Positions 1 to 40,640 of a stretch of 40,640 nucleotides of DNA are shown here, in pieces. The DNA is from Kofleriaceae bacterium (GTDB lineage Bacteria; Myxococcota_A; Polyangia; Haliangiales; Haliangiaceae): assembly GCA_036262915.1 (NCBI GenBank), contig DATAHZ010000797.1:1-40640 (forward strand). The letters run 5' to 3'. Within the stretch, counting starts at the first letter, position 1, and each line of letters opens with the position of its first letter. The notes beneath the pieces were generated by a model. It worked only from the letters and a program-made list of their open reading frames with translations, was not told the DNA's origin and ran no database searches. The translations under genes and the position numbers were made by a program.

Positions 1-266
1 TTCGCCTTGACGAACGTCGCGAACCGCTCCGACAGCGCCTCGAGATCAGCCGAGGTACGCTTGGCGCCGCGGCCCCCACGGGGCCGGCCGACCCGTCCAA
101 AGTTCTCGGTTGCGATCGCGGCCGTGACGGCCGGGGCTCCACCACGACCGGCGCGACCGCCGAACGCCGACTCCAGCGTGTCGATGGCCGCGCGACGTGC
201 GAGCTCGGTGATTTGTGCAACGAAACCCTGCACCACACGATTCATCTCATTCTGGAAATCACTCAT
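1..266 (-). CDS. Hypothetical protein with an AT-hook-like GRPRGGRG segment. Only the N-terminal part is in the window; the gene runs off the left edge.
   Basis: ATG at 266-264 has GAGGA about 7 nt upstream. The frame stays open to position 1, so it is absent from the ORF track (no stop in window). Translation: MSDFQNEMNRVVQGFVAQITELARRAAIDTLESAFGGRAGRGGAPAVTAAIATENFGRVGRPRGGRGAKRTSADLEALSERFATFVKA. Third-position G/C bias is strong, as in the neighbouring genes. Confidence 0.5.
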   Translation of the reverse strand, partial: MSDFQNEMNRVVQGFVAQITELARRAAIDTLESAFGGRAGRGGAPAVTAAIATENFGRVGRPRGGRGAKRTSADLEALSERFATFVKA

Positions 267-930
267 TCGGTGTCCTCGTTCGAGAGTAAAGATAGGAGAT
301 CAGATGATCGGCGGCATTCGAGCATAGAAGTGCTCGTTGTACAACATTGGTATGGCAAATCGAGCGTCGTGGCCCCATGATCCCTGCGACATGCTGTCGT
401 TGGTTGCCGAGGGGTAGAGTCACCTGATACAGGACGATCATGCGAGATCGTGAGTCGCGCAGGACCCGCTCGGCAGACCTCTCGGAGGTCCACGTCGATC
501 GGTTCGTGTTGCATTGTGTGTCCCCATGCTCCGGCCCCCCGCCGCGCTGTCCTCGAGGAGCATTTTCTCGACGACGCAGCGAATCACATGACGAAGCGAC
601 GGGCGGCGCCGTGCGCCGGGGCGCCGGTCGGGTGGTGAGGTGATACGCAATGGGCGACGCGCCGGCCCCCCAGTACGGAGTCGGCAGGCGTTGTCAGAAT
701 AGTTTGCCCGCGAACGTAAGTTCTGGCCGATGATCGCGGTGCAGCATCCAGGTGGCTCCTAGGATGAGGATGATTCGGCTCATGATCCTCATCAACTGCG
801 CCAGGTTACAATGGGCTCCGCGGTGGTAGCGTCAGGCACCGGACGTAGGTGTCGCTCGGATGACGTGCGTAAGCGCCCATGGAATCGATGTTCAGTGTGG
901 GTAAGGTGGTCTTGGACAGGTGATTTTCTG

Positions 931-968
931 GGTCCCGAAAATGACGACGGCCCCGAACCCGGGGCCGT
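931..968 (-). terminator. Putative intrinsic terminator downstream of the beta-helix lipoprotein gene
   Basis: GC hairpin: ggccccg (949-955), loop aacc, cggggcc (960-966), extendable to 947-968. On the minus strand it is followed by CGTCATTTTCGGG. It sits about 30 nt after the stop at 996. Confidence 0.45.
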
Positions 969-995
969 GGCGGAGGCGAGGAGGCAGCGGGGAGG

Positions 996-1871
996 CTAGC
1001 GCGGTCCCGTCCCCTTGACCGGATCGGTCGTGGCGGCGGGCAGCCGGGTGGCAGACGGATTGGTGTAGATGAGCGTCGCACCACTACCGGCGGCCGGGGT
1101 TGCCTTGGCGAACCAGCCATAGCTCAGATCTGCTTGTGCGCCGGGCGACGTGTCGACATCGATCTCGTTGCTGAACCAGTTGTTATACGTGAGGTTTACC
1201 CCGGGCCCACCGTAGAGCATGATGCCGTACGATGACGTGCTGATGTTGGAGTGGGTCACACTGATCAACGACCCGTTCGTGGCGCCGAAGTGCATGTCGC
1301 AATGGGTCGTGTCCGTGCCGGCACCTGGCTCGAGGCCGATCGCCGAGTACGAGACGTCGACCGTTCCAGAACCGACCACGAGGAAGTCGCCGGACGCTTG
1401 CGACATCAACGTGTCCGACACGGTGATCTTGCCACCGTTCACCGAGATGCCGCCGCCGACCTGGACGCCGTAGGCCATCTTCAGCTCGCCGTTGGCCGGG
1501 ACGATGAAGCCATAGTGGTGGTCACCGGCAGTCGCCGGGGACAGATGGACGGGCGATCCCTTCTTGCCCTGGACATCCACGATGCCCTCCACGCTGATCC
1601 CGACTCCGGACGCCAACCGCACGGTGGTTCCCTCGGCGATCGTCAGCTTGACGCCGTGACTGACGGTCAACTGCTTGGTGACGTCCATCGTGCCGGTCCA
1701 TGTCGTATCGGCCGTGATGTGGTCGCCGCTGCTGGTGCCGGGACCGGTGCCAGGTCCTGTACCCGGACCCGTGCCTGGTCCCGTGCCGTCATCGCCGGGG
1801 CCGGGGGTATCGGATCCGACGACGCAGGCCACCAGGGGCAAGGACAGGGCAAGGGTAAGCAGCTTGTTCAT
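996..1871 (-). CDS. Lipoprotein with a (GPGT)n linker and a probable right-handed beta-helix domain
   Basis: Derived from ORF 996..1910(-). I moved the start to ATG 1871, which gives MNKLLTLALSLPLVAC (signal peptide plus lipobox L-V-A-C). The sequence is Gly/Val/Ser-rich and repetitive (GVKLTIAEGTTVRL, GISVEGIVDV, GGISVNGGKITV, GSGTVDVSYS), which is consistent with a parallel beta-helix. Confidence 0.75.
   Translation of the reverse strand: MNKLLTLALSLPLVACVVGSDTPGPGDDGTGPGTGPGTGPGTGPGTSSGDHITADTTWTGTMDVTKQLTVSHGVKLTIAEGTTVRLASGVGISVEGIVDVQGKKGSPVHLSPATAGDHHYGFIVPANGELKMAYGVQVGGGISVNGGKITVSDTLMSQASGDFLVVGSGTVDVSYSAIGLEPGAGTDTTHCDMHFGATNGSLISVTHSNISTSSYGIMLYGGPGVNLTYNNWFSNEIDVDTSPGAQADLSYGWFAKATPAAGSGATLIYTNPSATRLPAATTDPVKGTGPR
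1734..1790 (-). repeat. In-frame tandem 12-nt repeat encoding GTGPGTGPGTGPGTGPGT
   Basis: Plus strand reads ggtgccgggaccggtgccaggtcctgtacccggacccgtgcctggtcccgtgcc, which translates as a (GPGT)n linker directly after the lipobox cysteine. Confidence 0.8.
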
Positions 1872-2070
1872 GACAGCGATGCTAAAGCAACGTGCGTGCC
1901 GCTGGCGCACCCGGTTCGACGTTCGTTGACTGCAAGATCATTGAGATCACGTTTGGTAGGAACCCCACCTCCGGGGTGGGATCGGGGGGAGCGGCCCCAT
2001 GTCTGGCGACTCGGACCACCGATCGAGCCGGCCTCCCGAATCGACCGGTGGCGCATGGTATAGGCAAACC

Positions 2071-2346
2071 ATGGGGCGCGACCAGGACATCCAGGCGATC
2101 GTCGAGGTCGGCCGGCGGACCCGGATGCCGACCCCACGCTGGGTGTGGATCGTGGCCGCCGTGGTCGGTACGATCTGCGTGACATGCTTCATGGCCATGA
2201 TGCTCGGGGACCAGGCGCCGCCGAGTCATCCGGTGGAGCAAAGACCCGCTGCGAGCGCTGGACTCGGGGTCGGGCTCGTGATCGGCGTCGGTGTTGGCGT
2301 CGTGATCGGGTTTGCGATAGGGCGTCAGCGCCGCAGCCACTCGTGA
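2071..2346 (+). CDS. Small membrane protein (about 91 aa, two hydrophobic segments)
   Basis: Derived from ORF 1999..2346(+). High third-position GC begins at ATG 2071 (MGRDQDIQAIVEVGRR...). Hydrophobic segments are WVWIVAAVVGTICVTCFMAMML and GLGVGLVIGVGVGVVIGFAIG. The 3' end overlaps the convergent GNAT gene by 22 nt. Confidence 0.45.
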   Translation: MGRDQDIQAIVEVGRRTRMPTPRWVWIVAAVVGTICVTCFMAMMLGDQAPPSHPVEQRPAASAGLGVGLVIGVGVGVVIGFAIGRQRRSHS

Positions 2347-2900
2347 CGCAAGAGTCCGTAGAGCACCACGTCGTGGAGTCGTCGCGCCTTGCTGATGTGC
2401 TGGCGCTTGACGCCTTCGTTCACCATCCCGAGCTTGTCGAGCACGCGCAGCGATGCGCGGTTGCCGGCGAGGACCTGGGCGTAGATCCGTGCGAGGCCGA
2501 GCTCGCGAAACCCGAAATCCACCGCTGCTTGTGCCGCCTCGGTGGCGAAGCCATGCCCCCACGCAGGTTGGGCGAGCCAGTAGCCGAGCTCGGCGCGGTG
2601 ATCGCGGATGTAGCATCGCAGGCTCACGGTGCCGATCAGCATGTCGGGGTCGTCGGGCAACGTCACCGCGAGCGTGACCCCGCGTCCCAGGTCCCACCAC
2701 TCGATCCGGTGGCTCACCCAGCGCCGGGCGAGCGAGATCGGGTAGGGCGATGGCACCTGGATCAAGTACTGGGCGACGCGCTTATCGCCGGCGCCGGCCG
2801 CGACGGCTGGGGCGTCGGTCACGCGCAGCTCGCGTAGCACCAGCCGCTGGGTGATGAGATCGGGGGGCCTGGCAGAGAAGGGCAGGGGGCTTGGGTGCAT
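2325..2900 (-). CDS. GNAT family N-acetyltransferase (RimJ/RimL-like)
   Basis: Derived from ORF 2325..2999(-). Start chosen at ATG 2900 (MHPSPLPFSARPP...). GNAT core reads IGTVSLRCYIRDHRAELGYWLAQPAWGHGFATEAAQAAVDFGFRELGLARIYAQVLAGNRASLRVLDKLGM. Confidence 0.85.
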   Translation of the reverse strand: MHPSPLPFSARPPDLITQRLVLRELRVTDAPAVAAGAGDKRVAQYLIQVPSPYPISLARRWVSHRIEWWDLGRGVTLAVTLPDDPDMLIGTVSLRCYIRDHRAELGYWLAQPAWGHGFATEAAQAAVDFGFRELGLARIYAQVLAGNRASLRVLDKLGMVNEGVKRQHISKARRLHDVVLYGLLRHEWLRR

Positions 2901-2978
2901 CACGGGGCCAATAAACTCGTAGCGATCACGAGGAAAGTCGCATTGTACGAGATATGTTCCTTGGCGACTGCCCAAAAG

Positions 2979-5735
2979 ATGCCCGGTCCTCGGCCCCATG
3001 CCTATGCTCTCGCCGCTGCAGCACTCGCCACGCTAGGGCGGAGTGCCGTGGCGATGGCTACCGTGCACGACGTTCATACGCATCGCTTCGAGAACGGGTT
3101 GACGCTTCACGTCGCGTCTGGCCATCCGGTGCCAGTGGCCGCGGTGCAGGCATGGGTGGGGGTGGGCTCGGCCGATGAGGTGGCGCAGGAGGCGGGCGTC
3201 GCGCACATCGTCGAGCACATGCTGTTCAAGGGCTCGGCGGGGTACGAGCTGGGCGAACTGGTGCGCGCGATCGAGCACGGCGGCGGCGAGATCAATGCGT
3301 GGACCGCGCTCGACCACACGGTCTATCACGCGGTGCTGGGCCGCGATCACCTCGACGCCGCGATCCACGCCCTTGGCGATGCGCTGGTCGAGCCACGGGT
3401 CGACCCCGAGGAGCTCGCGCGCGAACGCGAGGTGATCCTCGAAGAGATCCGGCAGGGGGGCGACGATCCGGCGCGCAGCGTTGCCCAGAGCTTGTTCGCG
3501 ACCGCGTTTGTCACGCACCCGTACCGCCGGCCGGTGATCGGGACCGCCGAGAGCGTCGCGCGGATCGGCGAGCGCGAGATCGTCGAGTTCTTTCGTCGCT
3601 ATTACGTCGCCGATAACCTGACGCTGGTGGTCGCCGGCGATGTCGATCCGGCGCGCGTGCAACGCAGCGTCGAGCGGCGGTTTCGCACCATGCCGTCCGG
3701 CCGTCCGGTCCGCCGTGCCTGGGTCGAGCCACCGCAGCACGGTCCGCGCGCGGCCTGCGCCCATCGCGATGTCAGCGAAGCGTACCTCGCGATCGGGTTT
3801 CATGTTCCGGCCATGCGGCACCCCGACGTGGCACCGCTCGACGTCGCGGCGATCTTGCTCGGCCAGAGCGAGTCGGCCAGGCTGCCGCGGGTGCTGCGCG
3901 ATCGCGATCAGCTGGTGACCTCCGCCTATGCCAATCTCCACGCGCTGCGCGACCCCGGGCTCCTGGTGCTGTCGGCCACCGCGCGGCCGGGCGACGCGCC
4001 CCGGAGCATTGCCGCGCTCATCGATCGCAGCGTATCGCTGTGCGAGGAGCTATCGTCCGGAGAGCTCGAGAAGGCGCGGATTTCCGTCGAGAGCGCGTTC
4101 GTTCGCCAGCTCGAGACCGCGCAGGGCCGCGCGCGCTCGCTCGGCTGGCACGCGACGGTCGCCGGTGATCCGCAGTTCGGTCACGTTTACCTCGATCGGA
4201 TCCGCGCGGTCCGCCGGCACGATATCGCGCACGTGATGCGGCGCTACCTGCGACCTGACAACACCAGCGTCGCGGCGATCTTGCCGGTCGCCGCGCGACC
4301 CACGCCGCGGCGCACCGCGTGGGCCAAGCAGGCGGAGGCCCGGGTTCGCCAGGCGCTCGCCCCCACCAGCCAGCCGGCGGCCCCGATCGAGAAGCGGGTC
4401 GTCCTGGCGAGCGGGCTCGTGCTGCTCGTGCGGCGTGATCCGTCGGTGCCGATCGTCGCGATCCGCGCGGTGTGGCGTGGCGGCCAGCGGATCGAGGACG
4501 CCGATCATGCCGGAGCGTCGAGCCTACTCGCCCGCATGCTGACCCGCGGGTGCAAGGCGCGCGATGCCCAGGCGGTCGCCGACCAGATCGATCGGCTGGG
4601 TGGGTCGCTTGCCGGGGTCACGGGCCGGAACAGCTTCGGCGTCGCCGCCGAATGGCTCGCTTCGACATGGCAGGCCGGCTTTGCGCTGCTGGCCGATTGT
4701 ATCCTCGAGCCTACCCTGCCGAGCGCCGAGCTCGTACGCGAGCGCCGGCTCTTGCTCGACGATCAGCTGGCGCAGAGCGGAAGCCCGGGCCAGGTGGCCT
4801 TCCGGCTGTTCAGCGAGGCGCTCTACGGGGCGCACCCTTATGCGCGCGACGTGCTCGGCACCGCCGATGCGGTCGGCAGGCTGTCGCGCGCCGAGCTAGC
4901 CGCGTTCTATCGCGCGCGCTATCCGGCGTCGGCGATGACCCTCGCGATCGTCGGGGATGTCGAGCTCGACGAGGTGATCGACCTGGTCTCACAGCGGTTC
5001 GGTGGCGTGGTTCGCCCGGACGCGCCCCCCGGCGAGCCGGTGATCGCGGCGATCCCGCTGGGGGAACGGAGCGAGCAAGCCCGCGAGGTCTACCGGTATC
5101 TCGATCGCACACAGGCGCACCTCGTGATCGGGTTTCCGGGCGCGACGGTCGATGCCGCCGATCGGTTCGCGCTCGAGGTGCTCGTCGCGATCCTCGGCGG
5201 TCAGAGCGGCCGGTTGTTCGCCGAGCTCAGGGATCGCCGGGCGCTGGTCTACCGGGTCTCCGCGCACTCGGTCGAGGGCATCGATCCTGGGTTTGTGGCG
5301 ATCTACCTGTCCTGCGCGCCCGAGAAGCTCGCGGCCGCCGTCGCCGGCGTGCGAGACGAGCTCGCGCGGCTCAGGCGCGAGGGGGTCACCGCCGCCGAGG
5401 TCGAGCGCGCGCAGCGCTACCTGATCGGCAGCCACCAGATCGCGATGCAGCGCCGCGCGGCGGTCGCCAATGCGATGGCCTACCACGAGGCCTATGGGCT
5501 CGGCTGGCAGCGCTGGACCGGCTACGACGCCGCGATCCGCGCGGTGGCGCCGGCCGAGGTCGCCGCCGCGGCGGCCACGTACCTGCGTGAAGATCGTGCG
5601 ATCACGGCGACGGTTTTGCCGCCCGCCGCGACCCCGGCCGCGACCAAGCGATCGAAGCTACCGGGCCCGACCCGGACGAATCGATTCCGGCCGCCCGCGA
5701 GCCACCCACCTCCCCGACCGCGCGGTACTGTGTGA
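2979..5735 (+). CDS. Fused double-unit M16 (pitrilysin/insulinase) family zinc peptidase
   Basis: Inverted zinc motif HxxEH is present (HIVEHMLFKGS), followed by REREVILEEIR. A second M16-like half starts around residue 480. ATG 2979 gives a signal-peptide-like MPGPRPHAYALAAAALATLGRSAVA/MA. ATG 3054 is an alternative start. The 2895 start in the ORF track lies in lower-GC, promoter-like DNA. Confidence 0.85.
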   Translation: MPGPRPHAYALAAAALATLGRSAVAMATVHDVHTHRFENGLTLHVASGHPVPVAAVQAWVGVGSADEVAQEAGVAHIVEHMLFKGSAGYELGELVRAIEHGGGEINAWTALDHTVYHAVLGRDHLDAAIHALGDALVEPRVDPEELAREREVILEEIRQGGDDPARSVAQSLFATAFVTHPYRRPVIGTAESVARIGEREIVEFFRRYYVADNLTLVVAGDVDPARVQRSVERRFRTMPSGRPVRRAWVEPPQHGPRAACAHRDVSEAYLAIGFHVPAMRHPDVAPLDVAAILLGQSESARLPRVLRDRDQLVTSAYANLHALRDPGLLVLSATARPGDAPRSIAALIDRSVSLCEELSSGELEKARISVESAFVRQLETAQGRARSLGWHATVAGDPQFGHVYLDRIRAVRRHDIAHVMRRYLRPDNTSVAAILPVAARPTPRRTAWAKQAEARVRQALAPTSQPAAPIEKRVVLASGLVLLVRRDPSVPIVAIRAVWRGGQRIEDADHAGASSLLARMLTRGCKARDAQAVADQIDRLGGSLAGVTGRNSFGVAAEWLASTWQAGFALLADCILEPTLPSAELVRERRLLLDDQLAQSGSPGQVAFRLFSEALYGAHPYARDVLGTADAVGRLSRAELAAFYRARYPASAMTLAIVGDVELDEVIDLVSQRFGGVVRPDAPPGEPVIAAIPLGERSEQAREVYRYLDRTQAHLVIGFPGATVDAADRFALEVLVAILGGQSGRLFAELRDRRALVYRVSAHSVEGIDPGFVAIYLSCAPEKLAAAVAGVRDELARLRREGVTAAEVERAQRYLIGSHQIAMQRRAAVANAMAYHEAYGLGWQRWTGYDAAIRAVAPAEVAAAAATYLREDRAITATVLPPAATPAATKRSKLPGPTRTNRFRPPASHPPPRPRGTV

Positions 5736-6400
5736 AGCGAGCGGCTATCTACACCGGACACGGTGACCTCGGGGCGAGCTTCGTCCTGATCTTTCCGTTG
5801 CTGCTCGCCTACGAGATCGGCGTGCTGTTCGCCGGCCGGATCAACGGTGCCGATCTCGTGACCCGCGCCGTGTTCGCCGCCGTGGGATCGCGCGCCGCGT
5901 ACCTGGGATTCTATGCCCTGGTCGCGGTCGGGTTTCTGCTCTGGATCCGGCACACCCGGCGGTGGGGGACGCTACGGCTCGAACTTGCTCTCCCGGTGAT
6001 CCTCGAAGCCGCGCTCTACGCGCTCACGCTGGGTGCGCTGGTTTCTCTGATCGTCGATCGGTTGCTCGGGCTTGGCCTGACTTTGCCATCGATGATCTCG
6101 GCGCTGGGTGCCGGTGTCCACGAAGAGCTCGTGTTCCGGCTCGCGCTGATCGCCGGCCTCATCGCGCTGCTCGGGTCACTCGGGGATCGGCTCGCGGCCG
6201 TGCTCGCGGTCGCCGCGTCCTCGGTCCTGTTCGCCGCGGCTCACCACCTCGGTGGGCACGGCGAGCCCTGGACGGTCCACGCGTTCGCGTTTCGCTCGGT
6301 CGCGGGGGTCGTGTTCGGCGCGATCTTCTGGTTTCGCTCGCTCGCGCACGCGGTGTACGCACACGTGCTCTACGATGTCCTGGTCGCCGCGACGGGGTGA
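5732..6400 (+). CDS. CPBP family intramembrane glutamic endopeptidase (CAAX protease / Abi-like)
   Basis: All three CPBP motifs are present: HEELVFRL (EExxxR), FAAAHH (FxxxH) and HVLYD (HxxxD/N). The protein is multi-pass and hydrophobic. The GTG start at 5732 overlaps the M16 stop (GTGA), which implies translational coupling. Confidence 0.85.
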   Translation: MKRAAIYTGHGDLGASFVLIFPLLLAYEIGVLFAGRINGADLVTRAVFAAVGSRAAYLGFYALVAVGFLLWIRHTRRWGTLRLELALPVILEAALYALTLGALVSLIVDRLLGLGLTLPSMISALGAGVHEELVFRLALIAGLIALLGSLGDRLAAVLAVAASSVLFAAAHHLGGHGEPWTVHAFAFRSVAGVVFGAIFWFRSLAHAVYAHVLYDVLVAATG

Positions 6401-6416
6401 GCAGGTTCCCGGCGAC

Positions 6417-7343
6417 TCAGGCGAGGCCGAGTGATCCCGGTCCGTCGATCTGCATGCTACCCACGAACAGCTCGAACTTGACGCGCTTGATCTGATCAGC
6501 GTTCGCCGTGGCCTGCTGGATCGAGGCCGAGAGCAAGCCGACTTCCTTCAGGTTGATGCGGAAGATCGTGCTGGCGCGATCCGGCGACAGGAATTCGAGC
6601 GAACCGCTCATCTGCGCCGAGGGATCCTTCTTCCCCGAGGTGATGTAGTCGTGGTGCCACTGGAGCAGCTTGTCGGCGTATCCCAAGGAGATCGTGCCGG
6701 TCAGGTTCGGGAACTCGATCTTGGTCGGTTCGACCAGCGGGAACCGGTCCGCCCCCGTATAGAGCTTCTTCACGCCCTGCTTGATGGTGAAGGACTCGAT
6801 CTTGTTCGTGTACTGCATGTTATCGATCTGATCGAGCGTCAGGCGAAACGCCGAGGGCATCCACATCTTCTGCTTGGGGCTATAGTCGCTCGAGAGCGGG
6901 GGGCCGGCAGCGATCTTGGTGACCACGCGCTCCGGCTGAATCTTGCACTTGAGATAGCCGCCCTCCTTGGACGCGCCATCGAGCGCCGGGAAGGTCGTCT
7001 CGGTGATCAGCGCGTCATAGAACTCGTGCTCGAACGTCTGCTTGAGGTTGAAGTCTGCATGGCTGATCTGGCCGTTCCGGCGGGCCCACTGGCGATTCCA
7101 TGACCCCTGGATCCACTCCAGGATATGCGTCGATCCGGACAGGCCGAACTCGAGGGACAAGGGCTCGACCTCGACGGTCGAGAGGTGCTTGATGCGACCG
7201 CTGTTGCCCCCGATCGGATCGTCGACGATGTTGGCTTTCGCCCATCCACCGTCGACCGACTTCAAGAATGTCGTGGTTTTGTGACCATCGATGACCAGCT
7301 CAAAATGGCCTGCCGTGTAGCTCTTGCTTTGGGTGACGGTCAT
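6417..7343 (-). CDS. Two-domain phage-tail-tube-like protein (T4 gp19 / contractile-injection-system tube family, tentative)
   Basis: N-terminus SYTAGHFELVIDGHKTTTFLKSVDGG matches the F-x-[LV]-x-[IV]-[DE]-G...F-x-x-V-x-G opening seen in tube proteins. A second, similar half begins at SAFRLTLDQIDNMQYTNKIESFTIKQG. GAGG lies 8 nt upstream of ATG 7343. GC is clearly lower than in the flanks. Confidence 0.6.
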   Translation of the reverse strand: MTVTQSKSYTAGHFELVIDGHKTTTFLKSVDGGWAKANIVDDPIGGNSGRIKHLSTVEVEPLSLEFGLSGSTHILEWIQGSWNRQWARRNGQISHADFNLKQTFEHEFYDALITETTFPALDGASKEGGYLKCKIQPERVVTKIAAGPPLSSDYSPKQKMWMPSAFRLTLDQIDNMQYTNKIESFTIKQGVKKLYTGADRFPLVEPTKIEFPNLTGTISLGYADKLLQWHHDYITSGKKDPSAQMSGSLEFLSPDRASTIFRINLKEVGLLSASIQQATANADQIKRVKFELFVGSMQIDGPGSLGLA

Positions 7344-7578
7344 GATGCGAGCCTCAGCTTAACGCAATCCCTTGTACGACGGCCGTCGCACTGGGATCCC
7401 TTGGGATGAGGCCAGAAGCCCCAGGTGGTCACGCACAGCTTTCCCCGCCGTGCGGGCTGTGATGCCTAAGCCAGAGGAACCCTTACGTATTAGGGAACAC
7501 CCCGGAGAGGCTGGCGCGCGATTCAGTGCGAACTCCTGCGTGCAGCTGTCGGCACGAGGCTTGTAGAATGAAGCCTCC

Positions 7579-9048
7579 ATGAGCGTGAAGGTACTCCTCG
7601 TCGTCCTCCTCCTGGGCATCGTGGCCTGGCCGAAGCCCGGTCATGCCGAGAAGGTCAAGACGAACCAGAGCACGAAGTTATACAGCCGAGCTGGGGAGCA
7701 GTCCCCGGTGATCTTGACGGTCAAGTCGGGTCAGTTGATGACGCTCCTGGCCCAGGATGGTCGCTGGCTCAAGGTCCGGACCGCCGGGCGTACCGGCTGG
7801 ATTCCCCGCAGCAAGGTGGACATGCCGGATGGCGAGGAGGAGATCGCACGAAACACGCGGCGCCGCCCGTTCGTTGATGGTCGTGGTACGAAGCGCGGGT
7901 TCGGCGGCGAAGGCGGACCCGAGGACCGGATCGGCGCCGACGCGGCCGGAGACGCCGGCGACGAGGGTGGTGCCGAGCCCAGGTCCCGGTCCACCAGGTC
8001 ACCCAAGGGCGATGACGACGGTGACGACCAGCCGTCCAGGGGCACCAAGGACCCTGATGGTGATGACGGCACCAAGGAAGCGTCCCGGACGATGGCACAT
8101 GTCTCCGAGAAGACGGTGATCCTCAACGATCCCAAGAAGGACAGCGACGAATCCTTCACCGCCGGGCCCAAGACGGTGCTCTATGTTGGCGAGTCGACGG
8201 GTACGTGGACGTTCGTCGAGACCGACGAAGGGGATGCCGGCTACGTGTTGACCTCCAAGCTCGACATCGAAGAGCCCCAGGGAGGCAGCGGCGGACGCAT
8301 GCGGGCGATCGATGCCCGCGGCCGGTTGGGCGTGACGCTCGTCAGGCAATCGCTCTCCACGCCGGGAGCGATGGGGGTACTGCCCGAAAATTACAGCGCC
8401 AGCAGTTCCTCGCTCACGATCGCCCTCGGCGGCTCGGTGCTCTATCCGTACCGGACGCGCTACTGGGTCGGTGGCGAGCTCACCTATGACTTCGACAAGG
8501 CGATTCCTGGAATCTCGTACATGAACCAGACGATCAGCTTCAGCTACCATGTCTTCAATCTCCGCGCGGTCGCTGGCTACGATCTCCAGAAGAAGAACGG
8601 CATGACCGTGTACGGCCGGCTCGGCCTCCACTACGACTCGTTCCAGGTGGCCGATGTCGCTAACTTCACCCAGAACACCGCGAAGCTGCCGAACCAGACC
8701 ATCACCGCCCCCACGCTCGGTGGCGCGCTGTCCATCCCGCGGCTCACCAAGGAGATCGGGCTCAAGGTGAGCCTGGACGTGATCCTGCTCGGCTCAAGCG
8801 TCGCGCAGACCAAGAACCTCGAGGACGGCACCGATCCGAGCACGAAGGCGCTGTTTCTCGGTGGCGTCTTCTCCTACCGCTGGAAGCCCAAGATGGATCT
8901 CCAGGCGACCTATGATCTCACGTACGAGTCGCTGAGCTTCTCCGGGTTGCCGCCCCCAACCTCGCAGCGCGGTCACATGGGAACCGCGATCAGGTCGGGC
9001 TCGGATCTCAACAACGCGCTGTCGGTCGGCATCGCATACGCGTTCTAG
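7579..9048 (+). CDS. Outer-membrane beta-barrel protein with two N-terminal SH3b-like domains and an acidic linker
   Basis: Signal peptide: MSVKVLLVVLLLGIVAWPKPGHA/EK. First SH3b-like domain: LYSRAGEQSPVILTVKSGQLMTLLAQDGRWLKVRTAGRTGWIPRSKV. The linker is D/G/E-rich. Second SH3-like domain: TVLYVGESTGTWTFVETDEGDAGYVLTSKL. The C-terminal 240 aa or so show alternating beta-strand patterns and end in GIAYAF (terminal Phe, an OMP signature). Confidence 0.75.
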   Translation: MSVKVLLVVLLLGIVAWPKPGHAEKVKTNQSTKLYSRAGEQSPVILTVKSGQLMTLLAQDGRWLKVRTAGRTGWIPRSKVDMPDGEEEIARNTRRRPFVDGRGTKRGFGGEGGPEDRIGADAAGDAGDEGGAEPRSRSTRSPKGDDDGDDQPSRGTKDPDGDDGTKEASRTMAHVSEKTVILNDPKKDSDESFTAGPKTVLYVGESTGTWTFVETDEGDAGYVLTSKLDIEEPQGGSGGRMRAIDARGRLGVTLVRQSLSTPGAMGVLPENYSASSSSLTIALGGSVLYPYRTRYWVGGELTYDFDKAIPGISYMNQTISFSYHVFNLRAVAGYDLQKKNGMTVYGRLGLHYDSFQVADVANFTQNTAKLPNQTITAPTLGGALSIPRLTKEIGLKVSLDVILLGSSVAQTKNLEDGTDPSTKALFLGGVFSYRWKPKMDLQATYDLTYESLSFSGLPPPTSQRGHMGTAIRSGSDLNNALSVGIAYAF

Positions 9049-9083
9049 TACCTCGCCGCAGAGGTTTTGCGTCGAGGTACTAG
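9045..9083. terminator. Perfect 11-bp inverted repeat between convergent genes (possible bidirectional terminator)
   Basis: ctagtacctcg (9045-9055) and cgaggtactag (9073-9083) flank a 17-nt loop containing tttt. The left arm overlaps the stop codon of the OMP gene. Confidence 0.5.
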
Positions 9084-9225
9084 ATGCCCTTGCTGGGTCG
9101 AAATCTGCACAGATGAAGCAAGTGTGATCTTCGCAAGGTTCAGGGAAGCACGCAGCGTGTGGGCGCAGGCGGGCTTCGCCCGCCGAGCCGGCACTGACGT
9201 TCGTGGAAGCACAAAGAGGGGGGCC

Positions 9226-9250
9226 CGCGGGGGGATTCCCGCCCCCCGCG
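9226..9250 (-). terminator. GC-rich hairpin just downstream of the 98-aa gene
   Basis: cgcgggggg (9226-9234), loop attcccg, ccccccgcg (9242-9250). This is 6 nt after the stop at 9256. On the minus strand it is followed by CCTCTTTGTGCTTCC. Confidence 0.5.
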
Positions 9251-9255
9251 ATGCG

Positions 9256-9552
9256 CTACAGCGCCGGCGGTGGCATCACCAGGTCCGTGGCTTGCTCGCG
9301 CAGGAGCTTGAGCACGAGATCATCGACCGTATCGCCGCGTGCGAGACTCTCGCGATAGCGCGCGAGCAGATCGGTGTATTCGGTGAATGCTGCGGTGAAT
9401 TCGTCGAACGACATCTTGTGGATCAAGCGCCCGCTCCAGTTCGCGAGATCGCCGACCGCGATGTCTCCGACCTCTTGCGTGAGGCGCGAAAGGTATTCGG
9501 CGTAGCGAGCCTGGGGGTCGCCCTGGGACACGGGATGTCCGATCACGTCCAC
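9256..9552 (-). CDS. Small acidic helical hypothetical protein, third gene of the ParA-like operon
   Basis: ORF 9256..9552(-). The GTG start immediately follows the TAA of the upstream RHH gene (TAAGTG). Codon bias is coding-like. I recognise no motif ([36 protein letters not shown]...). Confidence 0.55.
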
Positions 9553-9873
9553 TTATTGCCGTGGTGTCGCCAGCTTGTCGAGGTCGATCTGTGATAACGC
9601 GAGGCGGATCAGCTGTGATTTGTTAGCCTTGGTCCAGCCGCGACGTTTGAGCTCGGCGACCTTGGCCTCGAGTTCTTCGATGTCCCGTGTATACATCGAG
9701 ATGCAGATCACCTTGTAGTGGGTCGGCTTGAGCTGGCCGTTCGCCGCTCGACGCCGGACGGCTGGGTTCGCGGCAGCGTCATCGGCTGGTGCGCGGCGAC
9801 CGTAATACTCCTGCGAAAGAATTGCATCGGCGTCGCTCAGCGGATCGTGGGCCATCAGCTTGTCTTCCTTCAT
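9553..9873 (-). CDS. Ribbon-helix-helix-like small protein (ParG/CopG-like, tentative)
   Basis: AGAGG lies about 5 nt upstream of ATG 9873. The C-terminal part [43 protein letters not shown] has the beta-strand / helix / helix pattern of RHH proteins. The N-terminal tail is disordered and basic. Confidence 0.55.
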
Positions 9874-9882
9874 GGGGGACCT

Positions 9883-10839
9883 CTAGGCGAGCGCCTGCAC
9901 ACCGGATTCGGGTTTTCGCGTGGCTTCGGCGTGTGCCGTGGTCGCGAGGACCCAGTCGCACACACGGTGGTAGTCCGCGGCGCCATGGGAGGCCGGCGCG
10001 TACTCGAAGACCGTCTTGCGGTGGCTCGGTGCCTCGGCGAGCCGCGTGTTGTGGCGGATCGGCTCGAGGCACTTGTGCTTGAAGTGCCCCTGCAGCGTCT
10101 CAAGCACTTCTCGCGCCAAGCGGGTGCGGGCGTCGTAGAACGTCGGAAGCACGGCGGACACCCGGACCGCGTGGTTAAGATGGCGCTCCACGTCCTTGAT
10201 CGTCCGCAGCACCTGCTTGACACCGACGAGTGCCAGGTAGTCGCATGTCACTGGAATGATTACTTCGTCGGTGTACGACAGTGCATTCTGATTGAGCAGG
10301 TTGAGCGACGGCCCGCAGTCGATGATCACGTAGTCGTAGCGCCGCGACACCTGCATGAGGTGGAGGCGCTTCGTCATGATCTTCGAGCGCTGATCGGGAT
10401 TTTGCCGGGCGAGCCAGATCTCGGCGGCGGCGAGCGTCCGGTCCGACGTGATCACATCGAGGTGCTGGCGGACCGGGACGCCGACCTCGGTCGGATCTGC
10501 GCCATCGACGAGCACGTGGTACAGTGACTTCTCGCCGGAGACGCCGAGCGAGACCCCGACATTGCCCTGCGCGTCGGTGTCGATCAGCAGACAATCGTGC
10601 TCGCGCTCGGCGAGGCCCGCGGCCAGGTTGACCGCGGTCGTGGTCTTGCCGGTGCCGCCTTTCTGGTTGAGGATCGCGATCCGGCGTGCCCGCTTGCCAC
10701 GGAACCCCTCGGCCCCGAGGTGGGCCTTGCGGCACTCGAGCGAGCAAAAATGCTCGCGTTCTCCGTCCGGGGTGGCCGCGATCTGGAACACGAAGGCAGG
10801 TCGGAACGTCTGCCCACACGCGCTGCACGTCTTCTCCAT
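9883..10839 (-). CDS. ParA/MinD-family P-loop ATPase with an N-terminal Cys4 zinc-finger-like extension
   Basis: Derived from ORF 9883..11040(-). Start set at ATG 10839 ([14 protein letters not shown]...[10 protein letters not shown], i.e. CxxC...CxxxC). Deviant Walker A: [18 protein letters not shown]. ParA-type regions: [10 protein letters not shown] and [12 protein letters not shown]. The protein is 318 aa. Confidence 0.85.
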
Positions 10840-10898
10840 GCCCTTATCGAAGCGGCATCGTCGGGACGGGGGCAAGTTTTCGGCGCTATAGTGATCGC

Positions 10899-12035
10899 GT
10901 GGCGGAACCGATCGCACGTCAAGCTGTCGCGACCGGCGGTGATCCAGCGGAGCTCGCGCGCATGCTCGTCGACCAGCTCCGCTCGCCCGCGCTGCGGATC
11001 GCGTTCGTGTTCGCGGATCGCCGGCTCGATCCGGCGACATTTGCTGGGATCCAGCACGCGCTCCACGCGCCGGTGGTCGGCTGCACGATGTTAGGTGGGC
11101 TCGGCCAGGGCGTACCGCCGGGCGACGCCGCCATGGCGGTTGGCCTCGGGCTCTACGGCGACTGGGTACGCGTCGGGATCGGCGTCGCGCCCGAGCTGTC
11201 GAAGGCAGCGCTGGCGCGCGGCCGCGAGGCCGTGCACAAGGCGGCCATTGCGCTCGGTACGACGGTGGATGCGCTGGACCCGGGGCGCCACGTCGCGATC
11301 ACCTTGTTCGACGGGCGCTGCAATCGAGAGGAAGCGTTCTGCGTCGGTTCGGCGGCGTCTGCACCGAAGATCCGGTTCGTGGGCGGCGGCGCTTCGAGCG
11401 ACCTCGATCAGGAGCTACCGACCTATGTCTGGGCCAATGGCGAGGTGCTGTCCGACGCAGGGGTCGTGGTCGTGCTCGACAGCGACCATCCATTTCACGC
11501 CGTGACCTCGTCGCACCTCGTGCCGACCGAGCTCAAGACCGTGGTGACGGCGGCGACCGGGCGGGTGATCGAAGAGCTCGACGGCCGGCCGGCGGCACCG
11601 CGCCTGCGCCAGCTGATCGCGAGCCTGGGCGAGGAGCTCGCTGAACCCCGGCCGTTGCACGCGTTCGCGCGGTACATCGACGGCGTTCCGTACGTGCGTT
11701 CTTTGTACAGCATTGCTGGAACTCGCTTGGTACTAGCGAGCGCGGTCGAGACCGGACATGTCTTGCGGGTGATGCGGCCAGGTGACCTCATCCGGACGAC
11801 GAAGAGTGATCTCGGACTCGCGGCCCAGCGTGTCGGAGGCACGATGGCGGCATTTCTGGCATTCTCCTGCGTGGGACGTCACTCGGAGGCAGCGCTCCGC
11901 GGGTATCAACCCGAGCTTGCGGCAGTGTATGCGTCCTATCCCACGGTCGGGTTTCAGACGCTGTGCGAGCAGTCTTGTATGTTGCTCGTCAACCACACAC
12001 TCACGGGCCTGGCGATCGGGGGGCCCAAACCATGA
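10899..12035 (+). CDS. FIST (FIST_N + FIST_C) sensory domain protein
   Basis: Frame of ORF 10686..12035. Start placed at GTG 10899 ([27 protein letters not shown]) because upstream DNA belongs to the divergent parA-like gene. Sequence features typical of FIST proteins: [10 protein letters not shown]..., [11 protein letters not shown], ...FVGGGASSD..., FLAFSCVGR. Confidence 0.7.
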
Positions 12036-13102
12036 CGACGCGCGTGACCACGGAGGACGAGCGAATCACCGAGCTGCAGGACGAGCTCGCGGCCGCGCGA
12101 CGGACGATCGATGTCCTGATCGCACGGCTCGAGCGCTCGGGGACGGCGCCGCCGCAGCAGACCGAGCTGTTCGACGCGGCGGTCCGGCTCGGCAACGTGC
12201 TGGAAGAACGCACCCGCGAGGTCGAGGATGCCCGTGCCGAGTTCCGTGCGCTGCGTGCCAACCTCGATCAGATCGTGCGCCAGAGAACCCGTGCGCTCGC
12301 CGAGTCGGAGACCCAGCTGCGCGAGAAGAACGCCGAGCTCGAGCGTCAGAGCAAGCTCAAGACGGAGTTCATCTCGATCGCCGCCCACGAACTGCGCACC
12401 CCGCTGACCAGCATCGTCGGCTACCTCGATCTGTTCTCGGAGGGCCGGTTCGGCGAGCTTCCGAAGCTGCTCGATCGCCCGATGCGATCGGTCCAGCGCA
12501 ACGCGCACCGCTTGAAGCGGCTGGTCGACGACATGCTCGACGTCTCGCGCCTCGAGGCCGGCCGGATGACGCTGCGCCGCGGACCGGTCGATCTCGGAGA
12601 GGTCGTGAGCGACGTCGTGACCGAGCTCAAGCCGCTCGCGGAAGATCGCCAGCAGCGCGTCGCGACCCGCATCGAACCGGTGGAAGCGATCGACGCCGAT
12701 CGCGACAAGCTGCACCAGATCGCCGTGAACCTCGTGTCCAACGCGATCCGCTACACACCGGAGCAGGGCGAGATCGTGATCGATGTCGACGAGGCGCCGA
12801 GCGAGCGCTACCCGGGCGGCTGGGTGCGGCTCCGCGTGCGCGACAACGGCATCGGGATCGCCAAGGAAGATCGCGAGCGGATCTTCGATCCGTTCCTCCA
12901 CGCGCAGCCGGCGAAGCACCACTCGTCGGCGGCAGGACCGGACTCCGCGGGCCTGGGCCTCTACATCGCCCGGGGCCTGATCGAGCTCCACGGTGGCCTC
13001 ATCACCGTCGACTCGCAGCCGGACGAGTTTACCGAGTTCACCGTGCTCCTGCCGTTCAAGCACCACCTACGGCGGGACGCCAACCCGTCGGATCAAGGGT
13101 AG
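12032..13102 (+). CDS. Cytoplasmic histidine kinase (coiled coil + HisKA + HATPase_c)
   Basis: ATG 12032 overlaps the FIST stop (ATGA). H-box: FISIAAHELRTPLTSIVGYLDL. N-box: LVSNAIRYTP. G-boxes: VRDNGIGI and GLGLYIARGLIELHGG. There is no TM segment. Confidence 0.9.
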   Translation: MTTRVTTEDERITELQDELAAARRTIDVLIARLERSGTAPPQQTELFDAAVRLGNVLEERTREVEDARAEFRALRANLDQIVRQRTRALAESETQLREKNAELERQSKLKTEFISIAAHELRTPLTSIVGYLDLFSEGRFGELPKLLDRPMRSVQRNAHRLKRLVDDMLDVSRLEAGRMTLRRGPVDLGEVVSDVVTELKPLAEDRQQRVATRIEPVEAIDADRDKLHQIAVNLVSNAIRYTPEQGEIVIDVDEAPSERYPGGWVRLRVRDNGIGIAKEDRERIFDPFLHAQPAKHHSSAAGPDSAGLGLYIARGLIELHGGLITVDSQPDEFTEFTVLLPFKHHLRRDANPSDQG

Positions 13103-13227
13103 CCAGGAGCACCCCTCGCAGCGCCTGCCAAGGACGCTGTAGGACCTTGCAGGTGACGACATAGAGAAGCGTACACGTACCGGCGTGCACATCTCTCTAA
13201 TCGGCTGATCGGCTGGCCAGGTCGTCG

Positions 13228-14157
13228 TTACTTCTTCTTGCTCTTCTTGGCGGGCTTCTTGGCAGACTTGGCGGGCTTGGCAGGCTTGGCGGGCTTCTTG
13301 GCAGGCTTGGCGGGCTTCTTGGCAGGCTTGATCTTGGCCGCCTTGACCGGTTTGGTCTTGGCCTTAGGGGCAGGGGCAGAGGGCTTGGTCTTCGACGCTG
13401 CGGCCGGTTTCGTCGTGGCCGGTGGCTTGGCGGCGTCTCGTGGTTCTCGCGCGCTCGCCGCGCCCTTGGCGGGCTTGGCGCCGCCCTTTTTGACCTCGGC
13501 CTTGAGCTTCTTGCTGCGCTCGTCGGCCGTCTTCTGGGCCTCGTCCATCCGCAGCTGGGCGGCTGAGCGCGCACGCTGCACCGCGGCCTCGACCTCCGCC
13601 TTGCTGCGGGTGGTCAGGGGCTGGCTCGCGGGTTCCGGCTTCTTCGCGCGCTTCTTCTTCTTGGCCTCGCGCGGGATCGGAATTTCACTGATATCGGGCA
13701 TGCGGGCCGCGAGGTCACCGCGGTTATGGACCAGGATCCGCGAGGTGCCGTCCCGGAAGATCACCTCGACCTTGTTGTCGGGTAAGAGCTCGATCACAAA
13801 CCCGATGTCGAACACCGGGTGGTGGACGACGTCGCCTTCCTCGTAGGCGTCGCGAATGGAATAGGGCCGGCAGTTCCCGAGGTCGGCCTCGGTCGCCCGT
13901 GCCATCGCGTCCTCCCAGGTCATCCGGCGTTGTGCCGACTTCTTGGCCGCACCATCGCCGGCCTCCTCGGCGCCATCACCACGTGGTTTGCGGTACGCGT
14001 GAACTTCTCCGCACACGACGCATTGCACGCGGCGGACTTCGTCCTCATACATGCTGATGATCGTGTGGGTTGTGTCCGCCTTGCAACGAGGAGACGGGCA
14101 GTACGCCTCGATCTCTCCGCCTACTTCATCGGCGTCTTCTTCGAAGATGGAATCCAT
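13228..14157 (-). CDS. Zinc-ribbon protein with a histone-H1-like Lys/Ala/Pro-rich C-terminal tail
   Basis: N-terminus [36 protein letters not shown] is Cys4. The central domain is SH3/Tudor-like ([36 protein letters not shown]). The roughly 140-aa tail ends [33 protein letters not shown]. Confidence 0.8.
13231..13370 (-). repeat. In-frame degenerate tandem repeats encoding the KPAKKPA tail
   Basis: Plus strand reads cttcttggcgggcttcttggcagacttggcgggcttggcaggcttggcgggcttcttggcaggcttggcgggcttcttggcaggcttg... Confidence 0.8.
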
Positions 14158-14316
14158 CCCATGCCTCTTGTAGATGAGTGTCGCCGCCTAACTAGTCGCC
14201 TAAGTATCTGTAATCAATGTAAATTCGGAATTCCGGATTGAACGATACATTAGTTAGCCGTCTAACACATGATCCCGTGAGCTAGCAACCTTGCCCACTT
14301 ACAACTGACAAGGAAC
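14158..14316. promoter_or_regulatory. AT-rich divergent promoter region containing a perfect 10-bp palindrome
   Basis: This 159-bp gap is markedly AT-rich for this genome. It lies between divergent genes (13228-14157 minus, 14317-15855 plus). CGGAATTCCG is at 14226-14235. CTAACTA (14188-14194) and TAGTTAG (14251-14257) form an inverted pair. Confidence 0.4.
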
Positions 14317-15855
<1,539 letters not shown>

Positions 15856-15944
15856 CCGGACGACCCCGGACGACCATCGAGCCGGGCAAGGATCTCGCGC
15901 GCCGCGTCGCGCGGTGCAGAAATCTGGTAAAGAGATAGCCAAGA

Positions 15945-16652
15945 GTGCCCGAGGAGGAGGATCCCCCGAAGAAGCGCATCCTCGTGATCGAGGACGAGCC
16001 CGACATCGTCCGCGGTCTGCGCGACGCGCTCGAGTTCGAGGGCTTCGAGGTCCTGGCGCGCGGCACCGGCGCAGAGGGGCTGGCCGCTGCGATGGACTGG
16101 GCGCCCGATGCCGTGCTGCTCGATCTGATGCTCCCCGACGACAACGGCTACCGGGTGTGCGAGACCCTGCGCCAGCGCGACGAGACTGTGCCGATCATCA
16201 TCCTCACCGCCAAGGCCCAGGAGAGCGACAAGATCCGCGGGCTCGACGCCGGTGCCGATGACTACGTCACCAAGCCGTTCTCGGTCGCCGAGCTGATCGC
16301 GCGGATCAACGCGATCTTCCGCCGCCAGGCGCGCCTGGTCAGCCACTCGGACGAGATGTTCACGATCGGCAGCTGGCAGATCAACGCGCGCAAGCACACC
16401 ATGAGCCGGGGCCGCACCAGCAAGCGCCTGACCTTCTACGAGCTCGAGGTGCTGAAGCTCCTGCGCGAGAAGAGCGACGAGACGGTGTCGCGCGACGAGC
16501 TGCTCGAGAAGGTCTGGGGCATCCAGGCATCGCCGACCAGCCGCACGGTCGATAATTTCATCGTCAAGCTGCGCCGCAAGCTCGAGGAGGACCAGAAGAG
16601 TCCGCGCCACATCCTCACGGTCTACGGCCTCGGCTACAAGCTGGTCCCGTGA
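15945..16652 (+). CDS. OmpR/PhoB-family response regulator (receiver + winged helix)
   Basis: GTG start at 15945. Receiver region: [11 protein letters not shown]...[13 protein letters not shown]...IIILTAKA...[11 protein letters not shown]-terminal winged helix: [12 protein letters not shown]...VWG...[15 protein letters not shown]...[11 protein letters not shown]. Confidence 0.9.
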
Positions 16653-16680
16653 CGTTTCGTCCCGGCCCGCCATCGCTCGG

Positions 16681-17469
16681 TCACGCGAAATCGCGGCGGT
16701 GGAACAGGAGCGCGGCGAGCGCGAGCAGCGCGACGATCCAGCCCAGGCCGTGGATCCCGGCGAGCCCGACGTAGCTCCACGGCACGAACTCGCCGTGCAC
16801 GCTGACCGCCCCGCCGTCGAGCGTGCGGCCCGACACCGCGAACAGGTGGATGTCGGGGACGATCTGGAGCGCGATCCTGGTGGTGATCCGGATCCACGGC
16901 GTGGCGGCCCGGACCTGGGCCTCGAGATCCGGGGTCAGCCGGCCGATCACCCACATCGCGAGCGCGAAGATGCCGGACAGGAACGGGGTCGAGAACGCCG
17001 AGAAGAAGATCGCGATCGCGGCGACGGTGAGCACCTCGAACCACGCCAGCACCACCGCCTTGCCGATCGCGCTCGACACCCCGGTGCCCTGGGTGATCAC
17101 CATCGCGATCATCGCGAGCGCGAAGACCCCGACCAGCACGGTCAGGACGAGTCCCATCCCGGCGTACTTGCCAGCGATGAACTCCCAGCGGCTGATCGGC
17201 TTTGCCACGATCACGTGGATCGTGCGGCGCTGGACCTCGGTGTAGAGCAGGAACACGCCCAGAAAGATCGCGGTGAGCGAACCGAACAGCGAGATCCCGG
17301 CGAGCCCGACGTCGCGCGCGACCCGGCCCGCGTCGTAGACCGCGAGCTGACCGAGGAAGATCGCGAGCAGGTTCGTGGCGAATACGAGCACCAGGATCCC
17401 GTACAGCACGCGGATCCGCGCGGCCTCGCGGAACGTGTTGAGCGCGATCGCCCAGATCCGGCCGATCAT
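16681..17469 (-). CDS. ABC-2 type transporter permease
   Basis: Six predicted hydrophobic segments. The N-terminus MIGRIWAIALNTFREAARIRVLYGILVLVF is typical of NosY/GldF-like ABC-2 permeases. The ATG overlaps the ATPase stop (ATGA at 17466-17469). Confidence 0.8.
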   Translation of the reverse strand: MIGRIWAIALNTFREAARIRVLYGILVLVFATNLLAIFLGQLAVYDAGRVARDVGLAGISLFGSLTAIFLGVFLLYTEVQRRTIHVIVAKPISRWEFIAGKYAGMGLVLTVLVGVFALAMIAMVITQGTGVSSAIGKAVVLAWFEVLTVAAIAIFFSAFSTPFLSGIFALAMWVIGRLTPDLEAQVRAATPWIRITTRIALQIVPDIHLFAVSGRTLDGGAVSVHGEFVPWSYVGLAGIHGLGWIVALLALAALLFHRRDFA

Positions 17470-18662
17470 GGCTCGGCCTGGCCGTTCTCGCCGGCGGCCC
17501 GGTCGGCACCGGCGACCGAGGGCAGGGGCGCGACCGCGGGGGAGGTGCCGGGCGATCCCTTGGCCCGAGGGAACTCCTCGGGAGTGACCCGGCGGAGGAA
17601 CAGATCCTCGAGGGTCTCATGGCGCGGCGCGATCTGCACGATCTTGGCGCCGGCCGCGTGGGCACGGGTGATCCAGGCGTCGACGTCGGCGTCCGCGGCG
17701 AGCACGAGCGACAGCTCGTCGCCGAGCCGGCGCACCCGGGTCGCGCCGCGGGTCAACGCCAGGTCGATCGAGGGAGGCGCGTCGGGCGCCGCATCGGGCG
17801 CATCGGGGAGCCCGGGGGGGGGCACGGATTCCGGCGCCTCTGGCGCCTCCGGCGCCCCTGCTGGCGCCTCCGGGGATCCAGCCTGGCGCCGGGGCTTTCC
17901 GGCGCCGGCGGGCAGGGGGAGCCTCACGGTGACCTCGATCCCGAGGACGCTTTGCGACACCAGCTCGGCCGGCGTGCCGTGGGCCTGGAGCTGGCCGCGC
18001 GCGATGATCGCGACGCGATCGGTGATCGCTTCGACGTCGGACAGGATGTGGGTCGAGAAGAACACGGTCTTGCCCTGATCGCGCAGCGCGAGGATCAGAT
18101 CGCGGACTTCCTTGCGGCCGATCGGATCGAGACCGCTCATCGGCTCGTCGAGCACGACCAGCTCGGGGTCGTTCATCAGCGCCTGGGCGAGGCCGGCGCG
18201 CTGCAGCATGCCCTTGCTGAACTTCTTGAGGCTCTGGCCGCGTGCCCGCCCGAGGCCGACCCGTTCGATCAGCTCGTCCGCGCGCGCCTTGCGGATCTGA
18301 GGCGGAAGGCCAAACAGCCGGCCGGCCAGATCGCACAGCTCACCGACGTCGAGGTAGTCGTAGAAGTAGGGCGCCTCGGGCAGAAATCCGATCTTGTGCC
18401 GGGCGTCACGGCTCGGGAGCGCATGGCCCAGCAGGGTCGCGCGGCCGCTGCTCGGGCGGACCAGGCCCATGAGCGTGCGGATCGTCGTGGTCTTGCCGGC
18501 GCCGTTGGGTCCGACGAACCCGAAGATCTGGCCGCGCTCGACGGAGAACGTCACGCCGCGCAGCGCCTCGATCCTCCGGCGGGTGAACGGCGTGCGGTAC
18601 GTCTTGGTCAGATCGTGGACGTCGATCGCGAGCTCGGCCAAGCCCGTGGAGGATAGCGCCAA
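17466..18662 (-). CDS. ABC transporter ATP-binding protein with a Pro/Ala/Glu-rich insertion in the C-terminal domain
   Basis: Walker A: GPNGAGKTT. Signature-like: FSKGMLQRAGLAQAL. Walker B: LVVLDEPMSGLD. H-loop: FFSTHIL. The C-terminal accessory domain is interrupted by GSPEAPAGAPEAPEAPESVPPPGLPDAPDAAPDAPP. Confidence 0.9.
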   Translation of the reverse strand: MALSSTGLAELAIDVHDLTKTYRTPFTRRRIEALRGVTFSVERGQIFGFVGPNGAGKTTTIRTLMGLVRPSSGRATLLGHALPSRDARHKIGFLPEAPYFYDYLDVGELCDLAGRLFGLPPQIRKARADELIERVGLGRARGQSLKKFSKGMLQRAGLAQALMNDPELVVLDEPMSGLDPIGRKEVRDLILALRDQGKTVFFSTHILSDVEAITDRVAIIARGQLQAHGTPAELVSQSVLGIEVTVRLPLPAGAGKPRRQAGSPEAPAGAPEAPEAPESVPPPGLPDAPDAAPDAPPSIDLALTRGATRVRRLGDELSLVLAADADVDAWITRAHAAGAKIVQIAPRHETLEDLFLRRVTPEEFPRAKGSPGTSPAVAPLPSVAGADRAAGENGQAEP

Positions 18663-18759
18663 CTCACCAGGTCGTGCGATACGCCGCGCGCGGGAACGGG
18701 TGTCATCGATCTAGAAGGTCCAGAAGGTCTTCGCCCCCCGCGAAGCGCCGCCAGGCGCG

Positions 18760-19551
18760 TTAGTGGAGGGTGTAGATGAAGCTGATCATGCTGCAGGCGG
18801 GCACCGGAGCGCCATTGAAGAGGTAAGGCCGATAGCGCCAGGCTCGGACGGCGGACAGCAGGGTCTCGTCGTATTCGGTGAACTTCGTCGAGACCGTCAT
18901 CGTCGCCGAGGCAATGCTCCCGCTGGTCGCGATGCACACCTTGACCACGCCGTGCACGCTGGTCAGCCCCTTGCGGATCATCTGATCCTGGGTGACCGTG
19001 CTCGGCCGGAGCTGGGTCTCGCCGGAGATCCGGAGGCCCTGGAGCACGCGGGGCTCGAGCTGGACGGTCGACCTGGAGGGCGCCGGCCTGGGCTCGAGCT
19101 GGCAGCTCGACGAGCAGCCATCGCCGCTTGTGGTGTTGCCATCGTCGCACTGCTCGCCGGCCTCGACCGCGGCGTTGCCGCACACCGGGGCGGCAGGTTC
19201 AGCCACGCCGCAGTTCTGGGTACAGGTGCCGGTGGACGTCGGGTCGCCGGAGCCGCCGCCGCCACCGGTCGGTGGATCTTCGGACGGGGGCAGTGGATCG
19301 GGCGCCGGCGTGGTCCGGGGCTGGACCGGCACCGGCGGGGTGGGCTTGGTCTCCTTGTGGCGGATCTCGTCGCTTATGGCTGACGTCGGGCCACCGGCAG
19401 GGGCCGGGGGAGGCGGCGGCGCCACGACGACGGGTTCATGGATGGGATCGGCGTGCAGGCGCTCCATGTGCCAGACGCCTGCAACGAATAGCCCGGCCGC
19501 GATGGCGACGTGGGCGACTCCAGAGACAGCGAAGAGCCAGCGGTGCGACAT
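18760..19551 (-). CDS. TonB C-terminal-domain membrane protein carrying a Myxococcus cysteine-rich repeat
   Basis: This is the real part of ORF 18760..20187(-). Start at ATG 19551 (MSHRWLFAVSGVAHVAIAAGLFVAGVW, an N-terminal TM); ATG 19587 is an alternative. There is a Pro-rich spacer. The repeat CGNAAVEAGEQCDDGNTTSGDGCSSSCQLE matches the CGNG..E.GE.CDDGN...GDGCS..C pattern. The C-terminus is TonB-like: GVVKVCIATSGSIASATMTVSTKFTEYDETLLSAVRAWRYRPYLFNGAPV. Confidence 0.75.
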   Translation of the reverse strand: MSHRWLFAVSGVAHVAIAAGLFVAGVWHMERLHADPIHEPVVVAPPPPPAPAGGPTSAISDEIRHKETKPTPPVPVQPRTTPAPDPLPPSEDPPTGGGGGSGDPTSTGTCTQNCGVAEPAAPVCGNAAVEAGEQCDDGNTTSGDGCSSSCQLEPRPAPSRSTVQLEPRVLQGLRISGETQLRPSTVTQDQMIRKGLTSVHGVVKVCIATSGSIASATMTVSTKFTEYDETLLSAVRAWRYRPYLFNGAPVPACSMISFIYTLH

Positions 19552-19644
19552 GAGATCCGCAACGCAGGAGCCGGATGGGGGGTCCATCCGCGCTGATCGC
19601 AGGTGCTGACCGCGGATGCTTGCGGGGTATCGTAAGGTGTCGCG

Positions 19645-20425
19645 GTGACAGGCTCGCTCGTCGTGTTTTCCATCACCTACCTCGTGATCGCGAGCCGCCA
19701 GCTGCACTTTGTCGGGCTCGACCGTCCCCGCGAACGCCGCCGCGCTGGTCTGGCTGTTTCGCCGCGAGCTCCCCGAAGGTGCGCTCGCCGACCGGTCGCC
19801 CCCCAAGCCGGCGCTCGACCGCCGGTTGACCGCCAAGGCGCTGTTCGCGCTCGCCGGGTTCGCGGCCATGGCGCTTGCCGGGGTGTCGCTCGCGGGCGCT
19901 GCGATGTGTGCCGCGGCCGGCCTGATGGTCGTCGCGCGCACGCCACCCCGGCGGGCGTTCGCCAGCGTCGACTGGCAGCTCCTGGTGTTCTTCGCGGGGC
20001 TGTTCGTGGTGGTCGCCGGAGTTGCCCGTGCCGGCTTGCTCGACCGGCTGTTCGAACAGCTCGCACCGGTGATCGCGCGTGGCGACGTCGCCGGTGACCT
20101 CGCGTTCCTCGTGCTCGTCGTCGTGGCCTCGAACCCGGTGTCGAACGTGCCGCTCGTCCTGGTCGCGGTCGGCTGGGTACCGCACATGCCGGATCCGACC
20201 TGGGGCTACATCATGCTCGCCGTGGCCTCGACCCTGGCCGGCAACCTCACGCTGTTTGGCAGCGTCGCCGTCATCGTGATGGAGAGCGCCGGGCCGCGCG
20301 GCGAGATCGGGTTCTGGCGATTCTTGCGCTACGGCGCGGTGCTCACCACGATCGACCTCGCGACGGGGTTCGCGCTGCTCGGCGAGCGCTGGATCGGGGT
20401 GTCGCGCTGGCTGGGCCTTGCGTGA
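19645..20425 (+). pseudogene. Probable remnant or half-size ArsB/NhaD (CitMHS superfamily) anion permease with a frame change near the 5' end
   Basis: GTG 19645 opens VTGSLVVFSITYLVIASRQLHFVGLDRP, a typical permease N-terminus, but that frame dies. Frame +2 from 19709 continues ANAAALVWLFRRELPEG... into a C-terminal-half-like sequence (VDWQLLVFFAGLFVVVAG, SNPVSNVPLVLV, TLAGNLTLFGSVA). The total is only about 240-260 aa, whereas I expect roughly 400+ for this family. Confidence 0.4.
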
Positions 20426-20474
20426 TCTCGATCGGCTGTGCGGCCCGGTGGGCGCGAGTGCCGGCCGTGCCGGA

Positions 20475-21758
20475 TCACGGGGCAGTGTAGGTCACCTTGA
20501 ACACCCGGCCCCCCATGTCGTCGGAGAAGTACAGGGCGCCGTCGGGCCCCTCCCGGACATCGACCGGACGGACGTTCCACGTGCCCTGGCGGAGCACGTT
20601 GCCGGGGCCGCGCTCGCCGATCAGGGGCTCGACGCTGGTGATCGCATCGCCGTCGCGGTGGAGCCTCGCCACGACGCGGCCGACCGCGGGATCCGCATCC
20701 CACGAGCCGTGCGCCGTCACGAGGAGATCGCCGGCCAGCGGCAGCGCGCTGCCCTGGTACGCGAGGATCCCGAGCGGCGCCCAGTGCGCAGGGAGCGCGA
20801 ACACCGGGGGATGGACGTTCGCCGGATCGCGGCACCACGCGTCGGTCTTGCGGTCCTCGGGAGCGAGGCTTTGGTCTGCCCACTGCGCTCCCGGTCCGCG
20901 TCCGCCCGACCGCAGGTATTCGCTGTAACACGATGGATACCCGTAGTAGTGGGAGCCCTTGCCATCGATGAGGTTGACTTCCTCGGCGGGATTGCTGTTA
21001 TGGATGTCGCCGCTGTCCTCCGTGAGGTTGTCGCGTCCGTTCTCCACCCCCCACAGCCGATCGTGCGCGTCGGCGTAGAGCCCGACCTCGTTGCGCATCC
21101 CCGATGCGACGATCTCGCCGGCGGCATAGTCGAGCCCCGCGGCGGGCAGTGGATCGGGGATCTCGAATCGCCGGACCTGCGACCGGGTCTCTGCGAGGAC
21201 GGGATCGGTGTCGACGTTGCTCGCGGAGCCGACGCTCACGTAGAGCCGGCCGAGCGAGTCGAACACCAGCGTGCGCGTGACGTGGCCCCCATCAGGGATG
21301 CCCGACACGACCACGTCGGGCCCCTTGGCCGCTTCGCGCATGCCGGCCGTGTAGCCCCAGCGATAGACCGTCGTGGCGCTCGAGGCGTACACGTACTTGC
21401 CGTCGCGCGAGAACGCGAGCCCATGGTTGAGATGCGGCGCGGTTCCGAACGCCGAGCGCTCGGCGCTCGTGCTCGACCCATCGCCGTTGTCGTCCGCCAG
21501 CACCGTCACGCTGCCGTTATTGACGAACAGCTCGCCGCTGGGTGCGAACGCCATCTGGCGTGCACCGCCGAGCCCGGTGGCGAACACGTAGACGCAGTAG
21601 TGGGGATCGCTCACCCAGGTCTCGAACGGTGTCCCGCCGGGGCACGTGGTCGAGCGGGGAGGCGCATTGTCCCCGCACGCCGGCGACCCGGCTGCCGCGG
21701 CGATCCCGAGCAGGAGACCGGGCGCACGCAGGAGACGTGGAACGAGATCGATGCCCAT
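20475..21758 (-). CDS. Lipoprotein, PQQ-dependent sugar (glucose/sorbosone) dehydrogenase-like beta-propeller
   Basis: Derived from ORF 20475..21806(-). Start at ATG 21758 gives MGIDLVPRLLRAPGLLLGIAAAAGSPAC (lipobox). Sequence features shared with soluble GDH family proteins: HGLAFSRDGKYVYAS, GGHVTRTLVFDSLGRLYVSVGSASN, GMRNEVGLYADAHDRLWGVENGRD, EEVNLI..G..YGYP, PLGILAY, and DGALYFSDD at the end. Confidence 0.7.
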   Translation of the reverse strand: MGIDLVPRLLRAPGLLLGIAAAAGSPACGDNAPPRSTTCPGGTPFETWVSDPHYCVYVFATGLGGARQMAFAPSGELFVNNGSVTVLADDNGDGSSTSAERSAFGTAPHLNHGLAFSRDGKYVYASSATTVYRWGYTAGMREAAKGPDVVVSGIPDGGHVTRTLVFDSLGRLYVSVGSASNVDTDPVLAETRSQVRRFEIPDPLPAAGLDYAAGEIVASGMRNEVGLYADAHDRLWGVENGRDNLTEDSGDIHNSNPAEEVNLIDGKGSHYYGYPSCYSEYLRSGGRGPGAQWADQSLAPEDRKTDAWCRDPANVHPPVFALPAHWAPLGILAYQGSALPLAGDLLVTAHGSWDADPAVGRVVARLHRDGDAITSVEPLIGERGPGNVLRQGTWNVRPVDVREGPDGALYFSDDMGGRVFKVTYTAP

Positions 21759-21848
21759 GCGGCACCGTAGCATCGAGCTGGGCCGCGTCACCGTGCGATG
21801 GGCCACGCCGTGGCCCGCTCCTCCGTCCGGGATCGTGGCGAGCGACCG

Positions 21849-23258
21849 CTAGCCGGACGGCAGCAGGGTGAGCAGCCCGCCCTCGGCCGGCTGCGAGCGG
21901 GTCTGCCAGAAGAACGTGGCGTTGTGGCTGTTGTTGGGGTCGTGGATCTGCGACCACTTGAACGCGCCGTTGCAGGTGGTGCCGTTGGTCACGCTGAAGC
22001 CGTTGGCGATCGCGTGATCGTCGCCGTCGAACAGGCCGGGGTGCTTGCAGACCCCGACGACCTGGACCTGTGGGATGACCGCGGCGTCGCCGGTCGGACA
22101 TGCGCCGCCCACGCTGAACGTCGGGGTAGAGCCCTGGTACGGCACGGCCGACGAGGTCGAGATCGTGCCCTGCTGGTCGACCCGTACCGCCGAGGTGAAG
22201 ATCAAATCTTCGATGTGGGCCCTGGCGCTGGCGACCGCAGCGGCGTGATTGGCGTCGCTGCCGCTGGTGATCGTGGAGTGGCAGAACGCGCCGTAGCTCC
22301 TGCCGTAGGCGACGGTGAAGGTCTGGCCGGCCGCGGGAGTCATGTTGAGCCCGACCGAGAACGGGCTGCCCTCGGCGGCAAACGGCAGCGATCCGTCGCT
22401 CTGGCCGGTCCACAGGGACGGCGAGCAGCTGGCGGTGGAGATGAGGACGCGCGAGCGCTTGTGCTGGCCGACCCAGTCGGCGGCGGCGACGCCGCTGACG
22501 TTGCCGGCATACTCGCACCAGCCGTTGCCCGGCACGCCGGCGCCGAACACCGACGCGATGAGGTCTGTGTTCTTGCAGGTCGAGACGAAGTCGGCGGCGC
22601 CGACCACGTTGTACTTGTTGGTTTGCAGGCCGTCGATCATGCCGTTGATCGACACCACCGCGGCGATGCGGTCCTGGACGCCCCAGTCGAACGTGCCGAC
22701 GCCACCGGGGCCCGTGTTCGAGGCGACCTCGAATGCGACGCGCGCCCCGGTGCTGTGTCCGATCAGGACGATGTTCTTGGCGGTCGGCGGGAACAGGCGC
22801 CGGATCTCCTGGACCAGGCGGAACCGCCACTCGTAGGCGGTCGTGCACGGATCGCCCTGCCGGGTCGTCGTGCAGCCCGGATCGCCGACCTCCCAGTCGT
22901 CCATCAGCGTCGGGTCGGTGGAGTCGCTGGGGTGGATCCCCGATGGCGTGGCGGTGTAGAGGTTGGCCGAGGCGCTGGTGGCGGTGACGGTGACACCGGG
23001 ATGGCTGGCCTGGTAGGCCGCGACGAGCGAAGGCAGGTCGCCGGCGACCGCGGCCTTGAGATCGTTCAGCGTATTGTGCGCGCGGGATCGCGAGGTGGCG
23101 TCGTTCTCGACGCCGTGGATGTAGAGGAGATTCAGCTGGATCGTGCCGGTGGTCGCCGCGCCCGCGGCCTGCCCGAGATCGTCCGGAACGGGCACTGTGT
23201 CCGTGCACCCCGAGATCGCCACCAGACAAGCCGAACCCAGGAGAGCCAGACTGCGCAT
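21849..23258 (-). CDS. Lipoprotein, alpha/beta-hydrolase (lipase/esterase-like, GxSxG) with a Cys-rich C-terminal domain
   Basis: This is the real part of ORF 21849..24434(-). ATG 23258 gives MRSLALLGSACLVAISGC (lipobox). The nucleophile elbow is IVLIGHSTGARVAF. Upstream of 23258 this ORF is antisense to the gene at 23376-24581. Confidence 0.75.
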   Translation of the reverse strand: MRSLALLGSACLVAISGCTDTVPVPDDLGQAAGAATTGTIQLNLLYIHGVENDATSRSRAHNTLNDLKAAVAGDLPSLVAAYQASHPGVTVTATSASANLYTATPSGIHPSDSTDPTLMDDWEVGDPGCTTTRQGDPCTTAYEWRFRLVQEIRRLFPPTAKNIVLIGHSTGARVAFEVASNTGPGGVGTFDWGVQDRIAAVVSINGMIDGLQTNKYNVVGAADFVSTCKNTDLIASVFGAGVPGNGWCEYAGNVSGVAAADWVGQHKRSRVLISTASCSPSLWTGQSDGSLPFAAEGSPFSVGLNMTPAAGQTFTVAYGRSYGAFCHSTITSGSDANHAAAVASARAHIEDLIFTSAVRVDQQGTISTSSAVPYQGSTPTFSVGGACPTGDAAVIPQVQVVGVCKHPGLFDGDDHAIANGFSVTNGTTCNGAFKWSQIHDPNNSHNATFFWQTRSQPAEGGLLTLLPSG

Positions 23259-23375
23259 GCCGCATGAGATCACAGTTCGCGGCCGATCGGGCAAATCTGG
23301 GTATGGAGATGTTCCGGTGGCGAAAACCCGCGTGAATCGCCTGGCATGCCCTGGAATTCGCGTAACGCTCGCCGC

Positions 23376-24581
23376 ATGAAACAACTCCTCGTGATCCTGG
23401 CCATGGCAGCCTGTGGGGGGCCGGCGGTGCCGGCGCGGACGCCCGAGCAGCGCCTGGAGGCCAGCGCGTCCGCCGTCGCCGCGCTCCAGGCGAGCAAGTT
23501 CGAGGACGCGGCGCGGCAAGCGACCGCCGTGCTCGCGAGCGATCCGGGCAACGCGCGGGCGGCCGCGGTCCGTGCGGTCGCGACCTACCAGTCCGGCGTC
23601 CACGGCCTCATCGAGGAGCTGCGCCACATCATCGAGGGCGCAGATCACCTCGAGTTCTTCGATCACGAGCGCGGTCGCGCCGCCTGGCAGGGCTTCCTCG
23701 ACAAGCTCGAGGCGATCGACCGGGACCTCGCGGTGGTCGCCGCCGATCGCGCGTTCTCGCTCGAGCTGTGCCTCGCGTGCTGGGAGGGCGATTGGAACCA
23801 CAACGGCCAGATCGACGATCGCGATCGCAAGCTGTTCGAGCTCGAGTTCGATGGCAAGGGCGGCGGGATCCCCGAAGGCGACCCGCGCCGGCGACCGACA
23901 TTTCGGTTCGACGTCGGCGATGCCGACTGGGCGCGCGCGACGATCGCGTTCCAGCGCGCGGCCGGCGAGCTCGTGCTGGCCTACAAGTGGTCGGAGCTCG
24001 ACAAGCTCTTGTCCGCCAAGGGGCCTCCCACCCTCACCATCCGGCTGACCGACAAGGCGCGCGTGACCCGCGCGCGGGAGCTCATCCTCGCGGGGCTGGG
24101 CTTTGCCGATCGGTGCCGCGAAGCGTACCTCGCCGAGACCGACGATGATCGCGAGTGGGTGCCGAACCCGCGCCAGAGGAGCCACCCGATGCCGCTCGAG
24201 GTCGACGATGCGGTCTATCGAACCTGGGCGGGCGTGACCGGAGATCTGCGCCGGATGCTGGGCAGCGAAGAAGGGCTGTCGCTCCGCGAGCTCGCGCGAG
24301 TGGCCGACGACGCCGCTGCGACCCGTGTGCCCGACGCCTACCTCGATCTCGGCCGGATGCTGGCCGAGCCCAAGGACATCACGATCGACCTGTCCCATAT
24401 CATCCGCAGCCAGGATCTCGCGACCGTCGAGCAAGTCCTGCGCGGGATCCTGCAGAATGGCTACCAGACCGCGATGCGGCCATCACCGCTGGTGGGGCGG
24501 CTGCGCCAGATGAAGGCCGAGCTCGATCGCGGCGAGGATTCCTTCGAGCGCAAGCTGCGCTATCTGCTCTGGCTCAACTGA
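23376..24581 (+). CDS. Hypothetical lipoprotein
   Basis: Derived from ORF 23346..24581(+). ATG 23376 gives MKQLLVILAMAACGG (lipobox). Coding bias is strong. I recognise no catalytic motif. Confidence 0.7.
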   Translation: MKQLLVILAMAACGGPAVPARTPEQRLEASASAVAALQASKFEDAARQATAVLASDPGNARAAAVRAVATYQSGVHGLIEELRHIIEGADHLEFFDHERGRAAWQGFLDKLEAIDRDLAVVAADRAFSLELCLACWEGDWNHNGQIDDRDRKLFELEFDGKGGGIPEGDPRRRPTFRFDVGDADWARATIAFQRAAGELVLAYKWSELDKLLSAKGPPTLTIRLTDKARVTRARELILAGLGFADRCREAYLAETDDDREWVPNPRQRSHPMPLEVDDAVYRTWAGVTGDLRRMLGSEEGLSLRELARVADDAAATRVPDAYLDLGRMLAEPKDITIDLSHIIRSQDLATVEQVLRGILQNGYQTAMRPSPLVGRLRQMKAELDRGEDSFERKLRYLLWLN

Positions 24582-25062
24582 GCCTATCCCTCGCTCCAAC
24601 CACCTCGGGCGCGTCGGCGTTCCAGGCGAACCGCCAGCGCAGCGTGCCGTCGACGATGCGGGCGGCCTCGGCCTTGGCCAGGCTCGCGAACTCGGACCGG
24701 CCGATGAGCAGCGCGCCGACCGCGGACAGGCCGGGCTCGTGGCCGACCAGCACGACGCTCGCGCCGGCGTCGAGTGCGGCGAGCGCGGTCACGACGTTGC
24801 GCGGGTTGTCGTCGGGAGCGAGCGCCGGCATCACCTCGACGGCCTGGTCGCACGCAAGGCCGATGGCGACGAGCTCGGCGGTCTGGATCGCGCGGACCAG
24901 CGGGCTCGACCAGAGGTGGGTCGGCTCGCAGTCGTGCCAGCGCAGGCGATCGCCGAGGGCGCGCGCCTGCTGGCGACCGGCCGGGGTGAGGTGGCGATGC
25001 GGGTCGGCCAAAAGGAGGCTCTCGGGGATGGCTTCGGCGTGCCGGATCAGAAGCACCTGCAC
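24574..25062 (-). CDS. sixA: Phosphohistidine phosphatase SixA (histidine phosphatase superfamily)
   Basis: This is the real part of ORF 24574..25572(-). GTG 25062 gives VQVLLIRHAEA (RHG/RHA motif). Further on are LTPAGRQQA and VLVGHEPGLS. The protein is about 162 aa. Confidence 0.8.
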   Translation of the reverse strand: MQVLLIRHAEAIPESLLLADPHRHLTPAGRQQARALGDRLRWHDCEPTHLWSSPLVRAIQTAELVAIGLACDQAVEVMPALAPDDNPRNVVTALAALDAGASVVLVGHEPGLSAVGALLIGRSEFASLAKAEAARIVDGTLRWRFAWNADAPEVVGARDRLS

Positions 25063-25128
25063 GCCGCGAGCGTATCGTATTTTGGACCGAGCCATACCGG
25101 CCACGGAGCATGGTACGCACCGTGCTTC

Positions 25129-26124
25129 ATGGAACGCGGCCGTGATCTCGCACGAGCGGTTGCCGTCCTTCGGGGCGGTGGCCTGGTCGCGTTTCCGACC
25201 GAGACGGTGTACGGGCTCGGCGCCGACGCGGCGAGCGATGCCGCGGTCGCGCGGATCTTTCAGGCCAAGGGCCGGCCGCGCGCGCACCCGCTGATCGTGC
25301 ACCTCGCTGATGACGCCCGGCTCGACGACTGGGCGATCGACGTCCCCGAGGTGGCCCGCCGGCTGGCGCGGGCCGCGTGGCCGGGCCCCTTGACGATCAT
25401 CCTGCGCAGGGGCCCGCGCGTCGCGGCGGCGGTGACGGGTGGTGCCGAGACCGTGGGGCTGCGGGTGCCGGCGCATCCGGTCGCGCAGGCCCTGTTGCGC
25501 GGGTTCGGCGGCGGGATCGCGGCGCCGAGCGCGAACCGGTTCGGCGCGGTCAGCCCGACCACGGCGGGTCATGTCGCCGGCGATCTGGGGGACGCCGTCG
25601 ATTACCTCCTGGACGGCGGGGCGTGCGAGATCGGCGTTGAATCGACGATCGTGGATCTGTCACGTGGGCGAGCCGTGCTGCTGCGTCCCGGCGGCCTTGC
25701 GCGCGCGCAGATCGAGCCGATCACCGGGCCGCTCGGCGTCCCCGACAACACCTCCCCCGCCGCGCCGGGCACGCTGCCGAGTCACTACGCGCCTCGCGCC
25801 GAGGTGGTCGCGGCCCTACCCGACGAGGTCCCGGCCGCGGTGGCCGGGGCAGGGGCGCTGGGCGCGAAGGTCGCCGTGCTCGCGCCCGCGGCGGCCTTTG
25901 CGATGTGGGCCGGGCCCCCGGGGGGGCCGCCTCCAGCGTACCGGGAGTACCGGCTGCCTGACGACATCGCGGGGATGGCGCGCGGGCTGTACGGTGCGCT
26001 GCGGGATCTCGACGCCGCGGGGGTCGATGTGGTGATCGCCGCGTTGCCTCCCGCGGTGGGGCTGGGGGAAGCTGTCGGCGATCGCCTGCGGCGTGCCGCG
26101 GGACCTCGAAGGAATCCGTCATGA
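25129..26124 (+). CDS. tsaC: L-threonylcarbamoyladenylate synthase (YrdC domain + Sua5 C-terminal domain)
   Basis: This is the real part of ORF 24739..26124(+). ATG 25129 gives [34 protein letters not shown]. Further on: [29 protein letters not shown], and a Sua5-type C-terminal domain. Confidence 0.9.
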
Positions 26125-26603
26125 GCGCACAGGTCGGCATCCTCATGGGCTCGCACAGCGACTGGGCCACGATGAAGCACGCGGTCGACGTCCTGACCGA
26201 GCTCGGCGTCGCGCACGAGACCCGGATCGTCTCGGCGCACCGCACGCCGGACCTCCTGTTCGAGTACGCGTCCACCGCGATTGCGCGCGGGCTCCACGTC
26301 ATCATTGCCGGCGCGGGTGGTGCCGCGCACTTGCCGGGAATGACGGCGGCCAAGACCCGGCTGCCCGTGCTGGGTGTGCCGGTGCAGAGCAAGGCGCTGT
26401 CCGGCCTCGACTCGCTGCTCTCGATCGCACAGATGCCGCGCGGGGTGCCGGTCGGCACGCTCGCGATCGGCGAGGCCGGTGCGCTCAATGCAGGCCTTCT
26501 GGCCGCGGCGATCGTCGCGCTCCACGATCCGGCGGTGGCCGAGAAGCTCGACGCGTACCGCGCCCGGCAGACCGCACGTGTCCTGGCGGAGACCTTGCCA
26601 TGA
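26121..26603 (+). CDS. purE: N5-carboxyaminoimidazole ribonucleotide mutase
   Basis: [21 protein letters not shown]...[10 protein letters not shown]...[14 protein letters not shown]...LPVLGVPV. The ATG overlaps the tsaC stop (ATGA). Confidence 0.95.
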
Positions 26604-27826
26604 TCGAGCGCGATGGATCGAGCGCGGGGGAGGGGCCCCGGGCCACCCTGGCGCGAGGAAATCCCGGTGGGATGACCGAGCGCGATGGATCGAGCGCGGG
26701 GGCGCTGGGACCGGGGGCGACGATCGGGGTGCTCGGCGGTGGCCAGCTCGGCCGGATGATGGCGGTCGTCGCCCGCCAGATGGGCTATCGCATCCTCGTG
26801 CTCGACCCGAGCCCACGGTGCCCGACGGCACAAGTGTCCGATGGTGTTGTCGTAGGTACGCTCGACGATGTCGAGGCGGCGAAACACCTTGCGAGCCAGG
26901 TCGACGTGATCACCCTCGACACCGAGCACGTACCGGCCGACGTGCTGGACGTGCTCGAGACGATCGCGCCGGTGCGCCCGAGCGCGCAGGTCTTGCGCAT
27001 CGTCCAGGATCGGCTGGTGCAGAAGCAGTTCCTCGATCAGCTGGGCCTACCGCAGGCGGCGTGGGCGCCGGTCGACGATGTGCACGCGGCGCTCGCGAAG
27101 GTCGGGCGACCGGCGATCCTGAAGGTGCGCCGTGCCGGCTACGACGGCAAGGGGCAGGTGCGGATCGGCCGCGACGACGACCCCGGCGTGCTGGTCGGCA
27201 AGCTGCGCGGCGAGCCGGCGGTCGCCGAGGAGGTCGTCCCGTTCGCCCGCGAGATCTCGGTGATCCTGGCACGCGGGCTGGATGGTCAGATCCAGATCTA
27301 TCCGATCGCCGAGAACGTGCACCGCCACCATATCCTGCACACGACGCGGGCTCCGGCGCCGATGCCGGAGCCCCGGCGCCGGGAGGCCGAGGCGATCGCG
27401 GTGACGGTCGCCGAAGCGCTCGGCCACGTCGGGGTGATGGCGGTCGAGCTGTTCGAGCTCGCCGATGGCCGCCTGCTGGTCAACGAGATCGCCCCGCGCA
27501 CCCACAACAGCGGCCACTACACCTATGGTGCCTGTGCAACGTCGCAGTTCGAGCAGCATATCCGGGCGATCTGTGGGGTGCCGCTCGGTGATCCACGGCT
27601 CCTGACCGGTGCGGTGATGGTGAACCTGATAGGTGATCTCTGGAGCCAGGGGCCGCCTGTCTGGCACGAGGTCCTGGCCCGACCCGAGGCGCGGCTTCAC
27701 CTGTACGGCAAGGATTTTCCGGCGCCGGGCCGCAAGATGGGGCACGTCGTCCTCCTCGATGAGGATACCGAGCGCGCGCTCGCAACGGCGGAGTCGCTGA
27801 TCGCGACGCTGTGGACGCGCTCATGA
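26600..27826 (+). CDS. purK: N5-carboxyaminoimidazole ribonucleotide synthase (ATP-grasp)
   Basis: [13 protein letters not shown]..., ATP-grasp core ([29 protein letters not shown]) and the C-terminal LHLYGK....GRKMGHV. ATG 26600 overlaps the purE stop (ATGA). An in-frame alternative ATG at 26672 follows a 31-nt duplicated segment. Confidence 0.9.
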
Positions 27827-27845
27827 TACGTTCGTGGTCTCGGGA

Positions 27846-30800
27846 ATGGCGACCTTGGTGTATTCCGATGTCGACGGCGTCGATCGGTCGTTTGCGTTAG
27901 GGGCCGAGCCGATCATGGTCGGGCGGGCCGCGGAGTGCGCGATCCGCAGCGCTGACCCCCGGGTCTCGCGCGTGCATGCGCGGTTCTTCCTCGAGCAGGG
28001 GGCGCTGTGGGTCGAGGATCTCGGTAGCGCCAACGGGATCTTCGTGGGGCCCAACAAGGTCCAGCGTGCCCCGGTGCCGACCGGCGAGATCATCCTGGTC
28101 GGTAGCCTCTTGATCCGGCTCCTGCCGGCGAGCGGGACGATGCCGCCGCCGAGCGGTCTGCACGGAACGCTGGCGTCGTGGCTCGACACCGAGCGCAAGA
28201 CCCGGGCGGCGGTGGAAGAGGAGCGCGACGCGTTCGCCCGCCGGGTCGGCGAGATCCATTACCAGCTGAAGACCGTGATGTCGGCGCGCACGATGGATCC
28301 CGACGCGCCCGAGCTCCTGCGCCAGCGCGATGAGGCCAATGCGCGGGCGGTGGCACGCGAGCGCGCGCTCGCCGATGCCCAGGACGAGCTCGCGCTGGCG
28401 GGCCACAAGATCGAAGAGCTCCGGGCCGAGCTCGCCGAGCGGGCCGACTGGCCATCCAGCGATACCCGCGAGACGGCGCCGAAGATCACCACCGAGATCG
28501 CGCGGCTCCAGGGCGAGCTCGAGGAGGTGGAGCGTGCGCGGTCGATCGCGGAGCACGCGCAGGGCGAGGCGATGCGCGAGGCCCAGGTCATGCGCGACGA
28601 GCTGGTCGCCGTCAAGAAGGCCAGCACGGCCGAGCTCGAGGCGGTTCGCGTCGAGCTCGCCAAGGCGCGCGAGTCGCGGATGGTCGCCGAGACCGATGCG
28701 GGGGTCGCGGCTGCCGAGAAGCTCGCTCTTGCCGATCGGACGATCGCGGCGCTGACCCGCGAGGTCGCCGAGCTCCGCGCGCTGCGCGACAAGGAGAAGA
28801 CCGGTGAGAAGGCCGGTCCCGATGCACGGGGGAAGGAGCTGATCGAGCGGGTCGCGGCGCTCACCGGTCGGGCCGAGAAGGCCGAGAAGGACCTCGCGTC
28901 GGCGCAGCTTCGCGCGCAAGGCAGCGAGCGCAACCTGTCGGGGGCGAACGCGGTGGCGGCGAAGGCCGAGGCGCGCGCCGCGCAGTTCGAGCAGAAGGTG
29001 AACGAGGCGGAGGATCGGATCAGGACCGCGGAGACCGCGCTTGGCAAGGCGCAGGAGCAGATCGCGGCGCTCGAGGCACGCGCCGGGGCCGGCGATGCAC
29101 CGCACAAGGCTGCGGAGGCCCGCGCGGCCAAGCTCGCGGCCGAACTCGCCGAGATGACGAGCCAGTTCGAGACCCGGCGCGACCGCCTGATCGAGCTCGA
29201 GGCCAGGGTGGCCGCCGCGCCGGCGGCGCAGTCCAGCGGCAAGGACGCCGAGGCGCGCTCGGCGGCGGCGAGCGCCGCCGTCGCCGAGCAGGTACAAAAG
29301 CTTGCCGAGGCCGAAAAGCGCATCGCGGTCTTGCAGCGCCGGCTCGACGAGGTCGCCAGGGCCGATGCGGCGATCTCGGGCGCAGCCAGGCTCCGCGATG
29401 ACGCCGCCGCCCGGGCGGCTGCCGCCGAGCAGCAGGCGCGCGACGCCGAGCGCCGAACCGAGGATGCCGAGAAGCGGGCGAGCGCCGCCGACACGATGGC
29501 CAAGGCGATGGCGAAGGATGTCGCCGAGGCGCTGCGCCGCGCCGCCGAGGCCGACAGCCGGGCCCGCGGGGTCAGCCGCGATCTCGCCGACGCGCTCCGC
29601 CGTGCGGAACAGGCCGAGGCGCAGACCAGCGCCGGCGCGGCATCGGCGCGCGAGCTCTTGGCGCGCGCAGCCACGGCCGAGGCCCGGGTCGCCGAACTCG
29701 AGCAGGAGCTCGCCGCGACCGTCGAGCGCGCCGCCACGGAGCTCAGCGCCGAGCTCGAGCTGATCCGGGAGGAGCTTGGCCAGAAGCTCGCCCAGGCGGT
29801 TCGCGAGCTCGCGGCCGAGCGCTCGACCTCGCTGGCCCTGGTCGATCGCAAGACCCAGCTCGAGCGCGAGCTCGCCGACGCGCGTGGCCAGCTGGCCGTC
29901 CTCGCACAGCGCGCCGAGGCGGCGGAGCACAAGGCGGCCGAGGCGGACGCTCAGCTCGAGGCGCTGCAAGACAAGCTCGAGGATCTCGAGAGCGGGCTCG
30001 CCGTGGCCGAGACCGTGGGCAAGGCCACGCTCGGCGAAGTCCGCGAGGCCTTGCGCGCCGAAACGGCCGCCGCCGCCGAGGCGCGCAGCGCGCGGGACAA
30101 GGCGAACGAGGTCGTCACGCAGCTGCAGGGGCGGCTCGCCGAGCTCGAGGACCGGCTGCGCGACGCCGATCGCGCGTTCGCCACTGCCGAGACCGCGCTG
30201 GGTGAGGCCCGGCAACGGATCGCCGAGCTCGAGCATGCCGCCAGCGAGCGCGCCGGGTTGTCGGAGGCCGAGCGCGCGCAGCTGGCGGACGCGCTCGCCC
30301 GGGCCGAGGACGCGGAGCGCAAGCTGTCCGCGCTGGCGGCGACGTCCGAGACCGCCGATCTGGCGATCGGTCGCGCGGGCGCCTTGCAGCGCCAGCTCGA
30401 CGAGGCACTGTCTCGCCTCGCGTGGCTCGAGCGCCAGCAAGCTGCGCTGGGACACGAGGTACGCCCGCCGTCCGAGCCGCCCGACGAGGACACGCCGGCA
30501 CGTATCGCCGCGGCCGAGGCCCGCGCGCGCGAAGCGGAAGACCGTGCGCGCGAGGCGGAGGACCGCGTGCACGACGCCCTGGCGCGGCTGGCCGACGCCG
30601 AGCACCGTGCCGAGCTTGCGGGGGCAGCGGAGGGCCAGGCGCACGACGCCCTGGCGCGGCTGGCCGACGCCCTGGCGCGGCTGGCCGACGCCGAACACCG
30701 TGCCGAGCTTGCGGGGGCAGCGGAGGGCCGGGCGCACGACGCCCTGGCGCAGCTGGCCGACGCCGAGCATCGCGCCGAGGCCGCGCGGGCGCGCGGCGAT

Positions 30801-31652
30801 GAGCTCGCGGCCGCGCTCGCCGAGCTCGAGCAGCGTGCTGCCCATGCCGAGGAGATCAGCCGCGCGAGCGCCGACGCCGAGCGCCGGATCGTGGCCGCCG
30901 AGCAGCGGGCGAGCGCCGCCGAGCAACGCGGCCAATCCGCCGATCAGCGCGCGCAGGCTGCCGAGGGCAACGCCCAGGCGCTGGTGCGGCAGATCACCGA
31001 GATGCAAGCCACGATCGTGGCGCTCGAGCGCGAGGTCGCGACCGCCGACAACGTGCGGTCGTTCGCGGCCGAGACCGAGCGCGAGATCGCGCAATTCCAG
31101 CGCGAGCTGCGCGAGACCCGCGCGAAGCTGGCGCAGATGACGCTCGAACGCGATCGGCTCGAATCCGAGGTTCGCGATGCGCGCGGCGACGGCGACATCA
31201 CGAACCCGCACGCCGCGTTCAAGACGAGCTTCGATCCCGAGGTCACCACGCAGGCCGATGCGGTGAAGTACGAGTCGTTGATCGCCAAGAGCAGCGAGCT
31301 CGAGCAGAAATTGCAGCGCCTCGAGCGAGAAGATGCCGAGCTGCGCCGCCAGCTCGCCGACGCCGAGGCCCGGCTCCGGATCGCCGCGATCGATCTCGCA
31401 GACGAGGACGACGACAAGACCCGGACCGGCAACCACCTGCCGATCGCCGAGCTCGCCGAGCACGTCACCACGCTCGAGGAGTCGATCAACTCGCTGCGCG
31501 CGAACATGCGGGCCGCCAGCGACGAGACCGCGATGATGGATCCGTCGGAGTCGGTCAGCACGATCTCCAGCGCGGTCAGCGAGGCCGCCGAGCACGTCGA
31601 GGTGGCGCGCACGGCGATCCGCGCGCTCGCGGCGTCGATCGGGATCAGCTAA
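27846..31652 (+). CDS. Giant FHA-domain protein with a coiled coil of about 1150 aa (Ala/Glu/Arg-rich)
   Basis: ATG 27846 gives MATLVYSD.... FHA signature: IMVGRAAECAIRSADPRVSRVHARFFLEQGALWVEDLGSANGIFVG. The remainder shows heptad-like A/E/R/L repeats through to the C-terminus. Confidence 0.85.
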   Translation: MATLVYSDVDGVDRSFALGAEPIMVGRAAECAIRSADPRVSRVHARFFLEQGALWVEDLGSANGIFVGPNKVQRAPVPTGEIILVGSLLIRLLPASGTMPPPSGLHGTLASWLDTERKTRAAVEEERDAFARRVGEIHYQLKTVMSARTMDPDAPELLRQRDEANARAVARERALADAQDELALAGHKIEELRAELAERADWPSSDTRETAPKITTEIARLQGELEEVERARSIAEHAQGEAMREAQVMRDELVAVKKASTAELEAVRVELAKARESRMVAETDAGVAAAEKLALADRTIAALTREVAELRALRDKEKTGEKAGPDARGKELIERVAALTGRAEKAEKDLASAQLRAQGSERNLSGANAVAAKAEARAAQFEQKVNEAEDRIRTAETALGKAQEQIAALEARAGAGDAPHKAAEARAAKLAAELAEMTSQFETRRDRLIELEARVAAAPAAQSSGKDAEARSAAASAAVAEQVQKLAEAEKRIAVLQRRLDEVARADAAISGAARLRDDAAARAAAAEQQARDAERRTEDAEKRASAADTMAKAMAKDVAEALRRAAEADSRARGVSRDLADALRRAEQAEAQTSAGAASARELLARAATAEARVAELEQELAATVERAATELSAELELIREELGQKLAQAVRELAAERSTSLALVDRKTQLERELADARGQLAVLAQRAEAAEHKAAEADAQLEALQDKLEDLESGLAVAETVGKATLGEVREALRAETAAAAEARSARDKANEVVTQLQGRLAELEDRLRDADRAFATAETALGEARQRIAELEHAASERAGLSEAERAQLADALARAEDAERKLSALAATSETADLAIGRAGALQRQLDEALSRLAWLERQQAALGHEVRPPSEPPDEDTPARIAAAEARAREAEDRAREAEDRVHDALARLADAEHRAELAGAAEGQAHDALARLADALARLADAEHRAELAGAAEGRAHDALAQLADAEHRAEAARARGDELAAALAELEQRAAHAEEISRASADAERRIVAAEQRASAAEQRGQSADQRAQAAEGNAQALVRQITEMQATIVALEREVATADNVRSFAAETEREIAQFQRELRETRAKLAQMTLERDRLESEVRDARGDGDITNPHAAFKTSFDPEVTTQADAVKYESLIAKSSELEQKLQRLEREDAELRRQLADAEARLRIAAIDLADEDDDKTRTGNHLPIAELAEHVTTLEESINSLRANMRAASDETAMMDPSESVSTISSAVSEAAEHVEVARTAIRALAASIGIS
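30570..30785 (+). repeat. In-frame tandem repeat (72-nt unit, about 2.7 copies; copy 2 carries an extra 21-nt internal duplication)
   Basis: cacgacgccctggcgcggctggccgacgccgagcaccgtgccgagcttgcgggggcagcggagggccaggcg recurs at 30570, 30642 and 30735. It encodes HDALARLADAEHRAELAGAAEGQA. ALARLAD is duplicated in copy 2. Confidence 0.85.
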
Positions 31653-31728
31653 CCGGGGGGATGCCCAGCGCCGCTGTTCGAGGGACCAGCGCTGTCATCG
31701 CGGCCGCGGAGATGAAGAGCACGAAGCC

Positions 31729-32007
31729 TCACAAGCCTCGAAGATACCGCCGTACCTCGTCGTGATCGGCTGCCCGTACCAGCGTCAGCACGCGATCGGC
31801 GAACGTGAAGACCAGGCGCAATCCCAGGCCTACCCGCGCTTCCCAGATGCCCGTTCGATGAATCTTGCGCAGCCCGAGCCCGGCGTGGAGGTGCGGGCTC
31901 CCCAGCGCCTGGGGGAGTGAGAGCAGCGCTTCGAACACAGCGGCGCGGTCTTCGCTGGAGAGCGCCCGCACATCGCTCTGGAAATGTTCGGTCAGCGCGA
32001 TCTTCAT
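31729..32007 (-). CDS. Type II toxin, RelE/ParE superfamily
   Basis: This is the real part of ORF 31729..32169(-). ATG 32007 gives MKIALTEHFQSDVRALSSEDRAAVFEALLSL...GIWEARVGLGLRLVFTFADRVLTLVRAADHDEVRRYL (92 aa). The ATG overlaps the antitoxin stop (ATGA). Confidence 0.7.
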   Translation of the reverse strand: MKIALTEHFQSDVRALSSEDRAAVFEALLSLPQALGSPHLHAGLGLRKIHRTGIWEARVGLGLRLVFTFADRVLTLVRAADHDEVRRYLRGL

Positions 32008-32348
32008 GGCGAAGATGACGCGCGCCGTGTTCGGACGCGCGGCCTGCGCACGGAGCGATCCTTGCTTGCCCGCGATGTCCCTGCTTTGCGGAGGGTTGCA
32101 ACCGCCTTCTCCATCGAATCGACCTCGAGCGTCTTGCCGGCGGCCCGCTCGGCTGCGAGCGCCCTCCAAAGCCTCGCTGCCTGCTCGTCATTGAGCCGCG
32201 AGGCTATGTAGAGATCCTCCTCGGTGAGCGGAACAATCGCGGCGACGTGCTTGGAGCCGCGCATGAGGACGATATCTTCGCCCCCCATGGCTGCCTCCAC
32301 CAGCTCGTTGAGGCGCGCCTTGGCTTCCTTGATCGTCATCGCTCGCAT
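32004..32348 (-). CDS. Type II antitoxin, Phd/YefM-like N-terminus
   Basis: MRAMTIKEAKARLNELVEAAMGGEDIVLMRGSKHVAAIVPL is a typical Phd/YefM opening. The C-terminal tail is basic. The gene sits immediately upstream of the toxin and overlaps it. Confidence 0.7.
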   Translation of the reverse strand: MRAMTIKEAKARLNELVEAAMGGEDIVLMRGSKHVAAIVPLTEEDLYIASRLNDEQAARLWRALAAERAAGKTLEVDSMEKAVATLRKAGTSRASKDRSVRRPRVRTRRASSSP

Positions 32349-32349
32349 G

Positions 32350-32383
32350 GCCCAATGGTGACCTTGGTGGGAGGCTTTGTCAA
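32350..32383 (-). promoter_or_regulatory. Candidate promoter and operator of the TA operon, possibly giving a leaderless transcript
   Basis: On the minus strand, TTGACA (32383-32378) is followed by a 17-nt spacer and then CACCAT (32360-32355). The ATG at 32348 lies 6 nt downstream of the -10. An imperfect palindrome, CCAATGG TGA CCTTGG (about 32352-32367), overlaps the -10. Confidence 0.35.
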
Positions 32384-32556
32384 AAGTCTCTACAAGGAGT
32401 CCCCATCGCGTACACTCCGCGAGCCTCCGCTTCGTACTCCGCCCAGCCCGGGAACATCACCGCACTCGAGAACCAGTCGATCGTCCACGCCGACATCGGC
32501 GCCGCACGGTCCTCTTCGGACGCGACATCGCCGTAACGGCGCCCCCTAGCAGCGGG

Positions 32557-34527
32557 TCATGGGAGCACCGGGAGCATCGCGACGGTCTGGACGATCGCCG
32601 AGCGGAACGAGAGGACGAGCGTGATCAGGTGCTCGGTGGCCGCGGCCACGGTCGGATCGAGAGCGCCGAGGTTCGTGATCGCTGCGAGCGCCGCGGCCTT
32701 CATGGCGGCCATCACGCCGACCGGCGCATGAACCTGGCCGAAGCTGGCGAGCACGTCGTGCAGCGTCGGGGCTGGCGGGTAGATCTCGAGGTCCACGTTG
32801 GGGTCGATCTTCGCGAGCTTCTGCGCCTCGGCCAGGGCGGCGTCGAGCCCGCCGATCTCGTCCACCAGCCCGAGCTCCCTGGCCTGCTCGCCGGTCCACA
32901 CGCGGCCCTCGGCAATCTTCCGGATGGCTTCGGGCGTCTTGTGGCGGCCGTCCGCCACGCGACCGACGAACACCCGGTAGACCGCCTCCATCGAGCTCCG
33001 CACCGCGGCGCGCTCGTCATCGGTCCATGGTCCCAGGTTCGCCATCATCGTCGCCCGCTTGCCGCGGCCCATCGGGAACGTGTGGACGCCGATCCTGGCG
33101 AGCGCCTCGCGCGGTGCGAGCTTGCCGCCGACCACGCCGATCGATCCGGTCAGCGTATCGTCGAGCGCGAAGATCTTGGTCGCGCCGCTCGCGATGTAGT
33201 ATCCGCCGCTCGCCGCGACGTCGCTCATCGAGACGATCACCGGCTTTTGCGCCCGTAGCTCGGCGACCGCGCGCCAGATCAGCTCGGATGCCTGGGCGCT
33301 GCCGCCGCCGGAGTCGATCCGGAGCACGACTGCCTTCACGGTGTCATCGGCGGCGATCGCGCGCAGCGCCGGGACCAGCGTGTGCGCCGCGATCTGCTGG
33401 CGCGCGCCGAGCACGCCGTCGTCGCTGCCATCGACGATGTCGCCGATCGCGTAGACCACCGCGAGATGGTTGCCGGCGGGTTTCTCGGGCGGGAGCGCCC
33501 CGAGGAAGCGCGACAGCTTCATCATCATGGCCAGCCGGTCGGCCCTGTCGGACTCGAGCTCGAGCTTTTGCCACGGTGCTCCGTTTCGCACGGCGTCGCG
33601 GAACGCCTCGAACGAGTCGACGTCGTCGACGAGCTTTTCGGCCCTGGCTTGCTCCGACGGGAACAGCGCGGTGTCGATCAAGCCGGTGACCGTCGCGGGC
33701 GGAAGCTTGCGGTCACGGGCGATCACGTCGGCCATCGTCCGGTAGCGGCGATCGAGGATGGCGCCGAGGGTCTCCTCCATCTCCTTGGACGGTGCATCGC
33801 GAGTCAAGGGCTCCGCGGCCCCCTTGTACGCCCCGATGTGGAGGAAGTCGGCCTGGATGCCGAGCCTGTCGAGCAGCGACTTGATGTGGATCGGCATCGC
33901 GGTGGGGCCCCCGATCGAGAGCTCTCCGAGCGGCGCAAGTCCAATGCGGTCGCACGCCGCGAGCACGAGGTAGGCCGCGTTGTGCGCGTTCTCGGCATGA
34001 CATGCGACGACCTTGCCGGCCTTCTGGACCTCGTGGATCGCCGCGCGTAGCTCGATGAGATCCGGCATGCTGATCGTGAGCTCATCGACGCGCACGACCA
34101 TGCCGGTCAGCTTGTCGTCGCGTGCGAGCTCGCGCAGGCGCAGGGCCAGCGCGCGCAACTCGAGACCGCGGCCGCCGGTGAACGACAGCGCCTTCTGCTC
34201 GACGACCTCACCGCCCAGCGTGAGCACGCCCCAGTGCGGCTTGGTGCTGTCGAAGTCGCTCGACCTGTCGGGTGCTTCGTAGGGCCCCGGCTTGGTGATG
34301 TTCTCCGCGATCCCCGCGAGCATGCCCTGGAGATCGAACCCACCGCTATCGCGCTTGTCGCCGCTCTGGCCGCTCTGGCCGCTCCGGGGCTTACCCGACG
34401 GACCCGACCACGGATCATTTCCGGCTGCGCCGCTGGTCGCGTGATTCGCCGCGCGATCAAGTGGGGATGCGTGATCGGCACAGGACGCGATCCACAGCGC
34501 GCAACACACGAATCGGGCACGCAGCAT
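32557..34527 (-). CDS. sppA: Signal peptide peptidase SppA, 67K type (two S49 domains), probable lipoprotein
   Basis: [16 protein letters not shown] has a lipobox. There are two ClpP/crotonase-like S49 halves. The second has [18 protein letters not shown] and the first has [16 protein letters not shown]. The protein is 656 aa. Confidence 0.85.
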
Positions 34528-34544
34528 GCTCGTTCATAGCACGG

Positions 34545-37232
34545 TCAACCGGAGTCCGAGCCAGCGCCGGAGGGTGGCGGTGTCGCGGGGGCGGGCGGCG
34601 GCGGAGATGGTGCGGGGGATGAGGGTGCCGGGGCGCCCGCACCATTGCCTGGCGGTGGAGCGGTGGTGCTGCCCCCGAGGAGCTCGAGCTGTTTCTTCGC
34701 CGCGGCGCTGTTGGGATAGACCTCGAGGTACGCCTTGTACGCTTCGATCGCGAGATCTTTGCGACCTTGCTGTTGATAGGCCTCGGCGACGCCGCGGAGC
34801 GCCGGCTCATATCTCGAGGATACCGCGAGTGCCGCTCGAAACTTCGAGAACGCGCTGGAGAACTGCTTGGCGTCGATGTGGCAGTAGCCCATCCCGGTCA
34901 GGGCTTCGACGCCGTTGGGCTTCTGCTCCAGTGCCTTGGCGTAGAGCTCCATCGCTTTTGCGCAGTTCGCGTCGGCCAGCTTGTCGGCGCGCGCCAGTAA
35001 GCGATCATAGGACTCGCCGCCACCGCCGGCTTGGGGGCCCGGGCCGGGGTCGCCCGGGTTGGCCTTGGTGGTGCCGGTGTCCTTGTGGGCGCCGGTGTCC
35101 TTGTGGGCGCCGGTGTCCTTGCTGCCATCTTCCGGCGGGAGCGGATCGGTCTTGGCGACCACCGTCTCGAGCTTGTCCGCCAGCGCCCTGGCGCCGGCGT
35201 GCTCGGGCTGTGCCGCGAGGATCGTGTCGATCAGTGGTTTGGCGTCGGCTGCCTTGTTCTGCGCCGCGAGCACGAGCGCGAGGTGGAACCGCGCCCGGAC
35301 ATCGCCGGAGCTCTCGAGCTTGCCATCGCCCTGATCGATCGCCGCGAACGCGGCCCTGGCATCGTCGAGCTTGCCGTCGCGCACCAGGGCCAGGGCGTCG
35401 GCGAGCGCGAGGTCGCGCGCCAGGTCCTTGTCGGGCTTGCCGCGCGCGAGGTTGAGGTAGCGGGCGCTGTCGCGGGCCGGCTTACCCTGAAGCCGCAGGA
35501 CGTACGCCATCGCGAGGTTCGCGACGGCATCGTCGCCGGCGATCTTGAGCGCATGCTGCGCCGCCTCCAGCGCATCGAGCACGAGCTTCTCGGCTTCCTT
35601 GCGCAGCTGGTCGGAGGTAGCCTTGTCCGCGGTCACCGACGCGCGATCCCGGAGATCTTGTGCAAGCTGCGCAATCAGCTGTGCGCGCAGCGCCTGTGAC
35701 GGTGCATCGGCCTTGCCGTCGAGCGATTGTGCCGCGGTGCGCAGCCTCGGCTCGAGGTCGGCGGCGAGTTCGCGGCGCGCGGAGTCGAGGGCGGGTGCTT
35801 CGGCCGGCGCGGCAGCGTCGATCCCCGATCCTGGCCCCGGTGTCACGAGCGCCGCGCCGTCCGGCGTTGCGGACGTGACGGCGGTGACCCCGGCGTCCTT
35901 GGCCGGCAGCGCCGTGTGCTCCTCGTTGCCCGTGCGGATCACGAACATGTAGACCATGACGGCCGCCAGTGACATCACAAGCAGTGCCATGACGAGCACC
36001 AGCATGCCCGCGCGCGATCCGCGGCGCGCCGGCAGGACGTCGTCGTCCTCGTGGTTATCGTCGAGCGAGCGTACCTTGGCGGTGTTGAACGTGGCCTCGT
36101 CACTGGGCGCCATCCGTACCCGGCCGGCGAACGCCGGCTCGTCGGGGATCGCCGCGAGCTTGCCGACGAACGGCCCCGAGGCGGGCAGTCCCGACGCCTC
36201 GGGCGCGACGCCATCGGTCGCCCACGCAGCGGTGGCGCGGTTGCCGGACGGCGGGGGAATCGGGGGAGGTGGCGGGGTTGGAGCCGCACGCTCGGCCGGT
36301 CGCTTCGGGGGCGGCGGGGGCGGCGTGGTTCTGGCAAGGCGTGCCGGTTCCACCGCGGGCGGCGGCGGTGGCGTGACCGCGGGGCCACGCAGGATCGGCG
36401 GCGCGGCCGCGTTCGATCCCATCGCTGGCGTGCGTACGGCACCGCGAGGTACCGGCGGGGGCGCGTGCGGCGCTGCGGATCTGTTCTGGGGGCGCCGCGT
36501 CGTACGGCCCCCCAAGGTGTCGTCATCGTCGTCGGGCAGGATGGTTCCGCCGGCGGCCCGCGTAGCCGCGCTGTATCCCGGCGGGAGCGCCGTGGCGCTG
36601 AACCCGGGGATCGTGCCGGGGACTTCCTTCATCAGTACCGGACGGCTCGCCGGCTTGGCGCGCCCGCGGTTCGCGCGGGCTTCATCGGCGATCGTGAAGT
36701 ACTGGCCGAGATCGGCGATGTCGCCGAGCCGCTTCCAGGTCTTTCCGGTGCGCGAGATCAGTGATTCCCGGGTCACCACGCTGCTGATGATCCATTGCTG
36801 CAGGGTCGCGAGCTCGCGGCAGCTCTTCTGCTCGCCGTTCTCGAGCCGGATCAGCCACTGCCGCTCGACCGTGGTCGGTGCGTCGTCGGCGGCGGACTGG
36901 CGCGCATCGTCCTCGAACAGCGCGTCTCCGCGTGCCTTGCCCAGCGCGCCCGGCGCGCCCGGCGCACCGCGGCCAAGCGGGTGCTTCGAGCTATGCGCTC
37001 GCGGGCGCACGATCCCGTTGGGGACATGAGGCCCGTTGGGGACATGAGGCCCGTTGGGCACGTTGGGTTCGCGTGTGACCGGCGGCGAGCCGACGTTGGT
37101 GATCGTCCGCTTGCGGATCTTGAACATGTGGCCGCAGTTGGTGCACTTGACAGTGACCCCACCCGGCTTCAGACGGGCTTCGTCGAGCTCGTACTCGGTC
37201 TGACACTTCTCGCAGCGAACGTCCATGGCCAA
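34545..37232 (-). CDS. MJ0042-type zinc ribbon + GYF-like domain + Pro-rich linker + single TM + C-terminal TPR protein
   Basis: Zinc ribbon: MAMDVRCEKCQTEYELDEARLKPGGVTVKCTNCGHMFKI. GYF_2-like: QWLIRLENGEQKSCRELATLQQWIISSVVTRESLISRTGKTWKRLGDIADLGQYF. Long P-rich region. TM: MLVLVMALLVMSLAAVMVYMFVI. TPR repeats: ELYAKALEQKPNGVEALTGMGYCH and AIEAYKAYLEVYPNS. Confidence 0.85.
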   Translation of the reverse strand: MAMDVRCEKCQTEYELDEARLKPGGVTVKCTNCGHMFKIRKRTITNVGSPPVTREPNVPNGPHVPNGPHVPNGIVRPRAHSSKHPLGRGAPGAPGALGKARGDALFEDDARQSAADDAPTTVERQWLIRLENGEQKSCRELATLQQWIISSVVTRESLISRTGKTWKRLGDIADLGQYFTIADEARANRGRAKPASRPVLMKEVPGTIPGFSATALPPGYSAATRAAGGTILPDDDDDTLGGRTTRRPQNRSAAPHAPPPVPRGAVRTPAMGSNAAAPPILRGPAVTPPPPPAVEPARLARTTPPPPPPKRPAERAAPTPPPPPIPPPSGNRATAAWATDGVAPEASGLPASGPFVGKLAAIPDEPAFAGRVRMAPSDEATFNTAKVRSLDDNHEDDDVLPARRGSRAGMLVLVMALLVMSLAAVMVYMFVIRTGNEEHTALPAKDAGVTAVTSATPDGAALVTPGPGSGIDAAAPAEAPALDSARRELAADLEPRLRTAAQSLDGKADAPSQALRAQLIAQLAQDLRDRASVTADKATSDQLRKEAEKLVLDALEAAQHALKIAGDDAVANLAMAYVLRLQGKPARDSARYLNLARGKPDKDLARDLALADALALVRDGKLDDARAAFAAIDQGDGKLESSGDVRARFHLALVLAAQNKAADAKPLIDTILAAQPEHAGARALADKLETVVAKTDPLPPEDGSKDTGAHKDTGAHKDTGTTKANPGDPGPGPQAGGGGESYDRLLARADKLADANCAKAMELYAKALEQKPNGVEALTGMGYCHIDAKQFSSAFSKFRAALAVSSRYEPALRGVAEAYQQQGRKDLAIEAYKAYLEVYPNSAAAKKQLELLGGSTTAPPPGNGAGAPAPSSPAPSPPPPAPATPPPSGAGSDSG
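35073..35126 (-). repeat. In-frame 18-nt tandem repeat x3 (encodes DTGAHK DTGAHK DTGTTK-like)
   Basis: Plus strand: gccggtgtccttgtgggc, gccggtgtccttgtgggc, gccggtgtccttgctgcc. Confidence 0.85.
37024..37077 (-). repeat. In-frame 18-nt tandem repeat, about x3 (encodes PNVPNGPHVPNGPHVPNG)
   Basis: Plus strand: cccgttggggacatgagg, cccgttggggacatgagg, cccgttgggcacgttggg. Confidence 0.85.
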
Positions 37233-37333
37233 GAGTTCGAGCCACGCAACTGCGTGTCTTGGTTTGCCAAGGTAGCACGGCGATGTGGTACGTGCATCTT
37301 GTGCACCCGGGTGCGATCGACGAATCTCGACGC

Positions 37334-37699
37334 ATGAGCGATTCGCGGGAGCGTGCGGTGGAGCGCTTCCGGGTCGATGCGTTCGTCAAGGTGCACGGTG
37401 CGGACGGTCAGGAGCTCGTGTTTCGCACCCGCGACCTCTCGAATCAGGGCCTGTTCCTCTATACCAAGGTCGCCAGGGCCTATCCGTTCAAGGTCGGCTC
37501 GACGCTCGAGCTCGAGCTGTACGATTTTGATCAGCAGGTCACGTGCAAGGTGGTCGTCGTGCGCGTGGTCGACCCCGGCAGCCCTGAAAACGCCACATTC
37601 CCGACCGGGTTCGGTGTGCGGATCGTCGAGTGCGACGAAGCGTCGCGCCGCGCGCTGTCCGGGATGATCGACCGGATCAAGTCGGGCGAGGTGTACTGA
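37334..37699 (+). CDS. PilZ domain protein (predicted c-di-GMP binding)
   Basis: Derived from ORF 37259..37699(+). ATG 37334 gives MSDSRERAVERFRV (RxxxR), followed by RDLSNQGLFL (DxSxxG) about 25 aa later. The protein is 121 aa. Confidence 0.75.
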   Translation: MSDSRERAVERFRVDAFVKVHGADGQELVFRTRDLSNQGLFLYTKVARAYPFKVGSTLELELYDFDQQVTCKVVVVRVVDPGSPENATFPTGFGVRIVECDEASRRALSGMIDRIKSGEVY

Positions 37700-37802
37700 C
37701 CGCGGCGTCCCCTGACCCTGCGGGCGCCGGTCGCCTTCCCGGCCAGGCCCGGTCAGCCGTACACAGGCGCTCAGCTCGGCACAGAGCCCTCAGGTGCAGT
37801 GC

Positions 37803-37936
37803 CGCGCGACGCGCGGAGGGGGGGGATGGCCGGGCTGTGCCGGGCCAGAGGGGGCGGGCAGGCCCCCTACCGATCCACCCGCGCGACGCGACGCGCGGTC
37901 GCCAGTCGTGAATGATCTGCCGGGCTGTGCCGGGCC
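37803..37936. repeat. Two direct copies of a composite GC-rich intergenic element
   Basis: Copy 1 is CGCGCGACGCGCGG (37803-37816), 12 nt, then GCCGGGCTGTGCCGGGCC (37829-37846). Copy 2 is CGCGCGACGCGACGCGCGG (37880-37898), 20 nt, then the identical 18-mer (37919-37936). GGGGGC..GCCCCC lies between the copies. Confidence 0.7.
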
Positions 37937-37974
37937 CCCGCCAATCGGCGAGAAATCGGCCCCCTCTCGATCAA

Positions 37975-38346
37975 TCAATGAGCCTCATCAACATTGACTT
38001 CCTCGACTGTGGCGAGGATGTCCTTGACGTCGATGAGCCTCAGTCGATCGTCCCAGGGTACGCGGACGCCGGCTTCCTTGCGGAACAGCACGTGGGCCCC
38101 ATGCGGCACGCCGGAGACGTTTTCGGTGACCTCGCTCGTGGTCGGCCGATCGCGGGCGACCTCGATCACCTTGCCATAGAACGCTTCATCCTGCGCTTCC
38201 TTCGCACCGGCCGGAAGGTACAGACCCGAGTCGGTCCGCTCCTCGATCCGGATCATCTGAACGAGGACACGCATCCCGAGCGGCAGGATCAGACGATGCG
38301 CCGGTAGCTTGAAATCAGAAATCGCGCTCGAAGACAACGGCGCCAC
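37975..38346 (-). CDS. GroES (Cpn10)-family protein, atypically long and with no adjacent groEL
   Basis: LILPLGMRVLVQMIRIEERTDSGLYLPAGAKEAQDEAFYGKVIEVA aligns to the GroES pattern I.PLGDRVLV...E.KT.GGI.LP..AKEK...G.V.AVG. The C-terminal DILATVEE matches GroES DILAIVE. The start is uncertain: GTG 38346 overlaps the upstream gene by 32 nt, and TTG 38337 is an alternative. Confidence 0.7.
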   Translation of the reverse strand: MAPLSSSAISDFKLPAHRLILPLGMRVLVQMIRIEERTDSGLYLPAGAKEAQDEAFYGKVIEVARDRPTTSEVTENVSGVPHGAHVLFRKEAGVRVPWDDRLRLIDVKDILATVEEVNVDEAH

Positions 38347-38896
38347 TCTGCGCTAAGCAGCGTAGCTTGGTCAAGCCGGCGTGGCGTAGCAACGGCTTTC
38401 TGCCTTCGATCGTCGGCCGCATCGCTGGATCTCCGCATGACCCGGACCGTACATCGATGCGGGGACCGGTGATCTCGACCCGGCCCCATAGACGCTGCCG
38501 GCGCAGGGTGCCCTCCAGGTCGAGCGCCGCCACCGCCAGCTCCTGGGCGGAGGGATCGGAGGCCTCCGAGGCGGATGCTGACACCACCGCGGGCGGGGTG
38601 GCATGGGGCGGTGCGGGATCGGCAGCCTCGATCGGCCCCGACGCTGGTAGCCGCGCTGCCTCGGTCCTCCTGGTGCCGGTACGCACGCCGAACACCAGGA
38701 TGATCGCGGCGGCGACACCGAGCGCAACGACCACCGCGGACATTGGAAACCGCGTGGGCACCAGGGCCGTGCCGCCCGGGTCGACCGTCGAGCGCTTGGC
38801 GTACACGGCTCCGGATGGCAGCTCCGCGTGACACCTGGGGCACCGAACGTACCCAGACACCACGGCAACGCCGCATGCCCTGCAAACCATGCTCAT
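38315..38896 (-). CDS. Zinc-ribbon single-pass membrane protein, hypothetical
   Basis: Zinc ribbon: MSMVCRACGVAVVSGYVRCPRCHAEL (CxxC...CxxC). TM: MSAVVVALGVAAAIILVFGV. A Pro/Ala-rich spacer leads to a C-terminal domain of about 70 aa. The gene starts 19 nt after the protease stop. Confidence 0.65.
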   Translation of the reverse strand: MSMVCRACGVAVVSGYVRCPRCHAELPSGAVYAKRSTVDPGGTALVPTRFPMSAVVVALGVAAAIILVFGVRTGTRRTEAARLPASGPIEAADPAPPHATPPAVVSASASEASDPSAQELAVAALDLEGTLRRQRLWGRVEITGPRIDVRSGSCGDPAMRPTIEGRKPLLRHAGLTKLRCLAQSGAVVFERDF

Positions 38897-38915
38897 GCCG
38901 AAACGATCTCCGGCA

Positions 38916-40076
38916 CTACGCCCTCCGCGAAGGTGTGCGGCGCCGCAACAGGAGGAGGACCGTCGAACCCATCAGCAGGAGGCTCGCCGCGGGTGGTGCC
39001 GACCTGCTTCCCGAGGCGCTGCAACATCCGCCACCGGTCGCCGGGACGGCGTCACAGCTTCCGGGATCCTTGCGCGTCGGATAGATGTCGCAGATCGCCT
39101 GGATATCGTCGGGCGCGAGCGATTCTTTCTTGGTCTCGCCGCAGTCCTGGAAATTGTACATCGTGGCATCGACGATTGCCGAGGTAGGGGACACGTTGCT
39201 GCACAACGGCACCGGGTTGCCGCGGTTGTCGACCCGCGGCGGATCGCTCGAGGCCAGGCAGGGGTGCTCGAGGCCATGCAGGTGGCCGAGCTCGTGGGTC
39301 AGGGTGTTTTGCAGCTCGGCCTTGCAGCCGCTGCCCAGCGACTGCTGGTTCACCGAGACCGCGAAGTTCACACCGTTGATCTCGATGTCGGCATCGATGA
39401 TCGCGCCGTCCCGGGTGCTCGTGGTGTCATCGATGTACACCGCCGTCGTGATCCCGGCCGCCGCGGCGACGTAGGAACGTGCCGGGTCGTTCCCGGACGC
39501 AGGGCGGCCCCACATCTGGTCGCGGAACTTGATCAGGTTGACCTTGTCGTTGCCGACCTCCATGGCCTTGCGGCCCTCGTTCACGACCGTCAGGTACGAG
39601 CACGACGCGGTCTTGTCGTTCCACTCGGCGATCGCGGCATCGATGATCGCGAACTCCTGATCGCCGGGGATCGCCGTCGTGCCGGCGTCGTCGACCGTCA
39701 CGAACACGCAGCCCGATTCCCAGTACAGCGAGTTGCCGGCCTTGGTCGGGCCGGTGCGGACGTAGCCGGGCGGGTACGCGATCACCTTCACGCTATCGAG
39801 CACGACGTGCTCGTCCAGCGCGAGGTCCACGTCGCGATGCGCCGCGACGGCGACCTTCATGCCCGGCGCCAGCATCGGCGGCCCCGGCATCGTGATCATC
39901 CCGATGCCATCGACGCTGCCGCCGAGCTGGCTCACGACCACGTCCTCTCCGTCGGGGGTGTGGACCGTTGCTTCGGTCACGATCCGCGATCCGTCGTCGG
40001 TCCAGTGGCTATGAACGGCGATTACGTCGCCGTCGATCGTCATCACGGGCAGCGCCATGCCTGACGACGCTAGCAC
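38916..40076 (-). CDS. Metzincin zinc metalloprotease (matrixin/M10-like) with a MYXO-CTERM sorting tag
   Basis: Zinc site: [11 protein letters not shown] (HExxHxxGxxH). Met-turn candidate: DATMYN. C-terminus [33 protein letters not shown] fits the MYXO-CTERM pattern (Gly-Cys, spacer, hydrophobic helix, Arg cluster). The start is uncertain: GTG 40076, ATG 40058 or ATG 40043. Confidence 0.8.
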
Positions 40077-40097
40077 GTCGTGTTACAAGGGCGCACC

Positions 40098-40640
40098 ATG
40101 ACGCCACCCGCCAAGCCGGTGCGTGTGCGGATCGCACCATCCCCGACGGGAGACCCACACGTCGGCACCGCATATATCGCACTGTTCAACTACGTGTTTG
40201 CCCGCCAGCAAGGGGGCAAATTTGTGTTGCGTATCGAGGACACCGATCAGACGCGGGCACGCACTGATTCGGAGCAGATGATCTTCGACGCGCTCCACTG
40301 GGTGGGGCTGACGTGGGATGAAGGACCCGATGTAGGGGGGCCGTTTGCCCCGTATCGCCAGAGCGAGCGCGGCGAGCACTACCGCCATCATGCCCAGCTC
40401 CTGCTCGATCGCGGTGAGGCCTATCGCTGCTTCTGCAGCGAGGATCGGCTCGCGAAGCTCCGGATCCAGCAGCAGGCGGAGAAGCGCACGCTCGGCTACG
40501 ACCGGCACTGCCGCGCGCTCGACCCCGGCGATGGGAACCGGCGCGCCGCGGCGGGGGAGCCGCACGTGGTTCGCCTCAAGGTTCCGCTCGAGGGGCCGAT
40601 CACGTTCCACGACCTGTTGCGCGGCGAGGTCACCCGCGAC
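40098..40640 (+). CDS. gltX: Glutamate--tRNA ligase, N-terminal part (runs off the right edge)
   Basis: ATG 40098 gives [53 protein letters not shown] (HIGH-type motif HVGT). Further on: [18 protein letters not shown]. The frame is open to the window end, so it is absent from the ORF track. Confidence 0.9.

Follow-up and report, generated by a model that had tools for sequence, protein, structure and literature searches.

What is a lone gene for a tail-tube-like protein doing in the chromosome of a bacterium? Proteins of the tail-tube/Hcp fold are familiar as components of phage tails, tailocins, extracellular contractile injection systems (eCIS) and T6SS. The gene considered here, TUBE2 (tandem tube protein), occupies positions 6417..7343 on the reverse strand of the window, i.e. 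the whole 40,640-nucleotide stretch of Kofleriaceae DNA that was analyzed; it starts with ATG, encodes 308 aa and was assigned from the ORF call, the profile PF06841, an AF2 model searched with Foldseek, and its homologues. An earlier note on this DNA took it for an orphan made of two tube-like halves, an exapted structural or secreted protein rather than a prophage relic. The ORF and its intact frame were verified, all four peptides quoted in that note were found, and the good Shine-Dalgarno sequence that it mentioned corresponds to GAGG, 8 nt ahead of the ATG. TUBE2 is monocistronic; it converges with a CPBP gene across a gap of 16 bp and diverges from the gene of an SH3-bearing outer-membrane protein, SH3OMP.

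The proposal that both halves are tube-like is borne out by profile searches and by the predicted fold of each domain. PF06841 (Phage_T4_gp19) matches the whole protein in two stretches with 47.6 bits (E 1.9e-12), above its gathering cutoff of 28.2. The N-terminal domain (approximately aa 9-148; 6900..7319, reverse strand), in which the model has strands E14-E144 and a helix H72-82, scores 37.6 bits when the N-half is scanned alone. The C-terminal domain (approximately aa 160-303; 6435..6866, same strand) is recognized by this profile with 13.9 bits (E 0.049) when the C-half is scanned alone, a score under the cutoff that spans profile positions 5-106 of 134, by hhalign, which aligns the N-half and C-half in register (E 0.02), and by the full-length structural alignment to tandem tubes. 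In the paralogue L036 the best PF06841 stretch is the C-half. Of the two profiles to which the earlier note had pointed, PF06841 thus identifies TUBE2, whereas TIGR02241 does not (20.9 bits versus a cutoff of 62.4). The NCBIfam model CIS5_fam also stays below its cutoff (18.8 versus 260 bits), and CIS1_fam (cutoff 220) is absent among the TUBE2 matches listed. A PDB sequence search returned only noise.

The AF2 model (pLDDT 78, pTM 0.77) consists of two beta-sandwich-plus-helix units, and a Foldseek search with it retrieved both tandem tube proteins and eCIS tubes. Over its full length the model matched T5 pb6 (9iny_A; E 1.8e-10, TMq 0.61), 8xan_A (TM 0.63/0.63) and P74-26 8ed0_A (TMq 0.56), and in BFVD it matched major tail proteins with TM 0.6-0.68. 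Single domains matched the tubes of AlgoCIS, Anabaena, PVC, AFP and Streptomyces CIS with TMt 0.70-0.79, and matches of the domains to eCIS and T4 tubes together had probability 1.00 and TMt 0.6-0.79. Judged by profiles and predicted fold, TUBE2 is a protein of two fused tail-tube domains.

The closest known tube proteins each differ from it in some respects. The inner tubes of eCIS (Cis1/Pvc1/Afp1/Alg1) belong to the same superfamily, with PF06841 over the cutoff and domains that superpose, but such a tube is one domain of ~145 aa, whereas TUBE2 has two in its 308-aa chain and is accompanied by a conserved housekeeping locus instead of genes for a sheath, baseplate, spike, cap or ATPase. The best full-length matches are the tandem tubes of siphophages (T5 pb6 9iny/7qg9, P74-26 TTP 8ed0, SH-Ab15497 8xan) and the major tail proteins of haloarchaeal tailed viruses, which also carry two tube domains per chain and align over both with TM 0.51-0.68. 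In T5 pb6 the double domain gives trimeric, pseudo-hexameric rings. However, the siphophage proteins share only 7-12% identity with TUBE2, whose domains belong by sequence to the contractile/eCIS tube family, and they occur in viruses, while TUBE2 has no phage context and found no match in a PHROGs search. Hcp (TssD) has the same fold (8gra, 7yw0 and 6bdc are among the weaker Foldseek matches), but it is a single domain that forms hexamers, and its profile PF17642 does not match TUBE2 even at E<=10. Hcp also offers precedents: its genes can lie scattered outside the main cluster, its rings carry small proteins, and it occurs fused to other domains. Two tube-like domains per chain, assembled into a pseudo-hexameric trimer, are found in gp27/VgrG as well; these are not among the top structural matches of TUBE2, which lacks a spike or OB-fold extension, and eCIS clusters with a tandem tube carry a separate VgrG-like gene.

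The statement that nothing else tail-related lies within 40 kb also held. Pfam and NCBIfam matches of about 30 ORFs of the window all belong to housekeeping, regulatory or envelope families, with 7 ORFs having no Pfam match, and TUBE2 was the sole match when ten proteins of a complete eCIS cluster were compared with the window by tblastn. A lone tail-type gene with a GC content of 60.2%, in a window of 68.5%, could be regarded as a decaying, functionless relic of a prophage tail or an eCIS cluster. The hand counts of GC given earlier (37/60, 28/60 and 43/60) are exact, and the GC of TUBE2 is indeed below that of its flanks. However, GC by codon position is 0.53/0.41/0.86, and as the third-position value is host-like, the low overall content reflects amino-acid composition and not foreign DNA; low GC was therefore rejected as a sign of horizontal transfer. 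Moreover, the frame is intact in 827 homologues (those listed measure ~250-320 aa), dN/dS is 0.06-0.45, a level similar to that of the neighboring genes, which indicates purifying selection, the upstream motif and the Shine-Dalgarno sequence are conserved, and no phage or eCIS debris flanks the gene in the window. Taken with the synteny described below, these data make a relic extremely improbable.

Orthologues occupy one and the same housekeeping locus in the genomes of 59 Kofleriaceae species, and in Haliangium too (47% identity), so the gene was apparently inherited vertically across both. No sheath or baseplate homologue was found within ~10 kb of about 60 orthologous loci, and no sheath homologue within ~10 kb of 64 related loci. 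For H. ochraceum the protein look-up covered read-assembly contigs of 2.6-3.8 kb, not the 9.4 Mb genome, and the genomic context of P0178 and of the nearest non-Kofleriaceae relatives, P0122 and P0129, consists of short contigs only. The survey shows orthologues and many relatives outside tail clusters, contrary to what would be expected of a family that always sits inside complete ones. Synteny, purifying selection, host-like GC3, the upstream motif and the lack of sheath or baseplate homologues in the ~10 kb around thus speak for the exapted orphan of the earlier interpretation. A lone conserved gene kept across Haliangiales, an order of soil bacteria, with no tail genes nearby is very probably a tail part re-used for a cellular job, and it is quite likely that TUBE2 is a stand-alone host gene, neither a tail component nor a remnant of one.

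The genes around TUBE2 are those named before, a CPBP/Rce1-like protease and an SH3/outer-membrane beta-barrel protein, both confirmed by Pfam. The intramembrane protease gene (5732..6400, forward strand; PF02517 and synteny) is the convergent neighbor at most Kofleriaceae loci, and in Haliangium a single gene (CrcB) separates it from TUBE2; it is syntenic with the gene of a double M16 peptidase (2895..5735, forward strand; Pfam). As no NCBIfam model matched the CPBP protein, we do not call it a myxosortase. NCBIfam gave no names for sm98, sm106 and hyp320 either, and only generic matches for ParA. The other side of the locus holds a module (9256..11040, reverse strand), recognized by Pfam and synteny, of a ParA-like ATPase with an N-terminal zf-FCS domain (9883-11040; Pfam) and the conserved small proteins sm106 (9553-9873) and sm98 (9256-9552), both conserved in synteny and, like the ATPase, encoded on the reverse strand. 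This module usually adjoins the TUBE2/SH3OMP pair, and in Haliangium sm98 is the divergent neighbor of TUBE2.

SH3OMP (7579..9048, forward strand) has a signal peptide and an SH3b domain (aa 33-80), which an acidic disordered linker joins to a C-terminal outer-membrane beta-barrel with Phe as its last residue. Profile matches were obtained to Pfam SH3_4/SH3_3 and to OMP_b-brl (E 0.0011), and the signal peptide and a C-terminal aromatic residue are present in 46 orthologues. The gene adjoins TUBE2 divergently in every Kofleriaceae MAG locus with a visible upstream side, three of these being recognized only at looser thresholds, and the pair stays adjacent and divergent across at least 7 outer-left and at least 4 outer-right neighbors. 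SH3OMP is thus a Kofleriaceae-specific partner of TUBE2. It is missing at the Haliangium TUBE2 locus, and the coupling is therefore not universal. It may simply be that a short intergenic region rarely breaks, and a cytoplasmic TUBE2 and an outer-membrane SH3OMP have no obvious way to meet, which counts against a functional coupling.

The intergenic region itself contains conserved elements. An alignment of 55 non-identical upstream regions revealed a block directly ahead of TUBE2 (7344..7402, reverse strand) that reads GGRRGGATC, 13-14 nt, CGTAmrAGG, 4-6 nt, CGyGwTAAGCTGAGG, 8-11 nt, ATG, and the Haliangium orthologues share its GGAAG-N17-CGTA core in their upstream regions. From its motifs, this block appears to be a promoter-like element with ECF-sigma-like -35/-10 sequences, followed by the ribosome-binding site. 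A promoter scan of the TUBE2 intergenic region found no sigma-70 consensus, and an Rfam search of the same region returned no family. On the opposite strand, directly 5' of the SH3OMP start, the alignment of SH3OMP upstream regions contains a conserved GGCACG-N4-TTGTAGAAT (7551..7569, forward strand), which resembles a sigma-54 -24/-12 element; alternatively, a TAGAAT could act here as the -10 element of a near-leaderless transcript.

Does TUBE2 leave the cell? The 'secreted' part of the earlier interpretation found no support: a signal peptide is absent, and an in-frame stop 5 codons 5' of the ATG leaves no space for one. Nor was a signal peptide seen in any of 120 listed homologues or of the 55 sequences of the signal-less branch of the family. 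TUBE2 could still exit in a non-classical way, through lysis, outer-membrane vesicles or another exporter, and then act in the envelope or extracellularly, docking to the SH3 domains of SH3OMP, for instance through its flexible C-terminal tail DGPGSLGLA (6420..6446, reverse strand). This tail is seen in alignment A1 and, by its ending, in the Haliangium sequences, and the TUBE2 model has pLDDT <50 at residues 306-308. The strict pairing with SH3OMP in Kofleriaceae MAGs would fit such docking, as would the conservation of the tail, whose '...G-L-x' ending is kept in Haliangium as SSGLV, SSGLD and ASGLA. Haliangium, however, keeps the tail with no SH3OMP at the locus, no genes of an export machinery lie near TUBE2, and signal peptides are lacking as stated, which makes this route improbable in spite of the many relatives that do bear export signals.

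Those relatives belong to a large family of fused double tubes, comprising at least 2,264 clusters at 50% identity. With E<=1e-30 as the limit, phmmer retrieved 335 clusters from 1.84 billion representatives, and the matches listed mostly span nearly the full length. TUBE2 is placed in this family by similarity over both domains and by the FPALD(G/A)(A/S)SK motif in alignments A1-A4. In TUBE2 the motif reads FPALDGASK (aa 118-126; 6966..6992, reverse strand); it is the most conserved part of the whole family, in eCIS-embedded and orphan members alike. P119, L121, D122 and K126 are invariant in alignment A1, and the scan for the best-conserved stretch of alignment A3 picked the pattern PA[LC]D[AG][SA][SA]K[DET][PA]. 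Sec-, Tat- or lipobox-like N-termini were assigned by a heuristic to about one third of the 50%-identity cluster representatives and to none of 48 eCIS-linked copies, and some relatives are fused into multidomain surface proteins with signal peptides. This indicates that the tube fold works outside the cytoplasm. A T3SS needle-like character of the C-termini of two fusion proteins, P0144 and P0185, was considered and dropped, Pfam having given no support. Our literature search found no description of tube relatives with apparent Sec, Tat or lipoprotein signals.

Some members of the family are genuine genes of eCIS clusters. The gene order of these clusters is Pvc16_N, sheath, tandem tube, p127, sheath, Cis5-like, an 1181-aa protein, CIS_tube, VgrG-like and gp25, so that sheath genes bracket the tandem tube, which takes the Cis1 (inner tube) position; this arrangement was recorded in 59 of 80 metagenome loci and in L070. 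The small p127 always directly follows the tandem tube in the eCIS clusters; its suspected relationship to sm98 or sm106 was rejected (hhalign probabilities <1%). No description of a parent eCIS lineage with a fused double-domain inner tube was found in the literature, and these complete clusters are apparently undescribed. Among 2.9 million viral contigs, the TUBE2 family had one match, itself an eCIS fragment. TUBE2 is 33% identical to the eCIS-embedded copy of L093 (E 1.8e-52), and this presence of distant relatives at the eCIS tube position points to the source of the gene; the direction from eCIS to orphan is assumed. TUBE2 belongs to an orphan branch that lacks signal peptides and whose named members so far all come from Haliangiales; more distant orphans sit among unrelated housekeeping genes and are patchily distributed across phyla. 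The internal branches of the NJ tree are very short and poorly resolved, and we therefore make no claim on the number of orphan origins.

The same clusters give rise to another explanation, namely that TUBE2 is a trans-encoded orphan tube or adaptor that still works inside the sheath of a CIS or T6SS located elsewhere in the genome. Orphan hcp genes serve the T6SS of the same genome in this manner. Apart from the genuine eCIS genes at the tube position, such a function would agree with the lack of a signal peptide, shared with 48/48 eCIS-linked copies, with the low-scoring NCBIfam matches to the CIS5 adaptor and TIGR02241, and with the existence of eCIS in other Myxococcota (PMC11937823; Geller et al. 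2021, Suppl. Data 6). Unlike in the case of orphan hcp, however, the TUBE2 group shows no evident T6SS or CIS: Haliangium has an orthologue, but eCIS were recorded in 0/2 of its genomes (Geller et al. 2021, Suppl. Data 6), and myxobacterial T6SS genes were reported mainly in the three other orders (PMC10196010). Furthermore, the eCIS clusters examined have their own tandem tube, eCIS-linked relatives are only 31-33% identical to TUBE2 although they share 55-75% among themselves, and throughout the group the TUBE2 locus keeps its place in a housekeeping region. A role in trans is thus, in our opinion, unlikely.

It could also be supposed that TUBE2 is a defense protein or decoy, i.e. a host tube subunit which co-assembles with the tubes of incoming phage tails or foreign CIS and poisons them. 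A tube-fold protein behind a putative host promoter, from a family whose orphans are spread widely and patchily across phyla, would suit this purpose. On the other hand, PADLOC-DB gave no match for TUBE2 or its immediate neighbors except a weak P-loop match, the gene occupies a single place across the group, at a stable housekeeping locus and not in a variable island, and selection on it is purifying, not diversifying. We consider a decoy very unlikely.

Based on these observations, we favor the view that TUBE2 is a domesticated, sheath-independent descendant of a CIS inner-tube protein in which two domains were fused; this is probable, if less secure than its status as a stand-alone host gene. 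Whether it still forms rings or tubes is, by analogy with its structural relatives, an evenly balanced question. Three chains would make a pseudo-hexameric ring, as in T5 pb6, and the rings may stack into short tubes. Such a ring or tube would be made in the cytoplasm, where it could serve as an autonomous scaffold or an Hcp-like carrier, independent of any injection device. In Kofleriaceae, TUBE2 would be genetically coupled to SH3OMP, and an ECF-type sigma factor may activate its expression. The coupling points to an envelope-related role, although we regard the specific role as scaffold or carrier, and its link to the envelope, as rather doubtful.

If rings or tubes are still formed, a viral or injection-machine part has been turned into a cellular structure, and TUBE2 would represent a natural, sheath-free and self-contained tube module of possible use in engineering. 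It is also conceivable, at somewhat less than even chances, that fused double-domain tubes left CIS clusters repeatedly and became free-standing proteins with new roles, one branch, that of TUBE2 with its SH3OMP partner in Kofleriaceae, being a core gene that Haliangiales inherit vertically and whose product stays in the cytoplasm, and others leaving it by Sec or Tat or forming parts of large surface proteins. If true, such proteins would constitute a new functional class, with a tube fold that makes rings, tubes or pores and no sheath, baseplate or injection function. Our literature search returned no description of a tube protein that a whole bacterial group retains as a solitary, conserved gene of its chromosome.

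High expression of gp19-domain genes has been reported from metatranscriptomes of marine Myxococcota; these genes encode single-domain eCIS tubes of a different lineage, and the data were therefore set aside as evidence of TUBE2 expression. Haliangium ochraceum DSM 14365 is a cultured organism with a complete genome and carries a TUBE2 orthologue, P0391, which makes the question raised by this locus directly testable.

The gene under study, TUBE2, occupies positions 6417..7343 of the minus strand and encodes a 308-aa protein from an ATG start. All the peptides quoted in the earlier note lie in this frame, and the Shine-Dalgarno sequence reported there is present as GAGG 8 nt before the ATG. 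In an HMM search the protein matched PF06841 (Phage_T4_gp19) in two stretches with 47.6 bits (gathering cutoff 28.2) and, by sequence, it is a member of this family. Scanned separately, the N-terminal half gave 37.6 bits and the C-terminal half, with 13.9 bits (E 0.049; profile positions 5-106 of 134), stayed below the cutoff. TIGR02241, the other family proposed in the earlier note, was not substantiated, as both this profile and CIS5_fam matched weakly, far under their cutoffs; PHROGs and PDB sequence searches with the protein found nothing. A profile comparison aligned the halves in register (E 0.02, 19% identity), a weak similarity compatible with an old internal duplication.

The AlphaFold2 model, for which 25 sequences of the family were used (pLDDT 78, pTM 0.77), consists of two consecutive beta-sandwich-plus-helix units. 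Its best full-length PDB matches are known fused double-domain tube proteins: T5 pb6 (9iny_A; E 1.8e-10, TMq 0.61), the SH-Ab15497 major tail protein (8xan_A; TM 0.63/0.63) and the tail tubes of DT57C and P74-26. Single domains match the eCIS (extracellular contractile injection system) tubes of Algoriphagus, Anabaena, Photorhabdus, Serratia and Streptomyces (TMt 0.70-0.79), T4 gp19 and Hcp being weaker matches, while a viral predicted-structure library returned tandem major tail proteins (TM 0.6-0.68, 7-12% identity). Together with PF06841, these PDB and viral matches identify each half as a tube domain. Their sequences place them in the contractile/eCIS tube family, from which the protein descends, whereas by architecture it resembles the tandem tubes of siphophages.

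The claim that nothing else tail-related lies within 40 kb held. The Pfam/NCBIfam matches of the approximately 30 ORFs in the window are housekeeping, regulatory and envelope families (GNAT acetyltransferase, double M16 peptidase, CPBP protease, an SH3 and outer-membrane barrel protein, ParA-like ATPase, FIST/NosP-like sensor, histidine kinases, response regulator, ABC transporter, PurK, SppA, FHA protein, TPR protein and GltX); 7 ORFs had no Pfam match. When ten proteins of a complete eCIS cluster were compared with the window by tblastn, TUBE2 was the sole match (33% identity, E 1.8e-52). The GC counts made by hand earlier were exact, and TUBE2 has 60.2% GC versus 68.5% in the window. Its GC by codon position is 0.53/0.41/0.86; the third-position value is midway within the range of host genes (0.72-0.93) and the deficit is limited to positions 1 and 2, therefore the low GC results from the amino-acid composition, and recent import is ruled out as its source.

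A homology search with TUBE2 retrieved 827 proteins; among the 120 listed, almost all have about 300-320 aa and 61-94% identity, the named sources being Kofleriaceae MAGs. Scanning one genome per GTDB species located the gene in 59 loci, all of them MAGs, labelled Kofleriaceae, Haliangiales, Myxococcales or 'Deltaproteobacteria', with one exception, an Acidobacteriota-labelled MAG, which shares the synteny of the others and is probably mis-binned. According to tblastn with the window proteins, the conserved region comprises a response regulator, a histidine kinase, hyp320, a second histidine kinase, FIST, ParA, the small proteins sm106 and (sm98), SH3OMP, TUBE2, CPBP, M16 and GNAT. The outer neighbours vary: across the loci SH3OMP has at least 7 different genes on its left, TUBE2 has at least 4 on its right, and insertions also occur. 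SH3OMP (7579..9048, plus strand), which encodes a signal peptide, an SH3b domain and an outer-membrane barrel, is adjacent and divergent to TUBE2 in every Kofleriaceae MAG locus with a visible upstream side; the apparent exceptions (L043, L055, L062) show SH3OMP matches at looser thresholds.

No sheath homologue was found within about 10 kb of the gene at any of these loci, which disproves the possibility that homologues always sit inside complete tail clusters. The dN/dS of TUBE2 in twelve pairs was 0.06-0.45, similar to or slightly above that of CPBP, M16 and SH3OMP, and indicates purifying selection. Intact synteny without a sheath, combined with these values, therefore makes TUBE2 a selected host gene at an autonomous locus. 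In agreement with the earlier note, it is not a prophage relic. A second tandem tube copy (57% identity) was observed in the Kofleriaceae MAG SMAG_U5747 (L036:9896-10948) in an unrelated context, where its neighbours encode an HTH-cupin regulator and a protein of 1247 aa that has no Pfam match; the C-terminal half of this copy is the stronger PF06841 match.

A profile of the nearest non-Kofleriaceae relatives, built from the signal-less branch of the family tree (see below), retrieved proteins of Haliangium ochraceum (P0391) and Haliangium sp. (P0388), with 47-48% identity to the window protein. In the NCBI taxonomy, Haliangium belongs to the Kofleriaceae (order Haliangiales). The gene order in Haliangium is RR, HK2, hyp320-like, HK1, ParA, sm106, sm98 (minus), TUBE2 (plus), CrcB, CPBP and M16, where RR is the response regulator and HK1 and HK2 are histidine kinases; SH3OMP and FIST genes are absent from this locus. 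As the same region is present, TUBE2 is probably older than the split of the Haliangium and Kofleriaceae MAG lineages. The SH3-bearing outer-membrane neighbour reported previously is thus a constant partner in Kofleriaceae MAGs but is missing in Haliangium, and the pairing is confined to an uncultured Kofleriaceae clade.

The regulation of TUBE2 is conserved as well. Across 55 non-identical loci the 60 nt before its start are strikingly conserved, with the pattern (7344-7402, minus strand) GGRRGGATC, 13-14 nt, CGTAmrAGG, 4-6 nt, CGyGwTAAGCTGAGG, 8-11 nt, ATG; Haliangium keeps the core GGAAG-N17-CGTA. The region yielded no sigma-70 consensus and no Rfam match. Judged by its pattern, the block is a putative alternative-sigma promoter, ECF-like (-35 GGAA, -10 CGTA), joined to what may be an unusually conserved ribosome-binding site. 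Upstream of SH3OMP (7551-7569, plus strand) a conserved GGCACG-N4-TTGTAGAAT, only some 10 nt from the start codon, is similar to a sigma-54 -24/-12 promoter; its transcript would have almost no leader. Many intergenic regions (e.g. L015, L022, L027, L045) also share a GAAATCACGT motif.

The double-tube family is far wider. In an exhaustive comparison with 1.84 billion cluster representatives, phmmer matched 2,264 clusters at E<=1e-3, of which 335 reached E<=1e-30; almost all the matches listed are proteins of about 300 aa that align along most of their length. For four distant members found on long contigs, the gene stands alone, flanked by unrelated chromosomal genes; named sources include Gaiellaceae, Actinomycetota and Verrucomicrobiae. 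A search of 2.9 million viral contigs gave one match, which turned out to be part of an eCIS and carries, in this order, DUF4255/Pvc16_N, sheath, tandem tube, a conserved 127-aa protein (p127) and second sheath. The same linkage was found in 59 of the 80 loci kept from a metagenome scan. In the complete cluster of L093 (7597-19663) it continues with a Cis5-like single tube, a 1181-aa protein, CIS_tube (PF19266), a VgrG-like hub and gp25; L070:16-5115, L074, L085, L112, L125, L131, L133 and L144 belong to the same fused-tube lineage. Here the first sheath has 424 aa and the second about 590 aa, the fused protein holds the inner-tube (Cis1) position and no separate Cis1-type gene was seen; L136 and L144 each have two consecutive tandem-tube genes.

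It might be argued that TUBE2 is a spare part for such an injection machine encoded elsewhere in the genome. On indirect evidence this is quite improbable: TUBE2 is only 31-33% identical to the eCIS-embedded copies, whose clusters have their own tube, and neither of the 2 Haliangium genomes listed has an eCIS (Geller et al. 2021, Suppl. Data 6). A comparative study reports T6SS genes mainly in the three other myxobacterial orders (PMC10196010).

Export signals were judged by a heuristic of hydrophobicity and motifs. About one third of 149 representatives of 50%-identity clusters of the family carry one (34 Sec-like, 10 Tat-like, 6 lipobox). A hydrophobic N-extension is absent from all 48 copies that immediately follow a sheath gene; the orphans of the same metagenome scan, 57-67% identical to the eCIS-embedded copy of L070, often have clear Sec/Tat signals. 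TUBE2 has no signal peptide: an in-frame stop 5 codons upstream of the ATG makes a longer N-terminus impossible, and the heuristic found no export signal among the 120 close homologues listed, so that the earlier idea of a secreted protein is not supported. A neighbour-joining tree divides the family in two, a signal-less branch of 55 sequences holding Kofleriaceae and a larger one in which the eCIS-linked clade is mixed with orphans both with and without signals; as the internal branches are very short, no conclusion can be drawn on the order or number of events.

Orphans with clear Sec, Tat (RRxFL) or lipoprotein signals include P0158, P0163, P0150, P0169, P0199, P0201 and P0267, and the loci L121:10001-10930, L122:4099-4998, L127:10001-10909, L143, L146 and L148. 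In some cases the family member is one module within a large signal-peptide protein that also contains DUF4352, DUF922, DUF4214, Ig-like and further tube domains. P0138 (1943 aa), P0227 (1010 aa), P0189, P0150 and P0179, several of which start with a signal peptide, join single tube domains and at least one tandem-tube module to CIS_tube, Ig-like, DUF4214, DUF4352 and DUF922 metallopeptidase-like domains; in them tube domains serve as surface or secreted-protein modules. In some distant orphans (L066:8571-11065) a DUF7059/SAM-methyltransferase gene lies immediately before the tube gene, and some proteins in the databases (P0325, P0337, P0353) are annotated as methyltransferase-tube fusions, which may reflect a recurrent neighbourhood or gene-call read-through. 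The literature searched contained no description of the fused-tube eCIS lineage or the exported tube proteins; these, and the family pattern in which an eCIS-embedded branch coexists with orphans that are Sec/Tat-exported or cytoplasmic, appear to be undescribed.

TUBE2, conserved across a bacterial group, is best filed as an orphan, domesticated, fused double-tube protein and not as a functional member of a known tail, eCIS or T6SS, whose cluster context was found neither in the window nor at the orthologous loci. In general terms, a domesticated stand-alone tube protein is the likely reading; the exaptation proposed earlier is supported by an autonomous, selected and syntenic gene with no tail genes nearby. 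Three chains of T5 pb6 form a pseudo-hexameric ring, and by analogy three TUBE2 chains might do the same, the family-wide FPALDGASK motif being a candidate for a retained assembly interface. Such a ring or short tube could act in the cytoplasm as a scaffold or Hcp-like carrier, a specific role that we propose, by this analogy, only tentatively. It may be linked to the envelope by being co-regulated with SH3OMP or by binding it; the C-terminal ...G-L-x tail, conserved and flexible, is a candidate signal for docking or processing, and the conserved nearby CPBP protease might be a further lead. The question is testable, as the cultured H. ochraceum carries a TUBE2 orthologue.

Several other features of the region were observed. 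At 9256-11040 (minus strand) lie a ParA-like ATPase with an N-terminal zf-FCS zinc finger and the small proteins sm106 and sm98 (106 and 98 aa), to which no family was assigned; this trio, syntenic from Kofleriaceae MAGs to Haliangium and usually adjoining the tube gene, may be a cargo-positioning module. At 10686-13102 (plus strand) a FIST protein, matching NosP (NO sensor) below cutoff (151 bits versus 450), is followed by a histidine kinase. As their longest ORFs overlap (10686-12035 and 11810-13102), one of the two starts probably lies too far upstream; there is also an overlap between the FIST ORF and the opposite-strand ParA ORF. The ORF at 38916-40082 (minus strand) has a below-cutoff match (108 bits versus 250) to the myxosortase-dependent metalloprotease family MXAN_2677/2678. 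Finally, the region of a 1283-aa protein with an N-terminal FHA domain (27801-31652, plus strand) is the most GC-rich of the window (75-79% at 29001-31000), with a strongly positive AT skew and long shadow ORFs on the opposite strand.
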